Shown: positions 1 to 64,000 of the stretch, piece by piece
Position numbering within the stretch: the stretch's first letter is position 1
Layout: every line of letters begins with the position of its first letter
Assembly: GCA_004431415.1 (NCBI GenBank)
Contig: QPMI01000556.1
Span: 1 to 64,000 of the forward strand
Origin: Cyanophora paradoxa CCMP329
Lineage: Eukaryota > Plantae > Glaucophyta
Direction of reading: 5' to 3'
DNA: 64,000 bases
Made by a program: the position numbers and the translations under genes
Notes under the pieces: generated by a model
The model's input: only the letters and a program-made list of their open reading frames with translations
What the model was told of the DNA's origin: nothing
Databases searched by the model: none

Positions 1-270
1 ACGTTCTGCTGATGGACGTGCCCGACTTGAACGTCACGACATCTCGAACGTCAACACGTGCATCAACAAGGTCGTGATCCCGACGTGGGGCCACGACGGC
101 CTCGAGAACACCATCCTCTACTGGTTCGAGGTGCCCATGGCCGTGCGCCCGAACTACGTCGCGTACGACAAGTTCCAGAGCTGCGCGTGCGCTTCACCGA
201 CATCACGGCGCCACCAAGAGAACAACGCCTTCATCGTCAAGAACTTCGGCCTCTGGCCTTTGCGAAATAG
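1..270 (+). CDS. C-terminal fragment of a putative minor capsid (penton-like) protein, frameshifted
   Basis: Merged frames read ...LLMDVPDLN..SNVNTCINKVVIP...WFEVPMAVRPNYVAYDKFQ.LRVRFTD...FIVKNFGLW; beta-rich, with an 'LRVRFTD' motif resembling the C-terminus of Polinton/PLV pentons. Confidence 0.35.
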
Positions 271-786
271 ATTTTCGCAGGCCCCCCTTAAATGCGCCTG
301 ATCATATTCCCGCGAAAGGGCTCGGGCGTCAAGACGCGCACCTTTACGGCGTGCCTGGCTACCCCTCGCCCCTCACTTACAGAGTCGATCTTGTAACCGC
401 CTCTGGTCCAATTAAATACGGGCTGCTGCACAGCCTCAGTCACATCCCGTCTCGCGAGAGCGCATGGCAGACTTGGCCTTAATCGTAGAATTCGAGTACA
501 GGGGGGTAGACACGCTAACGGCGAGCACGTTTACAGGGTACGGGTAGCAAGGGAGGGGTACTCGCTGCCGAACGCACGGGCGGGAATACTGGGAGCCGAA
601 AATACGCGACGCCTCCGAGGCCTACCGCTGGCTGCGTGACGAGCAGATCACATCAGCCCGATTACCCCTAACGCCGACGTTTTCTGGCAGGTGCCCGTGG
701 CCGTTGGACAACGGGCGAGGTGAGCGGCAAGCTGAAGTGGACGTGGGACGCGGAGCATTAGTTAATTTTTCTCTCTCGCGGATAAA

Positions 787-3700
787 ATGTCGATGCCGAC
801 GACCCCTGGCGCATGGCCATCCCGAATCCGGACGAGGTGCTGAACGGCGCCTTCGCGATAGACGGGAGCCTGAGCGTGAGGGGAATTTACGCGGACGAGA
901 TAAGGCTGCGCAAGGCGCGCGACCTACAGCGATTCCTGACGTCCGTCGGTACCTTGGACGATTACGGTGACTCACCGCAATTATCAAGGGCTCTGGGCGT
1001 CACGACCGAGACGGGCGTGGACTGGAACATTATTAAGAGGGCGGCCGACGTGAAAATCGCAAACTCCGTTACAGCGAAAGACGCCACCCTGAACCTCGTG
1101 AAACTGACTCTAAAGGGCGCAGAGGGGACGTGAGGCCCGGGTACAACGCACTCGAGCGCATCGCGGCCCCCTGCCCACATCTACTGGAGCCGCCAGGCGC
1201 TGCCGAGCATGAGCCCGAGCAGTACAGGCGCGACAGGGAGGAGTTTTTCGCGTGGTTCGACCACTTCAAGTGAACATCCGCGCCCTGAGCGCCGACAGGA
1301 CGGGCGAGACGCCGGAGACGACGGGCGGGGCCGCATCCCAACGGCACCCGACGTGCTCCCGATCGCTCAGACTGGGCGAAGACGCAGAACTGGGCGCTGA
1401 AGACCACTTCCACGACGAGAGGTACGCCCTCGTCAAGCACCCGCATGTGAAGGCCGACATCACGGACTGGGCGCACCGCCACCTGTACGACGACATCATC
1501 GGCGGCCCAAGGTGCCGGCGCGATTCCGGGTGGGTACGGGCGCGAAGCACGGGAGGTGGGGGTACAGGCACCGGGGTGGGGGTACAGCACCGGGGTGGGG
1601 TACAGGCACGGGGGGCGGAGGGGCTCCAGTGGCACGCCCGTGGAGGGGGCGGGGTAGCAGCGGCTCGGGTGGCGGCGGCTCGGGCGGAGAGAGCGGCGGA
1701 GGGGTACGCTCGTCCGATCCTTGGTACAACAACGGGAATCTTCGGCGCGGCCCTGATTGCAGGCGGTGCAAAGTACTACAGGATCGGAAGCGTACGAAAG
1801 GACATTGCAGAGCTGCAGAAAGATAACAAACGATCGTTTACTCAGACGAGCAGGTGAGAATACTGCAAGGAGCTGAAGACAAGGAGCGGCAATTTTAACG
1901 AAATGAGGACAGCGGCCGAGAAAAAGATAGCGACGATTTGAAAGAGGCGAGCGATAGAATTGAGAAATCCCTGGAGCCGAGGAGAAAGCCGAATCCGAAG
2001 AGAGAGGCCATAGGATCGTGGAAAACGCGATAAGGAGGCAAAGGAGCAGGCAAGACCGAGCTGGAGAAACTGGACATGGAAATAGCAAACAAGGTCACAT
2101 AGCAAACAGGTCGAAGAGGGCACAAAGATGCTGACGATGAGCGAAAGGCAGCGAGGAGCAAGCCAGAAAAGCAAAGAGGATTTAAGGCAGCTCGACTGCG
2201 AGAACAGGAGAGGCAAAGCAGAGGGCTCGCATCCACCATACGATTCAACCTAGAGCAGCAAGTGAAAACGCTGACGGCCGAGCTGCAGAGGATAGGGACG
2301 GCTGTGCCAAGGCACAATGAGACGCAGACGACGCCAAGGCCCGATCCAAGGCCGGCGCCGAGAGGCTGCCTTCGCGCGGCTGGGTAGGAGCGACCAGTGG
2401 AAGAGCTCATTGGCCTCACGCTCGAGGATCAGAGGCCCTCTTCGACGCGTTAGAGCACGGCGCAGGGCGGACGAGGAGGCAGCTGCCAAGACAGAAGAGG
2501 AACGACTGAAGGCAATGCAAACTGCATCAGACGAGGAATTTGCACGGCTGGAGAGCCGAAGGTAGCGGAGCGTAAGCGACGACTGAGACGTTCAGGGGCG
2601 CAGATGGATTTTTACCGCTCGAGCTCAAAAAGACTGAAAGAAGGAAATGCATCGGGGACAGGCTCCGCGCCATGGAAGAGAACATCGCGACTTTAGCTAC
2701 GTTATGGATCAGCTGACGGAAGGGTCAGAAAGACGCCGAAGAACTGAGGAGAAAGATGGCCGATGAGAAGTGAAAAACTTGAGCGTCAGCTGTTCAGAGG
2801 CCCATCAGCGATGCCATCTGGATAGCATACGCGACGTGGAGAGATGCACAGAGAACTGCGGACGGAAGCGAGCCTGTGGCGGGGAGCCCTCGAATGTCAC
2901 TGTACCGGATACAAAGGGGAGTTTTTGGCAGAGCTGCGAGCCAATCCGAAAACGTGACGCGGCGCACAGAGCGCGTACCTTCCATGGTCGATACGTGGCA
3001 AGCTGAGCAAATTTGGGAAATGCGAAGAGCCATCATTCCAGCGGAGGGCTCGCGCAGTACGATGCCATGTGCGCGATCTGGAGGCCTTCAAACGTGAGCA
3101 CCCACCCGCCAAATACAAGATTCACATAGATACGACGCATTCATGGGCGATCTAAGAAGAGAGGAACGAGGCCAAGAGTCAGATCGAGGAGCGCTACAGA
3201 AAGGCCCAAGCGGACAAGGAGTACGCAAACAGGGTGATCGAAGAGCGAAGCAGCAAGCCAAGGAGAACGCGGCGAGACGCAACGCCGAGATAGAAGAGCA
3301 GAGCGGAAGATCGCAGAGCGCAAGGCGCAGAGAAGAGGCAAGAAAGACAAGGTAGAGACAGAGTACCAAGCATTGAAACGGGAGGCCAATCAAATATTAA
3401 AACGAAGGGAAGGGCGTACGCCGATGAGCGCGGGCGTCGGCTTGGCCAGCCAGACGACATCACACTCGCGAGAGGGACGACGTTTCCGTGGAGGAGATGC
3501 GCCCGGGCACGCCGCCTGCCCTCCGAGGGCGTGTTTCAGACGCTCGACAGGCGCGTGATGGGCGACTCGGACGTTATTTTGCGCAACGCCTCATGCCCTA
3601 CGGCGACTGGAACCGCGCCACCGCCGACGCCCTCGCCGATTCGACCTCGAGCGATCACCACCAAAGAGCAGCGCGACGCGTACCTGGGCGCCCGAGGGCA

Positions 3701-4490
3701 AGGCGCCCGGGTGGCCAAGAGGCCCTCAGCGCCGAGACGCTCTTCTCGGCGCGGTACGGCGAACAACGACGGCATGTCTTTCGGGCAGCCGATTTATTTC
3801 AGGGGGCGGCATCGACTTGTGGGCGCCGGCTCGGGGTACGGCTCGCGGCCATGCGGCGGCGGCGCGCGGCGGCGGCGGCCTTGGCTGCGACGGCCGCGGC
3901 CTGCTCTCGGCTACCAGGCGCTCTCGCAGGGCAAGATAGGGAGGCGAGTTCTTCGATACGTTCCGCGATCAGATGATCATGACGGTCGGCTCTTTTGGCC
4001 TTCAGACGGCATGTCGTCCGCCTGAGCGCCCTCACGAAAATGAGGATCGGCACGGTGGGCGGACTTGGCCTGTCCATCCTCGCGGGCGCCATCGCGCAGG
4101 TGATCGTGATATCATCAACGGGCGCAGCGCGGAAGAAATCGTGAAGAACTTTTCAAGTACCCCGTCGACTGGGCGACCGACACCATACAGTTCATCGCGG
4201 AGCTCTCCAACAGATCTACGACTGGGCGTCGAACGTGGGCGACGAGCGAGCCAGCTGCGCACCGAATAATCGGCTGGAGGGCAGCTGGGCTCCGGATTTT
4301 TGGTGTGTACGACCCTCGAGGCGCGCGAAATGCCTCGCTCTTGGCCCAGGAGCTGCGGTTAAACAAATCAAGAGCCGAAGGAGCTGCAGCCTTCATTCGC
4401 GCGCTCGACAACAGCATCAACGATTACCGTACCCCAAGGACCAGAAACCCTGCTCGAATCGATCGCGCGACCTGCTCTTCCTCCCAGCTC
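787..4490 (+). CDS. Long viral protein(s) with Gly/Thr linker and extended E/K/R/A coiled-coil; many frameshifts
   Basis: TAAAATG at 787; ORF pieces 813-1133 and 1252-1857; purine-rich coiled-coil-coding tract ~1800-3450 (e.g. ARRRADEEAAAKTEEERLKAMQ). End uncertain; may be continuous with the next gene. Confidence 0.45.
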
Positions 4491-4498
4491 ACCGTAAA

Positions 4499-6777
4499 AT
4501 GCAGGAGGCTTCGGTCGACTTCGCTCGCCTGAGTCGACTTATGCGCGACCTAAGCAGATGATAAAGGAGAGACCAAGGGGCGAAGCGCGTCTTAATTGCC
4601 GTCTACAGAGGGCCTCACAGGATCAATCACATCGAAGCCCTAAGGCGCGAATTCGGCTCGCCATCCGTCACTCGGCGTCTCGTCGACGAGGGGCGCAGGT
4701 GGCCCGCCTGCGGACGCCAACTCGCGCCTCGAGATTCCCGGACCTTCCGCATGCAGATTGTGGGAGCCGAGGCTTCAGGAATACGGGCCTTCATAGACAA
4801 CGGATCAATTCGCAGAGCCCCAAGGCAAACTGGCTGTACCAAGGCCTACGTCGATAAATTGGTTGACAGCTGCAGCACCATACACCAAGAAGATCGCCAA
4901 AGGCATCGAGTACTGGGCGCCCGAGCCAGGCCAGCCCGTGTTTGCATCGCAGAACTACGAGTGGCACATGGCGCCGGGCGAGCCAGGCCGTGAGCACCGT
5001 GGGCGTTGCCGTGCCGCAGCTGCGACGGTGGCACACACGGGGCGTATGCAGATCTCAGCGGGAGGCCGACGATACCCGTGATACCAACAACGTGGCGTGG
5101 ATAGCATCACGGGAAGCCGAGTACGTATCCCCACGCAGACCACCAGCACACCATCTCTCAATCAGCGACTGGACGCCCCGGACTTGACGAACATCTCCGT
5201 GGATTGGGACAACGTAACGGCAAGCCACTTACCTTCCCCCCTCTACACACAGTCACATGTGTACTGGGTAATGTCATCGACCGACCCACTTCCTTCCACC
5301 CTCTACGCACAGTCACACAGATACTCGCTCACCAGCCACGGCACAGAAACGTGAACATGGATGCGTACATAACGCACGGCACGTCCTTCCACTCCTACGC
5401 TGCGTACACGGAGTTTAACATCAATTCAACATACACGGTGACGTTCAACATTACATTCGACAGGCGTACGACACTGGAGGCGACTGGGGACCCAGCAAAC
5501 CCAACGCCGTTATTAACGTAACCCCTCGTTCGACATCAATCCCGGCGCAGCACGGATGTCGATTTCTACGGGGCCAACGTCACGGCGGTGAGTCACACTG
5601 GCTTTACAGTTAAAGTGAGATTCCAACCCAGAATGACGGTCACGCCCACCCAAATTGTCCAGCTTTTATTCATTGGACCGCGATCGGCAAGCTGCTTATG
5701 TAATCGATTTTCTGATGCAATCCAAAATGTCGGTCGCTGTCCCTCTATTTACCTATGCTGCCAGCGTGAATCACAAGGGCGATCACACGATTAAGGAGAC
5801 CACCCTCGGAAACCAGGCCACCGAGGCCCCTACAACGCCACGGCCGTCCCTTTTCCGAGGCCGACCTCGTCGCGTCGGCGAGCTGCGCTGCGACAAGATG
5901 CGCACGCGGAGGGCGGGTCGGCCGTGCCGGGGCGCGTGAGGACGCAGAGGCTCACCGTCACGAACGGGCCTGGACGGGAGCGGTACACCACGAATCAGGT
6001 GACCTTTAATGGACTGTGAACGGGAGGGAATGCGGCTCTGTATGTGCAAGGAGGCGAGCAAACGTGGTGGGGGGCTTAGGGTGAGCGGGGCTTCAAACTT
6101 GGCGGGCATCGTTACATTGGACGATAAGCTGCAAATTACCGGAACGTCACCGTACATAAATGGCGGTGGTTCAGGCGTAGCTATAAGTAACAACGAAAAC
6201 GATAGACTCCTCTGTGGGACTCTTGGCGTTGGTGTTACAGGTACTCTATTTACCTCGGCAATCGAAGGCCCTACTAATGGCCTAAGCATAGCAAACACTT
6301 CAATCGTTGATAGCGGAAGCGTCAGCGTCAGCTCTGGTCTATCCTTGAGAAACAACGCACCGAACGACTGCTGTGCGGAACCGTCGGCGTTGGCATCACG
6401 GGTCGGCTCATCGTCTCGACGCTCACGGGCGATGGAAACCGAGCCGTTTATTCGGATGCTCAAGGATACCTGACAAACTCGTCGAGCGATAGCCGCCTGA
6501 AAGAAAATGTCGCGAGCATGTCGGGCATTCTCCCTCTTCTGCTGCAGCTGAATCCCGTGTCGTTCACCTGGAAGAACACATCCTCGGGGGTTCGAAACGG
6601 ATTACGGTCTCATCGCACAGGAAGTCCAAGGCGTCTTCCGAGTCTCGTTTTCGAGAACGCGGATGGATTTCTCGGGTAAACTACGACAGGCTCATTTCCC
6701 TGTCGTTGAAGGCAATTCAGGAACTTTCACAAGAAGTTCAAACTCTCAAAGACCAGGTAGCGGCACTGGCGAGCTGA
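4499..6777 (+). CDS. Fibre/spike protein with C-terminal intramolecular chaperone (Peptidase_S74), frameshifted
   Basis: 6480-6777 reads SSDSRLKENV...LLQLNPVSFTWKN...YGLIAQEVQGVF..LV......VNYDRLISLSLKAIQELSQEVQTLKDQVAALAS*, the classic S74 signature; upstream are Gly/Ser/Thr beta-helix-like segments. Confidence 0.85.
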
Positions 6778-6797
6778 TCTGGAACAACTAGGAATAA

Positions 6798-8902
6798 CTA
6801 CACCGCGAGTATCACAATTCGACCGTTGCCACCGTCGCTGAAAGACGAGCCACCGTTGCCGCCCCTACCAATGCCTGCTGCGTAGTGAGCGTCTCCGCTA
6901 TTTCCTGCCACCTGGCCGGACCCAGGATACACCGTAGCATCCGTCAAGTTTCCTATGTAGCTCGAGCCACCGCCACCTCCAAACATTCTTGCTATTGGGT
7001 TCTCTGACACTCCGCTCCTGCTGACCCAGAGCCTCCACCGAAGTAACCACCACCACCACACCACCGAACCTGTAGCCGCTTGAATCAGCCCAGTCTCTCC
7101 ACCTTGGCGCAAAGTTCCCGGTTGCTGGGCCTGGCCCCTGAGGCCACAACACCGCTCCGCCAGCGGTTTGGGTGCCTCCTTGAGCCGGTATCTCTCCGTT
7201 ACTCCAACCAACCCAGCCGCACCACCGTCAACCCCCGCCTACTCCCCGCCGCCATTCGAATCACATGTACCCCACCTCCGGCCCCTGCAACAACCAAGTC
7301 GTCCCTGCAACGCGCTGAATTGCAGAACGACCACCACCGGCGCCGTTTTGTACTCCGGATCGACGCTATGGCTCCAGCCCCTTCCACACCTCCGTAGACG
7401 GTAGCAGTGCAGTCCCCGATACACCCTTTGGGCCGCCGCATCCAACAACAAGGATGAGCGTCTCCCGAGGACACAGCCAATGTACCAACTACGCAAGCAC
7501 CCGCGCCTCCACGGACCCCGTACCTGCGCGTTCTCCGCCTCCACCCCGGCCGCCCATACGATGACACGCACAGCCACAGTCCCCGTTGGTACTACGAAAG
7601 TCTGGTCGGCCCGGTGTAGGAGAATGTACCCAAAACAGGAGCGTTTGCAGTTGTTGCACTGGCAGACGAGGACTGAGGCCTTCCTCGCCGATCTGGTTGA
7701 CGCCCTTGATGGTGTAAGTGTAAGTGGTTCCGTAAACGGTCGTTGTGTCCGAAAAGGGGCTGCTCGTGTCGCTGGCAAGGAACACGCCACCCTGTAGATG
7801 TTGTAGGAGACGTGACGCCCGTCACCGGCACCGACCACTCGAGCACAACAGGCTGTGCTGCCCCCGCCGCGGGGTTGCAGTGAGCCCAGTGGCGCCCCCG
7901 GGTCCGTGGTGACGTACGCCGCAATACTCTTCGGCCCCTCCCTCCCGTGTTCGTCGCGGAGATCTGGTACTCGTACCCTGTACCCCAGACGGTGGTCGTG
8001 TCGCTGTAGGAGTTGGTCGCGGAGTCTGTGAGGTAGGCCCCGTCTCTGTAAATCTTGTATCCCGTCGCTCCCGTGACGCAGTCCAGCTGAGGCTGACAGG
8101 CTGCTGCTGGTCGTTGGTGCTGATGCCGTCACGTTCGTGGGGCGTTTGGCATAGTCCAGACCAGGAGCGGATCGGACTTGTCGTATTCGACACCGCCCAC
8201 GATGCCGGCCACCTGGTAAGAGTATTCCGTGCCCCACGTAAGAGCAGTGCTATCGTCAATGTACGAGGTAGACAGGGCACTGCTCGCAAATCCGATTGGC
8301 GTACCGTTCCTGTAAATTCGAATCGAGTCCGCGCCCTCCATGGCCACCAGTTGATTGTGACGACTATGGCGGTTTCGGAAGCCCGAAGACGCGGGGCCGC
8401 CCCGGCAATAAAATCGCCGTAGGTCTGGCCGTGGCGGTCGTGAGCGTGGTGTAGGCTTCGATCTGCGGGCTGAAGCCGCCTATGCCTTGGAAGAGAATGT
8501 AATTGCTCATGGCACCTCGTGGGTGTAGAGAAGCGACTGTGCGTAGGTTTGGGCGGGGCTTTGCCATCAGAGCCCGTGCTGCTGCTGCCCTGTTCGCGAA
8601 CCGCCGCCACGCGGTAGAGTCGCTGGGCCCCAAACTAAAGGGAGAGTCCGTGTAGGTGACGGTTGGCGCATTCACCGTGGCCACGAGATCCCAGGGCCGT
8701 TGATGCTGGTCGCCCTGTACACCTTGTACTTGACGGCGTTGGTGACCGCGACCCAGTTCAGCTGAAAGCCGTACGTACTGTTCCCGTTGTTGAGCACGGA
8801 GCCCGATCGCACCTGGGGCCTGCCCACAGTCAGCGAGATCGGCTCCACGCCATACTGCGGAGCCTGCACCACCTGCTTTTTCACGAATACGAAGCGGGGC
8901 AT
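6798..8902 (-). CDS. Fibronectin type III repeat + glycine-rich (ALK/LTK-like Gly_rich) protein, frameshifted
   Basis: FN3 motifs (LNWVAVTNAVKYKVYR, YRNGTPIG...YIDD...TEYSYQVAG, YGTTYTYTIKGVN); QTFVVPTG...RVIVWAAG...GGAGA; GGGGGSSYI; ends GGNGRIVILAV*. Confidence 0.75.
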
Positions 8903-8941
8903 TTTCCTCTACGATCCGAAAAAATATCTGCCCCGGGGTAA

Positions 8942-9575
8942 ATGACTTCCAACTGTACCAGACCCTCAGCGCTCACTTGACGTTGGCAACAACACCAAGG
9001 ATTTCGCACGCATACCCTCCGGCAGTTACGTCGACGTCTTTCTGCAGAATCCCGTCGTGATTCAGGTCGTTCAGAACGCCTACGCCACGCCCAAGATTTA
9101 TTCCTACCAGCTCTTCTTCGACCCTCTGAGCCTCAGCGCAGAGGTTATCGAGCTGCTGCACGAATCAGGACTCGTGAAAAAGGTGGCACCTGCCACGGCC
9201 ACTGCCAACGTCTTGCGCTGTCTCGAGGTCAAGTTCAGGAGACGGGTACGGCCCACCGTGAACCGGTACCCCAGTTCTTCGAATCTTCCGGGTACGGGAA
9301 CTTACCAGATGAGGGTACGCTCAAGGGCGACGTGCTCTTCACGAAATTCAATCCAAGTCCCGCGACCTGGGGCCCTCTACACGGGCGGCAACCCACGCGG
9401 CTCGACTCTACCCCGCTTCCCCTTCACCTTTTCAGGTTCCAGGTCTTCCCCTCTCCTACGCCGCCGACCAGCCCCACTCAGCACGGGCGCCAGCCTCTGC
9501 GCGGAGCTGCGTGAGTGCTCGATTTCCTACGCGTACGGCACCGACGCTGACTCTGTGCCTGGGCCCGCGTCATGA
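8942..9575 (+). CDS. Hypothetical viral protein, paralog 1 (frameshifted)
   Basis: Shares QNPV, FD..S.SA, SGL.KK..P, R.LE.KF, LFTKF and L.AEL.E motifs with the downstream ORF. Confidence 0.55.
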
Positions 9576-9633
9576 ACATCGGTGGCGACATCACCCTCTT
9601 TCACGGATAATCTTTCTCATTTGAGGTCGCAAA

Positions 9634-10457
9634 ATGCCGACCACCTCGCCACCATCGTGAAGACCGTGTCTGCCGGCTCGATCGTCCCCGATTTCTACGG
9701 CAACGCTGGAACGTGGCCAACGCAGGGACGGACAAGGTGGAGTGGGACGGAAACTACGCCACCCCGCTCACCGTGAGGGTCCAGAATCCCGTCATGTTGC
9801 GCGTCACCTCCAACGATTTCGAGAATCCCGCCTCCTGCTCCGTGTACGTGTACTTTGACATCGACTCGGGCGTGAGCGCGGATGAGGCGGAGGCGCTCTG
9901 GCTCTCGGGCCTCCTGAAAAAGATAGAGCCCTCTGTGCCTGATCGGCCCGCCATTCGCGTGCTCGAACTCAAGTTCACCGCTAACACCGCCCTCACTCGC
10001 AAATTCGGGAATGTGCGAATCCGAACATCAAAACGCATTTAGATGGCGCCCTCATCGATGCCACACACAAGACCACGCAGGCCGTTCCCTTTGAGATGTA
10101 CAACCTCTGGAAGATGACCGCAAAGGAATGATGACGAATGCCACCACGGGCGGCGCCTCGGTACCGATTATTCATACGGCGCCTCGAATCCCCGTACCCA
10201 GGTCTGGCCCGGCTCCTCTTCACGAAATTCACTTTCAAATTGTACAACAACATCGCCGGAATGCCTACCTCTGGAATGGTCGTGGCTCTACCCTCATGGC
10301 CGAACTAATTGAGGCAGAGGCGGACTACACGACTGCGACTACCAACTCGACAGCGCCAGGCGCCGGAGCCGAAGTTTACGTGCCTGGGAAACGGTTGGTC
10401 GCGAGTACGACACCAAGATTCACACCACTAGCGTCTAGACTGGCTAAGCTGCATTAG
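9634..10457 (+). CDS. Hypothetical viral protein, paralog 2 (frameshifted)
   Basis: CAAAATG at 9634; ORF pieces 9713-10042 and 10128-10457 align with paralog 1. Confidence 0.55.
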
Positions 10458-10785
10458 CGCCTGTGCCGCCTCCATCATCTCCCGAATCTCCTCGCTCTTC
10501 TCCTGTAAATTGGCGTACCCCCTCCTCTTCTTGCGAATATCCGACATTGATGCCCAGCGCAGGTTCTCCTCCTGTAGTCCAGCGGTTGCCGTTGATGTGT
10601 TCCACGTAGCGTCCACGTGCGACTTCCGAGGATCAGTTGGAGAGGTAGTGCTTGCGCCCTCCAAACGTCTTGCTCACCCTGTCCCTGTCCACTCTCCAGG
10701 AAACTCCAAGGCACTCGGGGTACGTCCGAGTTGACCAGGACGTTGTAGGCGACGTCTTGCGAGTCGTGCACCGGAGCAGGGCCAT
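10428..10785 (-). CDS. Small hypothetical viral protein (frameshifted)
   Basis: AAAATG start at 10785; helical C-terminus IRKKRRGYANLQEKSEEIREMMEAAQAL. Confidence 0.35.
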
Positions 10786-10806
10786 TTTGCCCTAGGTTCA
10801 GAAAAA

Positions 10807-10890
10807 CCTGGGACTTGGGACTTGGACTTGGGACTTGGGACTTGGGAAGAGTTGAAACCCAGTCCCGGCCCAGACTTTCTCCAGGATCAG
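10807..10890 (+). repeat. (GGGACTT)n heptamer array plus flank; left arm of an imperfect inverted repeat
   Basis: cctgggacttgggacttggacttgggacttgggacttgggaagagtt...ggcccagactttctc. Confidence 0.9.
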
Positions 10891-11228
10891 AAATTGTCAG
10901 ACAAGTCAGGTGAGTTTTCTACCGACTTTTTTACTCCTACCACCCCTCGTACTCTTTTTTACTCGTAGTCTTTTTTACTCGTATCCCATCTCGTACCCTC
11001 CTTCTCTCGACATCTCGCACGAATACTCCTACCCCTCTTCACATCCTTTTTCGGTTGCATACTCTCGTGAGCTTTCATGTCCAGTATCATGCTACAAGTC
11101 GTACACCAGTTCAGACTCTACCTCGCTTGAAATCTCACCTGGAATGTCACCAGAAACGTCGTATCCAAATTTCCGTACCCTTTCTAAGTCTGCCCGGTGG
11201 TTAGGGACTTGGCACGGCAAACTCTCAG

Positions 11229-11323
11229 ATCCAGAGAAAGTCTGGGCCAGACCCTGAGTCTAACTCTTCCCAAGTCCCAAGTCCCAAGTCCCAAGTCCCA
11301 AGTCCCAAGTCCCAAGTCCCAGG
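11229..11323 (-). repeat. (GGGACTT)n heptamer array plus flank; right arm of the inverted repeat
   Basis: gagaaagtctgggcc...aactcttcccaagt(cccaagt)n cccagg, the reverse complement of the 10807-10890 arm. Confidence 0.9.
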
Positions 11324-11390
11324 ATCGCGCCAAGTCATAACTGAATAGTCGGCCAATTTTTACAAGTATGTACAATGGAATGACGCAATA

Positions 11391-12438
11391 CTATTTACAG
11401 CATCTCAAAGTCAGAATCATCGTCATCGGAAACCAAGTCAATCGGGGCCTCGGGCGCGGACTTAAGGGGAATGCGGGAAGGGCCTGCGCTGCCTGCACTA
11501 AGTCCTGCCGCTCCTGCTCGCGCTGCGCCGCCAAGGCCGCTGCCGCCTCTGCCTCGCGCCGCTGCTGAGCCTCGACGCGCGCCCTAAGTTCCGCTGCCTC
11601 CTTCTTCTTGCGCTCGGCAATCTTGGCCAGCGTCATCTCGCGACGAAGAAGGCGCTCGTGACGCAACTTGCGCCGGAGTTCGGCCATTTCGCGCTTGGCG
11701 ATGATGCGCTTCTCAATGGTCTTGACGTGCTGAGTCAGGCGCTTGCTGAAGTGTGACGTGACGCGAGAACGGGCAATGCCAGCGCCGATCTTCAAGTCTT
11801 TTCGTGTTCCTTGGCGGATTCTTGACTCGCTCGGAGTTGTCGGTGAATGACGTGGTCTCCATGAACTTCTTCTTGACGATTGACTTGGTCTTGATAATGC
11901 GGCGCTTGCGAGTCGGTTTTCGTTGTCGCCTTCAGAGTCGGAAGAGGACTCAGAGTCGTATGGAATCGGCACGTCAAAGTCGATAAAGTCGTTGATGTCA
12001 GACTCGGCGTCAGAGGCCTCGGACTCGGCGTCATCGACTGGCTCGGGAGCGGGCTCGGCGACGGCTGAGGGCAGATGACGACGATGACGGAGGGGGAAAT
12101 TCGTGAAGACTTGAGGGGATAGGCCCAGGCGAGCGTCTCGGCGGCAGACTCGGCGAAAAGCTTGGGTCGCCCCAGCCAGTGGGAGTCTTGACCCAGCCGG
12201 GACGGGGGCACGTCGACGGGCTCGGGCTTGGCTCGGGCTTGGGTTGCTTGGACTTGGGCAGAAGGGTGGATACAAAGTTGAGGTTGATGGTATGGAAGCC
12301 TTCTCCGCTGTGAGCTTGGTAGAGGTACCCCAGCTTGCGGGCACGCTTCTCCATTTCACGGGTAGGCCAATCGCGGGACTTAGCCCACATCTCACGGGCC
12401 TTGGCAAGGTCCTCGACAAGCTCAGAGGGAATCGACAT
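11391..12438 (-). CDS. Hypothetical viral protein with Pro-rich and acidic linkers, possible C2H2-like finger and coiled-coil tail (frameshifted)
   Basis: MSIPSELVEDLAKAREMW...; acidic DDAESEASDAESD; WHCPF...TSHFSKRLTQHVKT; coiled-coil end. Confidence 0.45.
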
Positions 12439-12942
12439 CTGCGCAAAGGAAGAGAGATCAGCAAAGGCAAAACGTGAGGTGACTGAGAGAGCGGACTTGT
12501 GAAAATTCGGAGAGGCGGGATTCCTTGGGCTGAGAGAAGGCGGCGAACCCGTTTCAAGAGTGAGCCAAAATGGCGGCGGACCGCGGTTTGTGGGCGATTT
12601 TTTTCGCGGTCTAGTTCGCAACGGAAAACGTTGCCAACTGGCCTGAAAAAAGCCAAATTTAGCGTTGGGCCGAAGGCAGAAAAAGGGAGCCGGCCTGACG
12701 GAAATCGCCCGAGTGCGTCCGCCGAAGGTCGAGTCTCGGGCCGGGGTACACCCTCAGGGGCCCCCCTGGCCCCTCACCCTGGTAGTACCCTCTCAAAGGG
12801 ATTTTCGAAGCCGTACAATTCTTGGTAAGTCTCGTAATCCGGGCTGTACCCCTCACAATCTGCGGGAGCCCCATTGAAAGCCTCCGTCTATCCTCTCTCA
12901 ATTCCCTGCGGAAAAGACTGCGGTCGCTTCGAGCTTCGCGCG

Positions 12943-13241
12943 TCACGCCAGCTGGCGTGGTCTATGATTGTTAGGGTTGTCGTAGCCTGGCCCCACCAGC
13001 CTCACGAAATTTTCGCGTATGGCCTCGGGGAGACTCTGGAAACGGTTCGTTGCGTGGAACTCAATCCATTCATTGAATCGACGCGGATATTGACGGATGA
13101 CTTCAAGCACGCCCTGTAAGTTGGGCTCTGGTGTTACGTCGGGATGTCATGTCCTGTGAGGTGCCAGCGCCAGAACTCGCGCAGCCTCTCGAATGCCATA
13201 TGCAACTCAAAGGGGAAATCGTAATAGAGATTGCCTGACAT
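12943..13241 (-). CDS. Small hypothetical protein (one frameshift)
   Basis: GAAAATG start, MSGNLYYDFPFELHMAFERLREFW..., continuing LQGVLEVIRQYPRRFNEWIEFH...QLA*. Confidence 0.3.
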
Positions 13242-13291
13242 TTTCTCCCCGTCCGAAAATTTCCCCGCTTTTGAGTCTAGACTCTGATTCC

Positions 13292-13352
13292 AACTCTTCC
13301 CAAGTCCCAAGTCCAAGTCCCAAGTCCCAAGTCCCAAGTCCCAAGTCCCAGG
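13292..13352 (-). repeat. Third (GGGACTT)n heptamer array
   Basis: aactcttcccaagtcccaagtccaagt(cccaagt)n cccagg, with the same flanks as the other two arrays. Confidence 0.9.
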
Positions 13353-13722
13353 TCCCATTTTTCTCCCATTTTGACTCGAGATTTTGCCCAAGTCCAAATC
13401 CGGACCGGGATTCGAACCCTCGTTTCGATCGATTTCACGCGTGAAAAACGCACTTTTCGGCCTTTTCGCATTTATTTTCTCTACCCGGCCCAAAATGGAC
13501 CCCTCCCCGAAATCGCGATCGAAAATGGTCGCGATCGTCTCGTTTTCGCGATCGTCGTGATCGGAATCGTCATCGCGATCGTCGCGATCATGGTGATCAC
13601 CAGCCTCGTCTACGGTACCCCCAGCTGTGACCCGGAGGTTATAAGAACCTCCGCAATCCAAGCGTCACTTCCGAGTCTCGAGCTCTCGGGTTGACTTTTC
13701 GCGTTTGGCCCATTGTTGGCCC

Positions 13723-14115
13723 TCATATATATTGAGGGCGGGGCGGGGCCGGGGCCCCGGGCTAGAGCATGTCCATGAGTCCTCCATGCCCACCGCCGCC
13801 GCCTCCTCCTTCACCGCCGCCCCCCCCCCCCCCCCCCCCCCCCGCCGCCCCCGCCGCCTCGGGGCCGGCGCCAGCTTCCCGATGAACTACGCGCGCGCGC
13901 CCCCGCCGGGCCCCGGCCGCGGGCCTGGGCCCCAGGCCCCCAGCCCGCCGGCCCGGCCCGCCGTACGGTAGAAGGGATGACATTCAGCAACCCCGCCCCG
14001 GGGGGTTCAAGCGTGAGGGGTTCAAGACTAGGAAACGGCGGAGGAGGGCCGGCGCGGGGGCGGGGGCCCCGGGGCCCGGGCCGGCCGGGGGCGGCGGGGG
14101 GCCCCGGGCTAGAGC
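13723..14115. repeat. Repeat A (copy of 18719-19121), including a Ku80 last-exon-like sequence
   Basis: Near-identical to 18719-19121. Confidence 0.9.
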
Positions 14116-15056
14116 GGAGAGATAGCCTAAGGTGGCTTAGGTGTGGCGGTAGAGTTTAGACTCTGCCCTGTCGGGCAAGATTTGCTTGCACTGGGTGTCC
14201 TTTATCAACTCTAACCGTCCCGGGCGGCTGGCGCACGCAGGTACGAGGCCTGGTCATCAAATCCCGGACAGGCGAGGTACGCGCGTGACCGCGGCAGCTC
14301 GCTCTGTTTCTGCTCCGTGATGACGTGCAGAGCTTCATCAGCGGGGAGTCGTTACGACGGGGCCGTCTACGGCGATTGCGAAGCGGGCGCACCTCAAGGT
14401 GGCCGGACATCGCGTGGCGTCAACGCCTGGGCCTCGTGTGGGCCAATAGTGCGAGGAAAGATAGAGTAAACGAATTCCGAACGTACCATAACCGCTTTGG
14501 ATACTTCAGAAGGCGCGGTTTGAATTTCAGCATGCCGCATGGCGACATGGCGAGCTGAAGGAGCATCACGACAGTGCCGGAAGAACCTGAGCTCGGAGCT
14601 CATGAGTCTGCATATGCCGGAGAGCAAGAGGGGCACGCACCGAGCTTCGAAGCTTCACGGGTATGCGAATAGGAGGGGGCGTGAACGCCACGGGGGTACG
14701 AGTTTAAACCCCGTTCATATGTATATGCAGTTGCAGCTGCGCTGCGCGCAGCGCATACGTAACGTGCATTCGTGCATTACGAGGTGAGCTCTGAAGTTCC
14801 TTCGAAATCTCGAACGGCAGTGAGATCTAGATTTATACTTCAAGGCTTGCAGAACTCGAGAGAGTACTATGCTCGAGGCTGAGCTTGAGCGGAATTCGAA
14901 TGCTCAGGCAGCGCGTGCCATTATGTAATTTGATTCATAACAGCCGAGGCGCAGCGCGCGGCGGGGGGCGGCCGCGCGCTGCGCCGAGGCTGTACCCACC
15001 ACTGACCCGACGGCGTTGAAGCCATCCGGCCGCGGCCTGCAGGGAATCGCGATTGG
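14114..15056. repeat. Repeat B (~940 bp, copy of 17473-18414)
   Basis: Near-identical sequence; identical ORF translations in the track (14156/17515, 14325/17684, 14394/17753). Confidence 0.95.
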
Positions 15057-15260
15057 TTTTGCGATTGCGAGCATGGACAGGAAATATGAAAGCCCAATTG
15101 CAAGTGCGCACGTGCATGCGGGGCTTTAGCCAGAGAAGTATCGATGGCCATATCCTGTCGCTCGCGTCAGAGCAGGCAGGCGGCCACCGATGAATGAAAA
15201 GTCATCACGTTGAGGATAGGGGGAATTTCGCAATTCCAAGGCGATAGAGAAATGAGTATA

Positions 15261-16520
15261 TCGTTAACGATGGGTATTGGGGTACGCTCTTGCGGAAGCG
15301 GCGATCTAGGGTACGCCATATTGAAAAGGCTTAGGGGCTGCGATGGCGCCGAGGCTCGATTGCGGGTACGTCGCGGTTGACGAAACTAGGGGTACGTCGT
15401 TAACGACGGGCATGGGGGTACGCTCTTGCGGAAGCGGCGATCTAGGGTACGCCATATTGAAAAGGCTTAGGGGCTGCGATAGCGCCGAGGCTTGATTACG
15501 GGTACGTCGCGGTTGACGGAACTAGGGGTACGTCGTTAACGACGGGCATGGGGGGTACGCTCTTGCGGAAGCGGCGATCTAGGGTACGCCATATTGAAAA
15601 GGCTTAGGGGCTGCGATAGCGCCGAGGCTCGATTGCGGGTACGTCGCGTTTGACGGAACTAGGGGTACGTCGTTAACGACGGGCATAGGGGGTACGCTCT
15701 CGCGGAAGCGGCGATCTAGGGTACGCCATATTGAAAAGGCTTAGGGGCTGCGATAGCGCCGAGGCTCGATTGCGGGTACGTCGCGGTTGACGGAACTAGG
15801 GGTACGTCGTTAATGACGGGCATAGGGGGTACGCTCTCGCGGAAGCGGCGATCTAGGGTACGCCATATCGAAAAGGCTTAGGGGCTGCGATAGCGCCGAG
15901 GCTTGATTACGGGTACGTCGCGGTTGACGGAACTAGGGGTACGTCGTTAACGACGGGCATGGGGGGTACGCTCTTGCGGAAGCGGCGATCTAGGGTACGC
16001 CATATTGAAAAGGCTTAGGGGCTGCGATAGCGCCGAGGCTCGATTGCGGGTACGTCGCGGTTGACGGAAATAGGGGTGCGCCGTTAACGACGGGCATAGG
16101 GGGTACGCTCTCGCGGAAGCGGCGATCTAGGGTACGCCATATTGAAAAGGCTTAGGGGCTGCGATAGCGCCGAGGCTCGATTGCGGGTACGTCGCGGTTG
16201 ACGGAACTAGGGGTACGTCGTTAATGACGGGCATAGGGGGTACGCTCTCGCGGAAGCGGCGATCTAGGGTACGCCATATTGAAAAGGCTTAGGGGCTGCG
16301 ATAGCGCCGAGGCTTGATTACGGGTACGTCGCGGTTGACGGAACTAGGGGTACGTCGTTAACGACGGGCATGGGGGGTACGCTCTTGCGGAAGCGGCGAT
16401 CTAGGGTACGCCATATTGAAAAGGCTTAGGGGCTGCGATAGCGCCGAGGCTCGATTGCGGGTACGTCGCGGTTGACGGAAATAGGGGTACGCCGTTAACG
16501 ACGGGCATGGGGGGTACGCC
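15261..16520. repeat. 137-bp tandem satellite, ~9 copies, with 3-unit higher-order structure
   Basis: gcggaagcggcgatctagg recurs at 15292, 15428, 15565, 15702, 15839, 15976, 16113, 16250 and 16387. Confidence 0.95.
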
Positions 16521-17472
16521 ATTGTTGAAGCGTTAATCTAGGGTACGGTATTTAAACGTTTGATTGACGTTATTGATCCGACGGGCAAGTCGTGCTAGAA
16601 GGAGATCCAGGACGCACCTCAATTTGCAAGATCGAGGATGGAGCATCTGGCTGCATCTGGATCGATGAATGCTTTGAGCGGGGCGAGAAAGGATAGCTTG
16701 ACTATCAAATACACGCACTTGCCTAGTCCTGTGCCTGGCGAAGGGCTCGTGCTGCCACGGTCTTGTTGGTGCTGGAAGCTCCAGAAGCTCAGAAAAAGAG
16801 CGTTCCTTTTCCTTTGCGTAAGCCAGGGGAGACCTGCGATAAGGCGCGATTGGTCGCGGCGCGGTGAAGCGCAAGATAAGGAAAGCGCGGCAGGGCGCGG
16901 TTCACATACGAGCAAGGCATCCGGAAACGGAGGAGAAGCTGTGGCCGCTCCGCGGGACAGCGTGAAGCGCGCAGCTGATCGCCGTGTTCGCTTCTGCACC
17001 TACTGGCGCGAGTAAGATGAACTTGAGCTCAATATGCGCTCAAGGAACGAGCTGCGGACATGCCGTGGTCGACGACGATAATTTGCTAAAGTTGGCCGGC
17101 AGCTCTGCGCCGTACCGGATTAGTGCATAGAAGAGATCTATCAACTATGCCAGCCTCACGTTGCTAAGCACGTGGCGTTTCATGTGTGAAGGTCGAGAGT
17201 TCTGAGTCGCGGAGGTTTTGCAATTTGATCGTCATCACGGAAGGACCTGCGATCAGCAAGTCATCAGAGCGAAGCTGCGGCATGAGCTGAGCAGCCGGGA
17301 TTGACGGTAGGGAGGAAAGCAGAACCGCGGATGTCGCGGCGAGTGGAACACCTAACCGGGCGGTGGGCCCGGATCCGACGCGGGGGAGGACTTGCCACTA
17401 GGGTCACCGGGAGGTCATCACTTATAGGTTGTCCAAGCCTATAAGCTCGCTGAGCGGCGAGGCAAGAAGCGC

Positions 17473-18414
17473 GCGGAGAGATAGCCTAAGGTGGCTTAGG
17501 TGTGGCGGTAGAGTTTAGACTCTGCCCTGTCGGGCAAGATTTGCTTGCACTGGGTGTCCTTTATCAACTCTAACCGTCCCGGGCGGCTGGCGCACGCAGG
17601 TACGAGGCCTGGTCATCAAATCCCGGACAGGCGAGGTACGCGCGTGACCGCGGCAGCTCGCTCTGTTTCTGCTCCGTGATGACGTGCAGAGCTTCATCAG
17701 CGGGGAGTCGTTACGACGGGGCCGTCTACGGCGATTGCGAAGCGGGCGCACCTCAAGGTGGCCGGACATCGCGTGGCGTCAACGCCTGGGCCTCGTGTGG
17801 GCCAATAGTGCGAGGAAAGATAGAGTAAACGAATTCCGAACGTACCATAACCGCTTTGGATACTTCAGAAGGCGCGGTTTGAATTTCAGCATGCCGCATG
17901 GCGACATGGCGAGCTGAAGGAGCATCACGACAGTGCCGGAAGAACCTGAGCTCGGAGCTCATGAGTCTGCATATGCCGGAGAGCAAGAGGGGCACGCACC
18001 GAGCTTCGAAGCTTCACGGGTATGCGAATAGGAGGGGCGTGAACGCCACGGGGGTACGAGTTTAAACCCCGTTCATATGTATATGCAGTTGCAGCTGCGC
18101 TGCGCGCAGCGCATACGTAACGTGCATTCGTGCATTACGAGGTGAGCTCTGAAGTTCCTTCGAAATCTCGAACGGCAGTGAGATCTAGATTTATACTTCA
18201 AGGCTTGCAGAACTCGAGAGAGTACTATGCTCGAGGCTGAGCTTGAGCGGAATTCGAATGCTCAGGCAGCGCGTGCCATTATGTAATTTGATTCATAACA
18301 GCCGAGGCGCAGCGCGCGGCGGGGGGCGGCCGCGCGCTGCGCCGAGGCTGTACCCACCACTGACCCGACGGCGTTGAAGCCATCCGGCCGCGGCCTGCAG
18401 GGAATCGCGATTGG
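17473..18414. repeat. Repeat B' (copy of 14114-15056)
   Basis: Direct sequence identity. Confidence 0.95.
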
Positions 18415-18718
18415 CGGTCGTCCATGCGCACCCGCCTGGCCCAGGCTCGGCGGTCGTCCATGCGCACCCGCCTGGCCCAGGCTCGCAGGTCCCCCGAGAG
18501 CGCCCCGCTCGCCTCTGAGTCGACCTATGCGCATGACATGCGACTCGTGATGCGAGTATGCGAGAGTCAGAGAGTCAGGTTACAGTACGCATCTCGGATC
18601 ATGGGATTCATGGCATGCCGCACGGCCCGCACCGTGGCACGCCGCATGCCGCATGCGGCATGCCGCATATGCGCGCGGCGTCGACTTTGCAATTGGCGCC
18701 ATGCTACGTATACCGTGA

Positions 18719-19121
18719 TCATATATATATTGAGGGCGGGGGCGGGGCCGGGGCCCCGGGCTAGAGCATGTCCATGAGGTCCTCCATGCCCACCGCCGCC
18801 GCCTCCTCCTTCACCGCCGCCCCCCCCCCCCCCCCCCCCCCCCCCGCCCCCGCCGCCCCCGCCGCCTCGGGGCCGGCGCCAGCTTCCCGATGAACTACGC
18901 GCGCGCGCCCCGCCGGGCCCCGGCCGCGGGCCTGGCCCCAGGCCCCCAGCCCGCCGGCCCGGCCCGCCGTACGGTAGAAGGGATGACATTCAGCAACCCC
19001 GCCCCGGGGGGTTCAAGCGTGAGGGATTCAAGACTAGGAAAGGGCGGAGGAGGGCCGGCGCGGGGGCGGGGGCCCCGGGGCCCGGGCCGGCCGGGGGCGG
19101 CGGGGGGCCCCGGGCTAGAGC
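18719..19121. repeat. Repeat A' containing a diverged duplicate of the Ku80 terminal exon (18761-~18894, minus strand)
   Basis: Minus strand TAG|TTCATCGGGAAGCTGGCG...AVKEEAAAVGMEDLMDML*. Confidence 0.85.
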
Positions 19122-21068
19122 ATGTCCATGAAGTCCTCCATGCCCTCCGCCGCCGCCTCCCCCTTGGGCTCGGCCCCCCCCTCCTCCTCCTCCTCCTTCA
19201 CCGCCGCCCCCGCCCCCGCCCCCGCCCCCGCCTCGGGCCCCGGCGCCAGCTTCCCGATGAACTGCGCGCGCGCGCGCGCGGGGCGCGCGTCAGAGAAGGC
19301 GGCGCGGGGCGGGAGAGAGGGGAGGGGGGAAGGGCGGGGCCGCGCCTGGCGGGCCTCGTCGGGGGTGACGGAGCCGGCCTCGCCGTACACCTCGTCCCCC
19401 GTGATCAGCGACACCTGCCGGCCCCGCCCGGGGCCCCGCTCAAGGCAGGCGGGCGGGCGGGCGAGGCGATCGAGGCGGGGCGATCGAGGATGCTTGAGCG
19501 CGCGTGGATGTTGCTCTAGAATCCGATCGAGGCGGGGCGGTCGAGGATGCTTAAGCGCGCGTGGGTGCTGCTCTGGAATCCGGAAGAGGGGGGAGGAGGG
19601 CGGCGCACGTCCTTGGCGACGACGTGCGCCTCCCAGAACTCCCGGCGCGGCCCGGGGCCTTCCAGGCACAGCGCCTTCAGCCGCCGCAGGAACTCGTTGA
19701 ACCGCCGCGGCTCCTCGTTCTGCGCGGGAGGAGGGGTCGCGGGTGGAGGGGCGGGGCAGGGGAGGGCGGGGGCCAGGGTGCGGACCGTGACGCAGCCCTC
19801 GCGGAGGGCGGCGAGGGCGTCGGCGACCTTGCGGAAGAGGGCGGCGCTGCCCCGCGGGGCCTCCAGCAGCCGCAAGATCACCTGCGCGCCCCGCCCCGCC
19901 CCGCCCCGCGCTCGGAGCGGCGACACGCGGGGGACGGGCGGGCGGGCGGGGCCGGGGCCGGGGGCGGGCCTCGGAGAGGCCGGAGACGGCCTCCTCGACG
20001 CGGTCGCGCGAGCGGTCCCCGATGATCGCCTCGAAGCTGCCCCGCGGGTCCTCGCTCGTCACCTTCGCCGGCCGCCGCCCCTCCGCCATGATGCTCTGTC
20101 CTCCCCGCCGTGAGCGCGGCGGGGAGAAGGGGGGCGGGGGCGGGGAGGGGGAGGGGGCCCACGTCGATTCGGAGCTCCTGGGAGGGGATGGGCGCCGTCG
20201 CCGCCGGCGCGTCCCTCGCCCGCTGCCGCCCGTCTCGGCGGGGGCGGGAGGGAAGGAAGGGAGGGGGCGGGGCGGGGGGACCTTGGCGTCGGGCCCGTCG
20301 GCGTCGGCGGCGTCCCAGGCCGAGGCCGGCCGCTTCGCCCCCGGCGTCCCGTCCGCCCCCGCCTCGCCCCGCCTCGCCGCCTTCTCTGCGGCCCCGCCCC
20401 CGCGCCTCAGCCGGGCCGGGCGGCGCGGGGCGCACGCCAGGCCCGTCGCACCGATCTTGGCGAGGGGGAAGAGCTCGCGGAAGCGCTCGACCTCCTTCGC
20501 GCAGTGGGGCAGCACCTCCTCCGACGGGTCAACCATCCTGCGGGGGGCGCGGCCTCGGGCGGGCGGAGGGGGGCACGGGGGGACCGCGTGCACCGCGCGA
20601 GGCGCTCGTCCTCGACGGGGACGGGGCAGGTCGGGTCCAGCGCCCGCGCCGGCAGCGTCCGGTACAGCCGCTGCGCGCAGGCGGAGGAGCTCGCCCGGCC
20701 GCCGCCGCGCGGGGCGGGCGAGGGCGGGCGAGGGCGAGGGGGAGGGCGCGCCTGGAGGGCGGGGTTGAACGTGTTCTTCGGCTTCAGCAGCTCGCCCCCG
20801 GCGCTGCGCGGAGGAGCGTTCAGATCGGCGCAAGGCCAAACGACGCGGGCAGACGGGGCGGGCGGCAGGCACTCGGCGGCGACGGCGGGCGACGTGAGGT
20901 CCATGGCGCGGATGAGGGCCTCGGCGGCGGCGAGCTGCTCCCCGCTCGGCCCCCGCCGCGCGTCCCTCGCGAAGTCCTCGAACTGGAGCTCCCGGATGTC
21001 CTCCGCGAAGGGCAGCTGCACGAACACGAAGCCCTCGTACCCCGCCTTCACCCCTGCCCCGGGAGGTG

Positions 21069-21100
<32 letters not shown>

Positions 21101-23331
21101 TGGGAGGGGCAGCAGGGGGGGGAGGGTGACGCACGGGGGTAGAGGGCGCCCATCTTGACGGGGGCGTCCTTCTGGTAGACGAAGCGGACGACGGCGGCGG
21201 CGGCGCGCTCCTCCATGGCGCGGGCGAGGGAGGAGGCGGCGACGGCGGCGCGCTCGTTGCCGGGCTCGGGGACCCAGAGGTCGGCCCCGCTCTTGAAGTA
21301 GTGGCGGGGGACGGAGGCGGCGGGGACGAAGCCGATGAGCTCCGCGTGGCGCTCGCCGGTCTTGTACTTGAGGCTCTTGTACTCGTCCTTGTGGAACTTG
21401 ACCTTGTCGCGCCCGTAGCTGAACGCGTACTCCAGGTTCGCCACCTCCACCTGCCGGGCGGCGGGCGGGCGGGCAGTGAGGGGGCGACAAGAGGAAGAGG
21501 AGGGGGCGGGCGGGCGGGCGGGCACGTCGGTGTCCCTCTCGTCCGTCTTGGTCGGGTCGACGTCCCTCAGCTTGTAGCGCATCGACCGCATCACCTTGAT
21601 CTGCTCCCTCGCTGCGGTACCCCGGCTCGGGGGTGCGGTGGGGGGGGGGGGGGGGGGGGGGGGTATGCGCGCCGTCCTCGGCGGCCCTCTCCTCGGGGGT
21701 CATCGACTCCAGCTTCTCCTTGTTGAACAGCTGCGCGCCGGCTCTCGGGGGGTACGCGGGCCCGGGAGGGAAGGGGCGGGCCTTGAAGGAGGGGTACCGC
21801 ATCTCGGCCGTCTTCGTGAAGGACCACAGCTGAGAGGGCGCGTCACGGCGTCGGGCAGGGAAGAAGTGCGGGGCGGGGCGGGGCGGGGTACCGGTATGCG
21901 GAACTTGTGGCCGACCTTGGCGGGGCCGTCGAGGCCGGGGCCGGAGGCGGACGGGGGCGCCGGCATCTCCAGACCGATCCCGAACCCGAAACGGGCCTTG
22001 GAGGTCTGCGGGCCCGGCGAAGCCTCGGCGGAGGGGGGGGCGGGGCGGGGGGTGCGCGGCGGCGGCGGGCCTGTCTGACGGTGCGGGAGCGGAAGCCCGA
22101 GAGGAGCCCGAGCGCCTCGTGGATGGTCAGGACCGACCCCTCCGGCAGCTGCCCCGCGCCCCCGCGGCTCGGGGCGGGGCGGAGCGGAGAGGCGCGGCGC
22201 GGAGCGGGCGCACCGAGTCGGCGATCTGCCTCAGCAGCATCTCGTTCTTCCTCTGCGGTCCCGTAACGGCCAGCAGCGCGCGCGTGAGCCCGGCCCGGTC
22301 GCGCCCGGCGCGCGCGCGCGGGGGGGGGCCCGGGGGGCGGGAACGAGAGCGGACCTTCCGCTCGACGTCGGCGGGGGAGATGCGCTGTGCGGGGTCCGCC
22401 TGCGTGCCCGTGCCCGGGACGAAGTTGTTGTCATCGTCGACCTCCGCAAAGCCCAGGCCCCTGCGGCGCCCCCGGCGCGTCAGGGCGGCGGCGGCGGCGG
22501 GCGCGCCGGAGCGGCGGGGTCGGGCGGGGCGGGCGGGGGCGGGCGCGCATGACGAGGAAGCCCATGTTCTTTGCCTTCATCTCGGAGAGGATGGTCTCCA
22601 TCGCCGCCTCGCTCGGCGCCTCGAACGCGTCCGTCAGCAGCACGATCCGCGTCGACGCATTCCGCTGCGTCCTCGTCTTTCTGATGAGCTGCGCCGCCCG
22701 GTCAGCAGGGGCGTTCGCTGCGGGTCGCGCGGGGCGCCCGCCGACCATGTCCATCGCCACGACGATGGCGTCGATGACTGCCGGGGCGTGAGGGCGGCGG
22801 GGGTCGTCCGGGGCGAGGTTGCGCACAGTCGCAGCGCTTGCCGCCGGGCGGCAGCGATTCCACCCGCTTGAGAAGATTAGTTTTCGGCACTTCGATCTTC
22901 TGGAGCGCTTGAATGTTCTGCGCGGGCGCCCGTCGGTCCCCCGGTGAGCGTTCTCTTCGGCGGACGCACCTCGTAGTTGCCTTCGCCCAACTCCTCCGCT
23001 AAGTCATTGTCCGTAGCTGCAGCAGACAGGCTTCGGTCCGAGCGTCGTTCGGGCGCGGCGCCGGCGCGGCGGCGGCACCGAGGGGCGCGGACCTCGGGAA
23101 CCGAAGAGGAGCACGCCGACCTCGTCCTTTTTTGCATACAGAATCTTCTGCTCGACGAAGCTGCGCATCGCCTCCTGCGCCAGCTGCACGTACGTCCTGC
23201 CGTCCTTGAACTTCGTGCGGGCCATCGACGCGCCCACGTCGACGACCAGCACCACGGTCTCCTGTGCAGCGTTTCAGCGATCACCGCAGCGTCCCATCGC
23301 GCTTGCTCGCCTTCAATGCCCGCCCCGCCAT
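19115..23331 (-). CDS. KU80: Ku80 (ATP-dependent DNA helicase 2 subunit; NHEJ), ~23 exons; start codon approximate
   Basis: vWA N-terminus ETVVLVVDVGASM...DEVGVLLFGS.ATDNDLA; DFIDAIVVAMDM; RIVLLTDA; YAFSYG; FVQLPFAEDIRELQF; IRAMDL; LKPKNTFNPALQRLY; ALREGCV.NEEPRRFNEFL; LITGDE; C-terminal MEDFMDML (DNA-PKcs-binding-like). Confidence 0.95.
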
Positions 23332-23530
23332 CTTTGCGACTGGACTGCTGTACCCGGCAAAGGAGGCAGTGCCGCGCAAACCGCGGCACAGACGCGGTAC
23401 TAGGGGCAGCGGAAGCGTTTGCAGTGCTGTACTGTTCGTTGGAGGTCGTCGGGGACCGCCGCTTCTCGACCATCTTCCGTGCGGAGAAAAGCGCAGCCGC
23501 TCAGCCGGCGCTCTCAGTCGGCTGCGGAAG
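23332..23530. promoter_or_regulatory. Compact divergent promoter region between Ku80 and the SLC35B3-like gene
   Basis: Head-to-head ATGs ~200 bp apart; lower GC than the gene bodies. Confidence 0.5.
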
Positions 23531-25583
23531 ATGGAGGGCGTTAAAGGGGAACCCGGAACGATGAAGATTTGCGGAGTGAGCCCGCGCTCAGATAAGGCTG
23601 CCGCGTCGCGCGCGGCGGATAACTCCTCCCGCGCTTGAGCGAACATGCTGCGCCAACAGGCGGTCGAGCGCTTTAGTCTAACCGCGCCCCCCGCAGATCG
23701 ACCTCGCGCCGCTCCCGAGGAACCTGCAGTTTCTAATCTGCGCCGGCGGCGTCTTCGCCGTGTACCAGCTACACGCACTCGCGCAGGAGGTGCCCGGCGC
23801 CCGCACCGCCGTGAAGCCGCCCCGCGGCCGGCCGCCCTGCAGCTGCCGCGCGTCTGAGCGCGCGCCGCGCCGCAGTTCCTGTTCCGGTCGGAGCAGTGGA
23901 CGTACAGCTGGTTCGTGACCTTCTTCGCCTTCGCCGTCGGCTTCTGCATCTCCAGCTTCGAGCGCATGCGCGCCGGCGACTCCGTCAAGTCCTTCACGCG
24001 CGCCCCGCCCCGCCCCGCCCCGCCCCGCCCGCCCCGCTGGCCCCGCTGAGGCGGCCGGCGCGCAGGGCGCCCGTGCTCTGGTTCGTCGTCATCGGGGCCC
24101 TCCTCCTCACCTCCATGGGCTTCTCCAACCTCGCCTTGACCTACGCACGTACCCCCTGCTCTGCTTCCCCGTACCCCCTCCCGTGCGAGCACCCCGACAG
24201 GTCAACCTCCCCACCCAAGTCGTCTTCAAGAGCGCCAAGGTCATACCCGGTCAGCTTCCGTCCCCCGCCCCGCCCCGCGGGGACGAGCGCCAGCCGATTC
24301 TCCCCCAGTCATGATTGCGGGGTACTTCGTCCTCGGCAAGACCTACAGCTGGCTCGAGTGCCCGGCCCCAGCCCACGTACCCCCGCCGCCCCCCGACCCC
24401 CCCACGCAGGTACGTCTCGGCCATCCTCTTCTTCTGCGGCCTCTCCATGTTCACCCTCGGGGGTACGCGCCTCCGACCCTCCTCCCGGTACCCTCTCCGC
24501 CCTGACCCGCGCCCCGCAGACGTGACCGTCACGCCGAACTTCAACGCACGCCCCGCCCACCCCCCTCCCAGATCTGTCCGTCAGCGACCTGATCGCGTTG
24601 CGGCGGGCAGTGGCTGGGCGTGCTGAGCCTCCTCTTCGCGCTGTGCGCGGACGCCTTCATCGGCAACGCGCAGGAGAAGCTCCTCCGCCTCCACCGCGTG
24701 CCCCTCACCGAGCTCGTCCAGGGCTCCTACCTCTTCGGTGCCCGCCCCGTACCCCCCTCCCGCCCGCCCCCGCCCCCCCCGCCCCGCCCGAGCCGGCGGC
24801 AGGGATGCTGCTGTGCCTGGGGCTGTGCGTGGTGAACGGGGAGCTGCTGGGCGCCCTCCGCGCCTGCAGCGCCAACCCACAGGCCCGCCCCGGCGCCCCC
24901 GACTCCACCCCGCCGTGCCCCCGGCCTCACCCTGCCTCACTTTCCCGCAGATCTGGGGCCTCCTCACCCTCGCCGCCCTCGCCGGCCCGCCCCGCCCCGC
25001 CCCGCCCCGCGGCTTCACCCGGCGCCCCCGGCGCCGCTGACGGCCGCGCGCGCAGGGTACCTGGGGACGTACTTCGTGCTGATGCTGGTGAACGGCTTCG
25101 GGGCGGTCACCGCCGTGGTCGTCACCTCGTGCCGCAAGCTCATCACGATCATGGCGAGCCGCTCCAACGCCCCCCCCCCCCCCCCGCCTCTATCGTACCC
25201 CCCTCACCGCGGCTCTGACGGGCACCCCCCGCAGCTCTCCTTCGTGCTCTTCCCGAAGCCGTTCACGTGGCTCTACTTGTGGGGCACCCTCGTGCTCTTC
25301 GCGGGGGTCCTCGTCAACACGTGCGCCGGGCGCCGCGCCGTGCCGCACCCCGCGCCGGGGCTGACGAGCGAGCCCGTGGGCCGGGCGCAGGTACGCGAAG
25401 AACCACGGGCACCACGGCCACGCCGGGGCGGGCGCCGGCGCAGGCCACGCGCACGGCCGGGGCTCGGGGGGCCCGCACGGCACGCCCCCGGCGGAGGCGC
25501 ACCGCCCGCGGGCCGCGCTGGGCATGCGGAGCCCCAAGCGGGACCCCCACGCAGGGACGGACCCTAGCGACGAGCGCGTGTAG
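23531..25583 (+). CDS. Nucleotide-sugar/PAPS transporter (UAA family, SLC35B3/PAPST2-like), 14 exons
   Basis: Spliced product MEGVKGEPGTMKICG|IDLAPLPRNLQFLICAGGVF...MGFSNLALTY|VNLPTQVVFKSAKVIP|VMIAG...PNFN|WLGV...ALCADAFIGNAQEK...FGAVTAVVVTSCRKLITIM|LSFVLFPKPFT... Confidence 0.9.
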
Positions 25584-26074
25584 CTCCCGCCTATCGAACA
25601 GTGTAATCGCGTAACTATATTAATGTTCTACCGCATTCAATGCTAGCCAGCACAGAGGAACTGAGCCTGCACTGCATGAGCCTGCACAAGGTATGAGATA
25701 CAAAACAGTGTTAAAGAATGCGTGAGCGAAACGGGAGCTCGTGTTATCTCGCTTAAAAGAAACTATTGCAAGCGACTGCAACAGACCTCAAAGGCGAATG
25801 AATACTGCCCTAGCGACTCTAGTGTTTCAAAAAGAATGCGGAAGAGCTCGAACGCGGCTAAAGCATATGCACATGTACATTCAGGAATGAAGAACGCACA
25901 AAAAACACTCATATAGTAAAGCAGGGGAGAAGGATAGGCTACACACAACTACGCGAACAGCACCCGCAACTACGCGAACATAATCTACCGTACCATCTGT
26001 CTTATGTACAGGTGGGGCGCAAGGGGGCGGCGGGGAAGGCGGCCGGGCCGGCCGCGCCGCGCCGCGGCGCCGGT

Positions 26075-28358
26075 CTAGACGTCGGGCCAGGCGGAGAACT
26101 CGGCGGAGAACTGGAAGTGCTGGGCCAGCTGGGCCCCCGCGTCGACGTCGAGGGGCGAGGGCGGAAGGTGCGACGTGGGCGGCGAGGGCGGGGCGGGCGT
26201 GCCGCGGTTCGTCGCGTCGCCCAGGGGGAACAAGCCCAGGGCAGGGCGGGCGGTCTTGGGGCTCTTGGCGGTGCCGGCGCGGGCCCAGGGGCCCCCCGGG
26301 GCCTGCTCGACCTTCCATGCGAGGGCGGTCATGGCCATGGCCTCCTCGTCGAGCCCCGCCGGCACCGCCGCCTGCATCACCGTCGGCGGCATGCTGTTCT
26401 CGTCGTTCTCCACCCGCCCCGCCTCCGTCCCCTGCCCCTGCTCCGCCCCCCGCTTCTTCCGCCCCTGCGCCGGGATGCGCGCCTGCGGGGCGGGGTCGGC
26501 ACGCGCGGGCGCCGGGCCGGGCGAAGCGCGCGGCGCACGCGCACCCCGCCGCCGAGGCCCTCGAGGCGGCCGGCGCCGGCGTGCTCGAGGAGGAGTAGGG
26601 GCTGGCGGAGAGGCCGGTGAAGCTCACTAGGCGGGGCGGGCTGAGGCGCGGCGAGGCCAAGGGGGCGGGGCCGAGGACGAGGCAGGCCGCCGGCGAGGCG
26701 GCGACGGCGGGGCCGACGCCCGGACCGGCGCCGCGGAGCGAGGTCGGGGCCGGCGAGGAGGCGAAAGCGGAGCCGGCGCCCGGACCGGCGACGCTGGAGG
26801 AACGGTCGCGGGGCACGCGCGGCGGCGGCATCGAGCGCCCAAAGGGGTCCTGCGGCGGCGCGGCGCCCGTGAGGGGCCGGGAGGCGAGGGGCGCCGGCGC
26901 CGCGCCGGCGCACCTCGCCGCGGGGCGTCTCGAGGTCGCTCTCGCTGTCGCCGGAGCTATCGGTCAGAGCCGACTCGGTCACAGTGATCTGCCCGCAGGC
27001 CCGGCCGCGCCCGCCGTTAGCGACCACCGGCGAGCCGGCGGGGCGGCCGGGCGGTCGCGGTGCGGACCTTCTTCCTGGCCTCGCGGTTCGTGTAGACGAA
27101 GCCGCGGCTGCCGGGCGTGGTGAGGCGCCGCACGCTGGGCGTCCCCGCCGGCAGCTGCTCGGCGATCTCCATCGCCGCCCCGAGGTGCTCCTTCACCGCG
27201 GTGGTGGGGTCCGCGGCCTCCTCCAGCGGCGCCCGCGCGCGGCTCGTCGGGCGGCCCCGGCGCGGGGCCGTCCCGGTGGAAGGCGCCGGCGTCGACGACG
27301 ACGCGCCCGCCGGCGAGGGGCGCGGGCTCGCCGCTGGTGTCGCCGGCGTCAGCGCCTGTGCCTTCACTTTGAAGAGCGCGGTCTTCCACTTCTGCAGGCG
27401 GGCTCAGAGCGGGCGGGCCCGGCGCGCTTCCTGCCAGCGGGGCCCTGCTCACGGTGGCAGAGATGGCGGTGCGGTCGTCGCTGCTGAGGTTGCCCCCGAG
27501 ATTGCGCAGATCTGCAAAGCAGTGATCAGCATTGCGCCCCGATGGTTGGCCACGGGCGCACTGGTTTTGACGGCGATGGTGAGCTCTTTCGTCTGATCTC
27601 CGACGCTGATTGAGATGCTTGCAGTCGACTGCGCTCGCTGGGACTTGAACACAATGTAGTTCGGCGCTGTCAATGTTGCACTATGGCTTCGTTCGTCCTC
27701 TGGATCCTTCAAGCTGCGACGGAGGCGTGGTCAGGTGGCGCCCGTCGCGTCCGAGGTCGCCGGAAAACTCAGACCCGCAGTTGCCGGTCCAAGCAGTGGC
27801 GTCCGATTTCGAGTCCTTGTACAAGAAGGCGACTCCATGGGTGCGGAGTGTAATCGCGCCTCCCCCGATGCCATTGAAAATGATCTGCAGCAAAACAGTC
27901 GAGTCGAAGGCGAGTCAGCGTCTGTGTGTCTCCCTAACATAGTTCTAGGTGCCAAAGAGTCGCTTTCCGGCATTCAGATCTAGAGCGCGGGGCGCGCTGA
28001 ACGCGGCAGTCCGCGTTCGGACGTGCGCACGAAAACGTTGGTCCCGGCAGGAACCTCCGCATGCCCGTTCGAGATACTGTACGCGTGAATGGAATAGGCC
28101 TGGAGTCCGTCCTGCGCGCAATTGCTAAGTCGGACGAAGGGACCGTTCCAGTGAGTCCAAGCGAGCCCGAGGGCGCACGCTGTTGTCTGGACTGATCGTG
28201 AAAACTTTCAGTAGATGCTGGTGCGACTCTCCGCCGATGCGCAGCGCGCCATCCCAAGAGCTCAGGCAAGCGGAAGCTACGACGGAACCCGTCGAATTGC
28301 TCTCCTCGTCTTCGAAATAAGAGACCTTCACGCGCTTGCCCTTGCTCTTGGGCGGCAT
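26075..28358 (-). CDS. Multi-exon hypothetical protein with a low-complexity Ser/Pro/Ala-rich C-terminal half
   Basis: MPPKSKGKRVKVSYFEDEES... start; exon blocks bounded by GT/GC..CTGA..CAG introns; ends FSAEFSAWPDV*. No recognisable domain. Confidence 0.55.
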
Positions 28359-28668
28359 CGTGCCGACCGCGGCCCGCCGCTGCTTGGGGTTCACCCGAAC
28401 TGCAAGGGGGAGGGAGTACCCGGCGCCGGCAAGGGGGAGTACGCAGAGTTGTTTTTTGTTTTTTTAGCGTCACAGAGCCCGCTGCGCCGCGTCCCGGCGC
28501 CGCACGTAGTCGCGCGCAGTGTGCGCATGCTTGCAATTGTGCGCACGCCGGCCCTACGACAGGTGTCCCTCCCCGGCCGAGGTATGTGCGCCTTACCACC
28601 GCACTAACCGGCATCGTTCGACCGGCTGCGCAATCGCGGTCATCATTCTTCTCGCTATATCTCCGCTC

Positions 28669-31630
28669 ATGTCGGCCTTTGCAGCTGCGAGCATCCCGCT
28701 GCGCCCCGCGATCCGTGCCGTTGCAACGAGCATTCACACCAGATCTAGACAGGCGGCGCCGTCCGTCAGCCTCGCGGCCAGAACGGCGGCGCCGACCGTC
28801 GGACTCGGCGCCTCGTCGTTCGCCGGGACTCCGCTCTTCTTCACCGATGTTCCTGCAGCTGTCGACGTCCTCGGGAACGTCGACGTCGCGGGCGGCAAGC
28901 AGCCGCCTCGCTGCATTGCCGGCAAGAGGAAGTCCGCCGGGACGAGCGCCCGCCGGGAGGTTCACGGTTTTTCACGCAAGACTTCTGCCGGCGCCGGAAA
29001 TCCCCCCGAGTCTGGGCCCGAGAAGCTCAAGCCGCCGGAGAAGGTCCGGCCGCTTTCCTCTCCGCGAGTCCCCTCGCGCTTACCGGGGGCCGGGCGGCGC
29101 AGGCTCCGGGAGAGAAGAAGTGCGGGGGCGGGCGCGTGCGGGCGGACCTGGGCCTGCGGGCCCTGGCCGACGAGTGGCGCCCGCTCCTCTCCTCCACCAA
29201 AGACCTCAAGAATGACGCCCAGGCACGTGCCGCGCGCTTACCAGGGGCCGACGGCCGCTGAGTCGCGCCCAGGCCGGCCTCATCACGGCCTGCGTCTCCG
29301 TGCCCCTCTCCCTCGCCATCGGTGCGCCGGCCGAGTCGCCTGTGCGTGCGAGGCCGCCGTGACGCGGGCGGGGCGCGCGCGGGCGGCAGCGGTCGGCTCG
29401 GGCCTGCCGCCGGAGGTCGGCCTCGTCACCGCCGTCGTCGGATCCTTCGTCGCCGCCGCCGCCGGCGCGCCCCGCCCGCCCCGCCGGCCCGGCGGCGGCT
29501 GACCCCGCGCAGGGGGACGCCGCTGGCGGTGAGCGGCCCGGCGGCGGCGATCGTGGCGACGTGCGCGGCGTGCGCGGCGGAGTTCGGCCCCGCCGGCGTC
29601 GCCCTCGTCGCCGCCGCCTGCGGCCTCCTGCAGGCACGCCGGCCCCCGCGCGCCCCGGCCGCCCCGGGCCCCCGCGTGGCTGAGGCCGCGGCGTCAGGTG
29701 CTCAGCGGGGCGCTCTCGCTGGGGGCGGCGGCGCGGCGCGTGCCGGTGCCGGTCGTGGCCGGCTTCACGTCGGGGATCGGCCTCACCGTGCTCCTCCAGC
29801 AGCTCCCCGCCGCCCTCTCCCTCCCGCGCCCCCCGGGCTCGCACCCCCCCGAGGTCCTCGCCCACCTCCTCGCCAACCTCCCCGCCGCCGACCCCGCCTC
29901 CCTCGCCCTCGCCTCCGCCGTCCGCCCCCGCCCCGCCCCGCCCCCCCCCCCCCCCCCGCCTCACGCCCGTGCAGACGCTGGCGCTCATCTTCGCGCTCCC
30001 GAGGCTGGAGCTGCCCGTGCTCTCGCGGCTCCCTCGACCCTCGTCGCCGTCGCCGCCGCCTCTGCCGCCGCCTCGGCCCTCGCCCTCGACGTGCCCCGCC
30101 TCGGCGCCATCCCCTCGAGCCTCCCCGCCCCGGGCCTCCCCGACATCTCCTTCCTCGCCCCTCGGACCTGCCGGCCCTGGCGGGGTACGCCCTCGCCATC
30201 TTCGGGATCGCCTCCGTCGAATCGCTGCTCTCCTCGGCCGCCGTCGACAAGCTCTCCCGCGGCCGCTCCCGCCGGCACGACCCCGACCAGGAGCTCATCG
30301 GGCAGGGCCTCGCCAACGCTGCGGCGGCGCTCTTCGGCGGCATGCCCGTCTCCTCCGTCGTCGTCCGCTCCTCCCTCAACATCCAGTCGGGCGCCGTCAC
30401 GCGCCGCGCCGGCGTGCTCCAGAGCGCCGCCCTCCTCGCCGCGGTCTGCGCGCTGGGACCGGCCATGGCGGAGATCCCCGTGCCCGTCCTCGCCGGCGTC
30501 CTCCTCTCGGTCGCCCTGCGCATGCTCTCCCCCCACGAGATCCGGGAGATCTGGCGGGCGCACCGCCCCGAGGCCCTCCCCTGGCTCCTCACCGCCGCCC
30601 TCGTCGCCGGCGCCGACGTGATCGTCGGCGTCGCCGCCGGCGTCGCCGCCGCCGTCGCCCTCGCCGCCGCCGGCGGGCGCGGGGCGCCCCTCGCCGTCGA
30701 GACCCGCCTCGGCGTCGAGTTCGCGAGCCTCTTCCCCGCCCCGCCGCCGCCGGCACCCCGCTCCCCACCACCACCAAGTCCGCCGCCTCCCCCGCCGCCG
30801 CCGCCGCCGCCGCCTCCCCCGCCGCCGCCGCCGCCTCTGTTTTCGCCGAGAGCTCCGCCGCGAGCGTCCGGGAGGCCGTCGCGGCCGCGCGGGGCCCGAG
30901 GCCGAGGGCGAGGGCGAGGGCGGCCGCGCGACGCCGGGGCCGGGGACGCCGGCCCTCAAGCCCGCCGACCTCTGCGACGTCGTCCGCGTGCGCCCCGCCC
31001 TCCCGCCCGATCCCGAGCCCGCCCGCCCCGCCCCGCCCCGCCCCGGGTCTGACGCCCGGGGGGCAGCTGGAGGGTGCGGCGACGTTCGCCTCGGGGGCGG
31101 CCCTGGCGCGCCTGCTCGAGGAGCTCGCCGCCGCCCTCCCGGAGCCCGGCGCCGGGGCCGCCGCCGCCGCCGGGGCCGCCTCCTCGCGCCCCGCCCTCTT
31201 CGACCTCTCCGCCCTCGCCGCCCTCGACATCACCGGCGCCGAGCTGTGCGCCGCCCCGCCCCGCCCCCACCGCTCCCAGAGCCGCTCGGCCCGGCCCGAG
31301 CCAAACCGGCGGGGCGGGGGCAGGATCATCGACGCGGTGGGGACGCTGATCGAGCAGGGGAAGCCGTGCGTGTTCGTGGGGGCGAGCGCGGGGGCGCGGG
31401 CGTTCCTCCTCGCGTGCGACCACGGGCGGCGCGTGCACGCCGTGGCGCACGTCGCCGGCCCCGCCGCCCTCGCCGCCGACCTCCTCCAGCGCCCCGACCA
31501 GATCGAGGTCCGCGCCCGCACCCGCCCGCACGCCCCAGCGCCGCCGTCCCCCGGCGCCGGCCGAGCGGGGCCCGAACGACCGCGGCGCGCGCAGGGAGTG
31601 CTCCTCGACGCCCCCGTCGTCGTCCAGTAG
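28669..31630 (+). CDS. SulP/SLC26 anion (bicarbonate/sulfate) transporter with STAS domain and N-terminal plastid transit peptide
   Basis: AGLITACVSVPLSLAI.AVGSGLPPEVGLVTAVVG...LAVSGPAAA; PVVAGFTSGIG; IASVESLLSS.AVD; HDPDQELIGQGLAN; VVRSSLNIQSGAVTR; STAS LFDLSALAALDITGAE. N-terminus MSAFAAASIPLRPAIRAV...SSFAG. Confidence 0.92.
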
Positions 31631-34600
31631 CCGCGCATCTGCACCCGCTGCAGCTGCGGCTGCAGCTGGTCCGCGCACGCCGCGGATTCTGTTTAATTTC
31701 GCTTTTCTGTTTTTGCTTTTCTAAGCTAGGCTAGTGCACTTCAGCTTGTACGTCAAGCCCCCGCAGTACATCATGCCGGCGACGCTGCTGCCTAATCCAT
31801 GTAAAAACTCAACGTCCGACTCGGTACGAGGGCCGGCCGGCCGGCGCGCTTCAGCGGCGCCGTCCTTCGAATTCGCTGCTAGCGTGGCGCAAGCGCCGGC
31901 GCCGGTGCTGAATTCGAACTCGAGTCGGGGAGGGGTGCGCCCGAGGGGGGTACAGGCGCGATCCGTCGCGCATCTTCGGCAGCGCCAACTTGCTGGGTGG
32001 CCAGTAGAGCCGCGCGCGATGGCGATGCAGCGGCGAGAATGAACGCGGGAGAGGTCAGGTCATCTAGCTAGGGACGCGGACGTGCCATGCATAGATTCGT
32101 CCCCCGGTGCGTATACGGTCTCGATCATTGCAGGGAGAGATCGATGCGAGCAGCCTGTGATCGGCCCCGCAAACAGCGCCGTGCTGGAGCGCTGCGCGGG
32201 GCGGGCGAGTCGGAGGACGCGCGAGACCTCGTCCGCGGCCGGACACCGCTCGCACGCGGTTGTTTGTCTGCTGGACATATCCGGTGCGTGCGATCACTTT
32301 ACGCGCGCCGCCGCCGCCCAGAGCGCGTTTGCCGAAAGGGCACGTCGTGACCTTCCGCGCGCGCGCAGGCTTCTCAGGTCCGTGGCCAGCGATGCGGGCT
32401 GCGCCGGCCTCGGGAGACTGTTCTAATCAAGCTAGACGCATTCAGCATGCCGCGCGCGCGCGACACTCGCGCGGTCATGCATATGCCGCGCCGCACTTAC
32501 CTCGCCGGCGCCGCGCAGCGCTGTGCGAGCGCTACAACGGCGCCGAGTCGTCGATCGAAGGTCGGCGCGCCGCGTTTCGCGTCGAGGGATCCGAGCTCAC
32601 GCGCGGGGCCCGCGGCAGAGCTGTGCGACCTTGTGAACAAGGCCTTCTGCAGAGAGATCGAGCTCGTGCAGAAGCACGGCGGCGAGATCGTGAGCTTCCT
32701 CGGCGGTGCGCGCGCGCCCCTCTCCCTCCTTCCGCCCGCCCCGGCCATCCGCCGGCGGCTGACGCGCACGGTACGGCCCCTCGCGCATCTCCCCCCTTCG
32801 CGTGCAGATGGGTGCGGGTCGCGCGTTTTGATTCCTTCCGTGTTGCCACTCCGCTGAAGAGACTGCAGGCTGCTGGTGTACTGGCCCCTGGGCGAGTCGG
32901 CGGAGGAGCAGGAGGGGGGCGGGGCGGCCGAGGGCGGGGCGCGGGGCGCCAGGGCGGAGGGCGGCCTCTCGGGGGCGGCGGCGGCGGAGATGGCGCGGCG
33001 GGCGGCGCAGGCCGTCTCCTGCGCCATCGAGGCGAGCGGGGCCCGCCTGCGCTCCCCGCGGCCGGGCCTCGGGCTGACGCGTCAACAGGTGCAGGAGCTC
33101 TTCAGCGCGCTGCGGCTCGGCGAGGGCATGGGCCTTCGTCTCCGCATCGCCATCGCCGCCGGGCCCTACCGCGAGTGCGCCCCGCGCCCGCCCCGCCCCG
33201 CCCCGCCCCGCCCGGCGCGGCCCTCGGAGCCGACGCCGGGGCCTCGCGCGCGCGGGGGGCGCAGGTACTTCTGCGGGATCGGGGAGCGGGGCGTGCAGGA
33301 GGCTGCAGGGGGCGGCGGGGAGGCGGCGGCGGCGCAGCGGCGGGCGGCGTGGGGCGGGAGCGGGGGCGCGGGGGCGCTGGAGGGGCGGAGCGAGCGGGGG
33401 TCGCTGGACGGGGCGGGAGACTTCGCCGGCGTCCTCCTCGACGAGCAGGGCCAGGTCATCCCGGGGTGCGCGGAGCCGCCGCCCCCGCCGCCAGCGCCGG
33501 GCTCCCCTCTAAGGGGCGGGCGGGGGGCAGGCGGATGGTGTACTTCATCACGAGCGGGGCGATCCAGGAGGCGGGGGAGGCGCTGGGGGCCATCGCGCCG
33601 GGCCAGGTCGCCGTCTGCGACTCGGTCTTCGCCTTCCTGCCCCGCGCCGCCCTCGCCGCCGGCGGGGGCCCCGAGCCCCTCCTCTCCGCCTCCTCCGACG
33701 AGGCCGCCTCCGCCCCCGACGCGGCGTACCCCCCGGCCCTCCCGTTCCCGTACCCCGGCGGCATCTTCTCCGGCGGCGAGGGGCCGCTCGCCGCGGCGGG
33801 CGGGAGCCTGCGGGGCGGGGACGTGACGACGGGCCTGGCGGCGAGCCTGGCGGCCGGGGCCGGGGGCGGGCGGGGCGGGGAGGGGCGGGGGCGGGGATGG
33901 GGAGCATGCCGGTGAGGGTGGCGAGCTTCCGCGACCTGGCCGGGGGCAGCCTCCGCGGGGGCGAGGCGGCGGGGCCGGCGGCGGCAGCAAGCACGGCGGC
34001 TCGATCTTCGGCTCGATCTTCGGCAGCGGCGGGCCCCTCGGGCGGCGCGGCTCCCTGGGCGCGCCCCCGGCCAAGCGCGGCGCCCGCACGCTCTCCCTGC
34101 CGCTCGGCGGCGGCGCGGAGGCGCGCCGCGGCTCGAACGCGTCGCTCTTCGGGCTGGACTCGGCGGCCTCGGAGAAAGGGGCCGTGGTGCTGGACGCCGC
34201 CGCCCGCGCCGCCTTCGAGACCTACGTCGCCGTCATGGGCTGGCGCCCCGCCGACGCCTCCCGCGGTGCCCACCCCCCGCACCGTCCCTCCCCTCTGTCC
34301 TTCGAGCCTCGAGCGCGCGCAGGGGGCGCGGTGGCGCCGCTGCGGCCGCACCAGCACCAGCCGCACCGGCGGCCCTTCAACATCGAGACCCCCGCCCCAT
34401 CGCCCGTCCCCTTCGACGACGAGTCCGCCCTGCCCCGCCCCGCCCCGATCCGCGCCGCTCTGATGTGGGGGCGGGAGGGCGGAGAGCGCGGAGGCGCTGG
34501 TGGAGGGGATGGGGGAGGAGCAGCGGGCGGCGCTGCTGCTCTACGTGCCCTACGCCGTCCGCGCCCGCGTCGAGCAGCTCGAGCGCCACGGCGCCGCCAT

Positions 34601-37600
34601 CGGTGCCGCCTCCCCCGCCCCGCCCCGCCCCGCCCCGCGCCCCTCCCTCTCGAGGCCTCCTAAACCCCCGCCCCGCCTGGCAGACATCGCGCGGTACATC
34701 TCGGAGTTCCGCGCCGTCTCCGTCATGTTCGTGAGCCTCGCCGCCCTCGACACGGCCTTCGGCGTCGTCCAGCACACCGTCCAGGCCCGCCCGCCCCCGG
34801 AGGAACCCTCCCCGCCCCCTCCTCCTGCTCTGAGGCCCCTCCGGACCCGCAGACGCTGCAGGCGGTGCTGTACGCCCACCAGGGCTCCCTCCGCCAGGTC
34901 GTCCTCGACGACAAGGTACCCCCCCCCCCCCCCCCCCCCGGGGCCCCCCGGCTCCCCGTGACGACGACGCGGGGGCGGGGCAGGGCCTGGTGCTGATCGG
35001 TGTCTTCGGGCTCTGGCCGGTGGCCCACGAGGACGACCCCGTCCGCTGCACCGCCTGCGGCGCGCCCCGCCGCCCCCGCCCCAGCCCCCGCCCCCGCCCC
35101 CTACTCGGCCCCTGACAAGCGCCGCAGCGCTGGACGTGGCGGAGGCGATGCGCTCCCAGCGCCTCAAGTCCTCCATCGGGCCCGCCTCTAATTTCCCGCT
35201 TTCCCGCCCCGCCCCGCACGAACGCTGCTGACGCCGGCGCAGCGTCTCAACGGGCCTCGTCTACTCCACCTTCGGTCCGCGACGCCACTCCCCGCCCCGC
35301 ACGAGCGGTTCGGCTCCGCCGCGCCGCGCTCCTCCTCACGGGCGCGCAGTGGGGAGCCCGACGCGCTGCGAGTACTCCGTCTTCGGCACCGGTGCGCCCC
35401 CTCCGCTCGCCGCTGGAAGCACTTGGCCCGCCTCGCTGACCCGTCCCCCTCCCGCCCGCTCAGTCGTGAACAAGGCCGGTGAGGCGGCGCCTCCCGATCC
35501 CACCCGCCTCGCCCGCCCCGCCTTGCCCGCCCGCCGCCGACGCCGGCGGCAGCGCGGCTGATGGCGATGGCGGACGGTGGCATCTTAGCTGACGAGGCCA
35601 CCGCCGCCGCCGCGTCCGTCCCGCCCGCCCCGGCAGCCCCGGGCGGCCGCTGAGAGTCTGGTGCGGGGCGGGGCGCAGGGCGCAGCGGGTGCTGATGGTG
35701 CCGGCGGGGGAGGCGGTGCTCAAGGGCATCCCCGAGCCTGTCAAGCTCTTCCAGTGCGGCGTCCTGGGCCTCCTCCGCCCGCCCGCTCCGCCCCGGCCCT
35801 GAGCGGGCGGGGCGGCAGGCCGCGGGGCCTGCGGAAGGCCTCGTGGTGGAGCAGCGAGGACCCCGATGGGAGCGACGAGGAGGAGGCCGCCGCCGCCTCG
35901 CCCGCCGCCGCCCCGCCCGTCTGGCCATCCCCCATGCTCGCCGGCCTCTCCGGCAAGCCCCCCGCCCCCGGCCTCGCCCCGCCCCCGCTCGGCGGTGCCG
36001 GCGGCGGCAGCAACAAGAAGGCTGAGCGCTCCCCGCCCAAGAAGCGGGTCCGCCCCGGCAACTCGCCCCGTGCTCGCGGGGCGCCTCTGAGGGGGCGGGG
36101 CAGCGGGTGCCGATGGTGGGGCGCGACGCCGAGCAGCAGCTCCTCGAGTCGGCTCTCGAGAAGGCCCGCCCGCCCGCCCCCGCCGCCCGCCCCTCCGATC
36201 CGCCTCTGACTTTAATTTGAGCGCAGCTGATGGGGGGCGGGCGGGGGTGGGAGGACGGGGCGGCCTCGGCGCGCTCGGGGCGCTCGGTCGGCTCGCACGT
36301 CTCCGTGGCCGGGGGCGGGGGCGCCCACAGCTCCCTCGTCCTCCTCGAGGGCGAGAGCGGCATGGGTGCGCCGGGGCCCCAAGCGGCGGCGCCGGCCGCG
36401 GCGTCCCAACTCCGTCTGAGGCGCGGGGGGCGGCAGGCAAAAGCGCGCTGCTGCGGGACTTCCGGAGCGCGGCGAAGCAGCGCGGCGCCGCCGTCGCCGC
36501 CAGCGTCTCCCGCTCCCACCACCGCCGCCAGCCGTCCGCCCGCCCCGCCCCGCCCGCCCCGCCCGTCTCTGCCTGAGCGGCACCGGCGGCCAGGTTCAAC
36601 GGGTGGCGGCACGTGCTGCACGCGCTCTTCCCCCTCGGGGAGCTGCAGATGGGCCCCTTCCTCGACCGCGACGGCGTCGAGCTCCTCCCCGAGCTCATGG
36701 CCGCCCTCGCCCTCGAGCCCGCGCCCGGCGAGGCGCCCCCGCCCCCGCCCGCCCCCGCCTTCAGCACCTCCCCGCCCTCCCTCGGCAACCTCGCGATCGC
36801 CGCGTTGGCGGCCCCGCCCCCGCCCCGGCCCCGCTCGTCGCCGTGACGGGCGATGGCGACGGGGACCCCGCCCCCGCCCCTCCACGGAGCCGACGGCGCT
36901 CCGCCTGCGCGAGCGCGACCGCGAGCAGGCGGCGGCGGCGGCCGCCGCCGCCGCGGGGCCGGCCGGGCTGGCGACGGTGGCGCAGGCGGCGGCGGCGAGG
37001 GCGGGGGCGCCCGGGGCGGAGAGCCCGCGGCGGAGGCGGCAGAGCCTGACATGGACGGAGGTGACGCCGGAGCGGGCAGGAGAGGGGCAGGGCCCGAGCA
37101 CGAACGCGGCGAGCGCGAGCGGCAGCCGGCGGCCCTCGGGCGTGCCGCGCCAGCTCTCCAACCCCTCCGTCCTCTCCGCCGCCACCCGCAAGCTCAGCCT
37201 CTCCCACGGCGGCGGCGCCGGCCCCGGCGGGCGCCCCGGGGCGGCGCTGGCGGAGCGGACGGGCGAGGCGCGCTCGATGGGCCTGCGGGCGCTCATCGTG
37301 CGGCTCGTCCTCCGGCGCGCCGCCCTCGGGCCCGTCGTCCTCATCTTCGACGGCGCGCCCCGCCCGCCCGCCCCGCCCGCTCGCCCGCCCCGCCGTCCCG
37401 TAACCAGCGGCGCACGCAGACCTGCACTGGGGGGACTCGCAGACGTGGCTGACGCTGCAGGACCTCGTGGGCGAGCTGGAGGAGGCCGACGCCGCGCGGC
37501 TCCTCCTCGTGGCCGCCCTGCGGCCCCCGCAGGCCCTCTCCGTCGCCGGCCGCGCCCTCCAGCGCCTCCGCCGCAAGCGCGCCGCCACGACGCTGGCCCT

Positions 37601-40600
37601 GCAGGCCATGCGCCTCGCCGACGCCGAGGAGCTCGCCGCCAGCGTCCTCCGCGCCCGCTCCCTCCCCCGCCAGCTCGCCTCCTTCGTCTGTGCGCCCCCG
37701 GAGCCCTCGTCCTCCCTCGCCCTCCTCCACTCACGCCGGGGCGCGCGCGCAGACGAGCAGTCATCGGGGATCCCCTCGGTCGTGATCGACGTGGCGCAGG
37801 CGCTGCAGGAGAACGGCTTCCTGCAGGTCGCCCCCAGCGGCGAGGTCCAGCTCCTCAAGTCGCTGCGGCCCGTCAAGCCGACCGACGCCGTCCGCTCGGC
37901 GCTCTGCAGCCGCCTGGACCGCCTGGAGGGCCCGCAGCTGCTCGTCCTGAAGCTCGCCGCCGTCGTCGGGCGGCGCTTCACGTGGCCCGAGCTGCTCGCC
38001 ATCCACCCGGCGACCAAGGCCGCCTACGGCGTCGTCGCCCCGCACTCCTCCGGCGAGCTCGCCGGCATCGCCAGCTTCGTCGCCCCGCCCGCCCCGCGGC
38101 CGCCCGCGCCCGGCAGGCGGTTCGAGCGGCCGCCGGCGTCGGCCCCGCCGGTGGCGGCGGCGGCCGCGAAGGAGTCTCTGGGGGCGGCGATCCTCGAGAT
38201 GGAGCACGCGCTCGGCGCCCTCTGCGACCTCCAGATCCTCGTGCCCCCTTTCTCTCGTTTCCCCCGTGGCCTCCGGCTGAGCGCGCGGGGCAGCGGGACG
38301 TGTCCCGGGAGGAGCGGGGCGGGGGCGGGGCGGCCCTGCCGGCCTCCACCACGCCCCGCGCCCACGCCAAGTCCGAGTGGTGCGCCCCGCGCTCAGTTTA
38401 CTCCCAAGGACGGGCTCTGCTGAAGGAATGCCGCGCCGCCCGCAGGGAGTTCGTGCACGCGACGATGCATGAGACGACGTACAGCCTGCTGCCCGTCGCC
38501 GAGCGCCGCGGCCTCCACCGCGCCCTCGCCCTCTGGCACGAGCGCCGCTTCGCCCGCGCCCTGCTCCTCGGCTCCGGCCCCGCCGCCGGCTCGGCCGTCG
38601 TCGTGGGCCTCGGGGCCGCCTCGCCGGCCAACTCGCGGCCCGGCTCGGCCCGCCGCGGGGCCCCGCCCGAGGCGGCCGCGGCCCCGCTGCACGCCCGCGT
38701 GCAGGCCCTCGCGGGGAGCGAGGCGGCGAGCGGCTCTGGCTCCCGCCGCTTCGAGGCCGGCGCCGGGGCGGCGGGGAGCGGCGGGGCCGGGGAGGGCCGG
38801 CGGCGCTTCGCGCAAACGGACCTGGCGCTCCTCTCGCACCACTTTCTCAACGCGGGGGAGTACGAACAGGCCGGGCCCTACCTCGAGCAGGCGCCCCCGC
38901 CCCCGCCCCCGCCCGAGCCCGAGCTCCAGCTCCGGGCTGAGGCGGCGCGGGCAGTGCGCGCGGGCGGCGCTGGAGGCCTACGCCAACGTCGAGGCCTCGC
39001 GCCTCTACGAGGACCTGCTCCGCGTCAGCCCGCAGGCGCCGCCCCTCCAGCGCGCCGCCTGGCTCCGCGCCCGCGCCGACGCCCTCCGCCGCTCTGGGTG
39101 CGCCCGTTCGATAGAACTCGAAAGACCTCCGCCGCCCGCCCCGCTCACGCTCAGGCCGCCTCGGGGCGCGGCAGGCTCTTCGCCGAGGCGGTGCAGTGCG
39201 CGCGCGAGGGCCTCGCCCTCCTCGGCCACCCCCTCCCCTCGTGCGTCCGCCCCGCCCGCCCGCCCCGCCGCCCCGCGCGCCTTAGCCGCGGTGGGCGCAG
39301 CGGGGAGGGGGCGCTGGCGCTCCGCTACGCGCTGCTGGAGCTGCGGCTGCGCTTCACAGAGGCCCCCGACGCAGCGGCCCTCGCCGCTGGCCCCGGGCCC
39401 GCCGCCGCCCTCGACGCCCGCCTCGCCGGCGGTGGCGGCGGCGGCGGCGGCGGCGGCAAGCGGCGCTCGCTGTGGGACATCCTCTGCTGCCGCCGTCGCC
39501 GGCCGCAGTGCGTCGACGACGGCGAGGGCCGCTGCTCGGTCCGCCCGCCCCGCCCCGCCCGCCCGCCCCGCGCGAGCTCGCCTCAGCCCACGCGGCCCCG
39601 GCAGGTGGAGGCGGCGCGGGAGGCGTGCCGGCTCTACTGGGCGACGATCAGCGCGGCGTGGGCGACGCACCACCGCCGCCTCTTCCTCTACGCCGCCGCC
39701 CGCATGCTCGACCTCGCCGTCGCCCTCGCCGAGGCCGGCCCGAGCTCGCCGCCGCCGCCGCCGCCTGGGCCGCCGTCTCCGGCCTCCAGCAGCGCCGCGA
39801 GGCCGCGCGGGCGTGGGCGCGGCTCGCGTGGGGCGTGGCGGTGCGGCTGCAGGACGCGGAGGTCTGGTCGGGCGTCGTGGCCTTCGTGCCGACGGCGATG
39901 CTGGCGGTGGAGGACCTGGAGGCGGCGGAGGGGATGCTCCAGAGCGCCGCCCAGCTCTTCTCCCGCACTTCCTCCCTCCGCGACTCCCTCCGCGCCTCCC
40001 TCACCCTCTCCTTCGTCGTGCGCGCTGCCCGCCCTCCCCTTCCGCCCGCCGGCGTCGCCCCGCGGCTGACCGCGCGAGCCCCGCTCCGCCCCGGGCAGCA
40101 CCTGCGGGCGCCGCGCGTCTCGGCCGACGAGCTGCGCGCCGGCGCGCAGGCCATCCGCGTGCGCACCGCCGCCCCGCCGCCCGCGCCGCCGCCCTTCTGA
40201 GCGGCCCGGCAGCGGGCGCTGGAGAAGAGCGCGCGGTATCCCGACCTGATCGAGGACGGGGAGCGCGTGGCGGCGCAGGCGGCGTGGGCCCGCGCCATGC
40301 TCGCCCTCGACCGCGCCCCAACGCCCTCGACGGTCCGCCCCTGGGCCCCGCCCGCCGTCCCCCGACTTTCTTCCGTCTGAGGCGCCTGGCGGGCAGCGCT
40401 GGAGTCGTTCGACCAGCAGTGCCCGGCGCGCAAGGCGGGCCCCGCGGAGCGCGCCGCCTTCCTCGCGGCGTACGGGCGGGCCCTGCTGGCGATGAACGGG
40501 CCCGGGGCGCGCACGTGGGACGACCGCCCGCTCGCCGCCGTGGCCGTCGAGTGCGTGGAGGCGGCGCTGGAGGCGGACGCGGGGGCGCACTTCTTCGCCG

Positions 40601-42320
40601 TCGCGGAGCCCCTCGCCACCGCTGCCTTCCTCCTCTACACCCTCCGCCTCGCGTCCGCCCCCTGCCGCCCCCGCCTTCCTCTCGCCCTCGTCGAGCCTTG
40701 CCCGCGCGCGCAGGCTGCTGCCGGTGGAGCGGGCGCGGGCGCACCCGGCGCACCCCCTCCTCGAGCTCTTCACGGAGGGCCCGCGCAGCCGCGCCCCGTC
40801 GGCCGCCCGCCGCGCCCAGCAGGCGGCCGGGGCGCCGGGGACGCCACTCTCTGCGGGGGACGGGGCCGGTGAGCCGTCGTTCATCCTCCCGTCGGCGCGC
40901 GCCCTGGCCGTGCGGCGGCGCTCGAGCGGCCTTCTGGTAGCCCCGGCGGCGGACGCGGGGGCGCTCCTGGCGGCCCTCGAGCGGGCGGCCCGGCGCCTCG
41001 CCGCGCTCGACGGCTTCGGCCTCGTGCGGCCCCTCGCCGCCTACGCCCGCGGCCTCCTCCACTCCGCCCGCGGTGCCCACCGCCGCGCCCGCGCCTGCTT
41101 CGCCGCCGCCGCCGCCGCCGCGGCCGCCGGCGGCGCGGCGCAGGCCGTCCCTGCGGGGGCGCCGGGGGGTTGGTGCGCGACGGCGGGGCCAAGGGGGACG
41201 GCACCTCGCTGCACGGCGGCTCGGTGTGGGCGGCGGTTCGGCAGCGGCGGCGGGGGACGGCGGGTCGGTGCGGGGCGGGCGGGGGGCGGCGCGGGAGCCG
41301 CTGGCGGCGCTGCAGCGGCGGCTGCGGGGCGGGGCGCGGCACCCGCGGGACGAGGGCCTCGCGCTCCTCTTTGCCGCCCTCCACGCCCCGCGCGCGCCCC
41401 GCCCCGCGCCGCCCGCGCCGCCGGCGGCGGCGGCGCTGTACGCGGTGCGGGAGCGGCTGGCGCCGGTGTCAGCGGCGAGCTCGGGCGACCTCCTCCTCGC
41501 TAGCGGCGACGCCTCGACGCCCTCGCCCAAGGGCGGCGCCCGGCCCCGCCGCCGCCCGCGCGCCGGCCGCCGCGGGAGGCGGGACGGAGGCGGGGCGGCT
41601 GCTGGGGCGGGCGGAGGGGTGCTTCGAGGCGTGCAGCGACCTCTACATGGCGCGCGCCGCCCGCCGCCTCGCCGCCCTCCTCGAGGGCGGCCCCGCCCGC
41701 GCCCCGCGGCCGGCCCCGAGGAGGCCCCCGGGGAGGGCTCGGGCGGGGAGGCCTCGGGGGCGAGGAGCCCTGGGCCGCGGCCGGGGACGCCCGCCCCTCG
41801 GTCCGCTTCCGCGTCACGCGCGTCGAGTCCCTGGGCTCCGCCGCCGGCCCGCGGCCGGCCCCGCGGCGGAGCGGGCGGCGCCAGCGCCGGCCCCCCCGGC
41901 GCCGGCACCACAGCAGCGGCAGCCTGCGGGGCCGTCGCCCGCCGACCCCGCCGCAGCCGCGGCGGCCGTGCGCCGCCCCTCCGACGCCCCCTCCGCCGCC
42001 CCCTCCGACGCCTCGGAGCTCGTCCCGGAGCTCGAGCTCGCCTGAGGCCCCGATCCGCGCGCCCCGCCCCGCGACTTCGTTTGTGGTAGACGTGTCTCGT
42101 GACTCTCGTCCCTTCTTTGACGTGTCAGCCCGCATTATAGATGAATGCATTCATTTGCTTTCACGAGGTTCGGTAGATACCGCAGATTGTCTTTTAGATA
42201 CTAGATACCGCTTTTATGTTGCCTCACGATCCTGTCTGCAGCTGTAGGTCGTTGCAGCCTTTGTTCCATCATGGCATTTCCCCCTTACACACTCGTATCA
42301 TTTTCAATACAAGCTCAGCG
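28701..42320. repeat. Tandem segmental duplication, copy 1 (~13.6 kb)
   Basis: Sequence from gcgccccgcgatccg (28701) to aagctcagcg (42320) is repeated immediately downstream. Confidence 0.95.
32087..42045 (+). CDS. Soluble adenylyl cyclase-like (ADCY10/sAC architecture: two class III cyclase domains, STAND P-loop NTPase, helical/TPR-like tail)
   Basis: Spliced motifs AVVCLLDISGFSALCE, GGEIVSFLGDGLLVYW, ISEFRAVSVMFV, DDKG, HEDDP, GSPTRCEYSVFGTVVNKAARLM, LKGIPEPV, LLEGESGMGKS, RLDRL...LKLAAVVGRRF, FVHATMHETTYSLL...RRGLH. Confidence 0.9.
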
Positions 42321-45248
42321 CCCCGCGATCCGTGCCGTTGCAACGAGCATTCACACCAGATCTAGACAGGCGGCGCCGTCCGTCAGCCTCGCGGCCAGAA
42401 CGGCGGCGCCGACCGTCGGACTCGGCGCCTCGTCGTTCGCCGGGACTCCGCTCTTCTTCACCGATGTTCCTGCAGCTGTCGACGTCCTCGGGAACGTCGA
42501 CGTCGCGGGCGGCAAGCAGCCGCCTCGCTGCATTGCCGGCAAGAGGAAGTCCGCCGGGACGAGCGCCCGCCGGGAGGTTCACGGTTTTTCACGCAAGACT
42601 TCTGCCGGCGCCGGAAATCCCCCCGAGTCTGGGCCCGAGAAGCTCAAGCCGCCGGAGAAGGTCCGGCCGCTTTCCTCTCCGCGAGTCCCCTCGCGCTTAC
42701 CGGGGGCCGGGCGGCGCAGGCTCCGGGAGAGAAGAAGTGCGGGGGCGGGCGCGTGCGGGCGGACCTGGGCCTGCGGGCCCTGGCCGACGAGTGGCGCCCG
42801 CTCCTCTCCTCCACCAAAGACCTCAAGAATGACGCCCAGGCACGTGCCGCGCGCTTACCAGGGGCCGACGGCCGCTGAGTCGCGCCCAGGCCGGCCTCAT
42901 CACGGCCTGCGTCTCCGTGCCCCTCTCCCTCGCCATCGGTGCGCCGGCCGAGTCGCCTGTGCGTGCGAGGCCGCCGTGACGCGGGCGGGGCGCGCGCGGG
43001 CGGCAGCGGTCGGCTCGGGCCTGCCGCCGGAGGTCGGCCTCGTCACCGCCGTCGTCGGATCCTTCGTCGCCGCCGCCGCCGGCGCGCCCCGCCCCGCCCC
43101 GCCGGCCCGGCGGCGGCTGACCCGCGCAGGGGGGACGCCGCTGGCGGTGAGCGGCCCGGCGGCGGCGATCGTGGCGACGTGCGCGGCGTGCGCGGCGGAG
43201 TTCGGCCCCGCCGGCGTCGCCCTCGTCGCCGCCGCCTGCGGCCTCCTGCAGGCACGCCGGCCCCCGCGCGCCCCCGGCCGCCCCGGGCCCCCCGCGTGGC
43301 TGAGGCCGCGGCGTCAGGTGCTCAGCGGGGCGCTCTCGCTGGGGGCGGCGGCGCGGCGCGTGCCGGTGCCGGTCGTGGCCGGCTTCACGTCGGGGATCGG
43401 CCTCACCGTGCTCCTCCAGCAGCTCCCCGCCGCCCTCTCCCTCCCGCGCCCCCCGGGCTCGCACCCCCCCGAGGTCCTCGCCCACCTCCTCGCCAACCTC
43501 CCCGCCGCCGACCCCGCCTCCCTCGCCCTCGCCTCCGCCGTCCGCCCCCGCCCCGCCCCGCCCGCCCCGCCCCGCCCCGCCTCACGCCCGTGCAGACGCT
43601 GGCGCTCATCTTCGCGCTCCCGAGGCTGGAGCTGCCCGTGCTCTCGCGGCTCCCCTCGACCCTCGTCGCCGTCGCCGCCGCCTCTGCCGCCGCCTCGGCC
43701 CTCGCCCTCGACGTGCCCCGCCTCGGCGCCATCCCCTCGAGCCTCCCCGCCCCGGGCCTCCCCGACATCTCCTTCCTCGCCCCCTCGGACCTGCCGGCCC
43801 TGGCGGGGTACGCCCTCGCCATCTTCGGGATCGCCTCCGTCGAATCGCTGCTCTCCTCGGCCGCCGTCGACAAGCTCTCCCGCGGCCGCTCCCGCCGGCA
43901 CGACCCCGACCAGGAGCTCATCGGGCAGGGCCTCGCCAACGCTGCGGCGGCGCTCTTCGGCGGCATGCCCGTCTCCTCCGTCGTCGTCCGCTCCTCCCTC
44001 AACATCCAGTCGGGCGCCGTCACGCGCCGCGCCGGCGTGCTCCAGAGCGCCGCCCTCCTCGCCGCGGTCTGCGCGCTGGGACCGGCCATGGCGGAGATCC
44101 CCGTGCCCGTCCTCGCCGGCGTCCTCCTCTCGGTCGCCCTGCGCATGCTCTCCCCCCACGAGATCCGGGAGATCTGGCGGGCGCACCGCCCCGAGGCCCT
44201 CCCCTGGCTCCTCACCGCCGCCCTCGTCGCCGGCGCCGACGTGATCGTCGGCGTCGCCGCCGGCGTCGCCGCCGCCGTCGCCCTCGCCGCCGCCGGCGGG
44301 CGCGGGGCGCCCCTCGCCGTCGAGACCCGCCTCGGCGTCGAGTTCGCGAGCCTCTTCCCCGCCCCCGCCGCCGCCGGCACCCCGCTCCCCACCACCACCA
44401 AGTCCGCCGCCTCCCCCGCCGCCGCCGCCGCCGCCGCCTCCCCGCCGCCGCCGCCGCCTCTGTTTTCGCCGAGAGCTCCGCCGCGAGCGTCCGGGAGGCC
44501 GTCGCGGCCGCGCGGGGCCCCGAGGCCGAGGGCGAGGGCGAGGGCGGCCGCGCGACGCCGGGGCCGGGGACGCCGGCCCTCAAGCCCGCCGACCTCTGCG
44601 ACGTCGTCCGCGTGCGCCCCGCCCCTCCCCGCCCGATCCCGAGCCCGCCCGCCCCGCCCCGCCCGCCCCGGGTCTGACGCCCGGGGGGCAGCTGGAGGGT
44701 GCGGCGACGTTCGCCTCGGGGCGGCCCTGGCGCGCCTGCTCGAGGAGCTCGCCGCCGCCCTCCGGAGCCCGGCGCCGGGGCCGCCGCCGCCGCCGGGCCG
44801 CCTCCTCGCGCCCCGCCCTCTTCGACCTCTCCGCCCTCGCCGCCCTCGACATCACCGGCGCCGAGCTGTGCGCCGCCCCGCCCCGCCCCCACCGCTCCCA
44901 GAGCCGCTCGGCCCGGCCGAGCCAAACCGGCGGGGCGGGGGCAGGATCATCGACGCGGTGGGGACGCTGATCGAGCAGGGGAAGCCGTGCGTGTTCGTGG
45001 GGCGAGCGCGGGGCGCGGGCGTTCCTCCTCGCGTGCGACCACGGGCGGCGCGTGCACGCCGTGGCGCACGTCGCCGGCCCCGCCGCCCTCGCCGCCGACC
45101 TCCTCCAGCGCCCCGACCAGATCGAGGTCCGCGCCCGCACCCGCCCGCACGCCCCAGCGCCGCCGTCCCCGGCGCCGGCCGAGCGGGGCCCGAACGACCG
45201 CGGCGCGCGCAGGGAGTGCTCCTCGACGCCCCCGTCGTCGTCCAGTAG
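42271..45248 (+). CDS. SulP/SLC26-STAS transporter copy 2 with a junction-derived N-terminus (MAFPPY...)
   Basis: Same exons as copy 1; ORF 42271 reads in frame across the junction; some indels. Confidence 0.7.
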
Positions 45249-48200
45249 CCGCGCATCTGCACCCGCTGCAGCTGCGGCTGCAGCTGGTCCGCGCACGCCG
45301 CGGATTCTGTTTAATTTCGCTTTTCTGTTTTTGCTTTTCTAAGCTAGGCTAGTGCACTTCAGCTTGTACGTCAAGCCCCCGCAGTACATCATGCCGGCGA
45401 CGCTGCTGCCTAATCCATGTAAAAACTCAACGTCCGACTCGGTACGAGGGCCGGCCGGCCGGCGCGCTTCAGCGGCGCCGTCCTTCGAATTCGCTGCTAG
45501 CGTGGCGCAAGCGCCGGCGCCGGTGCTGAATTCGAACTCGAGTCGGGGAGGGGTGCGCCCGAGGGGGTACAGGCGCGATCCGTCGCGCATCTTCGGCAGC
45601 GCCAACTTGCTGGGTGGCCAGTAGAGCCGCGCGCGATGGCGATGCAGCGGCGAGAATGAACGCGGGAGAGGTCAGGTCATCTAGCTAGGGACGCGGACGT
45701 GCCATGCATAGATTCGTCCCCGGTGCGTATACGGTCTCGATCATTGCAGGGAGAGATCGATGCGAGCAGCCTGTGATCGGCCCCGCAAACAGCGCCGTGC
45801 TGGAGCGCTGCGCGGGCGGGCGAGTCGGAGGACGCGCGAGACCTCGTCCGCGGCCGGACACCGCTCGCACGCGGTTGTTTGTCTGCTGGACATATCCGGT
45901 GCGTGCGATCACTTTACGCGCGCCGCCGCCGCCCAGAGCGCGTTTGCCGAAAGGGCACGTCGTGACCTTCCGCGCGCGCGCAGGCTTCTCAGGTCCGTGG
46001 CCAGCGATGCGGGCTGCGCCGGCCTCGGGAGACTGTTCTAATCAAGCTAGACGCATTCAGCATGCCGCGCGCGCGCGACACTCGCGCGGTCATGCATATG
46101 CCGCGCCGCACTTACCTCGCCGGCGCCGCGCAGCGCTGTGCGAGCGCTACAACGGCGCCGAGTCGTCGATCGAAGGTCGGCGCGCCGCGTTTCGCGTCGA
46201 GGGATCCGAGCTCACGCGCGGGCCCGCGGCAGAGCTGTGCGACCTTGTGAACAAGGCCTTCTGCAGAGAGATCGAGCTCGTGCAGAAGCACGGCGGCGAG
46301 ATCGTGAGCTTCCTCGGCGGTGCGCGCGCGCCCCTCTCCCTCCTTCCGCCCGCCCCGGCCATCCGCCGGCGGCTGACGCGCACGGTACGGCCCCTCGCGC
46401 ATCTCCCCCCTTCGCGTGCAGATGGGTGCGGGTCGCGCGTTTTGATTCCTTCCGTGTTGCCACTCCGCTGAAGAGACTGCAGGCTGCTGGTGTACTGGCC
46501 CCTGGGCGAGTCGGCGGAGGAGCAGGAGGGGGCGGGGCGGCCGAGGGCGGGGCGCGGGGCGCCAGGGCGGAGGGCGGCCTCTCGGGGCGGCGGCGGCGGA
46601 GATGGCGCGGCGGGCGGCGCAGGCCGTCTCCTGCGCCATCGAGGCGAGCGGGCCCGCCTGCGCTCCCCGCGGCCGGGCCTCGGGCTGACGCGTCAACAGG
46701 TGCAGGAGCTCTTCAGCGCGCTGCGGCTCGGCGAGGGCATGGGCCTTCGTCTCCGCATCGCCATCGCCGCCGGGCCCTACCGCGAGTGCGCCCCGCGCCC
46801 GCCCGCCCCGCCCGCCCCGCCCGGCGCGGCCCTCGGAGCCGACGCCGGGGCCTCGCGCGCGCGGGGGGCGCAGGTACTTCTGCGGGATCGGGGAGCGGGG
46901 CGTGCAGGAGGCTGCAGGGGGCGGCGGGGAGGCGGCGGCGGCGCAGCGGCGGGCGGCGTGGGCGGGAGCGGGGCGCGGGGGCGCTGGAGGGCGGAGCGAG
47001 CGGGGTCGCTGGACGGGGCGGGAGACTTCGCCGGCGTCCTCCTCGACGAGCAGGGCCAGGTCATCCGGGGTGCGCGGAGCCGCCGCCCCGCCGCCAGCGC
47101 CGGGCTCCCCTCTAAGGGCGGGCGGGGGCAGGCGGATGGTGTACTTCATCACGAGCGGGGCGATCCAGGAGGCGGGGGAGGCGCTGGGGCCATCGCGCCG
47201 GGCCAGGTCGCCGTCTGCGACTCGGTCTTCGCCTTCCTGCCCCGCGCCGCCCTCGCCGCCGGCGGGGCCCCGAGCCCCTCCTCTCCGCCTCCTCCGACGA
47301 GGCCGCCTCCGCCCCCGACGCGGCGTACCCCCGGCCCTCCCGTTCCCGTACCCCGGCGGCATCTTCTCCGGCGGCGAGGGCCGCTCGCCGCGGCGGGCGG
47401 GAGCCTGCGGGGCGGGGACGTGACGACGGGCCTGGCGGCGAGCCTGGCGGCCGGGGCCGGGGCGGGCGGGGCGGGGAGGGGCGGGGGCGGGGATGGGAGC
47501 ATGCCGGTGAGGGTGGCGAGCTTCCGCGACCTGGCCGGGGCAGCCTCCGCGGGGCGAGGCGGCGGGGGCCGGCGGCGGCAGCAAGCACGGCGGCTCGATC
47601 TTCGGCTCGATCTTCGGCAGCGGCGGGCCCCTCGGCGGCGCGGCTCCCTGGGCGCGCCCCCGGCCAAGCGCGGCGCCCGCACGCTCTCCCTGCCGCTCGG
47701 CGGCGGCGCGGAGGCGCGCCGCGGCTCGAACGCGTCGCTCTTCGGGCTGGACTCGGCGGCCTCGGAGAAAGGGGCCGTGGTGCTGGACGCCGCCGCCCGC
47801 GCCGCCTTCGAGACCTACGTCGCCGTCATGGGCTGGCGCCCCGCCGACGCCTCCCGCGGTGCCCACCCCCCGCACCGTCCCTCCCCTCTGTCCTTCGAGC
47901 CTCGAGCGCGCGCAGGGGGCGCGGTGGCGCCGCTGCGGCCGCACCAGCACCAGCCGCACCGGCGGCCCTTCAACATCGAGACCCCCGCCCCATCGCCCGT
48001 CCCCTTCGACGACGAGTCCGCCCTGCCCGCCCCGCCCCGATCCGCGCCGCTCTGATGTGGGGGCGGAGGGCGGAGAGCGCGGAGGCGCTGGTGGAGGGAT
48101 GGGGGAGGAGCAGCGGGCGCGCTGCTGCTCTACGTGCCCTACGCCGTCCGCGCCCGCGTCGAGCAGCTCGAGCGCCACGGCGCCGCCATCGGTGCCGCCT

Positions 48201-51200
48201 CCCCGCCCGCCCCGCCCCGCCCCGCGCCCTCCCTCTCGAGGCCTCCTAAACCCCCGCCCCGCCTGGCAGACATCGCGCGGTACATCTCGGAGTTCCGCGC
48301 CGTCTCCGTCATGTTCGTGAGCCTCGCCGCCCTCGACACGGCCTTCGGCGTCGTCCAGCACACCGTCCAGGCCCGCCCGCCCCGGAGGAACCCTCCCCGC
48401 CCCCTCCTCCTGCTCTGAGGCCCCTCCGGACCCGCAGACGCTGCAGGCGGTGCTGTACGCCCACCAGGGCTCCCTCCGCCAGGTCGTCCTCGACGACAAG
48501 GTACCCCCCCCCCCCCCCCCCCGGGGCCCCCGGCTCCCCGTGACGACGACGCGGGGCGGGGCAGGGCCTGGTGCTGATCGGTGTCTTCGGGCTCTGGCCG
48601 GTGGCCCACGAGGACGACCCCGTCCGCTGCACCGCCTGCGGCGCGCCCCGCCGCCCCCGCCCCAGCCCCGCCCCGCCCCCTACTCGGCCCTGACAAGCGC
48701 CGCAGCGCTGGACGTGGCGGAGGCGATGCGCTCCCAGCGCCTCAAGTCCTCCATCGGGCCCGCCTCTAATTTCCCGCTTTCCCGCCCCGCCCCGCACGAA
48801 CGCTGCTGACGCCGGCGCAGCGTCTCAACGGGCCTCGTCTACTCCACCTTCGGTCCGCGACGCCACTCCCCGCCCGCACGAGCGGTTCGGCTCCGCCGCG
48901 CCGCGCTCCTCCTCACGGGCGCGCAGTGGGGAGCCCGACGCGCTGCGAGTACTCCGTCTTCGGCACCGGTGCGCCCCTCCGCTCGCCGCTGGAAGCACTT
49001 GGCCCGCCTCGCTGACCCGTCCCCCTCCCGCCCGCTCAGTCGTGAACAAGGCCGGTGAGGCGGCGCCTCCCGATCCCACCCGCCTCGCCCGCCCCGCCTT
49101 GCCCGCCCGCCGCCGACGCCGGCGGCAGCGCGGCTGATGGCGATGGCGGACGGTGGCATCTTAGCTGACGAGGCCACCGCCGCCGCCGCGTCCGTCCCGC
49201 CCGCCCCGGCAGCCCCGGGCGGCCGCTGAGAGTCTGGTGCGGGGCGGGGCGCAGGGCGCAGCGGGTGCTGATGGTGCCGGCGGGGGAGGCGGTGCTCAAG
49301 GGCATCCCCGAGCCTGTCAAGCTCTTCCAGTGCGGCGTCCTGGGCCTCCTCCGCCCGCCCGCTCCGCCCGGCCCTGAGCGGGCGGGGCGGCAGGCCGCGG
49401 GCCTGCGGAAGGCCTCGTGGTGGAGCAGCGAGGACCCCGATGGGAGCGACGAGGAGGAGCGCCGCCGCCTCGCCCGCCGCCGCCCCGCCCGTCTGGCCAT
49501 CCCCCATGCTCGCCGGCCTCTCCGGCAAGCCCCCGCCCCCGGCCTCGCCCGCCCCGCTCGGCGGTGCCGGCGGCGGCAGCAACAAGAAGGCTGAGCGCTC
49601 CCGCCCAAGAAGCGGTCCGCCCCGGCAACTCGCCCCGTGCTCGCGGGGCGCCTCTGAGGGGCGGGGCAGCGGGTGCCGATGGTGGGGCGCGACGCCGAGC
49701 AGCAGCTCCTCGAGTCGGCTCTCGAGAAGGCCCGCCCGCCCGCCCCCGCCGCCCGCCCCTCCGATCCGCCTCTGACTTTAATTTGAGCGCAGCTGATGGG
49801 GGGCGGGCGGGGGTGGGAGGACGGGGCGGCCTCGGCGCGCTCGGGGCGCTCGGTCGGCTCGCACGTCTCCGTGGCCGGGGGCGGGGGCGCCCACAGCTCC
49901 CTCGTCCTCCTCGAGGGCGAGAGCGGCATGGGTGCGCCGGGGCCCCAAGCGGCGGCGCCGGCCGCGGCGTCCCAACTCCGTCTGAGGCGCGGGGGGCGGC
50001 AGGCAAAAGCGCGCTGCTGCGGGACTTCCGGAGCGCGGCGAAGCAGCGCGGCGCCGCCGTCGCCGCCAGCGTCTCCCGCTCCCACCACCGCCGCCAGCCG
50101 TCCGCCCGCCCGCCCCGCCCGCCCCGCCCGTCTCTGCCTGAGCGGCACCGGCGGCCAGGTTCAACGGGTGGCGGCACGTGCTGCACGCGCTCTTCCCCTC
50201 GGGGAGCTGCAGATGGCCCCTTCCTCGACCGCGACGGCGTCGAGCTCCTCCCCGAGCTCATGGCCGCCCTCGCCCTCGAGCCGCGCCCGGCGAGGCGCCC
50301 CGCCCCGCCGCCCCCGCCTTCAGCACCTCCCCGCCCTCCCTCGGCAACCTCGCGATCGCCGCGTTGGCGGCCCCGCCCCGCCCCCGGCCCCGCTCGTCGC
50401 CGTGACGGGCGATGGCGACGGGGACCCCGCCCCGCCCCCTCCACGGAGCCGACGGCGCTCCGCCTGCGCGAGCGCGACCGCGAGCAGGCGGCGGCGGCGG
50501 CCGCCGCCGCCGCGGGCCGGCCGGGCTGGCGACGGTGGCGCAGGCGGCGGCGGCGAGGGCGGGGCGCCCGGGGCGGAGAGCCCGCGGCGGAGGCGGCAGA
50601 GCCTGACATGGACGGAGGTGACGCCGGAGCGGGCAGGAGAGGGCAGGGCCGAGCACGAACGCGGCGAGCGCGAGCGGCAGCCGGCGGCCCTCGGGCGTGC
50701 CGCGCCAGCTCTCCAACCCTCCGTCCTCTCCGCCGCCACCCGCAAGCTCAGCCTCTCCCACGGCGGCGGCGCCGGCCCCGGCGGGCGCCCCGGGCGGCGC
50801 TGGCGGAGCGGACGGGCGAGGCGCGCTCGATGGGCCTGCGGGCGCTCATCGTGCGGCTCGTCCTCCGGCGCGCCGCCCTCGGGCCCGTCGTCCTCATCTT
50901 CGACGGCGCGCCCGCCCGCCCGCCCCGCCCGCTCGCCCGCCCCGCCGTCCCGTAACCAGCGGCGCACGCAGACCTGCACTGGGGGACTCGCAGACGTGGC
51001 TGACGCTGCAGGACCTCGTGGCGAGCTGGAGGAGGCCGACGCCGCGCGGCTCCTCCTCGTGGCCGCCCTGCGGCCCCGCAGGCCCTCTCCGTCGCCGGCC
51101 GCGCCCTCCAGCGCCTCCGCCGCAAGCGCGCCGCCACGACGCTGGCCCTGCAGGCCATGCGCCTCGCCGACGCCGAGGAGCTCGCCGCCAGCGTCCTCCG

Positions 51201-54200
51201 CGCCCGCTCCCTCCCCCGCCAGCTCGCCTCCTTCGTCTGTGCGCCCCGGAGCCCTCGTCCTCCCTCGCCCTCCTCCACTCACGCCGGGGCGCGCGCGCAG
51301 ACGAGCAGTCATCGGGGATCCCCTCGGTCGTGATCGACGTGGCGCAGGCGCTGCAGGAGAACGGCTTCCTGCAGGTCGCCCCAGCGGCGAGGTCCAGCTC
51401 CTCAAGTCGCTGCGGCCCGTCAAGCCGACCGACGCCGTCCGCTCGGCGCTCTGCAGCCGCCTGGACCGCCTGGAGGCCCGCAGCTGCTCGTCCTGAAGCT
51501 CGCCGCCGTCGTCGGCGGCGCTTCACGTGGCCCGAGCTGCTCGCCATCCACCCGGCGACCAAGGCCGCCTACGGCGTCGTCGCCCCGCACTCCTCCGGCG
51601 AGCTCGCCGCATCGCCAGCTTCGTCGCCCGCCCGCCCCGCGGCCGCCCGCGCCCGCAGGCGGTTCGAGCGGCCGCCGGCGTCGGCCCCGCCGGTGCGGCG
51701 GCGGCCGCGAAGGAGTCTCTGGGGCGGCGATCCTCGAGATGGAGCACGCGCTCGCGCCCTCTGCGACCTCCAGATCCTCGTGCCCCCTTTCTCTCGTTTC
51801 CCCGTGGCCTCCGGCTGAGCGCGCGGGCAGCGGGACGTGTCCGGGAGGAGCGGGGCGGGGCGGGGCGGCCCTGCCGGCCTCCACCACGCCCGCGCCCACG
51901 CCAAGTCCGAGTGGTGCGCCCCGCGCTCAGTTTACTCCCAAGGACGGGCTCTGCTGAAGGAATGCCGCGCCGCCCGCAGGGAGTTCGTGCACGCGACGAT
52001 GCATGAGACGACGTACAGCCTGCTGCCCGTCGCCGAGCGCCGCGGCCTCCACCGCGCCTCGCCCTCTGGCACGAGCGCCGCTTCGCCCGCGCCCTGCTCC
52101 TCGGCTCCGGCCCGCCGCCGGCTCGGCCGTCGTCGTGGGCCTCGGGGCCGCCTCGCCGGCCAACTCGCGGCCGGCTCGGCCCGCCGCGGGCCCGCCCGAG
52201 GCGGCCGCGGCCCCGCTGCACGCCCGCGTGCAGGCCCTCGCGGGGAGCGAGGCGGCGAGCGGCTCTGGCTCCCGCCGCTTCGAGGCCGGCGCCGGGCGGC
52301 GGGGAGCGGCGGGGCGGGGAGGGCCGGCGGCGCTTCGCGCAAACGGACCTGGCGCTCCTCTCGCACCACTTTCTCAACGCGGGGAGTACGAACAGGCCGG
52401 GCCCTACCTCGAGCAGGCGCCCCGCCCCGCCCCGCCCGAGCCCGAGCTCCAGCTCCGGGCTGAGGCGGCGCGGGCAGTGCGCGCGGGCGGCGCTGGAGGC
52501 CTACGCCAACGTCGAGGCCTCGCGCCTCTACGAGGACCTGCTCCGCGTCAGCCCGCAGGCGCCGCCCTCCAGCGCGCCGCCTGGCTCCGCGCCCGCGCCG
52601 ACGCCTCCGCCGCTCTGGGTGCGCCCGTTCGATAGAACTCGAAAGACCTCCGCCGCCCGCCCGCTCACGCTCAGGCCGCCTCGGGGCGCGGCAGGCTCTT
52701 CGCCGAGGCGGTGCAGTGCGCGCGCGAGGGCCTCGCCCTCCTCGGCCACCCCCTCCCCTCGTGCGTCCGCCCGCCCGCCCGCCCCGCCGCCCCGCGCGCC
52801 TTAGCCGCGGTGGGCGCAGCGGGGAGGGGGCGCTGGCGCTCCGCTACGCGCTGCTGGAGCTGCGGCTGCGCTTCACAGAGGCCCCGACGCAGCGGCCCTC
52901 GCCGCTGGCCCCGGGCCCGCCGCCGCCCTCGACGCCCGCCTCGCCGGCGGTGGCGGCGGCGGCGGCGGCGCGGCAAGCGGCGCTCGCTGTGGGACATCCT
53001 CTGCTGCCGCCGTCGCCGGCCGCAGTGCGTCGACGACGGCGAGGGCCGCTGCTCGGTCCGCCCGCCCCGCCCCGCCCGCCGCCCCGCGCGAGCTCGCCTC
53101 AGCCCACGCGGCCCCGGCAGGTGGAGGCGGCGCGGGAGGCGTGCCGGCTCTACTGGGCGACGATCAGCGCGCGTGGGCGACGCACCACCGCCGCCTCTTC
53201 CTCTACGCCGCCGCCCGCATGCTCGACCTCGCCGTCGCCCTCGCCGAGGCCGGCCCCGAGCTCGCCGCCGCCGCCGCCGCCTGGGCCGCCGTCTCCGGCC
53301 TCCAGCAGCGCCGCGAGGCCGCGCGGGCGTGGGCGCGGCTCGCGTGGGGCGTGGCGGTGCGGCTGCAGGACGCGGAGGTCTGGTCGGGCGTCGTGGCCTT
53401 CGTGCCGACGGCGATGCTGGCGGTGGAGGACCTGGAGGCGGCGGAGGGATGCTCCAGAGCGCCGCCCAGCTCTTCTCCCGCACTTCCTCCCTCCGCGACT
53501 CCCTCCGCGCCTCCCTCACCCTCTCCTTCGTCGTGCGCGCTGCCCGCCCTCCCCTTCCGCCCGCGGCGTCGCCCGCGGCTGACCGCGCGAGCCCCGCTCC
53601 GCCCGGGCAGCACCTGCGGGCGCCGCGCGTCTCGGCCGACGAGCTGCGCGCCGGCGCGCAGGCCATCCGCGTGCGCACCGCCGCCCCCGCCGCCCGCGCC
53701 GCCGCCCTTCTGAGCGGCCCGGCAGCGGGCGCTGGAGAAGAGCGCGCGGTATCCCGACCTGATCGAGGACGGGGAGCGCGTGGCGGCGCAGGCGGCGTGG
53801 GCCCGCGCCATGCTCGCCCTCGACCGCGCCCCCAACGCCCTCGACGGTCCGCCCCTGGGCCCGCCCGCCGTCCCCCGACTTTCTTCCGTCTGAGGCGCCT
53901 GGCGGCAGCGCTGGAGTCGTTCGACCAGCAGTGCCCGGCGCGCAAGGCGGGCCCCGCGGAGCGCGCCGCCTTCCTCGCGGCGTACGGGCGGCCCTGCTGG
54001 CGATGAACGGGCCCGGGGCGCGCACGTGGACGACCGCCGCTCGCCGCCGTGGCCGTCGAGTGCGTGGAGGCGGCGCTGGAGGCGGACGCGGGGCGCACTT
54101 CTTCGCCGTCGCGGAGCCCCTCGCCACCGCTGCCTTCCTCCTCTACACCCTCCGCCTCGCGTCCGCCCCCTGCCCGCCCCCGCCTTCCTCTCGCCCTCGT

Positions 54201-55817
54201 CGAGCCTTGCCCGCGCGCGCAGGCTGCTGCCGGTGGAGCGGGCGCGGGCGCACCCGGCGCACCCCCTCCTCGAGCTCTTCACGGAGGGCCCGCGCAGCCG
54301 CGCCCCGTCGGCCGCCCGCCGCGCCCAGCAGGCGGCCGGGCGCCGGGGACGCCACTCTCTGCGGGGGACGGGGCCGGTGAGCCGTCGTTCATCCTCCCGT
54401 CGGCGCGCGCCCTGGCCGTGCGGCGGCGCTCGAGCGGCCTTCTGGTAGCCCCGGCGGCGGACGCGGGGGCGCTCCTGGCGGCCCTCGAGCGGGCGGCCCG
54501 GCGCCTCGCCGCGCTCGACGGCTTCGGCCTCGTGCGGCCCCTCGCCGCCTACGCCCGCGGCCTCCTCCACTCCGCCCGCGGTGCCCACCGCCGCGCCCGC
54601 GCCTGCTTCGCCGCCGCCGCCGCCGCCGCGGCCGCCGGCGGCGCGGCGCAGGCCGTCCCTGCGGGGGCGCCGGGGGTTGGTGCGCGACGCGGGGCCAAGG
54701 GGACGGCACCTCGCTGCACGGCGGCTCGGTGTGGGCGGCGGTTCGGCAGCGGCGGCGGGGACGGCGGGTCGGTGCGGGCGGGCGGGGGCGGCGCGGGAGC
54801 CGCTGGCGGCGCTGCAGCGGCGGCTGCGGGCGGGCGCGGCACCCGCGGGACGAGGGCCTCGCGCTCCTCTTTGCCGCCCTCCACGCCCCGCGCGCGCCCC
54901 GCCCCGCGCCGCCCGCGCCGCCGGCGGCGGCGGCGCTGTACGCGGTGCGGGAGCGGCTGGCGCCGGTGTCAGCGGCGAGCTCGGGCGACCTCCTCCTCGC
55001 TAGCGGCGACGCCTCGACGCCCTCGCCCAAGGGCGGCGCCCGCCCCGCCGCCGCCCGCGCGCCGGCCGCCGCGGGAGGCGGGGACGGAGGCGGGCGGCTG
55101 CTGGGGCGGGCGGAGGGTGCTTCGAGGCGTGCAGCGACCTCTACATGGCGCGCGCCGCCCGCCGCCTCGCCGCCCTCCTCGAGGGCGGCCCCGCCCCGCG
55201 CCCCGCGGCCGGCCCCGAGGAGGCCCCCGGGAGGGCTCGGGCGGGGAGGCCTCGGGGGCGAGGAGCCCTGGGCCGCGGCCGGGGACGCCCGCCCCTCGGT
55301 CCGCTTCCGCGTCACGCGCGTCGAGTCCCTGGGCTCCGCCGCCGGCCCGCGGCCGGCCCCGCGGCGGAGCGGGCGGCGCCAGCGCCGGCCCCCCGGCGCC
55401 GGCACCACAGCAGCGGCAGCCTGCGGGGCCGTCGCCCGCCGACCCCGCCGCAGCCGCGGCGGCCGTGCGCCGCCCCTCCGACGCCCCCTCCGCCGCCCCC
55501 TCCGACGCCTCGGAGCTCGTCCCGGAGCTCGAGCTCGCCTGAGGCCCCGATCCGCGCGCCCCGCCCCGCGACTTCGTTTGTGGTAGACGTGTCTCGTGAC
55601 TCTCGTCCCTTCTTTGACGTGTCAGCCCGCATTATAGATGAATGCATTCATTTGCTTTCACGAGGTTCGGTAGATACCGCAGATTGTCTTTTAGATACTA
55701 GATACCGCTTTTATGTTGCCTCACGATCCTGTCTGCAGCTGTAGGTCGTTGCAGCCTTTGTTCCATCATGGCATTTCCCCCTTACACACTCGTATCATTT
55801 TCAATACAAGCTCAGCG
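42318..55817. repeat. Tandem segmental duplication, copy 2 (~13.5 kb; many 1-bp deletions in G/C runs)
   Basis: Junction with 3-bp GCG microhomology; ends at ctcagcg 55817. Confidence 0.95.
45704..55542 (+). pseudogene. sAC-like cyclase copy 2, frameshifted as assembled (pseudogene or consensus error)
   Basis: Near-identical to 32087-42045 except for numerous single-base deletions. Confidence 0.6.
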
Positions 55818-57252
55818 TTTTGAGGCAGACGTATGGTGTATTGGCAAGCTCAGCTCGTGCTGCTTTTTGGTAGATGCATGGCACTTTCTTTTGTTGAGTA
55901 CGTCATATTCGATTCGATGATCTCTATAATTTTAATTAATTGAAGTTCTAACGCGTACGTGCATGGGATGCAATAGCTCTGTGGCTTCTAGGCTAGCGCC
56001 ACGTACTACGGTATTACGCGGTAGCTCGGGTCGCACGTGCGTGACTCGCGATCGGTGACGTCTCGGAGGAGTCGGAGCTCGAGTCCGGATCCGAATCGGA
56101 AACTCCAACTTCTCTTCAAGAGTCCGAGTCAAGACTTAAGAGTCTTCAAGGGCTTCAAACTTACTGGTAGTTCAAATACTTCAATTGCGAGTCGCGACTC
56201 GCGACTCGCGACTACCGGCGGTATGATGACTCACTGAGTCAGTGATTCGCGAGACTCTCAGACTCCGGACTCAGACTCTCAGAGTCTGATGAGACGACGC
56301 GAGTTACCACTGCTTACCAGTAGATAACTTTTTAGTAACTAGCTTGGCCCAAGTTGGATTCAATGATTAGCGACGTCGACAGACCATTGACCATTTGCAA
56401 GCTGGAATGAGTCACAAAGCTTAAGCTAAGTCAATTGCAACGCATCACGGCGTGACGTCGACACACGGTGCCACGGTGCGCTACGAGTTATGGCTCTATG
56501 GCGCGATTTCCGCCAAACAAACCTTTTTCCGAGTCAAGTTGATTGACTCAACTCGGCAGAGCTCTCGACCAATGGCCGCCCGGTGCCCGGTTTCGAGTCA
56601 AATTAGTGTTGCCAGGTGCCCGCGTTTTCCCCGTACTAATTCGACTTGAAAATGCCAGTGTTTTCTGATTGGGCACGTGACGGTATATTTCGCATGCTAT
56701 ATAAAAGCTGCTGTTGGCAGTTACTAGGCGGCGGTTACTAGGACTGTACCAGGTAGCTACTAGAACCATACCAGGTAGCTAATTTACATAAGGGCAGGAT
56801 CTGCCAGTTTCGCCCATGGCCAGGAAATTTTCTTCCTAGGCGCCAACTCGTAGCGGTGACAAGTTGAACACTGACAACACTCAGTGACTGAAAAGTCAGT
56901 GTTGAAGTCAACGTACCACGGTGGCTTATCGCCGCCGAGAGTCATCGCCGACTCATCGGTACCCGGTACCTTGGCACGCGTACGCGTTGGCATCAACTTG
57001 GCACTGACTTGGCAGTGTTGGGCACTGTACATGTTAACGTTGGCAGTTCAACGGTTTGCAATCGGCAGCTGCAGTGACTTGGCACATCATGCCGCACACG
57101 ACAAGTTGACAACCTAGAATTCGACTTTGGTTAGACATTTGCTAAAATGAGCCCCCGAACCGTATCTGCTGAATTGAATCATGATCAGTGACTCAGTGAC
57201 TGTGCCACGGTGTGTGATCATGCCATGCATATGATGAGTTTTTGTCAACTTT

Positions 57253-57535
57253 ACACATAGTAAAATGCGGAGTTTTAACCCTCGGCTTATCTTAATTGAT
57301 TTTGTTGATATATCTCGTATATTCTATTTCAATCAATCGTTAATCTGTGTATATCTTATCGAATATTCATTTATTTCGTTTATTTTGTATTCTTTTCGAT
57401 ATTTTATCGTAAATTTCTCTTATTTTCCGATTAGTCTTACTGAGTCTATCGATAATCTGTATATATTTCCGAATAATATAACTGAATCTCAATTAGATCT
57501 TGCCTCTGGTTAAAACTCCGCATTTTACTATGTGT
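57253..57535. mobile_element. MITE-like 283-bp unit with perfect 28-bp terminal inverted repeats
   Basis: acacatagtaaaatgcggagttttaacc (57253-57280) and ggttaaaactccgcattttactatgtgt (57508-57535); AT-rich interior; no clear target-site duplication. Confidence 0.7.
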
Positions 57536-57786
57536 GATTGGTCTGTTTGTTAATTGATTTAATCGATATTATATTCATGTACTTTCTCGATTAAATTTAA
57601 TTAAATTTAATTCATTTAATCGGAAATATATCGCTAAACTCGATTAAGATCCATAAATGATTCATTTGTTAAATAAAACAAATCGATCTCTTATTGAATC
57701 CAATCGTAATTATACATGAAACTTATATGTTTTTATCATGTTTTAATGATTCTAAGGGGGGACCCTTAGGATTTTTGAAATAATTG

Positions 57787-57889
57787 GGTGTGACAGGTGT
57801 GACAGGTGTGACAGGTCCATCCCAAGGAAAGTCCTAGTGAGAAATTGATTTTGAAAATCCACGGGATAGACCTGTCACACCTGTCACAC
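57787..57889. repeat. Inverted 9-bp iteron-like repeats, (GGTGTGACA)x3 ... (TGTCACACC)x2
   Basis: Seen directly; ~55-bp spacer. Confidence 0.8.
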
Positions 57890-58435
57890 ATACCATATTC
57901 AGTAAGGACCTCATTCATTGTTAAAATCTCAGTGTTAGTTGGTGTAGTTGATTCAAAAAATGCATTTATACTCTGATTCATTGTTATTTCCTGTGAAATT
58001 TGAGTCAACTCAACCCACTTAGTCAACCCTTGCATTGAATTCGTAACAAAATCCATATACTATTACTACTTTTACGATTAATATGAGTCAACCTTGAGTC
58101 CACTTAAATATAAATATAATATAATAGGGGGAATCAAGGGGAGATGCTTAGAAACATATGAATTATTGAGCCTATGATACTTACATAGTCACGCTGGTCT
58201 CGTTAAGAGGATTCCGAATCTGGTTTTATCTTTGTAAGATGATGAGTTGGTGAAGAGATACATGCATTTTAGTGTTTTGTGTGGGATTTCATGTTATGAC
58301 GTCATAATGACGATGCATATGTATATGATATATATGCCATACCACGTGACTCGGGAGATTATGACGATCACGGCGATATGTTCATTGTCGTGATGTATAT
58401 GTATATATATGCGGTGCAATCTGATTGGCGGATTG

Positions 58436-58682
58436 ATAATTCGTGGTAGAAACCACTAGCTTAATTATAATTCGTGGTATAAACCACTAGCTTAATTATA
58501 ATTCGTGGTAGAAACCACTAGCTTAATTATAATTCGTGGTAGAAACCACTAGCTTAATTATAATTCGTGGTAGAAACCACTAGCTTAATTATAATTCGTG
58601 GTAGAAACCACTAACTTAATTATAATTTGTGGTAGAAACCACTAGCTTAATTATAATTCGTGGTAGAAACCACTAACTTAAT
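58436..58682. repeat. 31-bp tandem repeat x8 with internal hairpin
   Basis: Unit tcgtggtagaaaccactagcttaattataat starts at 58441, 58472, 58503, 58534, 58565, 58596, 58627 and 58658. Confidence 0.95.
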
Positions 58683-58699
58683 AACAAAGAGATTTAAAC

Positions 58700-58790
58700 T
58701 GTTATTTTATAGGTTATTTTATAGGTTATTTTATAGGTTATTTTATATGTTATTTTATATGTTATTTAATATGTTATTTAATATGTTATG
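58700..58790. repeat. 12-bp tandem repeat (gttattttatag-like) x~7
   Basis: Seen directly. Confidence 0.9.
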
Positions 58791-59032
58791 GATAATGTTG
58801 GGGGTATAGTGTATCTGTTATGGATAATGTTGATAAGTTTCGTCGAAGTTTCGGTATTTCGATTGTCGGCATCTTCAAACGCTCGTATCTCATTACCAGA
58901 TTACGAACTCGCAACGTTCTGCATAGCGTTGTGAAGCGCTTGATAAGCTCTACAAGACTATGTGTATATCATGGGCATATATGTATATCAGTCATACATA
59001 TATTTGGAAAAAACGAGTTTTCGGCTATGAAA

Positions 59033-60417
59033 CTAGCTAGTTTTGGTCCTTTCTCTTAGTGTTCTTTGAGGTTTAGGGGCTGTATATGACTCCTTAGTAG
59101 TCTGAAAGTCATTATACCATCTCTGGCTATTTACTTCAGAAAGTTTCTGTGTCCCTGCTATAGTGAGCTTTTTGAGTTCCCTGTTAACTTTCCCAGTCTT
59201 CTCCTTTCTAGCCTCTATCAAAGGCTTATCTGGGACTTCATTAGCAGCTTCTATGCCTTCTCTCCTTATAGCAGCATCAGCCCTGGCTTCCTCTTTAGCT
59301 TGCTCCAAGGCATCCACTGTAGGGGTTTCTAGATATTCAACTGCATTCACAGGCAACAGCTCATGGAAAGCAAACCTGTTTTCTATGATCTCACCAGTGG
59401 GACTCCTTAGCTTAAACTTAAAGCCTTCCCTACTATCAACAGTGTAAACCATCCTAGACCAATTGTTACCCTGTTTAGCAAAGGGGTTCTTCTCAACTTT
59501 CACTCTAACAAACATGCCAGGCTGCATGGTATCAAGGTAAGCTATTGATTTCTTGAATCTTTCATCTTCTAATCCCACTATATACCTATAATGCTCCTCT
59601 GTAGTTTCGCCTGGCTTCATCTTAGTAGCTGAGTGAACTGTATTATTGTAATTATACTCAATATCACCTAACACATCAAAGAATCTAGCTGTGTTATTAG
59701 CTATGCAATAGTTTGTGATCAGTCTCTTAATCTGCTTGTTAAAGGCTTCAATTCGACCTTGGCTTCTATGGTCAGCAGTTCCACTCACTTGGTGTTCTAT
59801 GAATTTACTAGATAAATACTCCTGGAATATTCGATTTTGGAATTCACTCCCAGCATCTGATTGAACTTTTACTATGGGTCTTGCCACTCTCATTTCAAGC
59901 TGTTTAAATGCAGCTAATGTAGTGAGAGCTGATTTATCCTTATAGGTATGATATACCCAGTTCTCAGTGTAGATTCCATTGCAGTCATAAAGGTATCATA
60001 GCCATTGTTTTGTTTCTTATAAGCTGGGAAAAAGAGCAAATCAATCACATAGGTATCAAGGGGTTGCCTAATTGGGACCATGGGATCTCTCTTCCTAGAT
60101 ATAGCAGGTGCATTGATCTGAACAACTTCTTGTTTTTTATAGAACTCTTGCAACTGCTTATAGGATTCATCAGGTAACTCAGCCCTCATAGCTTGAAGCC
60201 CTTTGTAACCAGTTCTCACATCATAGAATCTCTTGGCAATCTTGCTGGTTTCTTTCACTGCAATAGCAACTGGGATCTCTACTGGGACAAGCTCTTTCAT
60301 CTCTGACTTTTTTACAATTCGAGATTCTCCCTTTTCCTCCTTGGGAACTGTGATAGGCAGTAGGTTACCTTGTAGTTGCTCAGTGGTTCTCCTAACTATT
60401 CTTCCAGTTGCTGGCAT
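59033..60417 (-). CDS. Polinton rve (DDE) integrase; single frameshift near 59940
   Basis: FYDVRTGYKG; YVIDLL (D1); KQNNGY; IPI(KDKS); QSDAGSEF (D2); GRIEAFNKQIK (E); YNNTVHSATKMKP; no obvious C-terminal chromodomain. Confidence 0.93.
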
Positions 60418-60420
60418 CTC

Positions 60421-63400
60421 TTAATTAAAAGGAACAGAATTAATACCATCTGGTAAGATGTATCTCTTTGCATCAAAGCAGTTTAGGGCAACCCTTTTAC
60501 TCACAGTGTCTATTATTGTGTGATCTGCCCTTCTTTTCTGCTTTGCAGTCACAGTCTTGCTGATACCTGCAAATAAACACTGTTTAAAATCATTAAATTG
60601 GAGTTCCTCAGTTGAAGTCCCAGAGAGCTTACTCCTCTCAATCTCAGCAGTTCTGAAACTGTAAACTTTAGCTCTCAGACCCACATACTCCAATATAGCA
60701 GAGCCAGGCATTTCATTTTTGTATTTACCTGGGGTCATTCTGGAATCACCTCCAAGGTCTAATGCATAGGATATATTCTCTATATCTTTTTGTAGGGTCT
60801 TAGATTCGATATATAGACAAAAGGAGTCAGTATCATGGAATAGTAACTTTGCTTTTGTCCATTGGGACCTTACAGTATCATAGAAGAACTTGTAGTTATG
60901 CAGTTTGGCTGCATCCAGAACATAAGCCCCAATAGCAACTGGCTTATCTAGCTTCACATGCTTTGTGTAAAACTCAAAGGCAACTGCTTTTTCGTTTATG
61001 GGACTTGTTGATTTCACCAATGGGGAGGCTGCATATTTCATAAACAGTTTCTCACTGTTTGCAATCTTAACCACAGATCTACCTCTGCAAGATTCAATGC
61101 ATTTCCCATAGATTGAGTTATTCATGAGTTTATAGAAATCAGCCTCGAATTTATTCACTGCTTTCCTTCTCATCTCAGTATTCAGCTCAATGTAGGGTTT
61201 CATTACAGGAGCCACAGTAAATGATAGGACCCTGTGAACCTTCTTTAGTTTCACCCCTTTGTCCAACAGATACTGTAGAAGAGGCTCAGAAATCACATAG
61301 TTGGTCACAGAACCAAAGGTTGCAGTTAGCTTAGGGGTCTTATCAAGCTCTTCTCCTGAGAGATCTAATAGGCTCTTTTGCTATTGTGATAATTCTGCAT
61401 ATTCTACTATTTTCTTGTTAATAATTAGGGGGAAATCACTGTGGTCTAGATATAGCCTAATTGGGTAATCCAGATCAACTTCCAGGAAACTGGATCTGTT
61501 ATCTTGTGGGTTGAATTCGGTCTCCCATCTAAAATCACCAACTGGGATTGGCTGACTCAAACAGTAGCCATACAAGTTGTTAGCATCAAACAGCATTATA
61601 TGGGAGTTCTCACCATCAGCCTCAGCATACCTACAAGGCATTGTTGCAAAGCCACCCCTGATTCCCCTCTCAACAAATTCGTATTGCTCTACATCACTTA
61701 TAAGCTCTATTTTGCCTTGGTGTCCTAAGCATAGCATCCCAAGATAACCCAGGTGCAGATACATAATGAACTGGGTCCAATCCATATACTGAGTGTGAAA
61801 GCCTTCTGAAAGCCTGGAATTTGCTCATTAACTCATCTACATCAGCAGCCCCAAAGTCCATAAAATTACTTGCATCAATGAACTTGTAAAGACCCCATTG
61901 CAATGAAAGGTATTGATCAAAGTTTTTCGAAAGGATTTCGATTCGCTTTTTATCACCCATGCCTGCTATTTTTCTGAAAATGAATGTCCCACAGTCATCC
62001 ATTTGGTCAACAACCACTGCTACTTTTGTTTGCTTTGAGATTCTCCTATGGAGATTGCAGTTTCTGCATGCAGGTGCAATGTAATTACCTGTGTGGTGAT
62101 CATGATCCCTGCATTTGAAGTTTTCCTTGGTGAACCTCTCACTGCAAAGGTAACAGTGTTTGGTAGCTCTGTAAATAGCCTTTTGCTCATCTGTGAGTTC
62201 ATTCATGGAATATTGGTGAACAGGAAATCGATTAGCTCTCTTGCTTTGGACTCCAAGCATTCAAACAGACCTCCCATTGGATCCTGACCCTCAAATCGAA
62301 ACTCCTGAACATCTGCCCCAGTGACTATTCTAATGTTGACTGCTGAGACTTCCCTCTTGGATTTCGATGCATCAATGGGATGCTTCTATGTTCAATCTTG
62401 CAGTAAACCACAACAGGAAGCCAGACAGTTTTCCTGAGGTTTTTCAGTCCAAACTCTATTGTGGTGTCAGGCTTAGGGTGATTCCCTTTGAGAGTCTCCA
62501 ATCAATGCATCTGTTTGAGTCCACATGAGCAGTGAGTTTAGCCTCAGACCTGAATCGAGATAAGCATGTATCACAGTAGTGTAACTTTTGATCCTTGGTT
62601 TTATCAAGGGCAACTCTGAGAAGTCTTGAAAGGACATGATAGTAATATAGTGACCATTCCCTTCATCATCATGAATGAGCATTAGATTAATCTTTTGCTT
62701 TCTGCCTGGGTTGCTGGATTGATGTAGGGATATATAACATCTCCATCCATTCCAAATATGTTTATGCTGATGCCTGCATTTTGAGATTCGAATTTATCAA
62801 TGATTTCAGCATCACAAGGAACAGGGAATGGGATATTGTCGAAATTGAGAGCCAAAGGATTGTATGTGGTTGGTGAGTATTTCCATTTGCGATATTGTGT
62901 AAGCTCACTTCTCTTGTGGGAATTTACATCTTTCCTATGGATCCATGCCAAAATGGCATTTTCAAAGCAAGAATCATCAATATTTCGAATATTCACTGTG
63001 GCTCTCTTGGCTGCAATTGATTCTGGTGTTTTAACATAGCAGCCACCAGTTGGGCATAACTCATAATAGCAACTCTTAGCATTTCGATTCTCTCCAATCG
63101 ATAGCTATCAACAACATTCATCTGTTCCTGACACATTTGGGCTGCTTTATTCAGCTCAGTTCGAATATTTCTCGATTTGGTTAATACAAAATAATCGCTG
63201 TAAATGTATTTCGATATCCAAACCTGTGGATTGCTGACTTTTACGAACTTGCAGATAAACGACAAGCGAACTTTGATTGCCCTGAATTGATCCAGACTAT
63301 CTCTTAAACGTTTTGGTAGAGAGGTTGCAATTCTATCTAAATATTCAATCACATCTACCACAACTTCCCTTCTGGCTCTGTATGTGAGCCAGCGATATAA

Positions 63401-63618
63401 TTCATTCATGGCTGTTCCATCTTCTGCCTCTGGTTCTATTTGCCTCAGGCGATCGAGTTCATCAAGAGTCTCAACTTTGTCATAGAGGTTATTGGCTTTT
63501 CTGGTTAATTTTGCTAAAGTGGGTCTGCCCTTGAAATAAATCCGATTTCCGGTCATATTCAGCCTCTGTGATTTCATGGGCTGCATACAGTGTTCCCAGT
63601 AATCCCATAAGTTCCCAT
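60421..63618 (-). CDS. Protein-primed family B DNA polymerase (terminal-protein-like / vOTU protease / degenerate exonuclease with Endo VII insert / polymerase); several frameshifts; start approximate
   Basis: NIRNIDDSCF...GHYITI; CYLC...RDHDHHTGNYIAPACRNCNL; YGLDPVHYVSAPGLSWDAML; RGIRGG; FDANNLYG; KLMNNSIYGK; HDTDSF; GLRAKVYS; ALNCFDAKRY. Confidence 0.95.
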
Positions 63619-63764
63619 TTCTTCTCTCTAATGAGTCTGTTGCTAATTCGGGGCATAGTTCCTAACTTGTTCCTACTAAAAGGGAGGTTTTAAATGGGGA
63701 ATTCTGAACACAAAATTTGATGAAAACTACTTAAAGAAATATCTTCTATATATATAAAAGGACA

Positions 63765-64000
63765 ATGGCAGAGAAGAAATCGTATTGCCTGGAAAAGCTC
63801 AAAGCGGCTTTAATGTTGCTTTGTGGATCTGATAACTTCAATGATTATGTTGCTCTTGGAAGTAACAGGAAACCGCTCCCTCTTTGGGCAAAGCTTGCAA
63901 AATATGGATTAAGTGACTATGACCTGCCTCCAGAGTCTGAGCATTGCGCCTGTGATCATCCAATTAAAGAGCAATGCTATATTCTGCATGTTAATAAAAA
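63765..64000 (+). CDS. Hypothetical viral protein with Cys/His motif, truncated by window end
   Basis: Open frame MAEKKSYCLEKLK...EHCACDHPIKEQCYILHVNK; divergent from pPolB; TATATATAAAAG upstream. Confidence 0.6.
   Translation, partial: MAEKKSYCLEKLKAALMLLCGSDNFNDYVALGSNRKPLPLWAKLAKYGLSDYDLPPESEHCACDHPIKEQCYILHVNK

Follow-up and report, generated by a model that had tools for sequence, protein, structure and literature searches.

The closest described relatives of the element examined here are the Mavericks/Polintons and the Polinton-like viruses (PLVs) of protists, with which it shares a protein-primed polymerase beside an rve integrase, a low GC content in a GC-rich host and many copies. 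A second point of comparison is restriction-site avoidance under giant-virus systems, which the complete loss of GTAC and GGCC in this element recalls, as does the purging in two related loci (L037 and L038). Chlorovirus restriction enzymes have the targets GTAC, GATC and RGCY. Restriction-modification systems occur in giant-virus genomes, and methylases of PLVs have been proposed as protection, according to the available text of PMC7253447 and PMC12220804, the latter of which mentions C. paradoxa PLVs. Unlike restriction-site avoidance, however, the present case includes the loss of a non-palindromic pair (GTGC/GCAC) and of CpG in general, and GATC, AGCT and TCGA are kept. GTAC is also the core of the SBP-box/CRR1 copper response in green algae and plants, a eukaryotic family that reads this word; SBP binding would not explain the loss of GTGC or GGCC, and we rejected it as the cause because the family is reported absent from glaucophytes in the accessible part of PMC7455551. 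Finally, the available text of PMC12344493 describes repressive CG methylation in C. paradoxa (mCG 32%, enriched on repeats and viral genes), with two DNMT1 and one DNMT3 enzymes and, in that text, neither an orphan DNMT nor a PF01555 N6/N4 methyltransferase.

The window analysed here is the whole stretch of 64,000 nucleotides, and the element occupies 59033-64000, at 40.0% GC (slightly above the 38-39% first estimated by eye) inside a 77% GC neighbourhood. Its features and those of its edge are as follows.

57253..57535, no strand: small repeated MITE-like element (inverted ends of 47 bp) at the border of single-copy DNA
57538..59032, no strand: repeated end region, non-coding, that carries tandem arrays of 31 bp and 12 bp; CpG 1.11, not depleted
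59033..60417, minus strand: rve (retroviral-type) integrase gene, split into two frames (break near 59937)
60421..63656, minus strand: frame-broken polymerase gene (PF03175, E 4.8e-5; PF02945, E 3.5e-5)
63765..64000, plus strand: start of a divergent gene that runs past the window end; no Pfam match
59033..63200, no strand: core of the CpG purge, with TCGA at 18 (15.0 expected), TCG-B/V-CGA at 7 (70.5) and V-CG-B at 0 (82.6)
63201..64000, no strand: 5' ends of two divergent genes, where CpG is partly back and GTAC, GTGC, GCAC and GGCC are still absent

The integrase gene matches PF00665 with E 0.0023, which misses the curated cut-off, and is 77% identical to the 463-aa protein P0122, whose N-terminal part corresponds by eye to the upstream frame; it has 3,619 relatives at E<=0.001, and searches among viral contigs gave none. 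The PF03175 match of the polymerase lies on a fragment. Among its 202 homologues, some of which carry insect and spider genome names, the best is 49% identical (P0002) and the other hits listed are at 34-38%. Other contigs of the family show a one-letter difference at the polymerase frame breaks, and the polymerase-integrase order is that of L037. The family is dispersed and repeated, with 1,752 and 1,220 contigs matched in two DNA runs and contig depths of up to about 3,700 and 2,900 against about 116 and 90 for the flank (depth not being equal to copy number); it has therefore multiplied in C. paradoxa. Polymerase, retroviral-type integrase and dispersed, repeated insertions together suggest a Maverick/Polinton with one end in the window. 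The repeated end region, 57538..59032, holds the last GTAC of the window (57579) and delimits the element only approximately.

GTAC occurs 218 times in the window and not once in the element, although the plus strand of the latter carries 58 GTA, so that this part of the sequence-only reading holds. The expectation is 17.9 from base composition (35.8 as both-strand counts), 7.4 under a second-order Markov (trinucleotide) model (z -3.2, third lowest among 136 words) and 9.9 in shuffles preserving codon usage over 4,236 coding bases; none of 1000 shuffles was as low, and the deficit persisted in our strictest shuffles, which held protein, codon usage and all CG contexts constant. The absence of GTAC is real but not specific to GTAC, the word that the sequence-only reading had singled out. 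GCAC/GTGC is more deeply depleted (3 versus 24.8 expected, z -5.4; about 17 expected under codon-preserving shuffles) and ranked first among the 1,433 gapped four-letter patterns screened, of which TG.CA and others, at z near -4 to -3, may be multiple-testing noise. GGCC is missing as well (0 versus 7.5). On the sense strand, the strictest shuffles gave observed and expected counts of 0 and 9.3 for GTAC, 0 and 9.4 for GTGC, 3 and 7.4 for GCAC, and 0 and 4.5 for GGCC. Taken as the self-complementary pattern GYRC, the element has 3 occurrences against 26.1 expected. GATC, AGCT, CATG, TGCA and TCGA are at normal levels. Among the 40 variants listed, 18 fall in 58880-64000, and one, considered singly, would create GTGC (at 58974) and none GTAC; with about 0.7 expected, these are too few to be informative. 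The word counts support the view that particular words in the element were targets of selection or mutation.

It is doubtful that the missing words are a by-product of an earlier host's composition or of codon-pair and AC/GT bias. Such an inherited bias would agree with the contrast in GC between the element and its neighbourhood, with the low ratios found on both strands for AC/GT (0.75) and GAC/GTC (0.74), and with the distance of the closest polymerase with sequence, which is only 49-50% identical. However, the lowest GYRC count in any of 296 constrained shuffles was no less than 15, against 3 observed, and the family, being repeated in C. paradoxa, has multiplied there.

Two further observations, overlooked in the sequence-only reading, are the loss of CpG and the match of the lost words to the splice donors of the host. 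CpG stands at 0.20 of expectation. The loss is strand-symmetric and multiplicative by context (ratios 1.2, 0.10 and 0.00 in the CpG-purge core), with TCGA the only context to escape it; RCGY occurs once and YCGR 24 times, against 46.9 expected for each, and RCGY is the context that mammalian DNMT3 favours over YCGR (available text of PMC4810514). Strand-symmetric loss in a CG-methylating host fits depletion driven by 5mC, and the repressive CG methylation of C. paradoxa would explain why a repeated viral element is poor in CpG. By itself, passive decay in the host chromosome fails as an explanation, because the left viral region (CpG 1.10) and other repeats in the window are not CpG-poor. CpG was likely erased or avoided owing to host CG methylation of repeats, and the retention of TCGA points to a host methyltransferase that spares TCG, a preference that the accessible part of PMC12344493, which gives levels by dinucleotide, CHG and CHH only, does not describe. 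Mutation from GCGC through GTGC to GTAC was rejected as a cause, as it would increase GTGC and GTAC in the element.

The pattern of purging in related loci bears on the possibility that endonucleases of a giant virus, cutting GTAC and GGCC and perhaps CG palindromes, purged an excised element replicating in infected cells. Judged by eye, palindromic tetramers are purged in 8 of 24 related polymerase loci. GTAC is purged in three (two of them with GGCC): L037, which shares the gene order (observed/expected GTAC 0/24.4, AGCT 0/24.4, GGCC 1/8.6), L038 (GTAC 1/20.8, GATC 0/32.1, GGCC 0/5.1) and L005 (GTAC 0/4.4). The purged loci are scattered across a quick tree, so word purging is labile. GGCC loss is better explained by restriction than by splicing. 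However, the loss in the element is not confined to a palindromic site, contrary to avoidance of the RsaI/CviQI type, since GCAC/GTGC and non-palindromic CG words are also gone. The non-palindromic pair, the strongest non-CG loss of the element, is lost in none of the 24 relatives (lowest ratio 0.69), and several other palindromes are at normal levels in the element. Restriction would require a second cause for GTGC/GCAC or a degenerate GYRC enzyme, and we know of no four-base enzyme of that specificity. No giant virus or nuclease of C. paradoxa was identified, and Pfam searches of the left viral region (14, then 103 reading frames) gave no methylase or nuclease family. The one virophage tested was unmethylated, and its authors saw methylation as playing no part there (available text of PMC7253447). 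Restriction may have acted here; we regard it as a close rival, at somewhat lower odds, of the donor avoidance discussed below.

Whether the host itself targets GTAC can be judged from the remainder of the window, which includes the following features.

1..13700, no strand: second virus-like region, frame-broken, 59% GC, with a Peptidase_S74 segment; CpG 1.10; 81 GTAC
15277..16672, no strand: 137-bp satellite in which each unit has four GTAC; a single unit was amplified, so that the sites are not independent
19115..23331, minus strand: Ku80-like host gene with 24 introns, the source of an unbiased donor set and of the host's match to Cyanophora paradoxa
23645..25568, plus strand: host gene labelled nucleotide-sugar-transporter-like by reading its translation; holds the GTAC cluster

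The four GTAC per satellite unit had been read correctly, and the cluster of about ten at 24140-25200 counts 11, which on a gene-model reading are four tyrosine codons after G, one splice donor and six other intronic sites. The view that GTAC is common in host DNA stands for introns (10 versus 3.1 in dinucleotide shuffles) and intergenic DNA (12 versus 5.5), an enrichment of only 2-3-fold outside exons; it fails for exons, where codon shuffling gave observed and expected counts of 18 and 16.0 (GTGC 40 and 29.4; GCAC 32 and 28.6). Likewise, the abundance in the left viral element holds against dinucleotide shuffles (81 versus 30.0) but largely disappears under the trinucleotide model (75.9).

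A host mark or reader of GYRC (GTAC, GTGC/GCAC and GCGC) could in principle seed silencing that the element escaped, either as non-CG cytosine methylation or as a methyl-GCGC reader that also accepts thymine look-alikes. The self-complementary pattern, the enrichment of GTAC in host non-coding DNA and repeats, and the CpG purge, which proves a DNA-level process acting on the element, are in its favour; CHG at 0.73% and CHH at 0.53%, slightly above the non-conversion level of 0.2-0.3%, leave room for a rare motif (available text of PMC12344493). Against it, GYRC is still absent at 63201..64000, where CpG loss is eased; the GYRC survivors are all on one strand; host exons have no GTAC excess; the reported enzymes include neither an orphan DNMT nor a PF01555 enzyme; SBP proteins are reported absent; and in AMT1 species 6mA sits mainly at ApT (accessible part of PMC12695648). 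We consider such a mark improbable. Equally improbable is the fuller form, in which a Cyanophora chromatin system marks or reads GYRC beside a TCG-sparing CG methyltransferase and the Polinton escaped both, and we are no less sceptical that its natural targets would be GTAC-rich satellites and silenced viral inserts, with a methyl-GCGC reader taking GTGC and GTAC as permanent mimics. Of the earlier proposal that the host or a helper virus targets GTAC, restriction by a helper virus has precedent in the related loci, but a GTAC-specific host mark is unsupported: the loss is wider than GTAC, exons show no excess and non-CG methylation is near background in the available text of PMC12344493.

The explanation that we tentatively favour for the loss of GTAC and GTGC, at somewhat under even chances, is the avoidance of cryptic 5' splice donors. 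The 24 protein-guided introns of the Ku80-like gene begin with GTGC (9), GTCC (4), GCGC (4), GCCC (3) or GTAC (1), among others, and GYRC accounts for 14 of them. In a larger, partly hand-picked set of 70 donors, GYRC accounts for 44 (GTGC 31, GTAC 3, GTAA 0, GTGA 1), C stands at +4 in 64, A or T at +5 in one, and 21 begin with GC. Host donors are mostly G-Y-[G/C/A]-C, and their consensus, GY-R-CG-C, is non-standard. On host genes the joints of putative-RNA contigs were mostly spurious and long pieces alone were used; one intron with such support, in a 49% GC flank, begins GTGCGC. An Rfam search gave no match, and so no host U1 or U6. The lost words match this donor consensus, and the canonical donor words are plentiful on the sense strand of the element (GTAA 15 versus 11.3 expected; GTGA 30 versus 18.0). 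The three surviving GYRC sites are as follows.

60108..60111, plus strand: GTGC, which is GCAC on the coding strand, Ala-Pro
61753..61756, plus strand: GTGC, which is GCAC on the coding strand, Ala-Pro
62074..62077, plus strand: GTGC, which is GCAC on the coding strand, Ala-Pro

All three fall in the one class without a GT donor on the sense strand, which for a symmetric site has a chance of about (7.4/26.1)^3 = 0.02; GTGC is at 0/9.4 on the sense strand and 3/7.4 on the antisense strand. Before C, valine is encoded by GTG or GTA in 0 of 15 cases and alanine by GCA in 3 of 9, the normal rate. Exonic G is absent before 17 of 31 GTGC donors and present before 9 of 11 GTCC and 9 of 9 GCCC donors, a pattern that fits loss of GTGC and G|GCC and not of plain GTCC or GCCC.

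Several observations argue against donor avoidance. Host exons tolerate GTAC, GTGC and GCAC; on the sense strand they avoid GTCC (28 versus 60 expected) and GGT (62 versus 98.8), and the element keeps GTCC (8 versus 5.6) and GGTCC (3 versus 0.9) and does not avoid GGT. GTACA and GTGCA are missing from its sense strand despite the rarity of A or T at +5, GTAC makes up just 3 of the 70 donors, and GCAC is still somewhat low on the sense strand (P 0.037). Repeat-free non-coding DNA holds one such avoided word against 5.3 expected. A nine-position donor matrix showed no significant sense deficit (12 versus 17.0 at the loosest threshold, P 0.08, and none at others), and in 28 related loci canonical donors are not generally avoided (GTAAG 0.99, GTGAG 1.21). 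Low-depth putative-RNA contigs span 60790-61592 without a joint, at a coverage too weak to use. Restriction escape is almost equally likely as the cause of the GTAC and GTGC loss.

Under donor avoidance, the genes of the element would be transcribed in the nucleus, where G-T-purine-C would be the strongest 5' donor core for the host spliceosome. Sense GTAC and GTGC would then be spliced, opening false introns in long intron-free genes, and their removal from the sense strand would protect against this. CpG would have been erased or avoided separately, through host CG methylation of repeats. This combination of two separate pressures is our leading interpretation, offered with reserve.

A literature search, with subscription papers mostly outside it, turned up no work on a Cyanophora donor consensus, on the avoidance of GTAC or on the loss of CpG from Polintons of protists. 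That viruses avoid certain words is common, and related elements, too, have lost GTAC; the unusual part is which words are missing together. The combined loss of GTAC, GGCC, GTGC/GCAC and non-TCG CpG occurs in none of the 24 related loci. From the CpG loss that spares TCGA one would predict that the host methyltransferases favour certain flanking bases, which can be checked in existing methylomes. Should restriction be the cause, the element would point to an unknown glaucophyte giant virus and to the cut sites of its enzymes. If donor avoidance is correct, which can be checked with existing genome and RNA data, a viral genome has been adapted to the non-standard donor of its host's spliceosome, and this would be relevant to transgene design in glaucophytes.

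The element, a Polinton-like sequence at 59033-64000 that runs off the end of the window, carries these features:

60421-63656, minus strand, protein-primed family B polymerase, its frame broken by one-base shifts
59033-60417, minus strand, rve-type integrase following the polymerase, its frame also broken by one-base shifts
63765, start of a divergent gene, opposite in direction to the polymerase and integrase

At 63745-63765, TCTA followed by an AT run stops some 17 bases short of the divergent gene's start, an arrangement that we take to resemble a giant-virus late promoter, the likeness being one four-letter match only. Other contigs show a one-letter difference at the polymerase and integrase frame breaks and, among the 1,752 and 1,220 contigs from two DNA runs that aligned to 55500-64000, those of the element are much deeper than the flank; the element family is therefore repeated. 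Its functions are like those of a Maverick/Polinton, known here from the polymerase and integrase, with capsid genes and terminal repeats beyond the window.

By direct count, GTAC occurs 218 times in the window, the last at 57579, and never within 59033-64000, where GC content is 40.0%. The absence reported by the sequence-only reading is real: 17.9 sites are expected from base composition, 7.4 from a trinucleotide model and 9.9 from synonymous-codon shuffles of 4,236 coding bases, with zero reached in none of 1000 shuffles. Its framing around GTAC was too narrow, since GCAC/GTGC (3 against 24.8 expected), GGCC (0 against 7.5) and CpG (0.20 of expectation) are lost too; GATC, AGCT, CATG, TGCA and TCGA are normal. 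In a constrained test of non-CG words (296 samples in which the encoded protein, the codon usage and each CG context were preserved), sense-strand counts were 0 against 9.3 expected for GTAC, 0 against 9.4 for GTGC, 3 against 7.4 for GCAC and 0 against 4.5 for GGCC. The GYRC words counted here (GTAC, GTGC and GCAC) totaled 3 against 26.1 expected, the minimum among the samples being 15, and they are scarce in repeat-free non-coding DNA as well (1 against 5.3). All three surviving GTGC/GCAC sites are GCAC on the sense strand; those sites, 60108, 61753 and 62074, share one 8-base context, an Ala-Pro codon pair, which includes an E-box-like hexamer. Between 59036 and 63520, Asp GAC (15 of 82) and Val GTC (8 of 88) are rare codons, a strand-symmetric deficit that codon-preserving shuffles mask.

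Within 59033-63200, TCGA is retained (18 against 15.0 expected), CpG sites that have a preceding T or a following A, but not both, number 7 against 70.5, and all other CpG sites 0 against 82.6, as would be expected from independent per-strand loss if TCG were spared. CpG is in part restored at the 5' ends of divergent genes and normal in the non-coding end. By context, RCGY occurs once and YCGR 24 times in the element, against 46.9 expected each; mammalian DNMT3 favors RCGY over YCGR, according to a passage of PMC4810514 citing Handa and Jeltsch. In the sections of PMC12344493 on C. paradoxa methylation, CG methylation is 32%, with enrichment over repeats and genes of viral origin, CHG (0.73%) and CHH (0.53%) are close to non-conversion, and the enzymes given are two DNMT1 and one DNMT3, but neither an orphan DNMT nor a PF01555 enzyme. 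A nanopore survey covering C. paradoxa places 6mA, in the portion cited here, chiefly at ApT in AMT1-encoding species (PMC12695648). We consider the CpG pattern of the element likely to be a footprint of host methylation. A difficulty is that the left viral region (a second virus-like region, 1..13700) and other repeats retain CpG; we therefore infer that the loss would require either prolonged selection or deaminated 5mC becoming fixed while the element itself replicates.

GTAC had also been proposed as common in host DNA and as a host genome mark. Its abundance holds outside exons, where counts exceed dinucleotide shuffles (introns 10 against 3.1, intergenic DNA 12 against 5.5), and fails within them (18 against 16.0 in 8,079 exon bases, with tyrosine TAC following G and C 18 times each); one host exon (21133-21459) shares 99% identity with a protein labelled Cyanophora paradoxa in EukProt. 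In the left viral region, 81 GTAC sites exceed dinucleotide shuffles (30.0) and are ordinary under a trinucleotide model (75.9), and the 137-bp satellite is a single amplified unit. The non-exonic enrichment is modest, partly unexplained and alone no proof of a mark. The proposed host mark is unsupported; a new GYRC mark or reader behind the losses is improbable. Nearly all non-donor intronic GTAC sites at 24149-25198 have a run of C after them on the sense strand and so look like spare donor motifs.

Mapping a host protein onto its own gene (Ku80-like, 19115..23331, minus strand) gave donors for 24 introns: GTGC 9, GTCC 4, GCGC 4, GCCC 3, GTAC 1 and three others. A 70-donor set adds 11 donors of a nucleotide-sugar-transporter-like gene (14 parsed, hand-adjusted), one RNA-supported intron and a selection of the introns parsed in three further genes (5 of 15, 24 of 49 and 5 of 9). 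This set, which leaves out introns judged false and may be biased, holds GTGC 31, GTCC 11, GCCC 9, GCGC 7, GTAC 3, GCAC 3, GTGA 1 and GTAA 0. Across 19115-42045, 21 of the 70 donors start with GC, and C stands at +4 in 64 and at +6 in 58, which suggests altered U1/U6 pairing; a literature search found no published description of unusual Cyanophora 5' splice sites. At 56152-56736, a spliced RNA-type contig seen in two runs has an 84-base intron beginning GTGCGC and lies in single-copy DNA of 49% GC that contains no long reading frame.

By these counts, the element's missing words are largely host donor cores. Our best reading, held tentatively, is that CpG would have been lost through host CG methylation and GTRC through avoidance of the host GTRC splice donor. 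Canonical donors, which the host hardly uses, are plentiful on the element sense strand (GTAA 15 against 11.3, GTGA 30 against 18.0). There is substantial evidence against the splicing part. GTGC and GTAC are not avoided in host exons, where the avoided sense-strand words are GTCC and GGT, both kept by the element; a donor-matrix scan of the element found no significant deficit, and the scarcity of GYRC words extends to repeat-free non-coding DNA. It can be argued that a 3-kb frame without introns would feel stronger pressure than short host exons, in which true donors compete.

Other repeats lie in the same window. At 14114-18410 the satellite lies between nearly identical direct repeats, two in number and each about 0.9 kb long, and together they look like an LTR-bounded non-coding element. 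A tandem duplication of about 13.5 kb per copy (28700-42190 and 42318-55690), which carries a sulfate transporter gene as well as a long gene labelled adenylate/guanylate cyclase-like by us, could be genuine or could have arisen in assembly. RNA-type contigs continue past the end of a MITE-like element with 47-bp inverted ends (57253-57535) into other sequences, which points to its insertion at other sites too.

The element was compared with 24 related-polymerase loci, after removal of five same-contig duplicates and loci under 4 kb. A palindrome purge resembling restriction avoidance, picked by eye, appears in 8 of the 24. In a quick tree the purged loci fall in scattered positions, and the element pairs with P0002 alone, a polymerase 49% identical to its own. 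An inherited or incidental bias seems an unlikely source of the element's word losses. The palindromic tetramer sets purged differ among the environmental Polinton-like loci L005, L015, L025, L026, L028, L034, L037 and L038, a possible fingerprint of partner-virus restriction enzymes. The virophage-like L038, with a virophage-type capsid, encodes a D12-class adenine methylase (330-1103), yet has GATC 0 against 32 in reading frames and almost no GTAC. GTAC ratios are 0.17 or less in three of the 24 loci (L005, L037 and L038), with GGCC also lost in L037, which shares the element's polymerase-integrase order, and in L038; passages of PMC7253447 and PMC12220804 treat the restriction-modification systems of giant viruses and how PLV methylases are proposed to relate to them. 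However, none of the 24 loci has lost GCAC/GTGC, and none shows TCGA-sparing CpG loss. We regard restriction by a partner virus as a close rival for the element, somewhat less likely than our best reading, and it can act jointly with splice-donor avoidance and host methylation. Because related loci purge GTAC as well, GTAC avoidance recurs in this virus group and is ordinary there; what is particular to the element is the loss of GTGC and the CpG pattern.
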